A stretch of DNA of 63,618 bases, the filler included, from Dugesia japonica (lineage: Eukaryota), in the NCBI GenBank assembly GCA_001938525.1. It is 6 parts of 6 records of this genome, joined end to end, with 100 filler letters (N's around TTAATTAATTAA, not from the genome) between each part and the next. Parts side by side here need not be neighbours in the genome. Positions count along the whole stretch, not along the records: positions 1 to 14,903 come from MQRL01620591.1; 5 more parts are not named here. One strand, given 5' to 3'. Below, one piece after another: positions 1 through 63,618 of the stretch. How positions within the stretch are numbered: the first letter of the stretch is position 1; every line of letters begins with the position of its first letter. Below the pieces are notes generated by a model that saw only the letters and a list, made by a program, of their open reading frames with translations, was not told the origin of the DNA and ran no database searches. The position numbers were made by a program, and so were the translations under genes.

Positions 1-99
1 TACTGAGTATTCGAGTAAGGAAAGTGCTACTTTTATGTCTAAAAAAATCAGAGATGATACATAACACACTGAGTCTTCGTGTACTCTATAACTGAATTA

Positions 100-370
100 T
101 TGGAGAGATTAAACGAAATGAATTTAGACAATATGATATTAATTTGTGATAATGTGGTGCTTTTTCATAAATCAACTGAAGTACAAAGATGAGCATTTAT
201 TAGTGTTTTTACCTCCTTGACACACAATTTAATCCAATCAGTACTTGGAAAGAAGAATATATTAAAAACATCAATTTCCCGAATCCAAACGAATTGATTA
301 GTGCAATACTCATAGATGTTCTGAGAATATTTGTTAGAAACATTTTATAGGCCGATGATTGTTGAATTCC
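100..370 (+). pseudogene. Decayed IS630/Tc1-type DDE transposase C-terminus
   Basis: Frames read ILICDN..HKS..LPP*..QFNPI, resembling the DN(A)..H..LPPYSPxxNPIE region of IS630-Tc1 transposases. Stops and frameshifts are present. Confidence 0.55.
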
Positions 371-739
371 NNNNNNNNNNNNNNNNNNNNNNNNNNNNNN
401 NNNNNNNNNNNNNNNNNNNNCACACAATTTAATCCAATCAGTACTTGGAAAGAAGAATATATTAAAAACATGAATTTCCCGAATCAAAACGAATTTATTA
501 GTGCAATACTCATAGATGTTCTGAGAATATTTGTTAGAAACATTTTATAGGCCGATGATTGTTGAATTCCTATGTTGTTGAATTTTGATATTGATGATCA
601 GATGAGTTCTCCAAACTCATCTAACAAACGTGATTCCAATTTTCCGAAACTAATTGATAAAAAAAATTTTCTAATTTAGAAAATTTGAAAGCCGTTGAAA
701 AATCTTGGAATGCATTCTTATGCGGGGTATTAAATAGTA

Positions 740-1559
740 CTCAGTCCGTTCCAAAATAAGTGTTCGATTTTAGTTATTTTTTTTGTTAATGGATAATTGA
801 AATAATAAAATCAGTGTGGTCAGTGTAGTTATTGATTTAAATTAAGCATAGAAAAGTTGATTTAAAAGTTGTTTTTAAGTTGACATTTGTGAAAATTGAA
901 ATAAACTGGTAAAATTTTGATACAATTATCAGTTTGGTTAGTTTTTACTCACTGGCAATTTGTTTAGGTCAATCATTATAGTCGTCCTGGCAAAAACGAT
1001 TTAAAAAAAAGTGAAAAAATCAAATTTGAATAGCAACCAGTGGCAAGGAATTCTACAATCTTTGCTCAAATCCTTCCACAATGCTAATCTAGAATACGGT
1101 GTCATTCTAGCGCATCAGCGCGAATTGATTTTCACGTTTAATCGTATTTGGAAGAGATCAAAATCATGTTATGATTCCCGGATCTTCGATAGCTAATGTG
1201 GACTCGACGAAACACAGGAAATTCGGGAAGAAAACGTAAAAATCGAGAATTAATGCTTAATAAAGTGCGGGAAACTCGACTATCGCAAAGATCAACACTT
1301 CTTGATCGATGAGTCGATCGGAAATATGCATCGCGCCTTAAAGAGTATCCTGTACCTTAAAAAAAGAACTGCAGATCAAACTATTCTCTCAGTATGTTGA
1401 CTGACTGAAGCAATGATTTATTTAATGAAATGTTGGACTAGGCAAAAATTGGCTAACTTATATGTTGGTCTTGACGAAGAAATACCAATTCGATCTTGTG
1501 AATATAACCTTTTGCATATTTCTCGATGAAATTGGACACTTATTTTGGAACGGAGGGAG
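740..1559 (+). mobile_element. Internally deleted mariner-like element with plant-type (DD39D/Stowaway-like) TIRs
   Basis: 31-bp TIRs at 740-770 (CTCAGTCCGTTCCAAAATAAGTGTTCGATTT) and 1529-1559 (revcomp CTCCCTCCGTTCCAAAATAAGTGTCCAATTT), 27/31 identical, with TA on both sides. Decayed transposase N-terminus inside (RIWKR, SQRSTL, SLSML..LFNEML). Confidence 0.8.
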
Positions 1560-2061
1560 TATTTTTTGTATTGAAATTCTATTGCAACATTGTCACGTTT
1601 TAATATTGATTTTGTCGTGTTTAAAAGATTATTATTACTGCTGATGAGTCAAAGATGAAATATAACAAGGATTTTTTGTGATGAAGGGGGCACATAAATC
1701 TGCCAAAATTTCGAGACGCCATTAATGAATATCCCCAATGACTGCTTTCACAGACATAAAAAATTGTATTTATGCTCCCATGAACTGTAACAAATTTTAT
1801 ATTTAAATTGTATTTATTATTGCATAGTTTCATTTGAAGCACAAAGTAAAACTTCAACCGTAAAATTTATTAAAATCGTAATTTCAACACTAGAAGAAAA
1901 TATTTAATTTTTTTTATTTATACTAATAAAGAATTATTATACCATTAGAAATTACTTTAATTATTATTAAATTTAAATAACAATATTTTATCTAATACTT
2001 TTTAATTTATTTAGGAATATTATTAATTATGACACGAAAATTAAAAACTATTGTAATTTAC

Positions 2062-2552
2062 CTTGTATTCCTGTTCTATCAGTGAAATTTGATAAACTTA
2101 AATGGCTGTTATTTGAGGCTAGATATTGAGAAAATCGCTATAAATCATTTATTTAATGCATGTTAATAAACTAATTTAACTTCATTTCCATAATTCATTA
2201 AATGATGAATTGTTATCAAAGATTTGAAAACAATGACCCAATTTGACTGCTGTGTTCTTTCAATTAATAAATTTGCAAGTTCTGGTATTGAAACATTAGG
2301 CTCATTGGTACATTGAACTAAATCTAAAAAATTTAATACACATATATATATATATGATATATATGATAAAATTATTATTTTAATACATTCTAAATGTTTC
2401 TTCTTTGGTGCTGCCATTTCTTCAGTTGTGGCTTTACAAACAATTTTGGCCAAACCAGATCCAGTAACACTATATTTAGCAGCATTTACTCTATCCATAA
2501 AACTTTGACCAGTTCCATTTCCATAAAGCTGTTTAACAGTTTTCCCAGCCAT
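2062..2552 (-). CDS. PICALM: PICALM/AP180 clathrin assembly protein, N-terminal ANTH domain; exons 2552-2387, 2323-2181, 2137-2062 (rest of gene not found in window)
   Basis: Splicing GT-AG introns of 63 nt and 43 nt gives ...[76 protein letters not shown]..., the ANTH signature with its KKKH PIP2-binding motif. PICALM versus SNAP91 orthology is not resolvable. Confidence 0.93.
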
Positions 2553-3109
2553 AAATTTCGAAATATAAACAAATTTAAATATTTAAACAAACTTAAAATT
2601 TATTAATAATCATTTAATTTGGATTAACAAATAAAATTCAGTTTATTTGTTTTTTATTTTTTCAATGAAATCTAACAGTAATCTAATTTAATGAACTAAG
2701 ATTGATAGAATATTAAAAATAAGTAAATATAAGTAAAAGTTGGTTAGAAACATGAAGTTTACTTCAAAATTAATTCAGTAATAAATATTCATTTTATTTA
2801 AATTAATTAAATTAATTAATAAGAAACTCAATTCTAGTTTTTTTATAAATATTAAATATTATAAATATAAAATATAAATAAATATACCTGCTCATTTTTT
2901 CAAATAATAATTACTTCTGTGAAGTAGTTTTTAAAAGCAATTTTAAATTTTTTGTCTCGATTATAATGTTTTTTAATTTTTTTAAAAGACAAATTTATAT
3001 GCTGTGTTTTTGTGTTGTCTTGAATAAATCTTGGAATGAAAAGTGTTAATTTTTTCAATGCAAAGATGAATGTTACAGATTCATCTAACAACTTCAATTT
3101 TGTAAAACG

Positions 3110-6100
3110 TCACCAGTGATATATTTAATTCTCGCTTTTTCTCCATTTGTGTCTGTGTTTGATGTTGGATCGTCAACATAAACTCTCTTTTACCCTTGAG
3201 TACCCATCTGCATTGTTGTGTTCTTTAACTTTCCTTTACTTGAGTTTAAAATCACACTGTAACAAATTTGTCATCCACGTCTAGAATTTTGTAATAATCG
3301 ATTTCTTTGTGTTGTTCATGAACTCCAAAGATTTGTGGACTGTTCTTTTATAAATATCGTTCTTTTATAAATAATGTTCAAATTCGTGTATGGCCAGTAG
3401 TTCTGTTCATTCTAAAATTCGTAAGCTAATTTTAACGATATGAATAGTTGGTCTTTTCATGTCACACAGTATTTTTTCATGAGCTTTCAAATGTATGAAT
3501 CTGTAGGCTATTATCTCTTCCTTTTTCTCTTTGCGCTGACTTAGAACTGTGCCTATTACCTTAGAATTAGTAAAAGTGTCTAGAATATTTAATCTTACCT
3601 TTGATACTCTAATACTGGAATCTTACATAACTTGTCTTTTTGCGCATTGGTACTGATCTAACATGATTATATCTAAACTAATGGAGTATTGCAAATTGAA
3701 GTTTTTTGAAATAAAGGAGTTGCAATCTTTGCGTATTTTTTATAAAACTATGTAGTAGTTTGTCAGTTCTAGAACAGACGATGTTTTCAAGAACATTCTG
3801 GTACTATAGCATTCTCAATCTCCTCAAACTTAACTTTTTTAGTATATTTACCAGCAGGTTTGACTAATGTCTCAAGAACAACACTTCTTTTTTTTAAATA
3901 AAACTTGCATTTCTCAAGGTTTATTTTTAATCTATATTCTCTGATTTGAAAAACAATGTTTCTAGCATCTTTCTCTTATTCTTTTAAGTTTTTTCGCACA
4001 CTAGAATATCGTCCAAATATGTTAAAACTCCATTGAATATTAATTCCTTAAACAATGCAAGCTGGTGCTGTAGTTAATTCAAAAGGCATTTTGTTGAATC
4101 TTGATTAATCTTTCTTTGTACAAAAAGTTGTGACATTACTTGAATTTTTCACAAAATTCCACTTAGTAATAAACTTGTTTGATATCAATCGATGAAATTA
4201 TTTTCTCTTCTAATAAACAATTTAATAATAACTAAATGACTTGTATTAGAAAACATACTTTTTCTTTTATAAAATTTACTAGTCTTTAACTCATACATAT
4301 TATGATTGAGTCGTAAATTTTACCAGCAATAACTAATAGAAAATTTCAAGAGCTGTACAACCTGATGATTACTTCAATTTTCCATAATTCTTTAATCGTA
4401 AACTCAATTTTCTTTTCTAAATGATTCAGCTGTCTCCTAAGGTGTTATACTATTGGATCTCTTTTCACTTTTATTTCATGTATTACCTGTCTCATGTTTC
4501 CGATATATAATTTGGAAATCATGAATATCTTACCTAGATTCTGAATCAATTGAACCATTTTTATTTTACCAATCTCTTTGAGTAACTTTAATGCGTGATT
4601 TTTTCTATCTTTTTCAGAATGTGTTATTTTCAGACATTCATTTTTGATGTTATTTATTTCTATTATTTTCATTAAAAAAACTATTCATTTATCAAAATCA
4701 CCTATCAATTCTGAGTGGAGTTGTCAACTATGATGACTTTAAATTTTCTGAATTTCTTTCCCACTGTATATTCAATTCTGCTATGCCAAACAGTTTGTTT
4801 ATACATAATAAATGATCCGTTCAAAAAGATATTACACAATGTAAACCATAGTTTTCCAAATTTGATTCAATAGTTTTTAATCATGACTGGCGCCACAGCT
4901 CCGGAATCATAGAGAAAATCTTACTTAACTCTATTCTTGTCCATATTCGCTTGTAAATATGTCTCTTCTCCCATTATCATTTTGATTTATTTTATCTCTC
5001 TATACAATAACACTATCAATGACACCAATGGAGTCTTTTTGGTTTTCTTTTCACTACTACATCATGATCTGTTATATTCTTATTTTTTTCTTTTGAATTG
5101 TTCAATTCCTTTCAAATAAACATAATTTTAGAGTTCATTCTACCAGACATACCTGTCAACAAAACATAAGATCTAAAATTATTGCCAGATCTTTCAGAAA
5201 TAAAACATCTGTTTTACTCTTGTTTTTTATACTCATGTTTTTCTCACTAATAACATTTTTTCTCCATAATTTATCCCTCATCAATGCTCCGGAAACCCCA
5301 TCTTTTTTTTAAAATAATTATTTGCTAAATACGTCATCGAAAGCGTGGGCTTTGGCTTAACTATCCGTGTTCTATCTTCCGTCATCACCGGTTTAGTGTT
5401 TCTATCATACACTAATTTTTACGGATAAAAATTTCAAACTAACTTTCTGTCTATTCTTGTCTACTTTATGTCTCTTCACCATATTGGTGTAATTAATCCA
5501 TTTTCGTATAATGCAGACGTTTACATTTTCGATGATTCGTTGAGAATCTTCTTTAGCCTGGTAAATTATTTCGAGGAATTTCATTTTTGTGATCTTGATA
5601 TAAGAATGTGTCATCCATTTTATCTACTATTTCTATTTTGCACTTTTTTTAAGAGTACGCCAATATTTTTTCATTCTTTACTCAATTCTGAATTAATAAC
5701 ATTAGCTATTAGATTTTTTACTATGATCTGGAATGTTGCGAATCTTTTTTCCGTCTTTTTATTCGCCATTACTAATTATAAAACCCACTCTGAAACGGTT
5801 ATTTTATTGTAATGATATCTGTAAACCATTACTTGGTTTTCTCTGTCGTGATCTACATCTTTCAAAAATTTTAATAAATGATTCCATCTTCGTCTGACAA
5901 AAGCCAAGCAAATATATCCAAAAACTTGAAGTCAATAATACTAATCCTTTCTTTGATGTCCTTGAATTATCTTGAAGTTTTTGCCAAACCTTTACGATCA
6001 TATTTCTCACATTGAAAATCATTGATTCTCGAGCTTTTTTGGTAAACTATTTAAAATGAATTTCTTTTTATATTGTCTTTTCACCGCATTCACAGATCTG

Positions 6101-6730
6101 GAGTGGTTGAACTCTCTTTATATTTTCATTGCTCTTTGTGTTCCAAGAATTATAATATAGGGGATTTGCTAGTCTCACATTGCTGCAGATTATTTGATTT
6201 GATATTCCGACAGCTAAGACCTTTCTACATCTAAATGGACAATGGTAACAAATATGCCATAGTATCCGCCAAAAGCAGAAAGTTACATTTTTGAAAAATT
6301 GTTTTTTATTGTAGCCTTACCAATTACAGTAAATACATTCTCGACTTCATCATCTTTCAATTTCGTCGGGATTCTTGATTTGCTCTCATCTCTGTTATTG
6401 AACTGATGTTCTGATCGTCCTCTGTGATGCCTTTCAATTTTCATTTCTCAGTTGTAAATCTACGTAACAATCTCGTTGTTCTCTTAGTTCAATGTTCTAA
6501 AATGACCTGTAGCCAGTTGCCCATTTCCTTTTGTTTCTTTTTGTTTCTCTGCATTGATCGTAATTTATCTATTTCTCTTGAAATATCCTGTAACTAGTTT
6601 GCTGAAAATTCGTGGCTGGTTTTTAAACCGTACTTATTTGATAATTTTCTAAAAACTTTCCTGATTGGCTTACCGGTTAGGTTTATTTAGTCGGCAGCTT
6701 GTGACTGGTTTGCTGAACATAGCCATTTGG
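3110..6730 (-). mobile_element. Decayed Gypsy/Ty3 LTR retrotransposon internal region (gag-PR-RT-RNaseH)
   Basis: Protease LYDSGA (~4895-4920), RT SIDIKQVY (~4170-4195) and FNKMPFELTTAPA (~4060-4100), RNaseH IGTVLSQ..EIIAY (~3505-3560) and HNNADGYSR (~3195-3220). Many stops; the gag extent is approximate. Confidence 0.8.
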
Positions 6731-6769
6731 TAATTTGCTCAATCATTTCATAACTAGCTTGAGTAGTAA

Positions 6770-8374
6770 TTTAATTTAGTATTGAGAACGATTATCCATA
6801 CCAACCCATAAGTTACCCTACCATCCTATGATTGGTTTTCTCATCAACATTGATAACTTCTTCTTGGAAGTACAGGCCCCTACCAATTAAGTTTACATTC
6901 GTTATGCTAGAGCGATATTAGCTCTGTAATTGATCAACGCTACCCTTGAAAATTAAGTACAACATTTTATGGAAACCGTTTATTGAGACAACATAAAATA
7001 ATAGAAGTAGTTTCAGGGTATAACATAACATAGTTTACATTAGCATGAATATCAATAGTTTATCATATCGATTGATTCTTCTTCTGTCACGCCTTGATTC
7101 AATTTTACATTCTTGTTGTGAGTATTCGGCATATTTTTTATTTAGAATAACATCATTAGTAGATACCAAATCTACAAAGAGCATCATCATTAATAAATGT
7201 TCTCTTTTAATCGCGCTCCAGTGAGCATTAATGCCTGTGCTTCACTATGCACGTTTCTCATCATTTGGGTTTAGGTTCATAATTGTTTCATTCTTTGAGA
7301 ACCATGCCAGAAGTTTGAGGATATTCATTTGATCTCATAAACATATTTATCTCTCCTTCTGAGTTAAATTATTCCAAATTTGAGTATATACCTATTATGT
7401 AAAAAACTCGAGCGCGAAAATTCAAAATTTTCAATTTTTCGATACAAAACCCAATTTATTTCATAACGGATAAACTTTAGCGATTTTAAGTTAATGTTTA
7501 CGGAATCAGCGGTAAATTCTCTATTTAATAGACATAGTTATTTTATCAAAAGATGAGAAAAAGATTTTCGAAAATTTTTATTTGTGAACAATGATTTCCA
7601 TCTAATTTCGCATCGATTGTGTAAAAATCTCGACAAAAAAGTTTTTCAAAAATTTCAAAATTTGGGAGGTCACCCGGATTCACAGAAAAATTGGACTCGA
7701 AAATTTCAACAAAGATGAACAAATTTCCCCAATTTACCACAAAAATTTAAAATATTGTTAAAAACTTGAAAATTTAAACAAATTCGACTTTTTCCATGAA
7801 TTTCTATGAATCTTCAACCCAAACTCAAGGAAAAATTAAATTGAATCGCTCAAAGATTACCCAAACTGACCAATCCAAAGGAAAAAGTTTACTTAAATAA
7901 CCGAAAATGAACAAAGGTCTACCTCACCAAGGAAACCTTTGACCAAATCACACAAAAATTACCAAAATTCTCCATACCGGAGGAAACAATTTACCTACAT
8001 CTCACAAAATGAGCAAAATTCGACCTCACCAAGAAAATTATCAATCAAATTCCCCTGGACCAACCAAAAATCGAACTTACCGAGGAAATTCCAGAATAAA
8101 ACTACTTAAAACCATACAAAAATCAACGTCATTTGACCTCACCGAATAAATTACCAAACAAAAAGCCTGAAATATTTTCCCAACTAAATATACAGTAAAA
8201 ATTCTGGATTACTTAATCCGATTACGTCAAATTCTCGACGATGAAATTAATCTGATGACATAATTTGTGCAAAAAATTTCCCCAACTAAATACACATGCA
8301 ATACATTAGGATTAAGTTTCATTACATCATCTAATCCTGGGGGAGGAGAGCCAGTGCGCTATTATCTACCTACT
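6770..8374 (-). mobile_element. Polinton/Maverick terminal fragment (terminus at 8374) with subterminal repeats and small decayed ORFs
   Basis: The minus strand starts AGTAGGTAGATAATAGCGCACTGG followed by a C-rich tract, matching the other termini. Degenerate GACCTCACC(A/G)AG repeats lie at ~7860-8150. The inner boundary is approximate. Confidence 0.65.
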
Positions 8375-10170
8375 CAATTAGGATTTTTTTTTCATATCTT
8401 AATATTTTAAAATTTTTTGATAAAATCAATCATAAAACAATTTTTATTTATGGTAAATTGTTGGATTTATTACAACAATATTGTGAGGGTTGTAAGCTAG
8501 ACTTACATTGATTTATCTAGTTTATAAATTTATTTATAAAATTTTATTTAATTTAATTCATAAAATTTCTGTTTGTTTAAACTTTTCAATATATTAAAAC
8601 TTTCAAGGTCATTCAATTTAATAAAAGAATTTTTATAAATTACTAAAATTAGAAATAAGAAATTAATCAATATTTAATTTAATAAAAAGAATTTTNNNNN
8701 NNNNNNNNNNNNNNNNNNNNNNNNNNNNNNNNNNNNNNNNNNNNNNNNNNNNNNNNNATAAATTATTACTATATTTAGTAATAATGAATATTTTCCTTAA
8801 TTTTTTCTTATGTGTATTAACACACATACTCGTTAAATTTAGTATAAATACTGATTGAAAATCAGTAGTTTTTACACATAAATTTTGCTAAATTAGCAGT
8901 TCGGCTAAACAGCAGTAAAAATTTAAAGGANNNNATTACTAGCAGTAAAGGTAATAATTTTTGTATTTGTAGAACAAATATAAATCTGTTTAGATTATTA
9001 TTTGTTTCTATTTAAAATTTTTGGATTTTGTCAGATAATAATACAGTGGTTCAAGCACTGATATATTATCTGTGATTTCTTATAAAATTAATTAAATACA
9101 CATCTTGAAGTAACACGTATGGTGAGGAAATTTAGGCCCATTATTCATAGCTTATGAGGACGGTATTGCAATACCGGTATTCATCCTTTAATTAAAATTT
9201 ATACAGGAGCAGTTTTGCTCAATCCGTAAAATCAATCGCCTTGCTAATTATTGTAATTTTTTATAAATTTTAGTTTATATTTGATTTATTGAAATAAAGT
9301 TTTATATAATATAACGTGTTCTCTTTGTTATTTATTGTTAATATCATATACAATTATTATAATAGAATACCTTAAGCGGCATATAATTTTCGTATTTTAC
9401 TTGGAGTCAGATTTAATAATTAATTGTTATTTCTCCCCACAAGATCTAACAAGATAGAATCCAATTTGATTGCATAAAGTTGGAAATCGATTTATTAATA
9501 CAAAAAATATAAATAATGTAAAATATATATATAATATCATATATGTATAATATAAATAAACATAAGCAGACCTTGGTTTTTCTATTTCATTTTCTGTCAA
9601 ATATCATTATTAGTTTTCTGTTTTAACCATTTCCTTTAATTATTTATTTATTATTCTCACAATTTGTTATTTCATTTAATATATCTGTATGTTTTAAAAA
9701 GCGAGGTAACTTTTTGTGTGGTTAATGATCGTTTTTCTGAAAATATTTTATTAAAAAAGATTTAAATTGTATATTAAAAATTTAAATAACGAATAAGTAT
9801 TGTTTTGTTTTAAACTTTAAATTACGTTTTAAATAATAAAATAAAAATTTGTTTTAAAATTTGAATAAAAAAGTTAAATAACCTGAAATAAATTTTAAAA
9901 TAACTTGAAAAANNNNNNNNNNNNNNNNNNNNNNNNNNNNNNNNNNNNNNNNNNNNNNNNNNNNNNNNNNNNNNNNNNNNNNNNNNNNNNNGTTTCCATG
10001 GAACCGAGTTTTGATATTAATGATCCAATGAGCACTTCAAACTCATCTAACAATATCTATTTCTTTATTTTATTTATTCTTCACTTAATTTAATCTATTT
10101 TTTTTCTTTATTTTAATGATTCATTGATTACTTATGAAATTTTGCAGTTTTAGATTTTCATTATCACTGA

Positions 10171-10513
10171 CAATGGCGTAGCCAAGGGGGGAGGGGATTA
10201 AGGATTTAAACCCAACCTTGGTGTATAAAAAAAATTTCATTTTTTGATGTGACTTAGAGATTCCAAACTGAATATTCGAATATATTTGTGTGTTAATTGA
10301 CTATTTTATATTCGAATATTTGGAAAAAATATTCGAATAATTTTTGAACGATAAAAATTATATATTGTAAAAATTTAATCTGTACACCATAATTATTTTT
10401 TTTGATGTTCCATACGTTGTCTCCGGACTTTAAGGAATCAGCTAATGACGTCATTGTTTAATACTTGGCGTCTTTGTTGTTTTAAATTTCATATATTCCT
10501 GGCTACGCTACTG
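10171..10513. mobile_element. hAT-type MITE
   Basis: TIRs CAATGGCGTAGCCAAGG and revcomp CAGTAGCGTAGCCAGG. The 8-bp flanks ATCACTGA and ACCACCGA (6/8) fit a decayed TSD. Confidence 0.75.
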
Positions 10514-11658
10514 ACCACCGATATTTTATTTATTGTCTTGGTTTTATTTAACGCGTTCTTACATCTTTTTATCTTTTGCCANTTTATCTCGTTCATTATT
10601 TCTGGCATTATTTTATTTGATATTCTCTTTCTGATATTTATTTCATTTATCTAATTTTTTATTTTTTTCATTTTCTCATTGTTTTATTTTCTTCTTATTA
10701 TATAGTTATTCTTATTCAATTATTACTGTTTTATTTTCGTCTTTGTTTCTTTACTACTTTATTTGTTAATTCACCCCTGAGCCGTTTATTAATTAACATC
10801 TAACGTTTTTTGTATAAAAAATTAATAACAAAATATACATTGAACTTGAATGGAACCCTCGGCAGAATAGTAATAAACAATGCGAAATTTTTGAATTTTG
10901 CAGAATTTCTAGTTTAAAATAAGCATTAAATTAATAGTAATAAAATTGATTATTTGATATTTAAATTAAAATTTAATTAAAGATAGGATTGCGCCAGTGG
11001 TTATAGTTTATATTGATTAAAAGTCAATTTGAAGTGAAGTAACCAACAAGCTATGCCTATCGATAAAAATTAAATGAATTATTCATTTATTTTGAAGATG
11101 ATATTCGCTACTTATAATTGTGAATGACCATTTCAGTTATATTTAAAATACTTATTGTTTAATAACTTCAGTATTGACTTTACACTTTTATCGATTGATT
11201 TTCAGTTAAATTAATTAAATTTAATAAATTCATTCATAATATAACAGGTGGTTAAAATTAAAAAATGAAAATAAGAGTGCATCTACATTTATTTTATAAT
11301 TGATACTTATTACTTACAATTGCTAGTAATAATTTCAATTATATTTAAAATACTATTGAAAATTTCAATTTAACAAAGGTTTGTAGATTATTTTTCTAAT
11401 ATTATGGTGAAATATAGAAAAATGCAATAACATTTAGTAATTCAGTTAAAAAATTTGAAAATAAAAAATAATATTTTCATACATACTTTCATTTTATAAT
11501 TATTATTTGTTACTTATAATTGTCAATAATAATTTTAGTTATATTTTGAAACCGTTGTAAAGCCAATATCCAAAAATTTGTTTTTGTAGTTTTCTAGTTT
11601 ATTTAGAAATATTATGCAATCCAACCTCTGTAAACAGGAAAACTTGTAGACCTGACGC

Positions 11659-12143
11659 AGTGGGTAAATAGTGGCGAATGAGACCAGCCTCCTCGTCTAG
11701 AATGATTTTTTACCTTGACTTAATGTTTAAAAATTGATTTTGGTGATCAATTTTTATCGTTGGATTTGTATCGTAATGATAACTTTATTATTGCGTTAAA
11801 AATTTTGTCGGATGTCATGGTAAAGAGTAATTTCAAATTAAAACACTCTTAAATTTTAAAATTTTAATTTTTTTAGTCGAAACGGATTTCATTCATCCAG
11901 AAATCAAAAACTACCTGTACATGACCTTAAGAACTATTATCAAAAAATGCTTCGTTCTCGAGATAAGAGTTTTGACGCATCAACCCTCACCTAGCCGTCG
12001 AAGAGAATGTGGTATGAAAATCAATTTTGGATATATAGACACAGAATTTAATTTTTAGAACTTCTGCTGAATCCAAACTTTAGTTTAATGTATCAGCAGC
12101 ACAAGTATTTCCCTTTGATGTTTTGAAAATGGTCTAGAGCCTT
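11659..12143 (+). mobile_element. Older Polinton-type terminal repeat, interrupted by a younger Polinton at 12144
   Basis: Starts AGTGGGTAAATAGTGGCG. Segment 11975-12142 is homologous to the revcomp of 27415-27590, which itself ends in a Polinton terminus. Confidence 0.55.
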
Positions 12144-12179
12144 AGTAGGCAGATAGTAGTGCACTGTATCACCCACCCC

Positions 12180-12592
12180 TCAAGGTAAAATTTTTTCAAG
12201 GTCACTGATACAGTATAATTGATTCTCATTGGTCAGTGATCTAGTATACTCAATTCTGATTGGCGGAAAATTTGAAGGTCATATTTTCAAGGTCCAACTG
12301 ATACAGTATACTCTATTCTGATTGATCGAAATATTTTCAAGGTCAAATTGATATAGTATCCTGCGATCTGATTGGTCGAAGTGTTTCCAGGTCAAAGTGA
12401 GATAGTATCTTGTGCTCTGATTAGTGGAAGTGTTTTAAGATCAAAATGATATAGTACCTTACGATCTNATTGGTCGAAGCGTTTCAAGGTCAAAGCGATA
12501 TAGTATCCTATGATCTGATTAGATGAAGTGGTTCAAGGTCAAAGTGATAAAGTATCGTGCGATCTGATTAGTCGAAATGTTTCAAGGTCATC
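12180..12592 (+). repeat. Tandem ~49-bp subterminal repeat (about 8 units)
   Basis: Unit approximately TTTCAAGGTCAAAGTGATATAGTATCCTGCGATCTGATTGGTCGAAGTG. TCAAGGTCA-like cores at ~12196, 12287, 12337, 12387, 12436, 12484, 12533 and 12582. Confidence 0.9.
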
Positions 12593-13493
12593 TGATAAAC
12601 TTTATATTTAAATTCCTCAAGCATACTGAATATTTAAATTTTCCGCGTATAATTAATATTAATATTTTTCTTTTGTTTTAATTTATCATTTTTTTAAAAA
12701 TTTTTATTTTTGATTTAACGGTCAGATAGGAAAAGTAAAACTCATAGGTATGACTCATTGTTATGAATTATCGTTATGACTCATGGTTTTTTAAAATTTT
12801 TTTTGTTAGGGACATGAATTTAACCATAGGATAGAGAATTAAAAAGTAACATAGGAATGTCTTACTAACTTGTATCGTTAAATCATTTCTTCCTATTAAA
12901 ATCGCATTCAGAAAATTAATTCTTTTGATTACGTAATCCATTACATAACCAATTTTCAAGAATTTTGTACAGTTATTTGTTTATATTGTCTATATTTCTT
13001 ATTGGAAAGTTACAAATTTGATATCAGTAGACGCGCAATAGAAAGCCGCGCAATGTATTGCACTTAAATGTAGAAACATGATATCGCGCCGAACATTACA
13101 TTATTGAACGCACGATTACATGACAAACAAAAATGATTCTAGTGACTTAATCATAAAAGCTATTAAACAAAGACAATTTTAAAGAAATAACTTTATCTAA
13201 ATTCATTGTTGATAAAATAAAAAAGGACGATTTTGTTTTTATTGTCCATTGTTGCAACTTCATTTTCTTTGTTTAACTTGCACTTTTATTGCGCCCCTGA
13301 ATTACTAATGCTCATTGTTTACTTGTATTTGAGTTGCATTGTCTTTGATTAACCTGTATTCATGTTGCACAAGTATGACTCAGTTTTTTTCTTGACTTGT
13401 ACCTGTATTGCATTTTTCTTTGTTTAAGTTTCCTTATCGAACTTATAATTTTGAGCTCTTTAGAGGACTTATATACTCTTAATCAATATTTGA

Positions 13494-13509
13494 GGTCCTA
13501 AAGAGGACC
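13494..13509 (-). promoter_or_regulatory. Histone-mRNA-type 3' stem-loop downstream of Polinton pPolB
   Basis: Minus strand GGTCCT-CTTT-AGGACC (perfect 6-bp stem, 4-nt loop) followed by TCAAA, 130 nt after the pPolB stop. Confidence 0.7.
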
Positions 13510-13638
13510 GGTACACGTTCACATATATTTATTTTTCTTCTTTTTCCTAAATATAAAAATTTTAAATATTATCTAAAATAAAATCATTTCGTACTTTAAG
13601 GTAGATTGGATTGGATTGATATTGATTGAGGAAAAGTA

Positions 13639-14830
13639 TTACAATAAATAATGCCCGTATGGTAAGCTCATATTTTTCTCTGTCCATACTCTCTNNNNNN
13701 NNNNNNNNNNNNNNNNNNNNNNNNNNNNNNNNNNNNNNNNNNNNNNNNNNNNNNNNNNNNNNNNNNNNNNNNNNNNNNNNNNNNNNNNNNNNNNNNNNNN
13801 NNNNNNNNNNNNNNNNNNNNNNNNNNNNNNNNNNNNNNNNNNNNNNGCTTTCATTGATTCTTTCTCGCTAAGTAGGCTATAACACTTTGGTCTAAAAAAT
13901 ATCCATTCTTGATATTTCTTTACTCTCATCCTTGAACTTTCCAATTACTGAATTAAAATTATTTCTGTAAAGGGGATGGTTTGTGCTGTAATTGGATGTG
14001 TCCAATCGCTAGTCTTTCACCATTAATCCGGTTAGTTTTTCCAATTTTATGTTCTTAATCTCCAGGAAAAAACTATCCGTGTTACCGGCTACAATATTTT
14101 TCTCACAAATTTCTTCTTTTCTGTACTTTTCCAACTCAATGTACTGTAATCGGTACATTCTTAACTTACTTAAGTCTCACAATTGCGTTTCCTAGTCCGT
14201 TCAATGTAGCTCGGTCGCTCAAAACAAACAATGTCTTTATTCATTAAAACAGCAATTAGATCATCATCAATTTTAGTTGTTTTTCTGAAACCAGCTTTTG
14301 ATGTAAATTTTGATGTAATTGAGCTGAATTACACAATCCTTAATTTATTCTTTTCTTTAAATTTTCAACTGTTTTACCATACAAACTATTATTTAAAAGC
14401 TTACAATAATTCTTCTCCAACTCTGTTTTACACCCTGATCTTAATTCAGATATATCGTTTGAAAAATAGATGCTTGGCTAAACTTTACTCCTCTGTGTAC
14501 TTTTGTTATTTGTACACCAAATTTCAAATAAATTTGCAGCAATCTCCAATATATGACATAATTTTCTTTCGGAAAATGAGTCAGCATTAATTTGATCACC
14601 TTACTATCTGGAGCACTTTAATGTTCTGATGCAACAGCTAAATCATTCAGTTCATTTTGGATTTCTGCTGATATAACCATATCTACTTCTAATGTGTATC
14701 CATATGGTAACGATTCGAGATTTCCTATTCTGTATTCTTCCAATACTGAATCCAATCAAATATATACCCACTCGAAATCGGCATAGGGCAATCTCTGACT
14801 TAATGCCCATCCATATAGATTATTGATGTT
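13639..14830 (-). pseudogene. Polinton protein-primed family B DNA polymerase (pPolB), decayed
   Basis: INNLYGWALSQRLPY (~14785-14830), LRMYRLQY..IVAGNTDSFF (~14065-14165), RPKCYS and C-terminal SLPYGHY. Homologous to 30455-32140. Confidence 0.9.
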
Positions 14831-14947
14831 TCTGTGTTTTCGTTGCACATCTTCAATGAAGAAAGACGCACTTCGAACCCATTTAAAGTTTGAGAATAAG
14901 TTGNNNNNNNNNNNNNNNNNNNNNNNNNNNNNNNNNNNNNNNNNNNN

Positions 14948-14959
14948 TTAATTAATTAA
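14948..14959. other. Artificial scaffold-joining spacer TTAATTAATTAA flanked by N runs
   Basis: The identical 12-mer, with stops in all six frames, sits between N runs five times in the window. Confidence 0.95.
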
Positions 14960-15699
14960 NNNNNNNNNNNNNNNNNNNNNNNNNNNNNNNNNNNNNNNNN
15001 NNNATAACCAAACATCAACGTCCTCCTCAGTTCCTCCTCACCAAACGGTCCGAAAGATCTTCGTGGACTTATCAGAAGACAACTAATTTTTTAATTATTC
15101 TATCTGTAATGAATGTGTACATATTGTACACTGTAATGTAAAATATTATGATCATAAACTATTATATTTTCGTTATACGACTTCTATCGTCGACATCACA
15201 ATTACGAACCCAAATTACATGCAGATGGAGCCTCGTGCACTCTTAACGTTCTGTAAGAGTCACCGGAGCTACCATCAACATACTCAAGGACGAATATACT
15301 AAATCCCAGTTTGCAGGTCATGGAGTGGTATATTTTTCGAGCCATATCACCCAAGACCCTAACAGAATAACAGAAGATATTTTCTGGAAATAAATGTTGA
15401 AGCTAGTGTATTTTGTCAATTGAGTTTTGGCTTGGTATGCCCATCAGAGTTATTGTATTTTATTTTGATATAATTTAAAATGAATAAAGATAAAAGTGAT
15501 TTTTTTTACTGAGCGTACAAATAATCGAACATTCGTGATGAAACGAGACACCACAGTCTCGCTGTACACGGGAAAAGTTGGCTAGTAACACACATGTTGT
15601 CATAAATACTTACAAATTTCAGGTTGCTCTTAGACAATTGCAAAGTAGTATTAGAGAAATGAGTGATAAAATCGTAGTTGAAAACTAATAAACAAAAAG

Positions 15700-16743
15700 A
15701 TTAATTAGCAAAAAGCTGGTATCCGAATCACATGCATTGTTTTTAAAAAGAAATTCATACTCGAATTGCTTATTGTTGGGGAAAACCAACCTTAAAATAC
15801 ACATACACACACACCTATAACATAGAACAAACACTAGCACGCAGAATTATAACTCAAATCAAAACCATCAAATTATTCCAAACTAACTCATCAAACGATC
15901 CCAACCAAAACAACCAAATCAATGATAGACATTATCTGATCCACGTGACATTATCTGATCATTAGACTTTATAATTTATTGATCCTTTAAAAAATACCTG
16001 AATGTATCTTATCATTTCTTTTTATTAATTTTATTTAACGAAACTGTAAAAGTATGGTTTTAGCTATCAAATTGGTGAATTAATCGCTTTATTTTATTTT
16101 ATTATGTTGTTTTATTTTTATTTTATAAATGAATTTAATTTCAGAAATCTAAATTTTCTATTTATTTTGTAAAATGAATTTAGAAATCTGTTTGTCTTGT
16201 TTAATAATTCGAACGATTGAAAACACGAATTTCCTAAATAAATTCAATCAAATTTGTTTATTTATTTAATAGATTGTAAAAAACGAATTAGAAAATTTTT
16301 ATTTACTTATTTAATTTAAAATTTTAATTTTTGAAAATTCTTATTTATTTTGTAAAAGGTGTCTATTTATTTTTGCAAAAAAATGTAAAGTAAATGTAAA
16401 CATGTGAAAATAATAAGCGACGATTTAATAAAAATAGAGTCGAACCTCATAATTTTCACCATTTAAAAGATGTTCCTGAAGAAGACTATTGTTGAAAATT
16501 TGAACCTTTTTACAAATAAATTTTATTTTGNNNNAAGCCTTTTCTTATTTTAATGAAATTTAAAAGCTGTACAACAGTTTAAATCTTTTGTGATTTACAA
16601 CTGATCAAAACTTATTAACGTGGATCATTGTAATAAAAAAATAAACGCTTATTTTAAAAGTAAATTTTCGAATTCATTTTATAAGGATCACTATATAGTA
16701 TATTTATAAATATTATTGTATATATAATAGACATATTAAGTCA
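15700..16743. mobile_element. Polinton-derived fragment
   Basis: 16500-16560 is nearly identical to 30255-30313 inside the Polinton at 29521. The AT-rich repeats at 16100-16350 resemble 29790-29940. Boundaries are uncertain. Confidence 0.5.
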
Positions 16744-17607
16744 NNNNNNNNNNNNNNNNNNNNNNNNNNNNNNNNNNNNNNNNNNNNNNNNNNNNNNNNN
16801 NNNNNNNNNNNNNNNNNNNNNNNNNNNNNNNNNNNNNNNNNNNNNNNNNNNNNNNNNNNNNNNNNNNNNNNNNNNNNNNNNNNNNNNNNNNNNNNNNNNN
16901 ACGATGAATTTAAGAATTAAGAGTAGACAACAGAGAAGTTTAACTTAAATATTGCGTTGGACGCAGATGAACTTGAGAAAGATTGAACAACAAATTTCGA
17001 AATGAGAATACTTAAAACCGAACATCAGAAATAGTAATAACAATGATTGATCAATTAAAATTGATGTACAAGTTAAAAATATTTTCCGATAATTTCTAAT
17101 AAAACACCACTACGTATATATTTTAAGAGATTTGATTTCTTGTTATTTTTGACATAATAATTCAATCGACCAAACATGAACACCAGGATATTATAACGTT
17201 ATTCATAAATATAAATAGTATTTTGTTATGATTATTTATGAAATATATCGAATTATTATAGGTAGCGATGTATTGTTATTTGTACACTCATAAATATTCC
17301 ATAAAACTTATAAAACTATTTATATTGTTGAGTGAAACTATTTACATTAATGAATAAAACTTTATATTAATGCATAACACTGTATAATGAATTTGAATGG
17401 AAATGATTTATTCCGATAATGTCATTTAGATTTAACGTAAGGTGTTTTAGATTGTCCATTATATAATTTTACCCATTTCTAATATATCCAAAAATTCATG
17501 ATTTAAAAACAGATAATTAGCAAATAATTACATCTTATCTAGTAATTAATTTGATTTTTGTCATATCATTTAGTTTATCATTTTTGACGCTATAGTTAGC
17601 GCCACAA

Positions 17608-17880
17608 TTGACTTTTCAGCAACGAATTTTCATAGTAGAGCAGTGCTTAAAACATGATAAAAATTCAGTGACTATAACCAATCATTTGTACAGGAGTTTT
17701 CCAATGACATCCCAACAATCAATGCAGGCTTTGACTAAAAGATTTACCAAGATAAGTTCCGTAAACGACAAAAAAGGTGGAATGTCGAAGAAAGTAAAGA
17801 AAATGTTAGGACTTTATATCAGAAGATACCATCAATATCTGCAGTTCGTGCAAGTTTGCAGTTGCGTATATCACGCAGTC
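17608..17880 (+). pseudogene. Tc1/mariner (DD37D/DD41D-like) transposase N-terminal remnant
   Basis: TFQQRIFIVEQ....LTKRFTKISSVND resembles the N-terminal HTH region (KF..TGSV.D) seen at 58850. Confidence 0.55.
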
Positions 17881-18158
17881 ATTAACTGGAAAATTGGACT
17901 ACAGCATTTGTTTCATAATTTTCTATTTATAATCGTATAATTTTATGATGTTCTATATTTCGTGCATTAAATTTATTTAATATTCTCTAATTTGTGCATT
18001 ATATTTGATCTTTTCATATAATATTCGTAACCAGTGCATTTTAGTAATGATTTTCAGTAAATATTTCAGTAAAATTTTGCAACAATTTGCAGTAAAAATC
18101 GTTTAGTAATGAATTGTAGTATTAACTTCAGTAATTAAATTTAGTAATAGAATCAAAG

Positions 18159-19403
18159 CACGGGTTTAAAAAAATTCGATCCCCTTAAAATTTCAGATAG
18201 AATTGTATAAATTTAGGATGGTTAATTTCATCCCATTATTCCAATGAGTTTCGTTTTTACATTTTCTATTTAATGAATAATCTGTTTGTTTATCTGATTT
18301 AATTAATAAATCGAGTAAATTAAATAATTTAAATTATTTTTCTAATTTTGTAATGTAAGTTAAAGTAGTTTAGATGTCACAGTTGGATGAAATTATATCA
18401 ATAACAAAGCTAAATAATTTTTAAAAATGACATATTGTGGCATATGCAGATTGTGGATTATCTGGGAGACAAATCGCAAAGAAAATCAGGAGAGCTCAAT
18501 AGACAGTCACTAAATTTCTTCAAGATTACAAATCGACTTCAAACTATGTAAGTAAAGTTGTTAATGGAAGAAAAAGAAAAACAACCAATACTGATGATCA
18601 AAATAGTCTGTGGCCGTAAATGATCATACCATTTCAGTGAAAAAAATCAAAAGAGATCTAAATATGAATATTTCTTCAAACTATCTGCAATAGATTACAT
18701 GAAGCTGGATATTATTTCCGTTTTCAAATGAGAAAACCGTTTATGTCCATTATTAATCAATAAAGACGATTGACATGGGTAAAAGAGCATCTAAGGTGAA
18801 GTATAGAAGAATGGGAAAAGTTAATAAGGTCAGATTAATCACCACACATATTACGGTTTCAGAACTCAAAATCGCGTTTTGGAGACTTGAAAATGATCGT
18901 TATTTTAAATCATCCATGACAGGAACAGTCAAACAGTATAATGGGTTGGGGATGCTTTGCCTCACATTATGTTGGAAGCCTTTGTAGGTTAAAAGAAACA
19001 ATGGACAAAGAACAATATTAAATCAAATATTAATTAGACAAAAAAATGTTCCAGGTAGTAATTAGGTTTTCAAGCATGACAATACAAAGCGAAAATTTTT
19101 CAAAAATAGTTTGAGAGGAAAAATATTAAAACTTTTGACTGGGTATCTCAAAGTCCAGATTTGAATCCTATTGAAAACGTATGGATTTTTTTGGATAAAC
19201 AAGTGGCAGACATAAATTCACAAAATAAAAATGAATTATTTCAACTTTTAGAAGTTGTGTGAAAAACTTACCAACACATTTTCTCACTAACCTTGTTGAA
19301 AGCATGCCACGTAGATGCAAACCTGTTATTAACAATGACAGAATGCCAATCGAACATTAAAAGTTTTTTTAAAAAATTGTTTCAAGATTTTTGTCTTTTT
19401 TTG
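18159..19403 (+). mobile_element. Decayed Tc1 (DD34E) transposon
   Basis: GLSGRQIAKKI, GRKRKTT, RLHEAG..RKP, WGCF, HDN, WVSQSPDLNPIENVW and LVESMPRR occur in mixed frames. Putative TIR start CACGGGTTTAAAAAAATTCG at 18159; the right end is in a gap. Confidence 0.88.
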
Positions 19404-22029
19404 NNNNNNNNNNNNNNNNNNNNNNNNNNNNNNNNNNNNNNNNNNNNNNNNNNNNNNNNNNNNNNNNNNNNNNNNNNNNNNNNNNNNNNNNNNNNNNNNN
19501 NNNNNNNNNNNNNNNNNNNNNNNNNNNNNNNNNNNNNNNNNNNNNNNNGAAAATTGGAGTAAAGAATGAATGTGTTATAGAAGTGGAATTGAAATGTGTC
19601 AATAGAAAATATGATTTATCAAGGAGAACTATATAAACAACAAACATTCAAAGATTATGATGCAAACATTCAGAATCATCCAATAGAGAGTTAATTGAGA
19701 AGCGAATGAAGGCGTACAGAATTAAATTATGTGATGAATTAAGGAACAGCGATACATGGACAGAATGATTTATGAAATCAAATGAGTTTTGAAATAGAAA
19801 TTATAAGTCGGATGAAATTAAATATTTTCCGACTGAATCATACAAATGAATTGTGTATGACGATGGAAGAATAGAAATCAGTGTTGAGACATTTTTGAAA
19901 AAAATTAAACGTCAAGGAAATTAAATATTTCAAGAATGGAGTGGTAGTGCGAGAGGATTGAGAGAAGCGAATATGCAAGATTGGTGAGATTTAAACAGAC
20001 GAAAACTAATTATAATGAATTACTAAAATTAATCGAAAGTGATAATTAAATGATTAACAAATTGTAGTAGACTTGAAATGGAATGGTTATGGCGGGTCAA
20101 GTCGTGGAATAAGTAAGAGAATTTCACACATCGAGAATCCCTCGTGTGAAACATTAGATAGAATAACAACATTGATAGATAGCTCATGATCAATGGCGAC
20201 TGACTCGTAATAATAAAATTAATAATAAAAATAATTTCATAACAATTTTATTACAAATATTTTTAAATGAATATTCATATACAATCAGCTTGATTGTTGT
20301 ATAATTTAGTAAATAATATGAACTGCAATGATACAATTTGTTTTTTAAGAAATAGTCGTAATACTTAACTAATTATTTAAAATCCATTAAATCGGTTGAT
20401 AAGGATGGTTAAAAAAGCATGTCGTTTAATATCGATCAACATTATGGGAGATGCTTTTAGAAGATGAAAATCCACCAGTAAAAATTACATCTTCTGTTTG
20501 TTATTTACTGGGTATCCCAGATACGGTTATGCCCAAAAACTAATGTGGAAATAATATATCATTTAAAACTAGCCTACCAATAACTCGAATTAATATTCGC
20601 TACGAATATGGTCCTATATATAAATTATGAAGTGATTTAGCATCTTGAAATTGAATAATCTTTTCATTGATATGGTTTGCCAATTCTATCATTAATTCAT
20701 CATACGATTTTGGATTTTAAATCTTCTTATTAAATATTATAATGATATCTAATAAAAATAAGAATTATACACCAAAACCTAATCAATGATGAATTAATGA
20801 TAGAATTGACGAATAGAACCATGGCAAAGAAAAGATTTTCTAATTTTTTAATGCTAAATCACTTCATAATTTAATAGTTAAATGGCAAAATTAATAAGTA
20901 ACTTCACAACATTAAATTCATTTTTCCATAAATTTTCGAGGAATATTAAAATCATTTATCAGATATTCCTTTTCTATGTTACTTGCATGATGTCAAAACT
21001 TTATTTATACATTAATAAACAATTATTATTACCTCTTTAATAGTGGAACTCATTTGGATTTTTGTACCAATTATTACAACAAAATAATATGGAATTACAT
21101 TGCTAAAAGAATATTGAATAATTAGTTCAGTCATGTTGGTTTTTTTCAAATATATGAATTAAATGAACTTAAACAACTAGTTACAATTTGTAANNNNNNN
21201 NNNNNNNNNNNNNNNNNNNNNNNNNNNNNNNNNNNNNNNNNNNNNNNNNNNNNNNNNNNNNNNNNNNNNNNNNNNNNNNNNNNNNNNNNNNNNNNNNNNN
21301 NNNNNNNNNGTTAGATTTTAGGAATGTTCCTAGGTGTAATAGCTTCTATAAATTTTATTAAAGATGGCTGTTAAATATAATACCGTCCTGAACGTTTTCG
21401 AATGGTATACTTAAATAACATAAAAATTTACAAAAATTAAAAAACATTTTTATATCTAAAAAATTTAATTAATAAATGCTTGGATTATGAAATATAATCA
21501 TTAACGCCTCATACAACACTCTCCCCAATCAATTTAAAATTGTTTAGATAAAAATTTTAACTTTCGCATTAGAATTACTTTTATTTTTATGCTCAACAAT
21601 ATTACGACCACTAACTAACCAAATTCCAAAAGACTTTATTAAAAATTTAAAATAAAATAAAATAAATAATGTGAAATTCACAAAGTAAGATTCACCGAAG
21701 ACAGAATTTAACTCAAGAAGAAAAAGAAACTTTAGATCTAATCCAATATTATAATAGTTCAAATTTTATAAATATAGGTATGCCTAATTTAACCATATTA
21801 AATATAACTTCAACTGAACTAGCTGATGAATATATGAAAAGCAAAAGGGTGGAAAAGCATTTTAATAATTTTATACCAAAGTTTTATATAGAAAAAACAT
21901 CTCAACCTACAGCTCCGTTAATCTGGAAAAGAAACAAGAGTATGTTTATGTTATTGTAATTGAATAAAAAAACTTGGGTTTACTAAAATTTATTTAAAAT
22001 CGACACTAATTAATTAATCTTATTAAAAC

Positions 22030-24110
22030 ACATATCACAATCCTCTTTTTTAAGAGTTGATCATATATTTGGGATTTGGCTTCTTCTCTCGTTAGATATC
22101 GCCTTTTGTATTGTCCTGAGTTGTCTATAAGAACAAGTTTTGCATCATTGTTGCTAACATTCGAATATGTGGCACTTATGATTGATCCGTCAACTATTTC
22201 ATTTTTATTTCTGAATTCTCACTTGGTGAAGATTTCGACGAATTACTTTCATTTCATCATCTAATTCTAAATTATAATTACTGAGAAACTAGCTTACCAT
22301 CTAAGCCCTGTATATCTTTTTAAGTAACCCTCTCTCGTCTATTTTTACCATTACTCAATCTCCAATATTTAATGTAGTGTTCTGATTTTCTGCTTTAGTT
22401 TCTTTTGGAATCTGTTTTCTATTTTCTGTAATTCTCTCCCTTTGTGTTTTAAAGTTATTCTGAAAAGCCATCTTGTCAATTTCTACATTTGCAGTCAAAA
22501 TATTTGGTTTCAAATCCATCTTTTTTCCAAATAGAATTTCATAAGGCAAGACTTCTAATTTTTTACTACTTGATGATCTCATACTTAGTTTAAGAAAAGG
22601 AACTGCTTTAACCCATGATTGGTTATGTGACTTACAAGATGCATATAATTTGTCTTTGGCTGTTATAAATACACTTTCTATAAGTCCACTAACTTGATGA
22701 TAATATGGTGCTGAAAATGATTGCTTTATATGTAATTTATTACACAATTCCTTCATCATTTACGATTTTAATTGTGTTCCGTTATCAGAATGAATTATTC
22801 TTGAAATCCCAAAGAACGCAATCTATCTTTAAAATATCATTTCGGTAACTGTCTTTGCAGAAATATTTTTCAATCGTATTAACGCTATATATCTAGAAAA
22901 AACATCGACGATTCTTTAAAATATGAATATCCATCAGAATTTGGTAGTGGTCCTGTTATATCGCAACATATCATTTCAAATTGTTCTGTCGCAGTAAAAG
23001 AGTTTTTGATATTGTAACCTATTTAATTTCTATGNNNNNNNNNNNNNNNNNNNNNNNNNNNNNNNNNNNNNNNNNNNNNNNNNTTTTTTCCATGTTTATC
23101 CATTCATGATATCTTTTGATATTAGTCAAAGTTTGTTTAGCGTTTGGATATCCTAATCGACCTTGAAAATATTTTAAAATTTAATTGATTTTCTTTTCAT
23201 ATTACTCTTTATGGGTATCTTTTAATTAATTGATTTGTCGATAACCTTCATCATCTGAATCGCTCTGGTTTGAGTTTGACATTTTGACATTTTTTCTAGA
23301 TTTTGAGTCGATATGTTTCATTTCACATTGTTCAAATTGGAATTCTCTAGGAAGTGCGTCTGCGTTTGCATGTAATTGTCGTTTTCGATGCTGAATTTCA
23401 AAATCATCCATCGATTCAGTAGTTCATCAATCCAGGAGCAGTACTGTGACGTATTAGGTCTTTTCCAATTCAACATCCATGTTAAACTTTTATGGTCTGT
23501 GCGAATAATAAATTTCTTCCAGGATAAATAATGCTTGTATTTCTTCACAAAGTAAACTGCCACAAGTTCTTTCCTGGTTATATAAAACATTTTTTCTGCT
23601 TTCGAAAACTTCTTAGATCCATAGCATATTACCTTTTCTTCGTTATCTTGAATTTTACTTAAAACTGCTCCCATTGCAAAGTGACTAACATTTGTATCCA
23701 ATACGAAAATATCATTCCTATATGGAAACGATAAAACAAGTGCGCTTGGAGTGCATGTTTCAGACTTTCAAAAGATTACTTATGAAATTCTTCCCATAGA
23801 AAATCTATCTTTTTTTCTTTTATCGTGATGTTTGCATCTCTTAACAAATCTTCAAGAGGTTTAGCACTTTAGCATATCCCCAAATAAATCTTCTTTAATA
23901 ATTGCAAAACCCTAGAAAACTTGATAATTCTTCATTTATATTAGATATACTCCAACTCTTTACCTCAATAATTTTTTCTGAATCAGTCGTCACTCCTTCA
24001 CTTGATATTTTGTGATCCCAATGTTTTACTGAAAATTTCAAAAAACGCATTTCTTTGGAGTTATTTGCATATACTTTGCTTTTAACATATTTGATAATAA
24101 TAAGTAAATG
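22030..24110 (-). mobile_element. Decayed Gypsy pol (RT end, RNaseH, integrase)
   Basis: ORFs DTNVSHFAMGAVLSK..KELVAV..RTDHKSL, HANADALPR and SAPYYHQVSGLIE; also DITGPLP and IHSDNGTQ integrase motifs. Confidence 0.9.
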
Positions 24111-24129
24111 TTTAGCTTCAAGTGGAATG

Positions 24130-25110
24130 CATCATGAATTTAAGAATCTATAACTGTATGTATATATTGCAAGTACAAATTTTTAGTGCAAATATTCTTC
24201 TGTTATCTTTATTAGAGAGAGTTAGATAAAATTATTCTTTATTAAAAAGTCTTCATCCATAAATTCATTGACAGAAGAAGGTTTATTAAACTTGATTAAT
24301 TCTAGCAAGTGTAAAAGCAATACTGTTAAAGGTAAAAATTACTGGATTGATAAAAAGGCTAAAGAAATGCTCAAGAATGAAATCGCGAGAGCTGATTCTA
24401 AAAAGAGATCTGCGCTCCCAATATTAGGTTTAATCCCATGATCTATTGCTGGACTATCTGGAGCAGCTGGAAAAGCTTCTGAAATTGCTTCAACTGTAAA
24501 GCGTTCACGAGATGCTATAAAGAAACAAAAGGAAATTGAACTTTTGGATTCTCAATTAAAGCAAGGTTCATGCCTCTACCTAAATCCATATCAAGGAAGT
24601 GTCATTCATACATATTTCAAGAATATTGATTCCAAGAAATTTTAAAAAGGAGTTGCTGGGGAAGTCAAAGGATATGGGTTATTTCTTAGATTAAATTATC
24701 TATCTTTAAAATAATTTCTATCTATAGAATACATTCTATTTATAAAAAAATGAAAGTAGATAATTCACAAAATGCGATGGAAACCAGAAAAAAGTACTAA
24801 GAGATTTGATATAAGCTCAAGATAAATATTATGGAAACTTTAAACATGATGTTTATGAATCAAAATTTTACAAGAAGAACTTTCAGTTCAACAACCCATA
24901 GTAGAAGCAGTTACAAAAGTAACCTAAAACTTTAAAGCCATAGTAGATCAAGCTGTTTTATTAGATTCGTAAGAAGTTGTCAAAGCTTATTCCCAAAGAG
25001 ATGGTTCTCCTATAAATCAATATACTTCCTTTCATTTTTCAGATGAATTTGAAATCTCAAATGGTACACGTCCCAATATTTTTAAAGAAAATNGTTTTAC
25101 AAGGATTATT
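24130..25110 (+). mobile_element. Fragment of Polinton/adintovirus-like small structural ORFs (decayed)
   Basis: ALPILGLIP*SIAGLSGAAGKASEIASTVK...GSCLYLNPY...GYGLFL resembles the Gly/Ala-rich LPL..AGL.A.G and G.GLYL.P small ORFs of Polintons/adintoviruses. Confidence 0.55.
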
Positions 25111-25580
25111 ATTGGTACTAATGTAAAAACTATAAGTATATTTTAAGCAAGTTGAAATTTTTGTGTTTTTGGTAATCGTTTTTCTTGAAATCTTTATGAA
25201 AAAGATTTAAATTGAAATGAAAACTTAAATGACGAATAAGTAATTGTTTCAAATGTTGAAATTAAATTTAAATAAGTAAACAGAAAATTTCTTTATAAAA
25301 ATTTGATTTAAAAAATCAAATGACTATTAAGCAATTGTTTTAAATTTTGAAATTAAATTTTAACAAATAGATTGAAAATTTATTTTAAAATCTGAATAAA
25401 AAAACAAATGACTTTAAATAAATTTTAAAAAAATCTTAAGAAACGATCACCAATTTAAAACAGGAATTTAAATTAAAAACTCAATTAGTGTTGTTATATA
25501 TTTTTTTATCTTAATAAATCGTTGTAATGAATTTGAATTCTGTTGTTAATGATTCGATGAGTTTTCAAAATTCAACTAAC

Positions 25581-26040
25581 ATGGTGGCAGGGGTAACCAC
25601 TGATGCAATCAGAGAAAGATTGTTGCCAAAAATATTTTGAAAAGGCAATGATCTAAAGAAGTTTATCAAATGGAGTGAAATATACTTTGAGGTTAAGAAC
25701 ATCGTTGTTAAGAAAGATCAGGAACGTTATGTAACCTGTATGCTTCATGAAGATTTAATGGAAGCATATGTAAAGACATTGAAGAAAGTTGACGGATATC
25801 GAGAGAGATTGCAATTAGCTTTTGAGAGCTAGGGAGACATAATTAAAGATTTACAGAATTTTGTAAGCTATTAATGTGGTGATGAAGAACTTGGGGTGTT
25901 TTTTAAAAAAGTGAAAGATTTGGTTGATAAATCTTTAGCAAATGAAGAGCTGACGAAAGAAAAACTCTTATCAAAAATGATAATAATTTGTGCAAATAGT
26001 ACAAATAGAGATTATCATGTGAAAATTGGAGAAAGTAGAA
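25581..26040 (+). pseudogene. Probable retroelement gag-like remnant, cut by a Polinton terminus
   Basis: Decayed ORF LLPKIF*KGNDLKKFIKWSEIYF... stops abruptly at the AGTAGG terminus at 26041. Confidence 0.35.
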
Positions 26041-26512
26041 AGTAGGTAGATAATGGCGCACAGGCACAATTTCTAAATCACGCCCCTCCCCGCAGGTGGA
26101 GCACGGAAACATATTACACTTGAGCTGCGTTTTTTAGACATGATTTTTGTGCTCGTTTTTTTTCTAAGATTTTTGGGATCAAAACATTTATGATCGGATC
26201 AGTTTTTTATAATGAAAGTGTGTGTATGTATTTTTAAATTTTAAATTTTGTGTGTGTTTGGATTGCTAAGGTGGTTTTTGAAATGTAGGTCAAGTTGTGC
26301 TTGTGTGTGTGTTAATGGAATTTGTTGGTTGATGTTTTGTTGGAGAGGTAATGTGATGTTGAAGATATTGGTTGTCGAATGTGCTTTGATTTTTTATTTT
26401 AAGGGCTAAATGAAGGAGAACGCTCCGTAAAATGTTGTCAATCAGCATTTGTTCCAGTTACGGCCCAGCCGAACATTTGAAGCAGAGGTCCAGCTCGCAG
26501 CTTGTTTTGATG
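26041..26512 (+). mobile_element. Polinton terminus and GT-rich subterminal region
   Basis: AGTAGGTAGATAATGGCGCACAGG followed by CCCCTCCCC. 26180-26407 is clearly homologous to 50770-50991. Confidence 0.75.
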
Positions 26513-26556
26513 NNNNNNNNNNNNNNNNNNNNNNNNNNNNNNNNNNNNNNNNNNNN

Positions 26557-26568
26557 TTAATTAATTAA
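26557..26568. other. Artificial scaffold-joining spacer
   Basis: N-TTAATTAATTAA-N. Confidence 0.95.
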
Positions 26569-26612
26569 NNNNNNNNNNNNNNNNNNNNNNNNNNNNNNNN
26601 NNNNNNNNNNNN

Positions 26613-26685
26613 ATGCTCTTTGTTCTATTAGTTCTTTGTCTAGGGGGGAGGGGGGGGTGATCCAGTGCGCCACTATCTACCTACT
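26613..26685 (-). mobile_element. Polinton terminus at scaffold edge
   Basis: Minus strand AGTAGGTAGATAGTGGCGCACTGGATCACCCCCCCC. Confidence 0.75.
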
Positions 26686-26779
26686 AATATCCTATTAAAT
26701 TTTTTTCAATTATGACCGTACAAGACTAAATTTAGCCTATGTTTACTTTTAGGTGGATCACATAATGAAAAAGTTAGAA

Positions 26780-27371
26780 AAGAGTTAGAAAATGAGTAAA
26801 AATAGAAAACAAACCTTCATTATGTAAAACAGCAGTATTTAATATGAGCCTTGTCCTTGAATAGACTTGCTTAATTTTTTTATATCAGGTTTATAACTAT
26901 TTAACTTGAGTTTTATACACGATTCAGAAAGATGATCTGTCAAACAACTTTTTTGTTGGTTCAATATATACTTAATACATGCAACACTTTCTCGACAAAA
27001 CACACATATAGCTTTATTTTTAAATAAAACAAATCTATATTCTTCCTTCCAACTCTTTTTCCACATAAACTTTTGTTTTTTTTTGGAAATCTCTGATCAT
27101 TTGTGTTGGAATTTGATTGCATAAAATAGGAGTAAAATTATTTTTCTAGTATAAAAAGTTTTAGTATTATTTAAAACACAAAAAATAAATATTGCTATGC
27201 AGCAAGTTTTCATATATTACTATATAATAAAAGCACACGTTTAATATCGATTAAAAAATAAAATATAATATTTTCTACAAATACCAACATATTACAATAT
27301 TTTGGAAAAATTATAAATTTTTATTAACTTTTTAAAATTTTACTTTGCGTGCCATAAGTTGCCGACCCCTG
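26780..27371 (-). mobile_element. hAT (GTF2IRD2/Charlie-like) transposon 5' fragment
   Basis: TIR CAGGGGTCGGCAAC at 27371 (minus). ORF WKEEYRFV...KAICVFCRESVA resembles the BED-type zinc finger of this group. Confidence 0.75.
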
Positions 27372-27399
27372 CTCAACCTTGTGAATAAAGTTTTGAATC

Positions 27400-27602
27400 C
27401 ATTTTTGAAAATTTCGGCTGTAGACCGTTTTAAAAACTTCAAAGTGAAATATCTGCCGAAGAAACACAAACCGAAAATTTGGAGACGATAGAAGTTCTTA
27501 GAATTAAATTCTGCATCTATATGTCCAAAGTTGAATTTCCTACATCCTTTCCTTTGACGGCTAGTGGGGAGAGGTGAGCTGATGCGCGACTATTTACCTA
27601 CT
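27400..27602 (-). mobile_element. Polinton-type terminal fragment
   Basis: Minus strand AGTAGGTAAATAGTCGCGCATC..CCTCTCCCC; homologous to 11975-12142. Confidence 0.65.
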
Positions 27603-28496
27603 TTCCTCTTTCTAATTAATTATATTTCTCCTCAAATATAATTCGTTTAATTTATCTAATATTAATTCTTTTATCTTCTTGAGCCGTGTTTTTATATATT
27701 TTCTTATAACTTTCTCTGGAGCTTTATTTCATATTTATTTTTTTCCTTAAGTAATTAATTTATTAATAATTATTTCTTTTTCAGTTGTATTTATTAATAT
27801 TTATTTTCTTTTATTTCGATGATTATCATTTCTGCACTCCTTTTGTTTGAACATTTGATTTTTATAGTCTTTATTTTGTTCTATGTAATTATTTATTTTT
27901 ATTTCTTTCATATTTTACATTGATACCTCGAAATTCGTTTAATTTATTGTAATTTGTAATTATTCATTTTCATTAAGTAGAAAATTTAATAATTCATATT
28001 TTTATTAGCATTTTTCCACTAACATTAAATTGAAGTACTTTAGTTGCCGACACTTTTCTGTTATCATTGTCAAACTGTATATTAACTGAGTTTTCTTTAA
28101 GTCAAATAAACTTAAAATTCTAATTTTGAATTGAAATGTGTTAAATATACATTAAAATTATGATTTTAATTAGATATTAGAAAAATTAAATATTCGTGTG
28201 CACATCTGTTGTAAATAAAGGTAGTTCTCGTTAGTTTATTTAACAACCAATTAGAATACCTATTTATATGAAAATTTTCATAATCATTAGTGTGCAAATA
28301 TTATAATTGAAATCATTCAACTCTTTATAATTAAAATATAAATATAAATGTTAACCCACAGTACTTAAAGTAATAATATTTAAAAATGATTTTCATTAAA
28401 AATATTATAAACTCAATTAATAAGTAACATAATATTATCACTTGAACACAAACAAGTAAAAGATTAATAAATAATAATAAATACAATCATTTTTTT

Positions 28497-28512
28497 GGTC
28501 CTGAAAGGGACC
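28497..28512 (-). promoter_or_regulatory. Histone-mRNA-type stem-loop (one mismatch)
   Basis: GGTCCC-TTTC-AGGACC followed by AAAAA. It shares upstream AAGTGAGAACGCAT with the copy at 28810. Confidence 0.6.
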
Positions 28513-28809
28513 GAAATGCGTTCTCACTTCATTTACATATTGATTCATTTAATTCCTTCTTTTAATGAAATATTGATTCATCATTAAAAATAAATCTATT
28601 GATTCATTGTTTCTTTGTTTCTAAATAATATTTTCTAAAGTATATTTATAAAAAAATTAAAACATTTAACAATCAAAAAAATTACTATTTTGCTTCAACA
28701 CTTTTTAAACACTAAATTATCGTTATTCTTCTGTTTTCTTTTCTAAATATTAATTTATTAAAATAATTATATCAGAATTAACTGATAATTAGATTCAATC
28801 ACAATTTGT

Positions 28810-28825
28810 GGTCCGAAAGAGGACC
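28810..28825 (-). promoter_or_regulatory. Histone-mRNA-type stem-loop ~41 nt after helicase stop codon
   Basis: GGTCCT-CTTT-CGGACC (one mismatch at the top pair) followed by the histone-type flank ACAAA. Confidence 0.65.
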
Positions 28826-28866
28826 ATTATGCGTTCTCACTTGTTTATTTAGAATATTTGTTTACT

Positions 28867-29466
28867 TTAGAATAAATTTTGAGAAAAATATTCATCCATT
28901 TGATTTGTGAATTTAGATATTATTGGTTTACGATTGGATTCATTACTGTCGTTGATGAACAGAGGTTCGTTGCCGAATATATAAAAATGACACCGTTTTC
29001 TTATTGCTACATTTCGTCCTTTATTCCAATTTATATTGATTAGATCATCCATTGAGTTCCAACAAATGATAATCCTGTCGTTCGCAGGTATTATACCTGT
29101 GCCATATTTCAAATGTATCGAAGTATTATAGCAGGTTATAGCAATTTTATATTTCTTCGGCAGTCCATGTGTGTAAGGGTAGATCATCAATTACACATCT
29201 ATCATACCAAAATCTCAAAGTCCTGGTGAATTGTGACGTGTATTGGTTGCTTAAAAGGACTTAACGCGAAATTGGTTTTCCCAATACCTAAAACAAAAAC
29301 ATAAATTCTTGAAATTTAAAAATTAAATAAATGGCTTTCGTACGATCGTTATCACAATTGAAGAATTCTAATTTCTAATTGGTGTTGGATTTTGGTATTC
29401 CGGGTATTTCATCATCGTTAAAATTTGAACATGTTGGCTGTTCATTAACATTTTCAATGTTGTTTC
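28867..29466 (-). pseudogene. CRESS/geminivirus Rep-like SF3 helicase domain with intron acceptors, frameshifted
   Basis: Composite reading RTKAIYL..[acceptor TTTTAG at 29288]..(G)IGKTNFALSPFKQPIHV..YDRCVIDDLP..SIHLKYGTGIIPANDRIIICWN..AIRKR..EPLF gives Walker A, Walker B, motif B'/C and an Arg-finger region. A second acceptor TTTCAG lies at ~29467. Confidence 0.75.
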
Positions 29467-30210
29467 TGAAATAATATAAAAATTAATAACTTATTAAACA
29501 AAAAACAATAATTTATTACGAGTAGATGGATAGTAGCGTACGGGGCCACCTCGCCCGACCCTTGCAGAGAAAGAAAATTTTAACTGGCCTCGATTTTTAT
29601 TGTTTACATTGTTCGCACAAACGTTTTTAAGATTTTTGATTGACCTAAATTTTAAGGTCTAGTGGCCCCGATTTTAAACATTTTGATTGGTGGAAATTTT
29701 TAAGTTCAGGATCATTTGGCCTCAATTTTTGATGAGTCATAGATGTGTTCAGATGAAATTATCGTTGGGTTTTAAGATCAAGGTAATTTGTTTTTTGTTT
29801 AAATTAAATGAAATTAACGATTTTTATTTAAATTAAGTGAGATTAATGATTTTTTTGTTTAGATTAATTGATTTTTCTGATTGGTTTAAATTTACTGATT
29901 TTTTAGATTTTAATTTAAATTAAGTGATTTAATGATTTTTTTGGATTTGTCATAGAAAGCCGATGGTAAAATTTATTTTTTTTCAAATTTCAAATTTTGT
30001 AGTGAATTTCCGCCTGGGCAATATTAACATCAATATTAGAAACATTACATGTTTCTCAGACAATATTAATAATAATATATAAAAGACAAATGAAAAGGCT
30101 AATCCAAACTTAAAATTTATTGTTGATAAAACGTAGATAATTACAGTTATCATGTACAGTTGTTTAAATCTGGATCTTCATTTTGTAAATTAGATCTTAA
30201 TATTACAAGA

Positions 30211-30312
30211 TTTCATTAAAATAAGAAAAAGCTTTCATCAAAATAAAATTTATTTGAACCTTTTTACAAATAAATTTTATTTTGATCGAAGCATTTTCTT
30301 ATTTTAATGAAA
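30211..30312. repeat. 46-bp inverted repeat with 10-nt spacer
   Basis: 30211-30256 versus the revcomp of 30267-30312 shows 3 mismatches. Confidence 0.85.
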
Positions 30313-30454
30313 TGTCAAATGCGATCAATGGTTAAATCCATAAATTATTCTCACAATTATTGTAATAATGAAATTAATAGTACAAATTAATTAGTTTAAA
30401 TAACAAAGAAATTACCTGTGAATGTGCTTCTTTTCATCCGAGTCTTATTTATTA

Positions 30455-32140
30455 CGAGATAGAATAATGCACGTATGGTACACTTATATTTTTTCAGGCC
30501 ATGCTCTTTTGTCGTCATTATTGGTTAATGCGACTTTTGGTGCTAAGAAACTGTACAGCTGGTGGTTTTTCGTTTCTATTCTTAATTGTTTCACTGAGAC
30601 CGGTTTACTGTAATTGTAACAATCAAGGTATGACTGATGATTAATGTCAGTACCTTTTAATGTTATGATCTTAGCCTTCATCGATTCCTTCTCGCTAAGT
30701 AAGCTATAACCCTTCGGTCTCACGAAAATTCATTCTTTATATTTCCTTCCTTTATTTTTGTCCTTAAAGTTTCCTACCACCGAATTGAGTTTCATGTGAT
30801 AAAAAGTGCGGTCTAATGAGTAATTTAAAGTATTTAATAGTCGATCTTTTACTACCAGTGTCAATAACTTTTCCAANCTAATGTTTCTAACTTCTAAGAA
30901 NAAGCTATCGGTATCCCCAGCTACTATTTCTATCTCGCAATTTTCTTGTTTCCTATATTTTTCTAGATCAATGTATTGAAGTCGATACATTCGTAATTTG
31001 ATTAAATCAAGAACTGTCTGTCCTATGTAACTCGGTCTTTTGAGACACACAATGTCTTTATTTAATTGTACCNCTATTAAATCTTTATCGATCTTAATGG
31101 TTCTCTTAAACCCTGGTTTTGAGGTATAGGTCACTAAATTCTTTGCACTAATTACATATTCTCAAGTTTATTCGTTTCTTCAAATTTTCAACTGATTAGC
31201 CATACAAGCTGTTGTTCATCAGCTTATAGTAACTTTTGTCTAATTTATTCACACTTTCAGCTCTTAATTTAGTGTTTTCGTCGATGCATTGCTTGAAAAT
31301 ATGATCTTGTAAAAACCTAACTGTTCTGTGAACATTTGTAACTTTCACAACTAATTGCAAGTACATTTTTAGTAATCTCCAGTGTACTACGTAATTGAAC
31401 TTTGAATAATGAGTCAACATTAATTTCTAGACCTTTCTTCCTGGAGCATATTGATGTTCGGCTGCAATGGTTAAGTCACTGATATAATTGTAAAGTTCAT
31501 TGAGAATCTCCATGTCAACTTCTAGTGTGTATCCATATTGTAACGACTCGAGATCTGCATATTTACATTCTTCTAAAACTTCTTCTAATCCATAATATAC
31601 CCATTCATAATCTTTGTATGGTAACTTCTGGCTCAAATCCCAACCACACAGATTATTTATATCGATGTATAACAACTCTGTGTTTTTATCTGAAATAACA
31701 TGGTGTTTGTTAGCCCATCTCTAATCTCACCTTCAAAAAAGGTGTAAATGTCTTTATCAATTAAAAACTCGATGGGTTCGTTTTAAGTGATCAAAGCAAA
31801 TGCCCAGCACATACCTGGAATGCCAAAATAATTTAAGAGTTCCAAGCGGTTGTGAGCTAATGATTTGACTCAGAATTGCTGAAAAAAGTCAGCTAGGAGA
31901 AAGACATCCAACTTCATGTACAACAGCATTTAGTCCTGTAAGTTTTTGCATTTCAAGATTTTCCACATATCCACCGCTTTTTTATGTTCTTGTTCACTAA
32001 TTCCATCCCATTTTGGTGGCATTTTCTTGGTATTAACCAGCACTTGTAAACTGGTAGCAAGATTGCAAGGGGAAATTCCCCTTTGTCCTTATAATTCTGC
32101 TTTTGATAAATTGATACATTCAAACAAAGAACAACCAATA
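30455..32140 (-). pseudogene. Polinton pPolB, decayed
   Basis: KGEFP, YMKLDVFLLADFF, LYIDINNL.GW.LSQKLP, KLMNNSLYG, IVAGDTDS, GNFKD, RPKGYS, KVAL..NDDKR. Confidence 0.95.
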
Positions 32141-32413
32141 AAAATAATGCTCACCAACTGCATATCAACTATTTCATACAATGATTAAGTTCAACAAATC
32201 AAAAAGTTGTAAATGCTTTGTTTAACTGGCAGTGGCTTTGCATTTGTATTGCACTTATAATATTTAAACAAATAATTACCAATCAAAACATGTGAATAAT
32301 CAAAAGTAACATATTTTCAACCAATAAAATCAATGCATACAAACTATACAATAAATACTTATCGACACTAAGTTTAAAAGCAAAAATATTTAATAAATTT
32401 TGATTATTTAAAT

Positions 32414-32860
32414 ATGCAACCAAGTATTGAATTAATAAAGGATAATGTTATGACCTGTGGATTACGGAAAGCCTACCAAATTTTATGGAATCCAAATGAA
32501 ATTTTTCAAGAGAACAATATTATATATGTTTCAAATAATTGTATTTATTTATTTTATTACTTAATATTTTCATCTAGGAACCTGTGAAAATACAACAATT
32601 TACTTATAGTTTGGTGATATCTGATATTGGTTCAAAAGACAAGAATACTTTGAATTTATTAGTCAAAAGAATTGAACCGTCAATTATAATAAATGATATA
32701 GTTTTTATCAATTAAAGTGATTCAAAATCGACTGTATTCGAAACATCACAATAATATATGATTCAGGTGAAAATACAAGGAGTCAAGAAAAATGGAGACA
32801 ACATTAACTCAGTAAACTCAATTAATAGAAAAGTTAAATCTCCAATTTGGAAAATTTGAG
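32414..32860 (+). pseudogene. Polinton accessory gene, 2 exons (intron 32528-32577), unknown function
   Basis: Upstream CCAAT boxes and a GT-AG 50-nt intron. Homologous in position and sequence (PV.I after the intron, Y.IQV.I.G.KK) to 53323-53757. Confidence 0.55.
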
Positions 32861-33174
32861 AAATTTTGTAAATGTTGTTATAATAATAAATGTTATTTAT
32901 TTATTCGTCTTTTTAACTAACTCTGTTTAAATCGTAATTTTTAAACAGATTTACCTATCAAATTAAATACAAAAACCTTATCTCTAAATAACGCCTATCA
33001 AAGTAATAAAAACTCTATTTCAAATAATAACTAAAATCTTTATGATAAAAAAATTACTTAAAAACTCTTTTAATTAATAATAACTACCAAATCAAATAAA
33101 AACTTTATTATAATTAACTAACAAAGTAACTATATGAACAAAAATAGAAACAAATTTCATAACAAACAATTTAT

Positions 33175-33471
33175 TAACACAAATTTATAAGCCTCTCGAG
33201 GAGCATATATCTACACTTGTAGCATTTACAATGGAAGTGTAGATATATGTCCTTATAATAATTGTCTAAGACTTGTTGATAGTCTTCTTTTTGCAGGACG
33301 ATGCTTTTCTGAAAAAATGATTGCGATAATATCTAGAAATAAAATATTATAAATAATAAATAAATAAAAAATTAAATATTACCCTTTTCGCTAATCAGGT
33401 CCTCCTGACCATATGATTCTGCTGATTCATAACAACCTTTTCAGAATTCTTCAATTTTTTTTGGAATTCAT
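33175..33471 (-). pseudogene. Polinton small spliced Cys-containing ORF (intron 33382-33333)
   Basis: GT-AG 50-nt intron and C-terminal HCKCYKC. Same position as 53943-54242. Confidence 0.4.
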
Positions 33472-33632
33472 TATTTAAAATTAAAAACTGATTAAAATGA
33501 AATATTTAGTGTGTTATATACAATTCTCTGTTTAACACAAATCGACCAATGAAAAAGAAGTAATAATCAAAAAAGGAAATGCCTTGTTATACTTGCATTC
33601 ATATTACATGACTGTGCATTCTTGTTGTGAAA

Positions 33633-33900
33633 TTAAACAATTAAGTTATAGAAATCAGAAATTATATTATCTACATATCTTTGGTAGTGTAAATTCTTTA
33701 TATGAAGTATTACAATTTTTTTTGATGAAAATACGTTTACACATACAGGTTCATACTTCGTAAGTTGTAATGCGGGAAACAATTCCGGTTCAAACCAGCA
33801 TTTTGTTGTTTTTGCTAATTTATACAAATTGATAACTTGTCCCAAATTGTATTACAATTGTTAATGATTGCAAACGAATATCTTTGATATCATACAGTAA
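33633..33900 (-). pseudogene. Polinton-encoded TBP-like protein, C-terminal repeat (N-half deleted)
   Basis: YDIKDIRLQSLTIV/LGQVINLYKL..WFEPELFPAL..VCVNVFSSKKIVIL matches TBP repeat 2 (YEPELFPGL..LIFVSGKVVLTG). Confidence 0.85.
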
Positions 33901-34085
33901 TCTTTTGCAAGACAGGCCTATAGATTAGTAATAGACAACTTTTTATTGAATCATTTCAATATGCAACAATAAATCTACTTGGTTATATTTTTCTCGACTT
34001 TACACAACAATGTCTAGGCAAAGTGAGGGTGAGAACCGATATTTTCAATTCTGGTCGTGTTACTGTGTATAAACAAACCAAGTAA
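33901..34085 (+). pseudogene. Polinton packaging ATPase (FtsK/HerA, A32-like) C-terminus
   Basis: FARQA..LFIESFQYAT..GYIFLDFTQ..RVRTDIF matches the ARQ..AT..YGYL.LD..R.RTNIF tail of Polinton ATPases. Confidence 0.8.
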
Positions 34086-34099
34086 TTATTATATTTAAA

Positions 34100-34640
34100 A
34101 ATGGCAAAATTTTAAAAGTTTATAGTTGATCAAATAAAAAGAATTCCGAAGATAAAAAAAGGAAAACGAACAAAAAGCGTATTGTAAGAAAAAATGTGGA
34201 AAGAGGAAACAATCTAAACTGTTGAACATTTTTAAGAAACTATCAAAACTGTATGGAAAGAAAATGTCCAACGTAAACGGAAAATGGAAATCATTTTAAA
34301 CAAATACGGGTAAGTTATATTATTAAAATATAAGAAGTACAACGAAGTATTCCAATTTTTACATCATTAATTAAATCTTCAAAATCGGTGAAAATGCAAA
34401 TTTTGAAATCATTTCCAACGTTTGTTATGGATGATTTAATTGAAATTATTATAAGTATTGTTCGCGAAAATGTAAATGTGAGTATTTCTAGAAAGGAAGT
34501 ATTGAAAAAACATAAAAGAACGCGATTAACACTTGTAAATACCAAAAATAGGAAATTGGTGAGACAAATAATACGTCATAATAAAAGAAGTAGCTTTATA
34601 GCAGCATTACTACCAATTAAAAAATTGATGAGTAGTAAAA
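34100..34640 (+). pseudogene. Basic small Polinton ORF(s) between ATPase and integrase
   Basis: The Lys/Arg-rich ORF (LIEIIISIVRENV..LKKHK..SFIAALLP) resembles small basic Polinton core-like ORFs. Confidence 0.45.
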
Positions 34641-35612
34641 TTGATGAAAGAAACACAAAAAACAAAATCAAAAACCAAAACGTGGTTATCGGGTCAACTA
34701 GCGTACAGTTTTAACAAACCAATGTTGAAAAGATTTCCAACAAGATTGTATAATAGGTTTGGTATTGATGATTTATGGCAGATGAATCTAATGGAGATGA
34801 TTCCATATTCAAAAATAAATAAACGATATAAGTTTATTTTGACATGTATTGATGTATTCAGTCGATTTGCAAGAGCTATTCCGGTCAAATCGAAATCCGC
34901 TAATGAAATGGAACTTGCAATTAAGTCAATATTCAAAGATGGACATCCAGATAATTTGCAAACAGATTTGGCTAAGAAACTTTACAACTCTAAAGTCAAA
35001 AATCTTTTATCACATCTAAACATAAACCATTATATCGTATTCTCTCAGTATAAAGCGGCAAATGTAGAGAGATTTAATCGCACATTAAGATATGCTTTGA
35101 AAAAATACTTTGTGTATACTGGTAATAAAACTTGGATAAATGTGTTGTCAAAATTGATTCATAGTTATAATCATTCAAGTCATAAAAATGTAAATAGAGC
35201 AAGACCGGTTGATATAGGTTCAAACAATGAATTAAAATTATGGTTATCGCGTGATCAAAGTAAAGCAAATTAGAAACCAAACTATAAAGTCGGTATCATG
35301 TTAGAATCTCAAAAATAAGTGCATCTCCATTCATTAAAAACTTTGATAGTAACTGGAGCGATGAAGTGTGTCAAATAACAACAATCTATTCTAAACAAAA
35401 TCCAGTCATATATTTAATTAAAGATTATGAGAATAATATTATAAAAGGAAAACTTTATGAGCAAGAATTACAAGTCATTCCATCTTCTACTATATATAGA
35501 ATCGAAAAATTAATAAAATTGAAAGAAATCGGTTAAAATAAAGAATATTATGTAAAATGACATGGATATCAAAAACCTACTTGGATATTATCATCACAGT
35601 TAGTTAATAATG
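34641..35612 (+). pseudogene. Polinton retroviral-like integrase (c-INT) with C-terminal chromodomain-like region
   Basis: DDLWQMNL, LTCIDVFSR, LQTD, KAANVERFNRTL; downstream WSDEV.., GKLYEQELQ and YYVK*HGY...W. Frameshifted after 35273. Confidence 0.92.
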
Positions 35613-36460
35613 ACTTTGAATAATTTCTATAAACCTTTATCTAGTAATAGCTGTCTTCCTATTCATCCGAATAATAATGCTAGTAAATTCATTGTTGAGC
35701 TTCAAAATTCGATTTATATGGATGGTCAGTAGGAAGTAGCATTGTTAGATTTTACCTTTGTATATCAAACATTTCCATTATATAGCAAGTCTAAAATTCA
35801 ATACATGTCTACAAGAAATATATCAAATGAAATAACTGTTACAATTAATCACAAAGAAGAACCCTTGAGTGTAAGCAAAAATGAAAATAACAATGTCTAT
35901 ATGGCGTTTAATGGTTATTTAACTATTAAATGTGAATATCCATATGTTGTCATATTTGAAAATGAAATAGTTGCAAATAGATTAGGGCTCTCATATAGGA
36001 TTAATCAAATGGATCCTGGATATTTTCATATTAAGTACATAGCATTTAAAGAATATTTTCCAGTAGAATATGTAAAATTTAAAATAGAGTATTGTAAAAT
36101 AAATTATCCTACTATACAGTTGAAAGATGAATTATAATTAACAGAAATTGAAGAATTAAGTAAATATTTAACAGAAAGCGGTTCTGAACTATTTTATACA
36201 ATCAGTCTCAAAGAAAATAATCTATTTCAAATGTCACTAAAAATGATATCAAAACTGTTACATTCGATAAAGTCTTGACAAAAACATTGGGATTAGAAAA
36301 ACAAGCATATTCACATTCAGAATTGAAAGATGGCATATTGCAAGGTATTACAAATCCCAAAATAATTAAGTTATATCAACAAATGTTCATCTATAGTAGT
36401 ATTGTTGAACCTATAATTGTAGGAAATGTTAAAGTTCCTCTTTAGAGATCGGTATGGATA
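35610..36460 (+). pseudogene. Polinton minor capsid (penton-like, PX) protein
   Basis: N-terminal FY..LSSNS....P.NNASKF.VEL.N.I..DGQ*EVAL and C-terminal MFIYSSIVEPIIVGNVKVPL*R match the Polinton minor capsid motifs. Confidence 0.85.
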
Positions 36461-36504
36461 NNNNNNNNNNNNNNNNNNNNNNNNNNNNNNNNNNNNNNNN
36501 NNNN

Positions 36505-36516
36505 TTAATTAATTAA
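36505..36516. other. Artificial scaffold-joining spacer
   Basis: N-TTAATTAATTAA-N. Confidence 0.95.
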
Positions 36517-36560
36517 NNNNNNNNNNNNNNNNNNNNNNNNNNNNNNNNNNNNNNNNNNNN

Positions 36561-36634
36561 CACTAATTACATCACTAATCGGCGGGGGGGTTCACTGAAT
36601 GTGTGCTGGCTATGACTGCTACTATCTATCTACT
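36561..36634 (-). mobile_element. Polinton-type terminus at scaffold edge
   Basis: Minus strand AGTAGATAGATAGTAGCAG followed by a C-run. Confidence 0.6.
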
Positions 36635-39600
36635 GATAATATCATAATAGATTTTCCAGAATTCGTTGTCGGAAAACTTTACGATCATTCAAATTCGATG
36701 AGGTTTCCTTACTTGACATGATCGGAATTTCCGGAGTGCTCAATTGTCTTCTTAAATTAACTTTTTTCGTCGTATTGACAGGAGCTTACGGAATAACATT
36801 AATACTCGTTTCCAAAGGTTTATTATGATTTTCATAAAACCTCGTATCAATATTTTTCAAATCAGAAATCTCTTTATTTAAATTTGTTATTTCCGACAAA
36901 AGAGTAATTATTTTCATTTTGGTTTTCACAAATTCGTTTGAAATTGTATCCGTAGTTTCTTTGTAATAGTCCAAATCGATTTTACTTGGACTATTACTTA
37001 GACTATTCTAATCGCTCAGTGTTACGCTTTATAACAAATTAATTGTTGCCTCTAATTTTCTGGTTCTTTAAAACCATGTTTTTGTGATTCTATTCATATT
37101 TATATCTTAATTTATATAATGTATTGTGTATGCAAACAATTTGTTGTTGATTGGCGTTATCTGTCTTGAAGTATTATTTGTCATTATTGCGATTTTGAGA
37201 AATTCTTTTGTTTTTTTCTTCGGTTTCTGAAAGTGTATGCAAAATTTGTTTGTTATAGTCCAATTTACCTTTATTTTTCACTAATTCCTTTGAAATTGTA
37301 TCTGACGTTTCTTTGTTATGGTCCAAATTGAATTTACTTAGACTATTCTAATCAATCAGTATTAGGCTTTATAATCATCTACCCTGACTTAACTAAGCAC
37401 AATAATTTCATGTTCACAGAATTCTCGCAAAAGATACTTTAGTTTCTGAATCAGATAATATCGAAATAGAATTTCCAGAATTCGTTATCGGAAAACGTTA
37501 CGATCTCTAAAATTCAATGAAGTTTCTGGACTTGACTTTATCAAAATTTCTAGAGTGCTCAATTCTCTTCTTAAATTAACGTTTTTCGTTGTATTTACTG
37601 AAGCTTACGGAATAACATTAATACTCGTTTCCAAAGTTTTATTATGATTTTCTTGAAACCTCGTATTAATATTTTTTAAATCAGAAATCTTTTTATTTTA
37701 AATTTTTTAGATTAATATTTAGATTTATTTTGATTTTCTTAAAACCTCGTATCATAATTTTTCAAGTCATAATTTTCTATATTTAAATTTGTTATTTCCT
37801 TCAAAAGTGTAATCACTTACATTTCGGTTTTTACTAATTCCCTTGAAAATATATCTGAAGTTTTTTTTTAATAGTCCAAATTGAATTTACTTTTAACTAT
37901 TCTAATCAATCAGTATTGGGCTTTATAATCATCAACCTTGACTTAACTAAGCACAATAATTTCATGTTCACAAAATTCTTGCATAAGAATCTTCGGTTTC
38001 TGAATTGGATAATATCGAAATGGTTATTTAAAATCTTTTTATTTAAATTTGTTATTTCCTACAAAAGTGTAATATCTTTCATTTCAGTCGTCACTAATTC
38101 TTTTGAAATTATATCTGAAGTTTCTTTGTAATATTCCAAATCTAATTTACTTTGACTATTCTAATCACTCAGTACTAGGCTTTAAATTCATAAATTATGA
38201 CTTGACTAAGCACAATAAGTTCATGTTCACAGAATTCTTGCATAAGAATCTTCAGTTTCTGAGTCAAATAACATCAAATTGGATTTTCCATAATTCGTTT
38301 TCAAAAGCTTTACTATCATTTTAGGTCGATGAACTTTCCGGACTTGACTTCATTAGAATTTCGAGAATGCTCCATTCTATTCTTAAATTAACATTTTTCT
38401 TCGTATTGACAGGAGTTTATGGAATAACATTAGTACTCGTTTACAAAGGTTTATTATGATTGTCTTGAAACCTCGTATCAATATGTTTCAAGTCGGAAAT
38501 TTCTTTATTTATATTTGTTATTTCCAACAAAAGTTTAATCACTCACAATTCAGTTTTACTTATTCCCTCGAAAATATATCTAACGTTTCTTTGTTATATT
38601 TCAAATCGAATTTACGTGGAATATTCTAATCACTCAGTATTATGCTTTTTAATCATATACCCTGACTTAACTAAGCGCAATAATTTCATGTTCACAGAAT
38701 TCTCGCATAAATACTGGCAGGTTATTACGTCTGTCTCTTTTGAAATTCTGTGTAAAGTCTTTTCTTGAGGGTTTTCAATACAAATTAGTTGTTGGCTCTA
38801 ATATCTTCGTTCTTTTAAACCTTGTTTCTGTTGTTCTTTTGATGGATCTTTCTTTGTGCGGTTCTGATATTTGATCTACAGATTTCTCAATTATATTTAT
38901 TCTGGCTGATTTATAAGTTGCGTTGATACTTTTATTTGCACCGGTTTTACCACAATCCACACAGCTGACTTCGTTGACATTGATGACTTCGAAAATAGGA
39001 TTGCTGCGAAATTTTACTTCTTAGCAATGATAATTAATTTAATTATTTTAATTATTTGGTTCAATACTGTTTGGTAACAGAAAATAAAAAAATTAATTAA
39101 TCATTCAATAATATAAAATGATAATAATTTATATTCTAATTAATAAAATTTGATTTGTTTTAATTCATCCTTGTTCATTAAAAATAATAATATTTATTGA
39201 ATAAATAAGACTTTTAATTATGTTTATCGATAATAATAATAATAATTTCACAATTTTAAATAATTAATTCAAACATAGTAATAATAATGTTGGATTGCTT
39301 ACGATGCATCTTTGATAATCATATTTGATGCATCATTCAATAGCATAAAATGATAATAATTTATATTATAATTAATATAATTTGATTTGAATGCAAAAAA
39401 TTGTTTTTAATGGGCGCGATCTGTCTTGAAGTTTTATTTTTCATTATTGCCATTTTGAGCAATTATTTTGTTTTTTTCTTCGGTTTCTGAATCAGATAAT
39501 ATCGAAACGGATTTTCCAGAATTCGTTGTCGGACTTGACTCCATCAAAATTTCCAGAGTGCTGTAATTCTCTTCCTAAATTAATGTTTTTCGTCGTATTG

Positions 39601-40305
39601 ACAGGAGCTTAAGGAATAACATTAATACTTGTTTCCAAAGGTTAATTATGATTTTCTTGAAACCTCGTATCAATATTTTTTAAGTAGGAAATCTTTTTAT
39701 TTAAATTTGTTATTTCTTCTAAAAGTGTAATCACATTCAATTCGGTTTTCACTAATTCCCTTGAAATTGCCTTGGCCACCATTACTTTAGGCCATAATAT
39801 AAAAAGAACAATCTGGTGGCATAAATGTTCTAAAGCATTATATTATTTAAAGTTATTTAGTGATATTAGTTTTACTCTTCATTATATCAAGCGTTTGGAC
39901 TAATCCTCATAACCATCAAACCTGAACTATCCAGCAAATCAATGATAATTATACATAAAAACGGATTGATTTGCCCTTTCCTAAAGACATGGTGCCAGCG
40001 TAACTCATTCAACAATTAGGCCTTCCTTCCTAGTGCAGGAATCGTTGCAACTAGCTTTTCTATCAACAAAAGGTTTAATAAAATAATCTGATCAATAAGC
40101 CATTATTTTTCCCATTTCTTTGGTTTCTGAATCATATAATATCGAAGTGGATTTTCTAGAATGCGTTGTCGGAAAACTTTATCATTTTAATTCGATGAAG
40201 TTTCCGGACTTGACTTCATCAGAATTTCTGGAGTGCTCAATTCTCTTCTTAAATTAACGTTTTTCGGCCCATTGACAGAAGCTTATTGGATAACATTAAT
40301 ACTTC
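36635..40305 (-). repeat. Degenerate ~400-bp tandem repeat of decayed coiled-coil-coding sequence (about 6-7 partial units)
   Basis: Recurrent blocks GGAATAACATTAATACTCGTTTCCAAAGG (~36790, 37609, 38421, 39613) and TGACTTAACTAAGCACAATAATTTCATGTTCACAG (~37385, 37939, 38662). The minus frame reads EITNLNKEISDLKNIDTRF. Confidence 0.8.
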
Positions 40306-42260
40306 ATACCATCCAGTCTAGAATAAATTGTTTTTATTACTTTCACATAAACTTTCCACAGGTTTTGCGTCATTTGTATATTCATAGATAAATTTTCTGT
40401 AATAGTTTGCTAAACCCAAAAAATTGCGTAATTTCTTTAAGCATTTTGGTCTTTCAAATTCTTTAATAATTTTATTTTCTCTGTATCAGTTTCTATCCCA
40501 TTTATACTTATTATATGGCCAACAAATTTGATATAATCTTTCTTAAAATGACATTTTTAAACCTGATTGTTGTATCTTCTGGAATACTTTTTCTATGAAT
40601 TAATAATGTTTATCTGATTTTCTCGAAAATATGAGTATGTCATCTAGGTAGACAACTGCCTCTTTTCAATTCAATTCTCCAAGAACTTTATTCATAAGTT
40701 TCTGGAATGTTCCAGGTGCTGCTTCAATACCAAATGGCATCCTGTTGAAACAATATTGTTTATTTTTCGTGGAGAATGCTGTTTTCAATATGGAATCTTC
40801 CTCAAGCTCCACTTGATAATACGCGTTACCTTAATCAATAGTCGAGAAATATGTAGCGCCATTTAAAATATCTAGTAATTCATTCATGTTTGACATCGGA
40901 AATTTTGTTCTTTCTGCCACAGTATTAAGAGTTCTTAAGTCTAAACATATTCTTATGTCTTCCTTATTCGTTTTCCTGACACAGACTAATGGTGTATTCC
41001 GCGGTGATTCACATTCTTTAATAATCTCATATAATTCCATTTATTTGATATGTTCATCAATTTTTTCAATCAAATGTGCAGGTTGTCTTCTAGGATTCAA
41101 TGCAATTGGTTTACCCAAAGTAATGATTTCATGTCTCAATAAATTCGTTTTACCAACGTCCCACCTATGTTTCATAAAAACTTTACTTGTTGAATTCACT
41201 AATTTTGCAATTGTTGGATCCTCAAATTCTTTTTTGTTTTCTATATTATCAATAGTATTAAAAAAGGCTTTTCTATTGTTACACTTTGTTTCCAATATAT
41301 TTTAAGCCTTTAACTCTATATTAAACGCTTTCAAAAAATTCATTCCAGCAATTAGTTTTGGTGATATTTTATTTGCAATATAAACGTCAATATTATTTTC
41401 CGTTTATTATTTATCGTTACTAAACCCTCTATTTTTTAACGGACTATCGTTCGCACATTTTATTTTCATATTACTCTGCTTAGTAATCATAATGTGAAAT
41501 TTTTTAGGACACTTTGTTCAATTACACTTATCTTAACTCCTGTATCTAATAAGCATCTAATATTATTATTGTTTATATTCACGTAAACACTCGGTCTACC
41601 ATTCATTGCATCATATTTAATTATTAAATCAGTTTCATTCATCGTACATAACTCAGTGCTTAACTCAGTATTGATTGTTCATAATTTTTCATACTTATTA
41701 ATTGCTGTTGTTGGATTAAAACGTTCACTGGTTGTGAGATTATACAAATCATTTTTATTAATATTAGAAACATTATCAAAAAGAATATTCATTATTTATT
41801 GTATTTACATATTTAGATAAATTAAAATCAAACCTACAATCACATTCAATCTCATTCAAACAATTTTTACTCAGAAGATGACTTACATTTATTATACTTT
41901 TGTTACCTCCTCTAGTACAAAAGCTTTGGCATTTGGGTGTGACTCTTTATATTCATAATATTTATCATTTTGTTTTTCTTCGGGAAATTCTACATTTATT
42001 CCTACGACTTGTCTGGCAAATATTTCTTTTAATCCATATTATTGATGTCTAAAATGTCCTTATTTGTGACAATGTACGCATTTCACATTTAGACATTCTT
42101 GACTGCGATGTCCTATTTCTCTGCAAGCCCAAAATCTGAAACCTTCTGGTTTTATTTGATTGAAGAATCGAATTGATTGATTGAATCAATCAAAATCCTT
42201 GATAAACTGGTTAACGTCGTTTCCAATTTCAAACGTTTCTGGATGTTTAATGAAATTTGC
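40306..42260 (-). mobile_element. Decayed Gypsy (gag zinc knuckles, PR, RT)
   Basis: WACREIGHRSQEC and CVHCHK*GH (two CCHC-type knuckles, ~42045-42135), LLDTG (~41535-41555), ICLDLR.LN, RMPFGIEAAPGTFQ and YLDD (~40635-40655). Confidence 0.92.
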
Positions 42261-42554
42261 CAATAAAGTGGTCTCCATGTTAGAGTTATTATTTCTTAAG
42301 TTAAGAGAATTCATTGAAAACCAAGTTCTGATAAAAAAATGTATTTAAAAATTTACACAATAAAATACAAAAATAACAATAATAAAGCAACACATTTATT
42401 TAAGGATTTTGTCATCTTCTGGTAAATTGATTGATCATACGTAAAATGCAACATTCGAAATTTATCTAAACTATTTTTTTATTTCAAATCATTAAATTAT
42501 TATTTTTGAAACTAATTTAAATTCTATTTATTATATTTAAATTTGTAAATCTCA

Positions 42555-44030
42555 CAGTCACTATGATGTCAGTTATTTCTAACGTAAGTTTCTCATAGCT
42601 AGTCTGGCCGTTAACCAGCACTTAATTGAATTTCTTCACGTTGAAATAATTTTGTGGAAATATTTTTCTTTTGAAATCTTTTGTTGTTATTTGAGTAATT
42701 GGCTTCGTAAGATGGGTTTTAATCGACATTTACCTCCGCTTGAGTTGATTGATGGATTTGATTTGCATCACCTGAAGCTATGGCAATGTATTTAGCCATG
42801 ATGATTGCATCTTGGACTAGAGGGATCTATTATTGCTAATAGTCACTATGAGGTCAGTTATTTCTAACATTAGTTTCTCATAGCGACTCCCACCGTTCAC
42901 CAGCACTTAATTGAATTTAGTCACGTGGACATTCATGCGCGAACAATTAAGTTCAATCATGTTGTTTAGATTCAGTTTACTTGAGGCATTATTTTCATTT
43001 TTTTCTTGTTCTTATCTATGTTGTTCACTTGAGAATAACATCATACTAGTCTCAAAAGGATTTTTGGCCAATAGTTGAAAGCCTAACAAAACTCAACATG
43101 AAAGATATGAATAAACGTGACATAGTTGAGATATCTTCACAATTTTCTTTTGCATAATCGTCCAAGATGATCATTAAAATCATGTCAAAACTTTTTAATG
43201 ACCTTGCTTGTACTTTTTGAATTTTCATTGATTTCTGAATATTCGTCTTTTTCAAAAAAATCTGATTTATTTTTATTAACAGAAATAGAAATATTCGGAA
43301 ACACTTTTGTAGAAATTCTTTTCTTTTTAAGTTCTTTTGGTTTTTGAGTTGTTAGCTTCTTAAGGTGGGTTTTAATTGACATTTACATACGACTGAGTTT
43401 ATTGATTGATTTGATTTGCATCACCTGAAGCAATATCAATGGATTAATCCATGATGATTGCATCTTGGACTAGAGGGATCTATAATTGCTAATAGTCATT
43501 ATAATGTCAGTTATTTCTACCATTAGTTTCTCATAGCTACTCTGGCCGTAAACCAGCGCTTAATTGAATTTCTTCACTGTGAAATCTTTTTGTGGAAATC
43601 ATTTTCTTTTGAAATCTTTTGTTGTTATTTGAGTCGTTGGCTTTTTGAGGATGGCTTAATCAATATTTACCACCGTTTGAGTTGATTACTGGATTTAATT
43701 TGCATCACCTAAAGCTATGACAATAGATTTAGCCATAATGATTGCATTTTGAACACGAGTTTTTACGTTCTAGGAAAGAAGGGATTTATTATTGCTTATT
43801 ATTACTATGAGGTCAGTTATTTCTTATATTAGTTCCTCTTAGCTACTCTCACCGTTAACCAGCATTTAATTGAATTTATTCACGTTGACAATCATGCCAG
43901 AGCAGTTTGGTTCAATCATGTTATTTAGAATCGGTTTACTTGAGGCATAATTGTCATCTTTTTTCTTATTCTTATCTTTTTTGATCACTTGCGAATAAGT
44001 GCTTGACTTTTTATTGATTTATGAATATTC
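42555..44030. repeat. Degenerate tandem repeat, ~290-bp core (4 cores plus extensions)
   Basis: (AGTC)ACTATGA(T/G)GTCAGTTATTTCT at ~42557, 42841, 43494 and 43804; GATTTGCATCACCTGAAGC at ~42760, 43413 and 43696. Confidence 0.8.
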
Positions 44031-45766
44031 GGTTACACTACTATCATTCTCGTACCATGAAAGGAAGAGGATTCTCACCTTGTTTTTAAGTGGATAAGTA
44101 CTACATTCAAATAGTTGTTCATAATTGTTCATGCTCTACAAACACTAAATTCAGACACAGAAATATTCAGAGAATTTGCTAATCGTGAATTGGAGCTAAC
44201 TGGTAAACATCGCTTTAGAAAAGAGGTCAATTTCTATTACTATTCCGCCTCAGGATAAAGCTAATGTAGTCACTTCCTGGTGAACTAGGGTCTTTTATTT
44301 TTCAAAGTCTTTATTTTTGTTTTTCTTTTGTTTTTTCTACAATTCTATAGAGAAGTCACAATTTTAATATCATTAGACGCACAAAGTATAACCGCACGAT
44401 TTAAAGCATTCAAAGTTACAATCAGTCAGGTCTTTCATAAGGTAGTCAATATTTTAATTTAAAATCACCAGCATTTTGAAATATATCGACTCGAAATGTT
44501 TATCAATCCTCTTTAAATTTAGAACTACATATACATTACTTAAAGTAATTGTGTTGAAAAATGCTTTAATTTTCCACAAAAGGTATGTCAGCTGTTTGAC
44601 GACCAATTAGGATGAAAATTTATGATTAGATAGAAATTATAAAGAAAGATAGGAACACATCCATACAAAACTTATAAAAATGACTCCTTCATATTCATAA
44701 TGGCGGGTAAAGGTACATATTAATTTTATGGTCCATTTTACATCAAATTTTCTGGTCAAACTTGATATTGTTGGATGCGTAATAAGATGATAAACACATT
44801 GGTGTTGTTTTAATTTTAGTTAAATTTAAGGGTAAAAAGATATTAAATATTTAAAAATTAAAAACGTTTTGATACGTTTTGATACCATATCATAGAGAAT
44901 TAAAAATGGAATATATTTTACATATAATTATTTAAATACAAACGATACTGATAAAACAATTTTGTTGACACTACGGTCTATGGTTCTAATTTTCTTAGTT
45001 GAAATCATCATAATCGGGATGAAAATCGAAAACCATCTATACATTACCTAAGACTTATAGCGAAAAATGCTTTCTTCATATTGAAAAATAAAGAACAATA
45101 TAGTAGTGACATGTCAGCACTACCGCACCTAAATTCTTCGCTTTTAAAATCAATATTAAATCAAATACATGCATACTATGGTAACAAACGTGGTACTTTT
45201 GAACTCGTAAAAGCTTGACGAACGTAACTGCAAACTCGGAATTTTAATCTGAAGTGCATGTATTGAGCTATTAAAAATTTAAAATGTGAATGTTTAAAAA
45301 GCGCGCGCAGACTCCAATTTTTGTTATCTAGACTTGAATTTGATACCATTGGATAGAGAATTAAAATCTGCTTATAAGTATAAGTAGGAGAAAATACATA
45401 CTTTACGAGAAAATCATAAAAAAGAACAAAGGATTTTTTAAAAATATTTTAAAAATGAATTTTTGGTACCATTACCTATTACATCGGTCAAGTTTTTAAA
45501 ACAATTTGACCAATAAGTAGTGTGATATTCGTCATTTGAACTTTAAACTTGAATTTTAAAAAATGAATAAATTATAAGTAGATGAAATTATTTTAAAATG
45601 ATAAAAATACATTTATGTTGTTTTTATGATGCAGGTGTTATATTAAACTATATAATGGATTCTTAGTTTATAGTTATTATTATTTTGTTTATTATAGTTT
45701 ATATAATGGTTTCTATTTTTTANNNNNNNNNNNNNNNNNNNNNNNNNNNNNNNNNNNNNNNNNNNN

Positions 45767-45778
45767 TTAATTAATTAA
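45767..45778. other. Artificial scaffold-joining spacer
   Basis: N-TTAATTAATTAA-N. Confidence 0.95.
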
Positions 45779-45889
45779 NNNNNNNNNNNNNNNNNNNNNN
45801 NNNNNNNNNNNNNNNNNNNNNNGTTTTTCTCCCTAATGTATTTTTCTTTATAACCGACTGTTTGACCCCAACAATATTATCCGGAAATG

Positions 45890-46430
45890 CAACTCTTTAT
45901 GGAATACACCACTGATTGGTGTTTAGAAAAAGGAAAAGAAGGACATTAGAATATGATTGCATTTCAAACAATTCAATGCAGTAACAAAAAGACAAGCCTG
46001 TTCAATGCCTAATTTTGATGAAATGCTGGACAAGTCAGGTGGACCAAATTATTTCAGGTCAATAGATTTAGAAATGCGTGCTATCAGGTAGACTTTGAAG
46101 AAGAATCTCACGAAAAAACGGCATTTTCTACGAAGCATGACATTATTGTTTTAAAAGAAAATGGCATTTGGCGTCGACGTGGCACAAGAGACATTTCAGG
46201 AGATGATAAAAAAAGTAGTAGGCGGAATAAATGGAGCATTGGTTTATCTTGATGACATTCTGATATTTACGAAAAATAAAGATAGAATCTATGAAGTAAG
46301 TGACAGAGTATTGACGGAAATAATGAAGGCTGGTTTGAGAATTAATCCAGAAAAGTGTTAGTTTCTTCAAAGTGAAATAAAATTTCTTGGACACATAATA
46401 AGCAGGGAAAGTGTTAGAACTGATAAAAGT
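45890..46430 (+). mobile_element. Gypsy RT fragment
   Basis: WNTPL, EKTAFST, MAFG..TFQ, VYLDDILIF, LRINPEKC, KFLGHIIS..VRTDKS. Confidence 0.9.
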
Positions 46431-47333
46431 AATAGTGTATAGTACGCTTGACATGGGAATCAGTTTATAGTAATTGCGCAATTAACAATTTTTTAGAGGA
46501 TAAAGACGTGAGAGGAATTTTTACTACAAAACACAATTCAAAAAACACAAATCCACAATCAACAATAAACAAACCCCAGGCACAAACCACAATTTATTTC
46601 GTTTTTAAAAACACCCCTGTTGTAGGGGTATTAGTTACATCTTTTCTTTATATGTAATTACGACTTATTTTCTGTTGTAGTGGTAATGATTTCTGTTTAG
46701 GTGGTATTGGTGAGTATTCGCTTTTTCATAAATTTCATTTGAGCTACAGTGCAGGCTACCCTCTTGTCTTAAAAGCGTATTATACACTTTTGCTTTTCTT
46801 ACAACTTTTCTTTAGTTATAATTGCTCATTTTGTCATAATTGACCATTTTGAGGTTTTATATTTTTGTTGGTTTCTTGTTTAAAAGATTTTAAAAACTTT
46901 TTGAAATAATGGGAAATTTTGAATTAAAAATAAAATTTAGTTATTACTGATTTCTGAATTTACGATAAATTAACTTTTAAAATTATTTCAAACATTATTT
47001 TATTAGTAAAATCTAATTGCACATATAATGGTTTAGTGTAAAAATTCATAGAACGTTTTTGAAAGTTTAATTAATTGAAAACCTCATAAAATATCGATTA
47101 AGAACATAAAAGGTAATTAAATTTACAAAAATAAATTTCAAATCTAAGAAAATAANNNNNNNNNNNNNNNNNNNNNNNNNNNNNNNNNNNNNNNNNNNNN
47201 NNNNNNNNNNNNNNNNNNNNNNNNNNAATTAAATAACAAATATTATGAAAAACAAAATATTAAAAAAATCTTTTCTTCAAACTTTTAACAACACAAGACC
47301 GATATCGTTTTAATCTCTAGTCAATTGATCAAT

Positions 47334-48010
47334 TTAAAATGTAGAAATAGCAAATCCGAGGGCCCAGCTTAGATATGTTCCATTTATGCTTTTTGAAATA
47401 TGTATTTTATCACCCATATAAAACTTGTATCCTTTGAAAAATAGAGCCGCAATATATGACATATCTACGCACAAAAAATGTACAAATGGGCTTCCCTTAG
47501 CAAGACGATCCATTAAAGTACATTTCGTATATGCTTCACTATTTATTTTATACATGCTGTATTTAATTGTATCATTTTTAGATTTATTAGCCATAGCTGA
47601 GGATATTAAATAATAGAATGCAGAAATACCAACAAAATCCATATCCTCGTGGTACATTCTAATTGGTTGTATATTTGTAAGATAAGAAATGCCTTTTTCG
47701 TGGCAATAGCTAGATCTATTTCGGAGAGAAGTATAAAATCTACAGTAAATTGGGATTTCGCAATTACGATATTTAAATCTAGCTAGAACGTCATTATGCA
47801 TACATTTAGATCCTAGGGATTCTTCTCTACAACAGGAATCTACGCAATCCGTTGCATTGAAATATTTTGCACGTATTTCATTAATACCCANNNNATTATA
47901 ACCAGCAACATAAATATAATATTCCTTCCCGAATAATGTCATAGTTTTATCGGGTGGTGAATCATTTGTGGTTGCAAAATTATATTGTGTTTCCCAAATG
48001 ATGTTGCTTT
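47334..48010 (-). pseudogene. GDA1/CD39 family NTPDase (apyrase), C-terminal half, intronless, 5'-truncated
   Basis: YYIYVAGY..GINEIR, FVGISAFYY, FLCVDMSYIAALF..GY and C-terminal ACR5 SWALG. There is no C-terminal TM segment. Confidence 0.75.
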
Positions 48011-48157
48011 GGGATATAATTGTTGAATTTCTCTAGGCGAATCTGTCAATTGATTCTTTCTTAGACTGATGAGTTTGTTTAGCGTAAGGTTTTTTTTTAA
48101 TAAGGAAATTATATTTTCTTAATTAATTAGTAAAATATATAAACTCAACAATTGCTT

Positions 48158-48440
48158 TGGCAACATCAATTGGGAAACAGAATATAATTTTGCAACCACA
48201 AATGATTCACCACCGGATAAAACTGTTAGTATAACATTATTCGGGAAAGAATATTATATTTATGTTGCTGGTTATAATTACATGGGTATTAATGAAATAC
48301 GTGCAAAATATTTCAATGCAANGGATTGCGTAGATTCCTGTTGTAGAGAAGAATCCCTAGGATCTAAATGTATGCATAATGACGTTCTAGATAGATTTAA
48401 ATATCGTAATTGCGAAATCCCAATTTACGGTAGATTTTAT
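48158..48440 (+). pseudogene. Inverted partial duplicate of the NTPDase fragment
   Basis: Near-identical revcomp of ~47735-48007 (GINEIRAKYFNA.DCVDSCCREESLG..). Confidence 0.85.
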
Positions 48441-48656
48441 AAAATTTATATTTTGATTCTTAATCCTGATTCTCTTATTTTGTAAAATATTTCNNNNNNN
48501 NNNNNNNNNNNNNNNNNNNNNNNNNNNNNNNNNNNNNNNNNNNNNNNNNNNNNNNNNNNNNNATCATGTATCAACTTTTAAAACGTTGCCTGTGCCGTTG
48601 CTAACACGAATGGAATCCAATTCAACCTAAAGAATGAAGTTTGAACCAAATCAACA

Positions 48657-49980
48657 AAAATTGACGCGATACAAAATTTCAGAAAACCTAAATGTGTAAA
48701 GAACTTGAGAAGCTTTTTGGGAATATGCAATTACTATAGACGGTTTATCAATAACTACTCAAAGAAAGCTAGAAGCTTGGAAGAACTATGTCGAAGTAAT
48801 AATAAAAAACTTCGGTGGTCTGAAAATTNNNNNNNNNNNNNNNNNNNNNNNNNNNNNNNNNNNNNNNNNNNNNNNNNNNNNNNNNNNNNNNNNNNNNNNN
48901 NNNNNNNNNNNNNNNNNNNNNNNNNNNNNNNNNNNNNNNNNNNNNNNNNNNNNNNNNNNNNNNNNNNNNNNNNNNNNNNNNNNGTCATTGCATATAGGTC
49001 ACATGCAATGCCAGCTCATAAAAAAGGATATTATATAACAAGAAAGGTATTATTGGCGGTTTTCTATTTTTCTTTAACCATTTTAAACATTATTTGTATT
49101 GAAAAAGATTTGTGGTGAGATTAAATCACAAGGCGATAGCATTTATGATAAAGACAAACAAGTCAATTACTCGGCAATTTCAGACTTGAATGAATTTTCT
49201 TAGTACCCTAGATATGATATTGGAATTTAGACAAGGGGTGAAACACACTATTGCAGATATGCTGTACGCGTGTATAATGCTTAACAGATCATGAGAATCC
49301 AAAGGAAGGAAAAATAAAGACAAGAACAATTAATTGTATATCAGGCTCAGATACATATAAATGGCAAAGGTAGAAAAAATTGAACAGATAAAAAATGATA
49401 TAAAAATAAAACATGTAAAATGTTTCAATTAATAGAAGATATAATAAAAACAAAAGACGACAAAATATGGATCCCGTCAGAAAGAAAAATTCAAATGGTA
49501 AAATAAATTCATAGTTTATTGGTGCACACAGGCACGGAAAAAGTAATAAATTATTTAAAAAATGAATATGACATNTAGAGTTGGGGAGAAACTGTGTCAA
49601 AAGTAATTGAAGAATACACAGCGTGTATTCTGAACAAAGTAACAACAATTAGAACAAAGGAGGAAACTATAAAATTAAAGGCTAATGAATCATTGGCGAG
49701 TATTTATCTTGATAAATGTGGGCCATTCCGAGAAACCGTATGAAGAAAAGGATATATGTACCATAATAGATAATTTTAACAGATATATATGCCTAACAGG
49801 TCTAGTCAAACAAGATGAGGAATCAATAAAGAAAACGATTATGGATAAATGGATACTGAGATTTGGTGCCCTAAAAGAGATATATGTAGATTGTGGGAAA
49901 ACCTTCAAATCAAAAGCCTTCAAAGATTTGACAGATTTAATGAATAAAACAATTTGCTTTTCATGTCCATATCATCATGT
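48657..49980 (+). mobile_element. Gypsy RT connection, RNaseH and integrase fragment
   Basis: KIDAIQNFRKP..LRSFLGICNYYRRFI, VIAYRS..YITRK.LLAV, HSLLVH.G, IIDNFNRY, WILRFG..EIYVDCG, SCPYHH. Confidence 0.9.
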
Positions 49981-62220: not shown

Positions 62221-63618
62221 AGCATACTATTGTTATTTTTATTTAAAGATTTCACATAAAAATTTTATTTGTTTTTCACACTATAATGGTTATTTTAATG
62301 AACCAACTAATGAACTAATTAAACAAATAATGAATAATTAAAAATGACAGTCATAAAATTATGAGAATGATCGCTAATCAATATGCGTCAACTAAAAACC
62401 TATATTAAATAAGAAATAATAAATTTTACAATACTCAACTGTAAAATATAAACTTTAATGCTCAATAAAAGTATTTTTAAACTATAAATTATTCTACATT
62501 TAGAAAGTAAATGACGATTATGTAGTGTGAGACATTTAAATAGTTATAATAAAATATTTATTGATGTTAATCAATACATAAATACCATCTCTGATCTATT
62601 GCAATTATTTGTTTACAAATTTACAAAAATCACTAATTTTATATGAAATTAGATTTTACAAAAATTTCTCATCTGTTTCAGTAAAATTAAAATAATTTAA
62701 TTTTTTGATTTACAAAAATGACTTGACAATATCATTTTCGGTAACCATTAATTTGTTATTTTATAGTTAAACTATTTAAAAATAAATTGACAGTCTCTTT
62801 CATTATTTTTCGTATTAAGAACTTTGTTAATAAATAAATAAATATGATCAAACTAGTTTTTTCTTTCGTATCAGGCTTATCGTGAAAAGCATTTTTTAAA
62901 TTCACCTGTTAACTGGATATGATGACATTTTTCGTCATTGGAATTAAATTTGTTATGTTGAACGCATTACGTTTTATGTAGTTCTTAAGTATGTAATCCT
63001 AGCGTGGTTATTTGGCATTGTATTGTTGACGAGTCATGTACATGTGCAATCATGGTTTTGCAATCTGGTATATACATTGTGAATCAAATTTGCACAATGT
63101 GGCTTTATTTTTGTCTGCATTTCAGTATTTTACATATTAGTGATTTCAGTAATTGTTATCTTCTTCAAAATATGGCTAAAAGTTAGTTCGAAAAAATGAA
63201 ATAATTTTGAATTTTTGGCGTAGAGTTATAAGCAGCAGTCGCAGTTCAGAAAATCCGATAAGGACTTTACGGATGAACCAAATGATGAGGAATCAGAAGG
63301 AAAAAAATACTTATATATTAAATATTATTAAACATTTTGTGCAAATATTAGAAAATCAATATGTTAAAAACCATTTTCTCGAATTACTTGAGCTGTGATA
63401 ACATTAGTTATCACTGTGAAAAGAAAGGCTCGGTGTGAAACGAGTTTCACAAAATTTTATTCCAGATTAAATTGTCTTTTAACACTACGACCAATTCAGT
63501 ATTTATAATTTAACAGATTTTCAGCTTGTGTAATTTGTGTGTGAGTTCATATACAACTAAAATAAAGAATAAATTACCTCGGTCTTTCTCAAAGTTTAAC
63601 AATTTGAAATATTTTTCT

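Follow-up and report, generated by a model that had tools for sequence, protein, structure and literature searches.

A module closely resembling the planarian histone 3'-end signal behind a relic Polinton DNA polymerase gene in Dugesia japonica

Introduction

Why should the DNA polymerase gene of a self-synthesising mobile element be followed by a hairpin like the one with which animals end their histone mRNAs? Replication-dependent histone mRNAs are said to be the sole cellular mRNAs known to lack a poly(A) tail (PMC4604434, accessible text). Planarians have SLBP, and RNAi of Smed-slbp leads to stem cell loss (PMC4603911, available portion); their stem-loop histone mRNAs are non-adenylated and depleted from oligo-dT libraries (PMC10954484, accessible part). 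Polintons, for their part, are reported to be repressed by piRNAs (PMC10558129). The question is raised by a 63,618-nt stretch of Dugesia japonica DNA (assembly GCA_001938525.1), hereafter the window, in which a first reading of the sequence had placed a histone-type hairpin downstream of a Polinton polymerase (pPolB) gene and had suggested that the element ties its polymerase mRNA to host S phase. The window DNA is AT-rich. Here, we analyze this hairpin, its copies inside and outside the window, its likeness to planarian histone 3' ends and the RNA that crosses it.

Results

Polinton remnants in the window

The gene in front of the hairpin is the C-terminal part of a decayed Polinton pPolB (copy 1; 13639-14903, minus strand). 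It was recognized by three-frame translation, contains many stops and frameshifts, and has its upstream end cut by a scaffold gap at 14904. A second decayed copy (copy 2; 30452-32200, minus strand, left end approximate) was identified from Pfam and protein library matches, its in-frame piece giving a weak match to Pfam DNA_pol_B_2 (E 4e-4) and matching 4098 library proteins. The two copies are 67% identical at the nucleotide level over 1004 nt. The polymerase is the protein-primed PolB expected of Polinton/Maverick elements, and an rve integrase (34632-35273) adjoins copy 2. In addition, a Polinton terminal region (12144-12590, minus strand) was found, which consists of a CTACT end motif at 12144-12159, corresponding to the AGT-type terminus of these elements, and a 49-nt tandem repeat present in 6.2 copies. 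Neither paired Polinton ends nor a 6-bp target duplication were found in the window, where the elements are fragmentary and copy 1 is broken by the scaffold gap. The pPolB copy in the window is a dead relic.

A histone-type hairpin behind pPolB copy 1

The stop codon of copy 1 (TAA, 13641-13639) is separated by 129 nt from a histone-type stem-loop, GGTCCT-CTTT-AGGACC (SL1; 13494-13509, minus strand), which was characterized by sequence, folding, consensus scan and Rfam scoring. SL1 stands on the coding strand of pPolB and is followed, in this order, by TCAAA (13493-13489), TAT, TGATT (13485-13481) and AAGAG (13480-13476), just as the original prediction had read it. The TCAAA flank together with TGATT at +9 (13481-13493, minus strand) matches a planarian histone H4 primer and forms a candidate U7-binding site. 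On the other side of the hairpin, at -11 to -7, lies the motif GAACG (13516-13520, minus strand), in the same register as GAATG in a Schmidtea H3 3' UTR primer. A TATA-like TATATAA (13475-13469) is located directly downstream, overlapping a second, imperfect hairpin-like stretch (13454-13475, minus strand).

SL1 shows the expected 6-bp stem, 4-nt loop, G-C pair at position 2, U at the third loop position and U-A top pair, and its 26-nt core is predicted to fold with -9.1 kcal/mol (z -2.9). With the Rfam Histone3 model (RF00032), for which the gathering score is 34, SL1 reached 21.6 bits, with E-values of 0.0064 for a 2-kb search and 0.2 for the whole window; at the gathering level the window contains no match to this model. 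The placement on the sense strand is that of histone genes; the 129-nt spacing lies outside the stop-to-stem-loop distance of 25-60 nt in histone mRNAs (bioRxiv 10.64898/2026.10.14.759114, available portion) and may weaken decay control of the pPolB mRNA.

The hairpin is the core of a module present three times

SL1 turned out to be the core of a module of approximately 45 nt, in which the hairpin is preceded by GAACG at -11 to -7 and followed by an AAA-containing flank and by TGATT at +8/+9. There are three copies in the window, all on the minus strand, and two of them, SL2 and SL3, had been missed before. SL2 (28796-28836; hairpin 28810-28825) carries ACAAA and TGATTG at +9 and was detected by both the consensus scan and primer matches, and SL3 (28484-28523; hairpin 28497-28512), with TGATTG at +8, by the consensus scan. 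Each has a single mismatch, at the top stem pair, and lacks the U-A top pair. Scanning with the 16-nt consensus and allowing one mismatch at most returned these three sites, against a mean of 0.025 in shuffled sequence, and none of 200 dinucleotide shuffles reached three. When TGRTT at +8/+9, a part of the pattern that was defined after the sites were already known, was added, the same three sites were returned and no site appeared in any of the 200 shuffles.

SL2 lies on the sense strand 41 nt past the stop of a helicase-like reading frame, inside the 25-60 nt range of histone mRNAs. This broken ORF (28867-29288, minus strand) has a Walker A-like GIGKTN from 29288 and a 107-aa open C-terminal piece, for which an Atlas feature match to DUF5906 at 0.91 (30% of members) provides a lead; DUF5906 is an SF3-helicase-like family. 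Searches of Pfam, PDB, the word-index protein set and viral contigs with this ORF gave no match, and no credible PHROG match was obtained. From its motif and feature match, the ORF is likely a superfamily-3 helicase relic. Since a probable helicase relic has the module as well, its use may extend beyond a single replication gene of such elements. The search of the word-index proteins also returned nothing for a piece of host INTS8.

Copy 2 of pPolB (stop 30454-30452) had been said to lack the hairpin, and both the consensus scan and the model search found no intact one there. A string resembling the 5' flank (TGAGAAT-N7-GG from 30353) was considered as a degraded module behind copy 2 and rejected: the pattern is post hoc, it is not among the model matches at E<=5 and it has no significant fold. 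It is at most a weak relic.

The module matches planarian histone 3' ends

The host histone signal was read from published primers of Schmidtea mediterranea. In reverse complement, the primers for unprocessed histone H4 and H3 read TAGGGCC ACAAA TGT TGATTG and TAGGGCC ACAAG CTT TGGT, respectively, the H2A primer gives ACC TCAAT, and the H1 primer begins with TGATTG (PMC6312358). A further H3 3' UTR primer gives AGAATGCGTTAC GGCCCT CT (Table S1 of PMC10954484, as far as accessible). Aligned in register, these primers and the module have in common GAAYG at -11 to -7, a loop with C first and T last, and TGATTG at +9.

The H4 primer selected SL1 and SL2 as its two best sites in the window, with 4 mismatches in 21 nt (17/21) each, the next best site having 6. 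With the H3 5' primer, SL2 (15/20), SL1 (14/20) and SL3 (14/20) were among the top four sites in the window. The whole H3 3', H2A and H1 primers did not select the three module sites in the window. The likeness thus comprises GAAYG, the loop, an ACAAA or TCAA flank and TGATTG at +9, whereas the stem arms differ, being GGCCCT/AGGGCC in Schmidtea H3 and H4 and GGTCCT/AGGACC in the window; the stem in the H2A primer ends with ACC. Since these features are common in register, the module closely matches, at the level of sequence, the histone 3' signal of host type and is not a generic look-alike. The likeness to host histone stem-loops on which the original prediction depended extends from the hairpin to its flanks.

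The module is not general to Polintons and is hardly explained by chance

An alignment of 16 relatives was used to collect distant pPolB loci, namely the best 80 of 484 metagenome loci and 31 viral loci. No hairpin was present within 400 nt of the stop in any of the 101 loci having a trailer of at least 150 nt, including the two closest ones (55-58% identity). In 100 of the distant loci the best E-value obtained with the window model was 0.23, and in the other 11 the model had no match. Viral contigs searched with the pPolB piece and with the hairpin plus TGATT pattern also gave no matches. Judged from these sequences, the module is not general to Polintons.

Could the resemblance be accidental? 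The sub-threshold Rfam score speaks for this, as do 20 occurrences of the bare 16-nt hairpin form in IMG/VR contigs; three viral contigs with phage-like ORFs were also hit by a general pattern of stem-loop and CAAA, and both sets of hits were treated as chance background. Yet none of the 20 IMG/VR sites has the module flanks in register (by eye), none exceeds 16.5 bits with the window model and none has pPolB nearby by tblastn, whereas the three window copies have common flanks and match the host primers in register. A chance origin is largely refuted, and we find it scarcely credible.

No common variant in the hairpin or the TGATT motif among family copies

Many copies of the element exist, as 4513 contigs from DNA run X1 align to 12900-14900 at 80% likeness, most of them less than 95% alike. 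A variant scan of 13430-13610 (threshold at least 15% in any of four runs) returned 38 rows at 37 positions; in all four runs, the 16 hairpin positions and the stretch 13481-13491 were free of variants at this level. Compared with 37 of 165 positions elsewhere, the absence of variants from the hairpin gives a Fisher p of 0.02, which becomes 0.05 after removal of eight rows that are likely poly(T) artefacts and 0.13 for run X1 alone. Conservation of the hairpin among family copies is only suggestive, because p spans 0.02-0.13 depending on the rows and runs included. A run labelled as a second organism (X8) was considered as cross-species conservation and rejected, its variants being nearly those of X1.

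The variants also bear on the downstream element. Positions 13478-13480 vary among copies and therefore AAGAG is not part of what is conserved; TGATT does not vary, and the planarian H4 and H1 primers contain TGATTG. The assignment of AAGAG as the downstream element was accordingly abandoned in favor of TGATT. At 13493 and 13480, 96-99% of the X1 depth is unlike the window and changed toward the H4 primer, and at four positions in 13457-13462, 76-99% of the X1 depth is unlike the window.

The module is linked to the pPolB end in diverged copies. A diverged contig (record 11 of run X9; 13416-13668, with 30 other letters) joins the hairpin region to the pPolB stop, and record 3 of run X1 extends into the hairpin. 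Many aligned records (17 reads in run X17) fit 13481-13525 only, with unlike flanks, the hairpin has about double the DNA depth of the upstream flank, and a single loose end, at 13489, agrees in register with the H4 primer. Host histone genes and other loci are thus mixed in and may dilute the variant counts; seeding could moreover favor intact hairpins among the aligned copies.

These records raise the possibility that a host histone 3' end, or a very small dispersed repeat descended from such an end, was captured by or hitch-hiked into an ancestor of the family and was amplified with it, the resulting module having no role for the polymerase mRNA. Besides the many records that share the ~45-nt module alone, this explanation draws on SL3, which lies 313 nt downstream of SL2 without an ORF in front, on the missing hairpin of copy 2 and the 101 distant relatives, on hairpin-less deletion forms (see below) and on the borderline conservation statistic. 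Against it, SL1-SL3 are alike in the module only, with an abrupt loss of similarity where the functional signal ends; no histone coding relic accompanies them (0 histone Pfam matches in nine frames upstream of the three modules); two of the three follow the stops of replication-type genes in sense orientation, at 41 and 129 nt; and no common hairpin variant exists although the copies are mostly less than 95% alike. We consider capture without function unlikely, and favor a role of the module in ending the polymerase mRNA.

RNA from family copies crosses the hairpin

In an oligo-dT run (X17), 2042 reads aligned to the 2-kb stretch, and most first mates were on the plus strand. In most stranded libraries, first mates on the plus strand represent RNA in the sense of pPolB. 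Only 11 of the 2042 reads are at least 99% alike to the window, and therefore the reads derive from other copies; family copies are thus transcribed in the sense direction. Over the hairpin the sense depth was 29, of which about 17 came from loci with other upstream flanks; it was 27.9 at 13486-13492 and fell to 17.1 at 13479-13485. Sixteen X17 reads run past 13481, across the predicted cut site, and read-through RNA past the hairpin exists. No pile-up of RNA ends at or near the hairpin is listed in these oligo-dT reads, a library type that selects against non-adenylated ends; a cut at +5 was not seen, and oligo-dT selection would hide such ends. T-rich loose ends at 13528 (run X20, six reads) were considered as a poly(A) site and rejected, as they look like poly(T) reads on an A-rich stretch.

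Upstream of the hairpin, the sense depth drops from ~51 to 13 near 13545, where DNA depth shows no drop. At this point 18 X17 reads and three X20 reads jump to sequence that matches the window from 13379 onward, a form that is hairpin-less and without a GT donor. The drop fits, weakly, a depletion of hairpin-bearing RNA by poly(A) selection, and may also come from one highly expressed deletion copy. The 48-nt GT...AG stretch at 13547-13594 (minus strand) had been proposed as an intron that would bring the hairpin closer to the stop. The GT and AG are present, yet RNA reads cover the stretch, with a sense depth of 31-51 over most of its length in X17, and no splice joint was found on 13430-13610 (which leaves 16 nt of flank on one side) or among the 15 of 98 joints listed for the wider stretch. 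This part of the original prediction found no support.

The reads that traverse the hairpin, which include all those examined at fine scale, suggest another explanation, in which the hairpin binds SLBP but is poorly cut and the mRNA is polyadenylated downstream, the hairpin serving translation, localisation, decay (including piRNA entry) or as a decoy. The long stop-to-hairpin spacing and the second, imperfect hairpin downstream point the same way, and planarian stem-loop histone RNAs supply SMEDWI-1 piRNAs (PMC10954484, accessible part). Nevertheless, TGATT, which would be needed for cleavage and not for SLBP binding, stands at the host spacing in all three copies without a common variant, and oligo-dT libraries enrich for read-through RNA. 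Poor cutting appears rather improbable to us.

RNA depth dips at 13436-13502 and recovers downstream. Together with the TATA-like motif directly behind the module and a spacing beyond the range said to be important for stability control, this could indicate that the module is a compact histone-type terminator, which keeps the terminal repeat or the next promoter insulated and gives no useful S-phase timing. The dip may simply reflect divergence among copies, though, and S-phase timing would likely follow in any case, because the processing needs SLBP, the supply of which is coupled to S phase in those animals that have been studied (PMC10954484, accessible part). An insulating terminator of this kind is very improbable; the reading we favor remains histone-like processing of the polymerase mRNA.

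Discussion

What the sequence shows is the module, the strand and place where it lies, and its agreement with host primers; from there, we infer the later steps as follows. Host Pol II would transcribe pPolB of active elements, SLBP would bind the hairpin, and a U7-type RNA would pair at TGATT(G), the putative downstream element. CPSF73 would then cut about 5 nt past the stem, near 13489, and the pPolB mRNA would gain a histone-like S-phase supply in neoblasts. Neoblasts are the dividing cells of planarians. We put the probability that active elements ended their pPolB mRNA by way of SLBP of the host and a cut of U7 type, tying it to S phase in dividing stem cells, at roughly 57%. More tentatively, and on odds somewhat short of even, planarian Polintons may route both their DNA polymerase and SF3 helicase genes through host SLBP/U7, yielding non-polyadenylated mRNAs that would be made and translated only in S-phase neoblasts and then cleared together with histone mRNAs.

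If true, this would provide a mechanism for synchronising the replication of a self-synthesising element with host S phase in stem cells, the SLBP/U7 pathway would gain a client that is neither histone nor host, and Polinton activity would be under-counted by oligo-dT transcriptomes. The common TGATT(G) motif would also offer a handle for locating planarian U7 snRNA, which is missing from the survey in PMC6312358, where, in the accessible portion, none is reported above threshold. Polintons and the histone 3' signal are each known, and we found their combination nowhere in print: no publication in which a histone end signal is used by a Polinton or a DNA virus was found in a search that lay outside subscription journals and some supplements, among them the supplements of the stem-loop survey (bioRxiv 10.64898/2026.10.14.759114), which are possibly relevant to flatworms. 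As far as their accessible text goes, PMC8097293 mentions no stem-loop or polyadenylation signal and PMC10748475 no stem-loop or histone for Polintons.

Compared with the metazoan histone 3' end (RF00032, SLBP, HDE, U7 snRNP), the window module has the same stem and loop, including G-C at position 2, U at loop position 3 and, in SL1, the U-A top pair, and like it combines an AAA-containing 3' flank with a conserved downstream element. Unlike metazoan histone ends, it follows genes of a mobile element that encode no histone, and in the case of pPolB the distance to the stop is 129 nt; its loop begins with C, its downstream TGATT(G) is not purine-rich, its Rfam score is sub-threshold and its processing is a prediction. 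The C. elegans histone 3' element is similar in its CTTT loop, in an extended conserved region of 32-36 nt and in a short, non-purine downstream motif, AATCC, with no U7 snRNA identified in the available text; it differs in the motif itself and in being on histone genes (PMC1924863, available text). With the Polinton/Maverick elements described in the accessible part of PMC8097293, the window has in common pPolB, a nearby rve integrase, AGT-type ends and terminal-region repeats, the window copies being fragments. Another mobile element with a partial histone 3' signal is human HERV1/LTR12, which U7 snRNA represses via HDE-like motifs (PMC11417402, accessible part). There, the HDE-like motif occurs alone and the effect is transcriptional repression, whereas the planarian Polinton carries a whole stem-loop with its downstream element behind a coding region.

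Polinton-type ends and other repeats in the window

A scan of the window for the Polinton-type end motif, which ends in CTACT, returned 11 matches against 0.64 expected. Seven such motifs, with 0-2 mismatches, lie at 8359, 12144, 26041, 26670, 27587, 29521 and 36619. These sites form a nest of Polinton pieces together with short elements having identical ends.

Dispersed families of direct repeats, 120-400 nt long, occupy 36635-40303 and 42525-43963; their frames look coding-like, with a coiled-coil appearance, and a Polinton-type end adjoins them. At 47334-48485, a coding stretch resembling GDA1/CD39 apyrase is duplicated in inverted orientation (212-nt arms, 96% identical). Host genes are represented by the start of an ANTH/ENTH (PICALM-like) gene (2163-2582, minus strand) and by INTS8 exons (56223-57001, plus strand).

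Polinton 2, the element bearing the second copy of the DNA polymerase gene pPolB (30452-32200, minus strand), contains at 33630-33833 a 67% identical copy of an ORF located at 54523-54936 (minus strand), which has a weak match to the TBP domain (Pfam E 0.0025). It is possible that a TBP-like gene is carried by the Polinton element. Behind this pPolB copy, the place expected for the stem-loop module is occupied by a long AT-rich inverted repeat with 47-nt arms (30210-30319). The repeat recurs near 16.5 kb (16498-16565), and it is probably a separate small insertion.

The region downstream of the stem-loop

Immediately 3' of the downstream element (TGATT) of SL1, the histone-type stem-loop behind the first pPolB copy, a TATA-like TATATAA is present. 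The stretch at 13150-13475 (minus strand) has an ATG at 13413 and a broken, repeat-rich sequence with a TGAGTCA site, and pPolB-sense RNA depth rises again across it. It may represent a small gene lying downstream, or else belong to the terminal repeat. TGAGTCA sites were located at 12751, 12777 and 13376. Clustered CGCG-containing motifs at 13030-13095 (minus strand) resemble E2F sites by eye; a strict E2F pattern gave no match.

An imperfect second hairpin-like stretch was seen 25 nt behind SL1 (13454-13469, minus strand), and the differences between family copies and the window there improve its pairing. The hairpins of the further module copies SL2 (28810-28825) and SL3 (28497-28512), both on the minus strand, likewise form a tandem pair.

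In L076, a distant metagenome pPolB locus, two tRNA matches and a weak HDV-like ribozyme match (drz-agam-2-2, E 0.024) were found about 1 kb behind pPolB (7339-8089).

Follow-up and report, generated by a model that had tools for sequence, protein, structure and literature searches.

The Rep Fragment

The DNA analysed here (the window) is a stretch of 63,618 nucleotides from Dugesia japonica. At 29465-28867 its minus strand carries a Rep gene of which the 3' half is left, in broken form, with the Walker A, Walker B, motif C and arginine finger of an SF3 helicase. The fragment and the features around it are as follows.

29521-36634, no strand: decayed Polinton-like element with short inverted termini (16 of 17 bases match), truncating the Rep gene
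29466-29520, minus strand: second predicted intron remnant, AT-rich with an AG acceptor end, cut by the Polinton-like terminus
29467-29466, minus strand: second AG acceptor
29327-29465, minus strand: predicted preceding exon, linker and beta-strand before the P-loop, with a stop at 29377-29375
29344-29324, minus strand: RTKAIY(L), frame one
29288-29326, minus strand: predicted intron remnant inside Walker A, AT-rich, keeping its AG acceptor but lacking the donor and the first half of the P-loop
29289-29288, minus strand: AG acceptor inside Walker A
28867-29287, minus strand: predicted last Rep exon, running from midway through Walker A by way of Walker B, KYG, motif C and the arginine finger to the C-terminus and stop
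From 29287, minus strand: (G)IGKTNFALS, frame two
29194-29183, minus strand: VIDD, frame one again
29109-29101, minus strand: KYG, frame three
29073-29056, minus strand: IIICWN, frame three
29007-28993, minus strand: AIRKR, frame three
28965-28957, minus strand: PLF, frame three
28869-28867, minus strand: Rep stop codon, frame three
28270-28866, no strand: non-coding 3' part of the repeat family, where summed depth stays high as far as about 28250-28290 and deep contigs show joints; left edge approximate
28805-28842, no strand: hairpin motif GGTCC-N6-GGACC (core at 28810) with conserved flank, about 40 bp past the Rep stop
28492-28529, no strand: second hairpin copy (core at 28497), 313 bp further out, 79% identical
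13494-13509, no strand: third, stand-alone hairpin copy

Every helicase motif listed in a first-pass annotation of this DNA was found on the minus strand at the place given, and so was the second acceptor that it put at about 29467. The order Walker A, Walker B, motif C, arginine finger is that of SF3 helicases and is kept despite the frameshifts. That reading of motifs and order stands, but it left unstated that the fragment is spread over three frames, with frameshifts near 29215 and at 29150-29137, and that the in-frame stop lies in the preceding exon. Both frameshifts fall in the predicted last exon, together with a short deletion near 29213.

Searched with phmmer against 1.84 billion proteins, a 63-aa piece of the window had seven matches, four of them repeat-protein noise and three true relatives (E 2e-20, 1e-10 and 3e-9), namely P0002, P0004 and P0005 with 67, 46 and 44% identity. 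A further relative, P0009, is matched by three collinear window pieces (E 4e-16 within the window). The motifs are therefore real and not products of chance. In Pfam, neither the three window frames nor P0002, P0004, P0005, P0009 and P0011 reached a useful score against any Rep or helicase family, and a PDB search by sequence was blank. A word-indexed search with P0001 yielded none of 17 candidates, and tblastn gave no match in plasmids and nine, all by chance, in phages. L001 was rejected as a relative, since 10 residues of a phage protein match there by chance.

Relatives, Fold and Phylogeny

A profile of P0002, P0004 and P0005 recovered P0009 (1 of 2087 candidates), a 290-aa Rep with HUH motifs I-III and an SF3 helicase (FRITLPF, HHMEIF and YCMK, then GPSGIGKT, VVDD, IICSN and AIERR). 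Twelve of 2669 candidates were retained in a second round, comprising nine family members and three viral CRESS Reps (24-36% identity). HUH motifs I-III are absent from the window copy, which is cut at 29521, and present in P0009, P0020 and the viral contig L144, which answers the suggestion of the first-pass annotation that the N-termini of intact relatives be inspected. Broken paralogues of P0009 (P0010 and P0013) are 72-88% identical to it. P0011, P0018 and P0020 form a second sub-family near the Rep of L144, whose members, from Logan and three JGI records, fall in a single cluster at 90%. No relative was found with alignment A2 in metagenome contigs (462 pattern matches) or viral contigs (600), with P0009 in viral contigs (11 pattern matches), or with A6 in prokaryote genomes (116 pattern matches).

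By Atlas features P0009 clusters with CRESS Reps at 0.97. Its model, built from a 40-row alignment (pLDDT 86, as against 30 for a single-sequence model), matches the Rep domains of circovirus, nanovirus and redondovirus and the AAV and SV40 initiators in PDB, the top row by E-value being SV40 large T, also an SF3 initiator. P0009 is accordingly modelled with the Rep fold. Compared with viral models, P0009 is 43% identical to the PEVE type 2 Rep and 14-24% identical in the other 49 rows listed. The Rep of the planarian virus-like element PEVE is the named protein nearest to the family, by way of P0009; the first-pass annotation had named neither PEVE nor its integrated form PIVE.

A scan of IMG/VR for the family gave one locus, L144, from 133 pattern matches. 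This contig of 5699 bp is bounded by long terminal inverted repeats, carries several partner genes, all 5' of Rep, and is probably the large segment of PEVE type 1. Its Rep is 45-48% identical to P0009 and P0011 and has HUH motifs I-III. L144 shows no DNA match to the window, and its other ORFs of at least 90 aa, which lie on the side of Rep that is lost in the window, found nothing there. Two ORFs of 277 and 626 aa run opposite to Rep (52-3015, minus strand) and match nothing in Pfam or PDB. By eye we take the 277-aa ORF to resemble a stretch of parvovirus capsid; if it is one, the element would be a Rep/parvovirus chimera.

The contig of P0009 (L067) is eukaryotic, and its Rep cassette (1720-3630) lies between two parts of a non-LTR retrotransposon with a Ulp1 protease, the start of an RT and, later, a zf-RVT, the RT core being missing. 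The Ulp1-bearing retrotransposon is presumably NeSL/Utopia-like. Within the cassette there is no other gene and no long inverted repeat. Three 109-bp tandem repeats and a (TA)n run follow the Rep gene.

A quick tree was computed from 71 helicase rows and 127 columns: the window (with X at the breaks), nine family members, 57 CRESS loci or proteins and four begomoviruses. Helicase segments came from 109 of 141 viral loci and were thinned to 58 by identity. The window joins P0002 with support 98, and the ten family rows form one branch (support 100, length 1.08) nested among unclassified CRESS Reps, a placement that is partly by design, because the CRESS rows were taken as relatives of the family's best viral matches and genomoviruses were not sampled on purpose. 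The window branch is 36-42% identical to L144 over the motif B-C parts, and P0002 is 37% identical to it. By sequence comparison, the window Rep is placed in the PEVE clade.

Relatives, motifs and tree agree with the earlier identification of an SF3 helicase from a CRESS-type Rep in an animal genome, but not with its assignment to the geminivirus/genomovirus type. In those viruses Asn is described as replacing the arginine finger (PMC8780604), which is kept here as AIRKR in the window and AIERR or AIRRR in relatives. Begomovirus Reps score 23-33 bits against the family and the best unclassified CRESS Reps 75-94 bits (109 ORFs), and in the tree the begomoviruses sit on a branch of 3.97. A Rep of the geminivirus/genomovirus type was rejected on these three grounds.

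Predicted Introns

Along the fragment the GC content alternates between 11% (29467-29520), 32% (29330-29466), 12% (29288-29329) and 33% (28870-29287), in a window of about 27% GC. Near its 5' end the stretch of 39-42 nt within Walker A lacks a GT, so the donor is missing, as the first-pass annotation had supposed. It breaks the collinearity of the window with P0009 and L144, contig coverage dips over it, and a related copy (an X2 contig with a loose end at 29298) has similar but diverged AT-rich sequence at the site. The 3' end of the upstream exon matches P0009 at the expected place with a score of 29; of 1500 segments drawn at random from the window, 35 attain that value. The comparison with P0011 (511 of 1500 random segments score as high) and a profile test were not significant, and the sequence homology of this exon is modest. 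A family contig carries a net 3-base indel in it, at 29411-29414, in four of four runs. In the same window a host ANTH/ENTH-domain gene, PICALM/AP180-like (exons within 2163-2582, minus strand), has two AT-rich introns of about 63 and 43 nt that resemble the Rep remnants.

Predicted introns also occur in the relatives. The Rep of L067 has a clean 40-nt GT..AG intron (predicted, 2864-2903) after the arginine finger and a probable one of 43 nt (predicted, 1963-2005) before motif I, but none in Walker A. That of L144, also without a Walker A intron, is predicted to carry a 56-nt intron between motifs I and II, removal of which restores the 22-residue spacing of these motifs seen in P0009. P0020 starts before motif II with unrelated residues, in the style of a gene caller at an intron. 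The predicted sites thus differ between Rep lineages, at four or more positions. Since the virus-like L144 carries a predicted intron too and the sites vary, introns in this family mark nuclear transcription and not domestication.

Three raw RNA runs (about 25, 25 and 6% read, control gene not included) contained no spliced read and had zero depth over 28890-29211; 15, 18 and 25 partial reads were seen, none 95% alike and mostly poly-A artefacts. As to the claim of an intron-bearing gene, the AT-rich anatomy with AG ends indicates that the gene probably did bear introns, and the RNA check proposed with that claim brought no spliced read. The Rep introns of the window are predicted, and well supported by anatomy. 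It is quite unlikely that Walker A has no intron, the frame reading RIYVFVLGIGKT being the genuine P-loop in slight decay and the match upstream of it fortuitous. The BLAST match does run on through this frame, donor GT and spliced reads are lacking, and P0009, P0011 and L144 are open at the site. Yet the frame lacks the first P-loop glycine, has 12% GC and meets a stop 13 codons before the lysine; a DRT-plus-strand match to P0009 lies just upstream in another frame; and P0012, too, opens within Walker A on unrelated residues, which is how gene callers behave at introns.

Hairpin Motif and Copy Number

The pattern GGTCC-N6-GGACC, defined from two of its three copies, has three matches in the window and none in 100 shuffles, and a pattern with a 5-base loop has no match. 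The copies sit within about 50 shared bases. The first, with a 6-bp stem, folds weakly better than shuffles (z -0.6 to -1.2) and the second has z of -1.4 and -2.4. Beside the copy at 13494 no Rep sequence matched; an imperfect inverted copy of the loop side lies about 40 bp upstream (13452-13509), resembling a subterminal inverted repeat. The hairpin past the Rep stop is a candidate Rep binding site or end signal, and that at 13494 a candidate non-autonomous end. The non-coding part at 28270-28866 holds no ORF of 90 aa or more.

In four DNA runs from three studies, contigs of the locus itself have a depth of about 6-11. Related contigs, with 26-34 differences over 180-227 bases, reach 424-1332 in the same runs, contig depth being neither copy number nor a test of integrated against extrachromosomal DNA. 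Because the excess is 50-150-fold in every run, the deep contigs are best taken for a high-copy family with some 85% identity to the window copy; they cover the upstream exon too. We consider it unlikely that they stem instead from a PEVE-like virus persisting outside the chromosomes of the laboratory animal, with the window holding one old integrated fossil of it. In its main text PMC3198968 reports that PEVE was not found integrated, a few contigs carry most of the depth, and chromosomal state is invisible to contigs. Against such a virus stand a similar depth ratio across three studies (2014, 2015 and 2025), coverage of the region by many different contigs and, weakly, zero RNA reads over the coding part in three runs.

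The Polinton-like Element and Other Features

The Polinton-like element contains an rve integrase match (34632-35273, E 2e-7) and a weak DNA_pol_B match (30730-31161, E 0.012), and its flanks show no matching target duplication. Contigs free of differences bridge the 29521 junction in X1, X2 and X3 (one of which may be the source sample). The junction is real, and the gene is cut there by a Polinton-like terminus, as first annotated. The element is unrelated to the Rep gene. When the rest of the Rep element was sought beyond it, tandem repeats and a Gypsy-like fragment were found instead, namely arrays of imperfect 250-1200-bp repeats at 36635-44000 and an antisense frame of Gypsy-like pol at 40835-41305.

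Inside the Polinton-like element, at 30210-30313, is a near-perfect 47-bp palindrome with a third arm 13.6 kb away (16513-16559). DNA depth is very high around 30030-30200, suggesting a nested MITE-like repeat. Elsewhere in the window there are a GDA1/CD39 apyrase fragment (47334-48485, E 1.5e-7), duplicated as a 212-bp inverted repeat of 96% identity that may reflect either misassembly or a recent inversion, host INTS8 exons (56223-56507, plus strand) and a short ORF (54523-54936, minus strand) that weakly matches the TBP fold (E 0.0025) and may belong to another mobile element.

Two roles that had been put forward for the fragment are very improbable: a domesticated gene of the host, and a helicase accessory to an older Polinton-like element. 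The fragment adjoins a Polinton-like terminus, and the Atlas features of its short piece alone point toward DUF5906/VapE-like helicases. But all full-length relatives are HUH-fused Reps outside Polintons, neither L067 nor L144 has Polinton genes, and the Rep gene is cut by the 29521 terminus and lies outside it. As for domestication, the copy is broken, multicopy and unexpressed over its coding part in the RNA runs examined.

Origin and Spread of the Element

The reading that we favour, and hold to be probable, is that the window carries the broken 3' half of a Rep of the PEVE/PIVE family (HUH-SF3 in intact relatives), likely a dead chromosomal copy of a high-copy virus-like repeat; the repeat probably owes its spread to rolling replication driven by Rep, and a Polinton-like element would have inserted into this copy later. 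In Reps of this kind the motif III tyrosine nicks one strand at the origin, the SF3 ring unwinds the DNA and a host polymerase copies it. In the intact element a spliced Rep would likewise nick one strand at the end signal through its catalytic tyrosine and unwind the DNA as an ATP-driven SF3 ring; a host polymerase would copy the element, and the copies would then integrate and accumulate. The window copy, by now dead, would have lost its 5' half to the Polinton-like insertion.

The favoured reading may be refined to a capsid-less rolling-circle transposon, in which Rep alone (HUH and SF3) moves itself and short hairpin-bearing non-autonomous pieces. This is conceivable, as is the transposon-like Rep element proposed in the first-pass annotation, and we rate it well below an even chance. 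Two hairpins follow the stop, one after 40 bp and the next 313 bp beyond it, a third stands by itself at 13494, and several X17 contigs have the motif in other contexts; the Rep cassette of L067, with predicted introns and neither other genes nor long inverted repeats, lies between two retrotransposon halves; and P0009 has broken paralogues. Set against this, L067 has no GC-rich hairpin of the window type, the hairpin folds weakly, and neither an empty site nor an insertion signature was seen. Moreover, whole PEVE-like genomes and Rep-only transposons cannot be told apart here, because the partner genes of L144 all lie 5' of Rep, the side lost in the window and in L067, and missing partners prove nothing.

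Tentatively, and as a slightly longer shot, there might be a third kind of eukaryotic rolling-circle transposon: a PEVE-type sub-lineage that shed its partner genes, moves as a spliced Y1 HUH and SF3 Rep in tens or hundreds of copies, and drives short hairpin-bearing elements in several unrelated small-intron eukaryotes. If so, it would be a virus-to-transposon transition beside Helitrons and Replitrons. Were Rep alone to mobilise hairpin-bearing copies, this would be an HUH transposon keeping the viral SF3 helicase that Replitrons lack, and a tractable case of an ssDNA virus turning transposon in a laboratory animal. The favoured reading itself hints that viral Rep genes may spread in animal genomes in the manner of transposons.

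Comparison with Known Systems

PEVE was originally described, reportedly, with a two-segment, two-helicase layout, the second helicase being E1/NS1-like. The window shares its Rep family (43% identity for P0009), and L144 falls in the same branch. PEVE is extrachromosomal according to the main text of PMC3198968, whereas the window copy is chromosomal and broken. From L144 in particular it differs in lying on a separate sub-branch, in the sites of its predicted introns and in its hairpin, GGTCC-N6-GGACC being absent from L144. For the long terminal inverted repeats and partner genes of L144 no counterpart was found in the window, where one element end survives.

Schmidtea mediterranea carries an integrated PEVE form, annotated in Repbase as PIVE, and the Reps of PEVE large segments stand beside S. 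mediterranea PIVE_3p with support labels of 90-99 (PMC3198968, Fig. S7). Integrated planarian Reps of PEVE type, as the published account of PIVE_3p indicates, are already in print. PIVE resembles the window element in being an integrated planarian element, and its PIVE_3p groups with the PEVE Rep; by description, the Rep family of the window may be PIVE itself. Introns and hairpin go unmentioned in the main text of PMC3198968. PEVE/PIVE are obscure and barely followed up in the literature searched, where a single paper names either. No other description of this Rep family, its introns or its hairpins was found there, subscription journals and Repbase Reports lying outside the scope of the search. 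The present analysis places PEVE/PIVE in a wider Rep family, with predicted introns, across several metagenomes and sequencing runs.

Unclassified CRESS and crucivirus Reps with an arginine finger (P0015-P0017, L089, L104) agree in domain order, motif spacing and fold at 24-36% identity, but belong to small viral genomes with open Reps at the loci compared, while the window family has its own long branch (1.08). The geminivirus-like Rep transposon of Tuber melanosporum is also a multicopy CRESS Rep in a eukaryote, with a microsatellite as in L067, but is fungal and is described in PMC3198968 with a gemini/genomovirus-type Rep, transposase ORFs and 37-bp inverted repeats.

PMC10288648 describes Replitrons and Helitrons as HUH elements that move by copy-and-paste, end in hairpins, and have spliced genes and non-autonomous partners. 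Replitrons have short terminal direct repeats and a hairpin at the right end; in the window a hairpin lies 3' of the Rep gene as a candidate end signal. Replitrons are without a helicase in that account and the window family has SF3, for which reason a Replitron was rejected for the window Rep. Helitrons have a Y2 Rep and an SF1B helicase, and were rejected in turn on the single YxxK and the SF3 domain of P0009, a Y1-type Rep.

Follow-up and report, generated by a model that had tools for sequence, protein, structure and literature searches.

A TBP gene inherited with the packaging ATPase in Polintons, represented by two decayed copies in Dugesia japonica, as a candidate late-promoter factor

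A clade of Polintons has inherited a TBP of about 150 residues together with its packaging ATPase, under purifying selection, and the intact protein would probably serve these elements as a late-promoter factor. The family was recognised from two broken copies in a window of 63,618 nucleotides of the planarian Dugesia japonica (assembly GCA_001938525.1; the window is the whole stretch of DNA analysed). We propose that the TBP would be expressed early, from a host-type promoter, that its altered DNA-binding face would read YATAAAC, a variant probably less favoured by host TBP, that host TFIIB and RNA polymerase II would be brought in by the acidic stirrup it has kept, and that the particle genes (capsid, packaging) would consequently be switched on late. 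The protein and the box are linked by co-occurrence, and binding, start sites and timing are predicted from sequence. The two copies in the window are dead and could be only targets, never sources, of TBP activity.

Six AT-rich scaffolds make up the window, joined by artificial N44-TTAATTAATTAA-N44 spacers. Copy 1, the subject of this analysis, lies on the third scaffold (26613-36460) and copy 2 on another (45823-55098). The initial annotation had assigned copy 1 to a Polinton with pPolB, integrase and minor capsid on a scaffold of its own, and all three were located there, in the order pPolB (-), TBP (-), ATPase (+), core-like (+), integrase (+) and penton (+) (Table 1). pPolB, an rve integrase, a packaging ATPase and a penton thus occur in one element, the combination that marks an adintovirus-like Polinton/Maverick. 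The element is decayed and truncated by the scaffold end at 36460, beyond which its major capsid, protease and terminal inverted repeats would lie; a protease was seen in related loci. The penton label derives from the fold of a relative, which matched the mavirus penton (Z 13.1, rmsd 4.6, 235 aligned residues) and whose best five chains of 48,161 were viral capsid or penton proteins; a sequence search of the PDB gave no match for the penton, nor for the putative major capsid, a label that stands without confirmation by search. A motif scan found no element terminus. On a 4-kb stretch of this element, three runs of one species yielded 23,461, 15,252 and 16,697 DNA contigs, mostly 90-99% alike, and such tens of thousands suggest that the family is highly repeated in that species, although they measure depth and not copy number. 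Other mobile and gene-like pieces were also seen in the window: a third Polinton piece with pPolB only at the end of scaffold 1 (13847-14830; 67% nucleotide identity to the pPolB of the copy 1 scaffold), decayed pieces of LTR retrotransposons with RNase H and integrase on scaffolds 2 and 5 (22358-23767, 45901-46358, 49679-50089), and two partial GDA1/CD39 (NTPDase) copies in opposite orientation and without introns over 232 codons (47337-48482).

Table 1. Features of the two TBP-bearing Polinton pieces, in coordinates of the window.
Feature	Position	Strand	Remarks
pPolB, protein-primed DNA polymerase B, decayed 3' part	30458..32082	-	profile and related-locus match
Remnant of unnamed accessory gene, cluster c2	32605..32862	+	c2 adjoins TBP in 23 related loci
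Polinton TBP gene, 3' remnant (3' 60%), copy 1	33633..33900	-	codons about 60-147 of 152-aa relative, whole second TBP repeat
Inferred deletion junction, TBP body joined to ATPase 3' end	33901..33906		about 0.74 kb lost
Packaging ATPase, 3' remnant	33904..34085	+	last about 55 codons, frameshift near 33925, stop at 34085
TATAAAC box in last ATPase codons	34068..34074	+	34 nt upstream of ATG at 34102
Decayed basic core/protein-X-like gene	34102..34618	+	match 34334-34618; start at 34102 inferred
Integrase, retroviral-type (rve), frameshifted	34632..35605	+	profile and related-locus match
Minor capsid (penton) gene, decayed, cut by scaffold end	35613..36460	+	folded relative
Second TBP copy (copy 2), full length, broken	54383..54825	-	frameshift near 54560, in-frame stop at 54478
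Head-to-head spacer, 102 nt	54826..54927		TATAAAC 54885-54891, ATPase strand only, 43 nt before ATPase ATG
Packaging ATPase 5' end, Walker A	54928..55038	+	near scaffold end

The TBP motifs reported for copy 1 lie on the minus strand, where 33636-33851 scores 27.9 bits on the Pfam TBP profile PF00352 (cut-off 22.9), and the remnant is 77% identical to P0002, its best intact relative (152 aa). They abut the ATPase C-terminus as had been described, since ATPase homology on the opposite, plus strand starts at 33904-33907, 4-7 nt past the end of TBP homology. A frameshift-aware alignment places TBP codons about 60-146 at 33900-33639 and one frameshift near 33850, which is absent from contigs and reads of related copies, and 26 RNA reads of related copies depart from the window sequence at the TBP/ATPase junction; the remnant has departed at 3 of 19 near-invariant family sites. 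Copy 2 preserves the undeleted layout, with the TBP starting at 54825 (-), the ATPase at 54928 (+) and 102 nt between them, and contigs of related copies run continuously across TBP, spacer and ATPase start (the one listed piece across the spacer has just 18 letters in TBP, below the 31-letter threshold). The initial annotation had invoked a single deletion at about 33900 that took away both 5' halves and a shared promoter of a head-to-head pair. One event of about 0.74 kb, a size estimated from copy 2 and intact ATPases, would account for the layout of copy 1, but the loss was unequal rather than a matter of two halves (by the same estimate TBP lost about 59 of its 152 codons and the ATPase about 153 of 210), and the spacer is at most a candidate shared promoter, the box lying on the ATPase strand only. 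Copy 2 departs at 5 of 30 near-invariant sites and has lost the first acidic residue of the stirrup; both window copies are pseudogenes. Acidic ORFs at 52715-53182 and 53946-54167, which follow the copy 2 TBP on its strand and match neither Pfam nor related loci, are possibly accessory genes of its element. RNA reads from two runs of one species numbered 1212 on copy 1, and 394 and 49 on copy 2; they are mostly less than 90% alike and fall on both strands, the deeper run leaning to one strand over TBP, ATPase and integrase, and because they are diverged, on both strands and of unrecorded strandedness they are uninformative on TBP expression. At 54877, just before the box, five RNA reads from a single run finish in a long stretch of A, which could be an artefact or a retroelement tail next door in another copy.

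A search with P0002 returned 149 proteins at E<=0.001 among 158 candidates, and an aligned set of 93 has a median length of 151, a mean identity of 38% and 13 invariant columns; one 16-row clade (support 99) contains both window copies, in separate sub-branches. We examined 80 of the 85 loci found. A Polinton hallmark gene is present in 34 of the 80, most of the others being short, and eight loci of at least 3 kb are without one, most of which have accessory genes in common with hallmark-bearing loci. Where TBP and ATPase occur together (24 loci), the ATPase is downstream on the same strand in 21 (within 226 nt in 12) and upstream on the same strand in one, making 22 of 24 on the same strand, while two are divergent with intervening genes and none is directly head to head. 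The linkage of TBP and ATPase, for which a mapping of gene order had been suggested, is therefore general over these loci; the head-to-head layout predicted by the initial annotation is intact in copy 2, but this form is local to the subfamily in the window. The trees of the two proteins from 22 loci show the same 11+11 split with support of 100 in both, and their distances are correlated (Mantel rho 0.68 over 23 loci, L048 included; 0 of 2000 permutations), whereas shallower forks are mostly unresolved and some are discordant. L048 was left out of the second pair of trees for its frameshifted TBP ORF and a branch of 9.8, and L079 and L080 (27% identity, long branches) are probably outside the family. 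No relatives of TBP or ATPase were found in viral_contigs. Some related elements carry cargo near the TBP (L024, L030, L033, L038, L043, L012:225-719, L048:1710-2168), comprising leucine-rich-repeat proteins (with the box before 5 of 5), a ubiquitin-conjugating enzyme, RING fingers and KilA-N proteins.

Codon alignment of copy 1 with copy 2, proposed earlier as the test of function, gave a dN/dS of 0.15 (82 codons; bootstrap 0-0.34), well below 1, although dS is near saturation (pS 0.69, pN 0.23; pN/pS 0.34, 0.22-0.49). Differences between the 82 codon pairs number 27 at first, 14 at second and 41 at third positions; 30 of 144 0-fold sites differ against 12 of 16 4-fold sites (p 2e-5), and the 48 identical residues are reached in none of 10,000 permutations (mean 33, maximum 46). 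Among off-frame controls, the reverse strand with common third positions gave a pN/pS of 0.46, as expected, and the remaining four lay at 0.8-1.6. In 18 of the 35 amino-acid differences between the copies a residue occurs that is absent from the 14 closest intact proteins, and these are likely to reflect decay after insertion. The ratio between copies therefore points to selection on active lineages before insertion, blurred by later decay. For intact relatives the median dN/dS is 0.195 (0.055-0.537; 49 pairs with usable divergence, drawn from 65 distinct intact genes of metagenome loci), and for the ATPase it is 0.113 over 9 pairs. A host TBP fragment captured once and copied without function might be suspected, because neither window copy is intact, decay could explain about half of their differences and dS between them is near saturation. 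However, every one of the 49 intact pairs lies below 0.54, the 93 proteins keep their invariant columns despite their divergence, the gene is co-inherited with the ATPase, and identity to cellular TBPs is only 21-26%; selection and family data together refute such a neutral passenger, to which we give almost no credence. The earlier view that the second copy attests a stable viral gene under purifying selection holds, given the low ratio between the copies and among intact genes, the 149 relatives and the deep split common to both trees; the copies themselves are decayed.

P0002 scores 50.4 bits on the same Pfam profile, above the cut-off of 22.9, and an AlphaFold model of an intact relative (pLDDT 95) has the two-repeat TBP saddle: it superimposes on yeast TBP with Z 13.2 and rmsd 2.7 A over 148 residues, residues 1-150 lying on yeast 66-240, and the first 39 rows of a Foldseek search are all TBP-containing entries. 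Compared with cellular TBP cores, the protein is short of about 25 residues, chiefly in the first repeat (aligned span 150 vs 175). We take E186 of yeast TBP to be an acidic TFIIB-contact residue. The C-terminal acidic stirrup of the family, equivalent to yeast 186-188, reads EPE in 89 of 93 proteins and DPE in 4; E188 is named, with E184, as an acidic TFIIB residue of TBP in passages of PMC12529657. The EPE noted in copy 1 is indeed present at this position, but it is a family-wide feature and not special to that copy. With DNA-contact residues taken from Table 1 of PMC12529657 (P0002 numbering, yeast equivalent in brackets), the family keeps N4 (N69), F41 (F116), L99/F100/P101 (L189/F190/P191), F116 (F207) and V122 (V213), whereas N6 (V71), R47 (V122), M49 (T124), S71 (N159), T73 (V161) and N114 (L205) stand as replacements in 85-93 of 93; T73 is the family residue at the V161 position. 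Three of the four intercalating Phe are kept in 93 of 93, and the F99 position is without Phe in either register tried, the register of the first-repeat stirrup and F99 being uncertain (hhalign probability 0.79%). Of the paired asparagines, the N69 equivalent is kept in 90 of 93 and the N159 equivalent replaced in 91 of 93. As judged from the alignment, the family has retained the acidic TFIIB stirrup while its DNA-binding face has been rewired; binding to TATA DNA and to TFIIB are candidate properties of the family. No TFIIB gene was found in the 80 TBP loci (fragments, the longest of 18 kb), and the TBP of a Polinton with its own TFIIB is without EPE. That Polinton-type element (L087:2278-3542; G004:C86, a 22.9-kb contig in a bacterial bin) encodes an unrelated 189-aa TBP (44.1 bits), with a TFIIB gene of 252 aa immediately behind it (27.2 bits plus a zinc ribbon), and has no YATAAAC box; its TFIIB has 23 further relatives, and 7 of the 24 are on contigs of 20-24 kb.

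An unguided word count before structural genes found ATAAAC to be the most enriched word (71/80 vs 41/157). YATAAAC, counted on the same loci in which its enrichment was found, occurs within 100 nt upstream in 69 of 80 de-duplicated structural, packaging and integrase gene regions: ATPase 18/19, core 12/15, integrase 11/13, penton 10/13, putative major capsid 9/9, protease 4/5 and c19 5/6. On the opposite strand of these 80 regions it is absent, shuffled sequences gave at most 3 per class, and only one of 56 TBP genes is preceded by it. The box also precedes PLA2 (8/9), c4 (8/11), LRR (5/5), c13 (3/5) and PolB (1/3), of which c4, LRR, c13 and PolB were not classed as late, a label assigned by gene identity. 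It stands most often about 35 nt before genes, and boxes inside coding DNA hold synonymous letters fixed (C-terminal sites 24/25, internal sites 9/46). Before TBP genes a different pattern prevails, a host-type TATA followed at 18-26 nt by an initiator-like TCA word, in 18 of 56 (shuffles mean 1.1, maximum 4) against 1 of 80 late genes, the pattern having been picked by eye. Over the whole window TATAAACA is not enriched (8 found, 11.2 expected); the copy 1 element has three plus-strand boxes, of which those at 35021 and 35628 are not clearly upstream of a gene start. In six loci (L053, L055, L059, L063, L067, L070) tandem boxes precede the core-protein gene, and the second, 7-11 nt from the ATG, is too close to it for a TATA element.

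Many boxes lie within the last codons of the upstream gene, and TATAAA and CATAAA are variants of the poly(A) signal. The box could accordingly be a 3'-end (polyadenylation or termination) signal of that gene, unrelated to the TBP, which would act elsewhere, e.g., on termini in replication or packaging; the TBP fold is also like that of rolling-circle initiators, at a low Z of 6.8. However, the copy 2 box lies in a head-to-head spacer in which no plus-strand gene ends, 16 of 23 ATPase boxes are outside clustered ORFs, and the invariance of the final C follows from how the enriched word was defined. We therefore hold a 3'-end signal to be improbable.

Harder to set aside, though still unlikely, is that a host factor reads the box, either host TBP on a weak TATA variant or a Forkhead protein, and that the viral TBP is a decoy or repressor, holding promoters or soaking up TFIIB and so damping host or early viral transcription. 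The Forkhead consensus is RYAAAYA, which ATAAACA fits, and PDB titles show plant TBP on single-base TATA variants; the residues missing from the first repeat may have taken partner surfaces with them, and a decoy, too, would need the stirrup that is kept. Yet the usual Forkhead site is GTAAACA, which is not among the top enriched words, and the distance from box to ATPase start is narrow (32-38 nt in 14 of 18), like that of a core-promoter element. The near-invariant new polar residues on the DNA face suggest a new specificity and not a loss. Moreover, the box is missing from elements without this TBP: it is kept in TBP-bearing loci at GC 0.39-0.47 (19 of 19), but before none of 12 hallmark genes in three fragments without a TBP match, controls that represent one clade, are incomplete, have a GC of 51-56% and come in two cases from one assembly, and before none of 4 genes in an element with an unrelated TBP. 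L085, at first a TBP-less control, carries an unrelated TBP and was moved out of this set. In L081, L083 and L084, which have no TBP match, the host-type TATA and initiator pattern stands in place of the box before 3 of 12 genes.

We thus prefer the late-promoter factor. TBP uses its first lobe for the downstream half of the TATA box, and cellular TBP disfavours a C at position 7. Going further, we lean, by a small measure, towards the view that a widespread clade of animal Polintons of 15-20 kb may run a herpesvirus-like early-late switch with one TBP of 150 residues, its first lobe for YATAAAC and its second for host TFIIB, and that another clade may use its own pair of TBP and TFIIB, with the stirrup dropped. 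If true, no smaller late transcription system encoded by an element itself would be known, and there would be direct evidence that these elements have a programmed virus life cycle. It bears on whether animal Polintons have a regulated virus cycle, and on how elements that encode no RNA polymerase turn on their capsid genes. A switch made of one protein and a 7-base target would be testable in vitro and would offer a sequence marker for late genes, orphans included, and the Polinton TBP might be regarded as a natural specificity mutant of TBP. The stretch in the window is a dead second copy, whose value is to confirm selection on the gene across subfamilies of this genome.

Compared with cellular TBP (PF00352; yeast, human, archaeal), the Polinton protein has in common the two-repeat saddle (Z about 13), three of four intercalating Phe, the N69 equivalent and the EPELFP stirrup at yeast 186-191, but it is of about 150 aa, with a shortened first repeat and no N-terminal extension, is 21-26% identical, is without Phe at F99, and has six DNA-facing positions replaced by family-invariant residues. 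The Nucleocytoviricota, too, have viral TBP folds that have diverged (E 1.2e-8 for the best BFVD match, from Heterosigma akashiwo virus), although these are larger and 11-20% identical. Nucleocytoviricota mostly encode their own RNA polymerase and TFIIB, whereas the Polinton element has no RNA polymerase. With adintoviruses and animal Polintons/Mavericks the elements have in common pPolB, rve integrase, packaging ATPase, penton, protease, protein-X-like and PLA2 genes, as far as these are treated in the sections of PMC8502044 covered here. The one trace of TBP seen in that paper was a label in the Figure 5 legend (MELD viruses, discussed under non-animal datasets), and its sections 3.1 and 3.4, further passages and one supplement describe no TBP family, residue analysis or promoter box; word searches gave no mention of TBP or TATA in bioRxiv 2024.03.18.585575, and TFIIB only for giant viruses in bioRxiv 2022.05.25.493380. 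In print, we found the Polinton TBP just as a figure label.

Viral TBP mimics for late genes are established in beta- and gammaherpesviruses (KSHV ORF24, EBV BcRF1, HCMV UL87), according to passages of PMC12529657, and the likeness lies in a TBP-like protein, a variant TATA before late genes and a polar DNA face in place of a hydrophobic one. ORF24, as described there, has 752 aa and all four Phe but no acidic residues for TFIIB, binds polymerase II directly and depends on five further viral proteins, whereas the Polinton protein is a bare saddle of 150 aa that keeps the acidic stirrup and is without extra domains. Structural likeness to BcRF1 is weak (E 2.8e-3), and the function of ORF24 is experimentally shown while that of the Polinton TBP is predicted. 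The Polinton TBP may work like the late-gene TBP mimics of herpesviruses, without being a member of the ORF24/BcRF1/UL87 kind.
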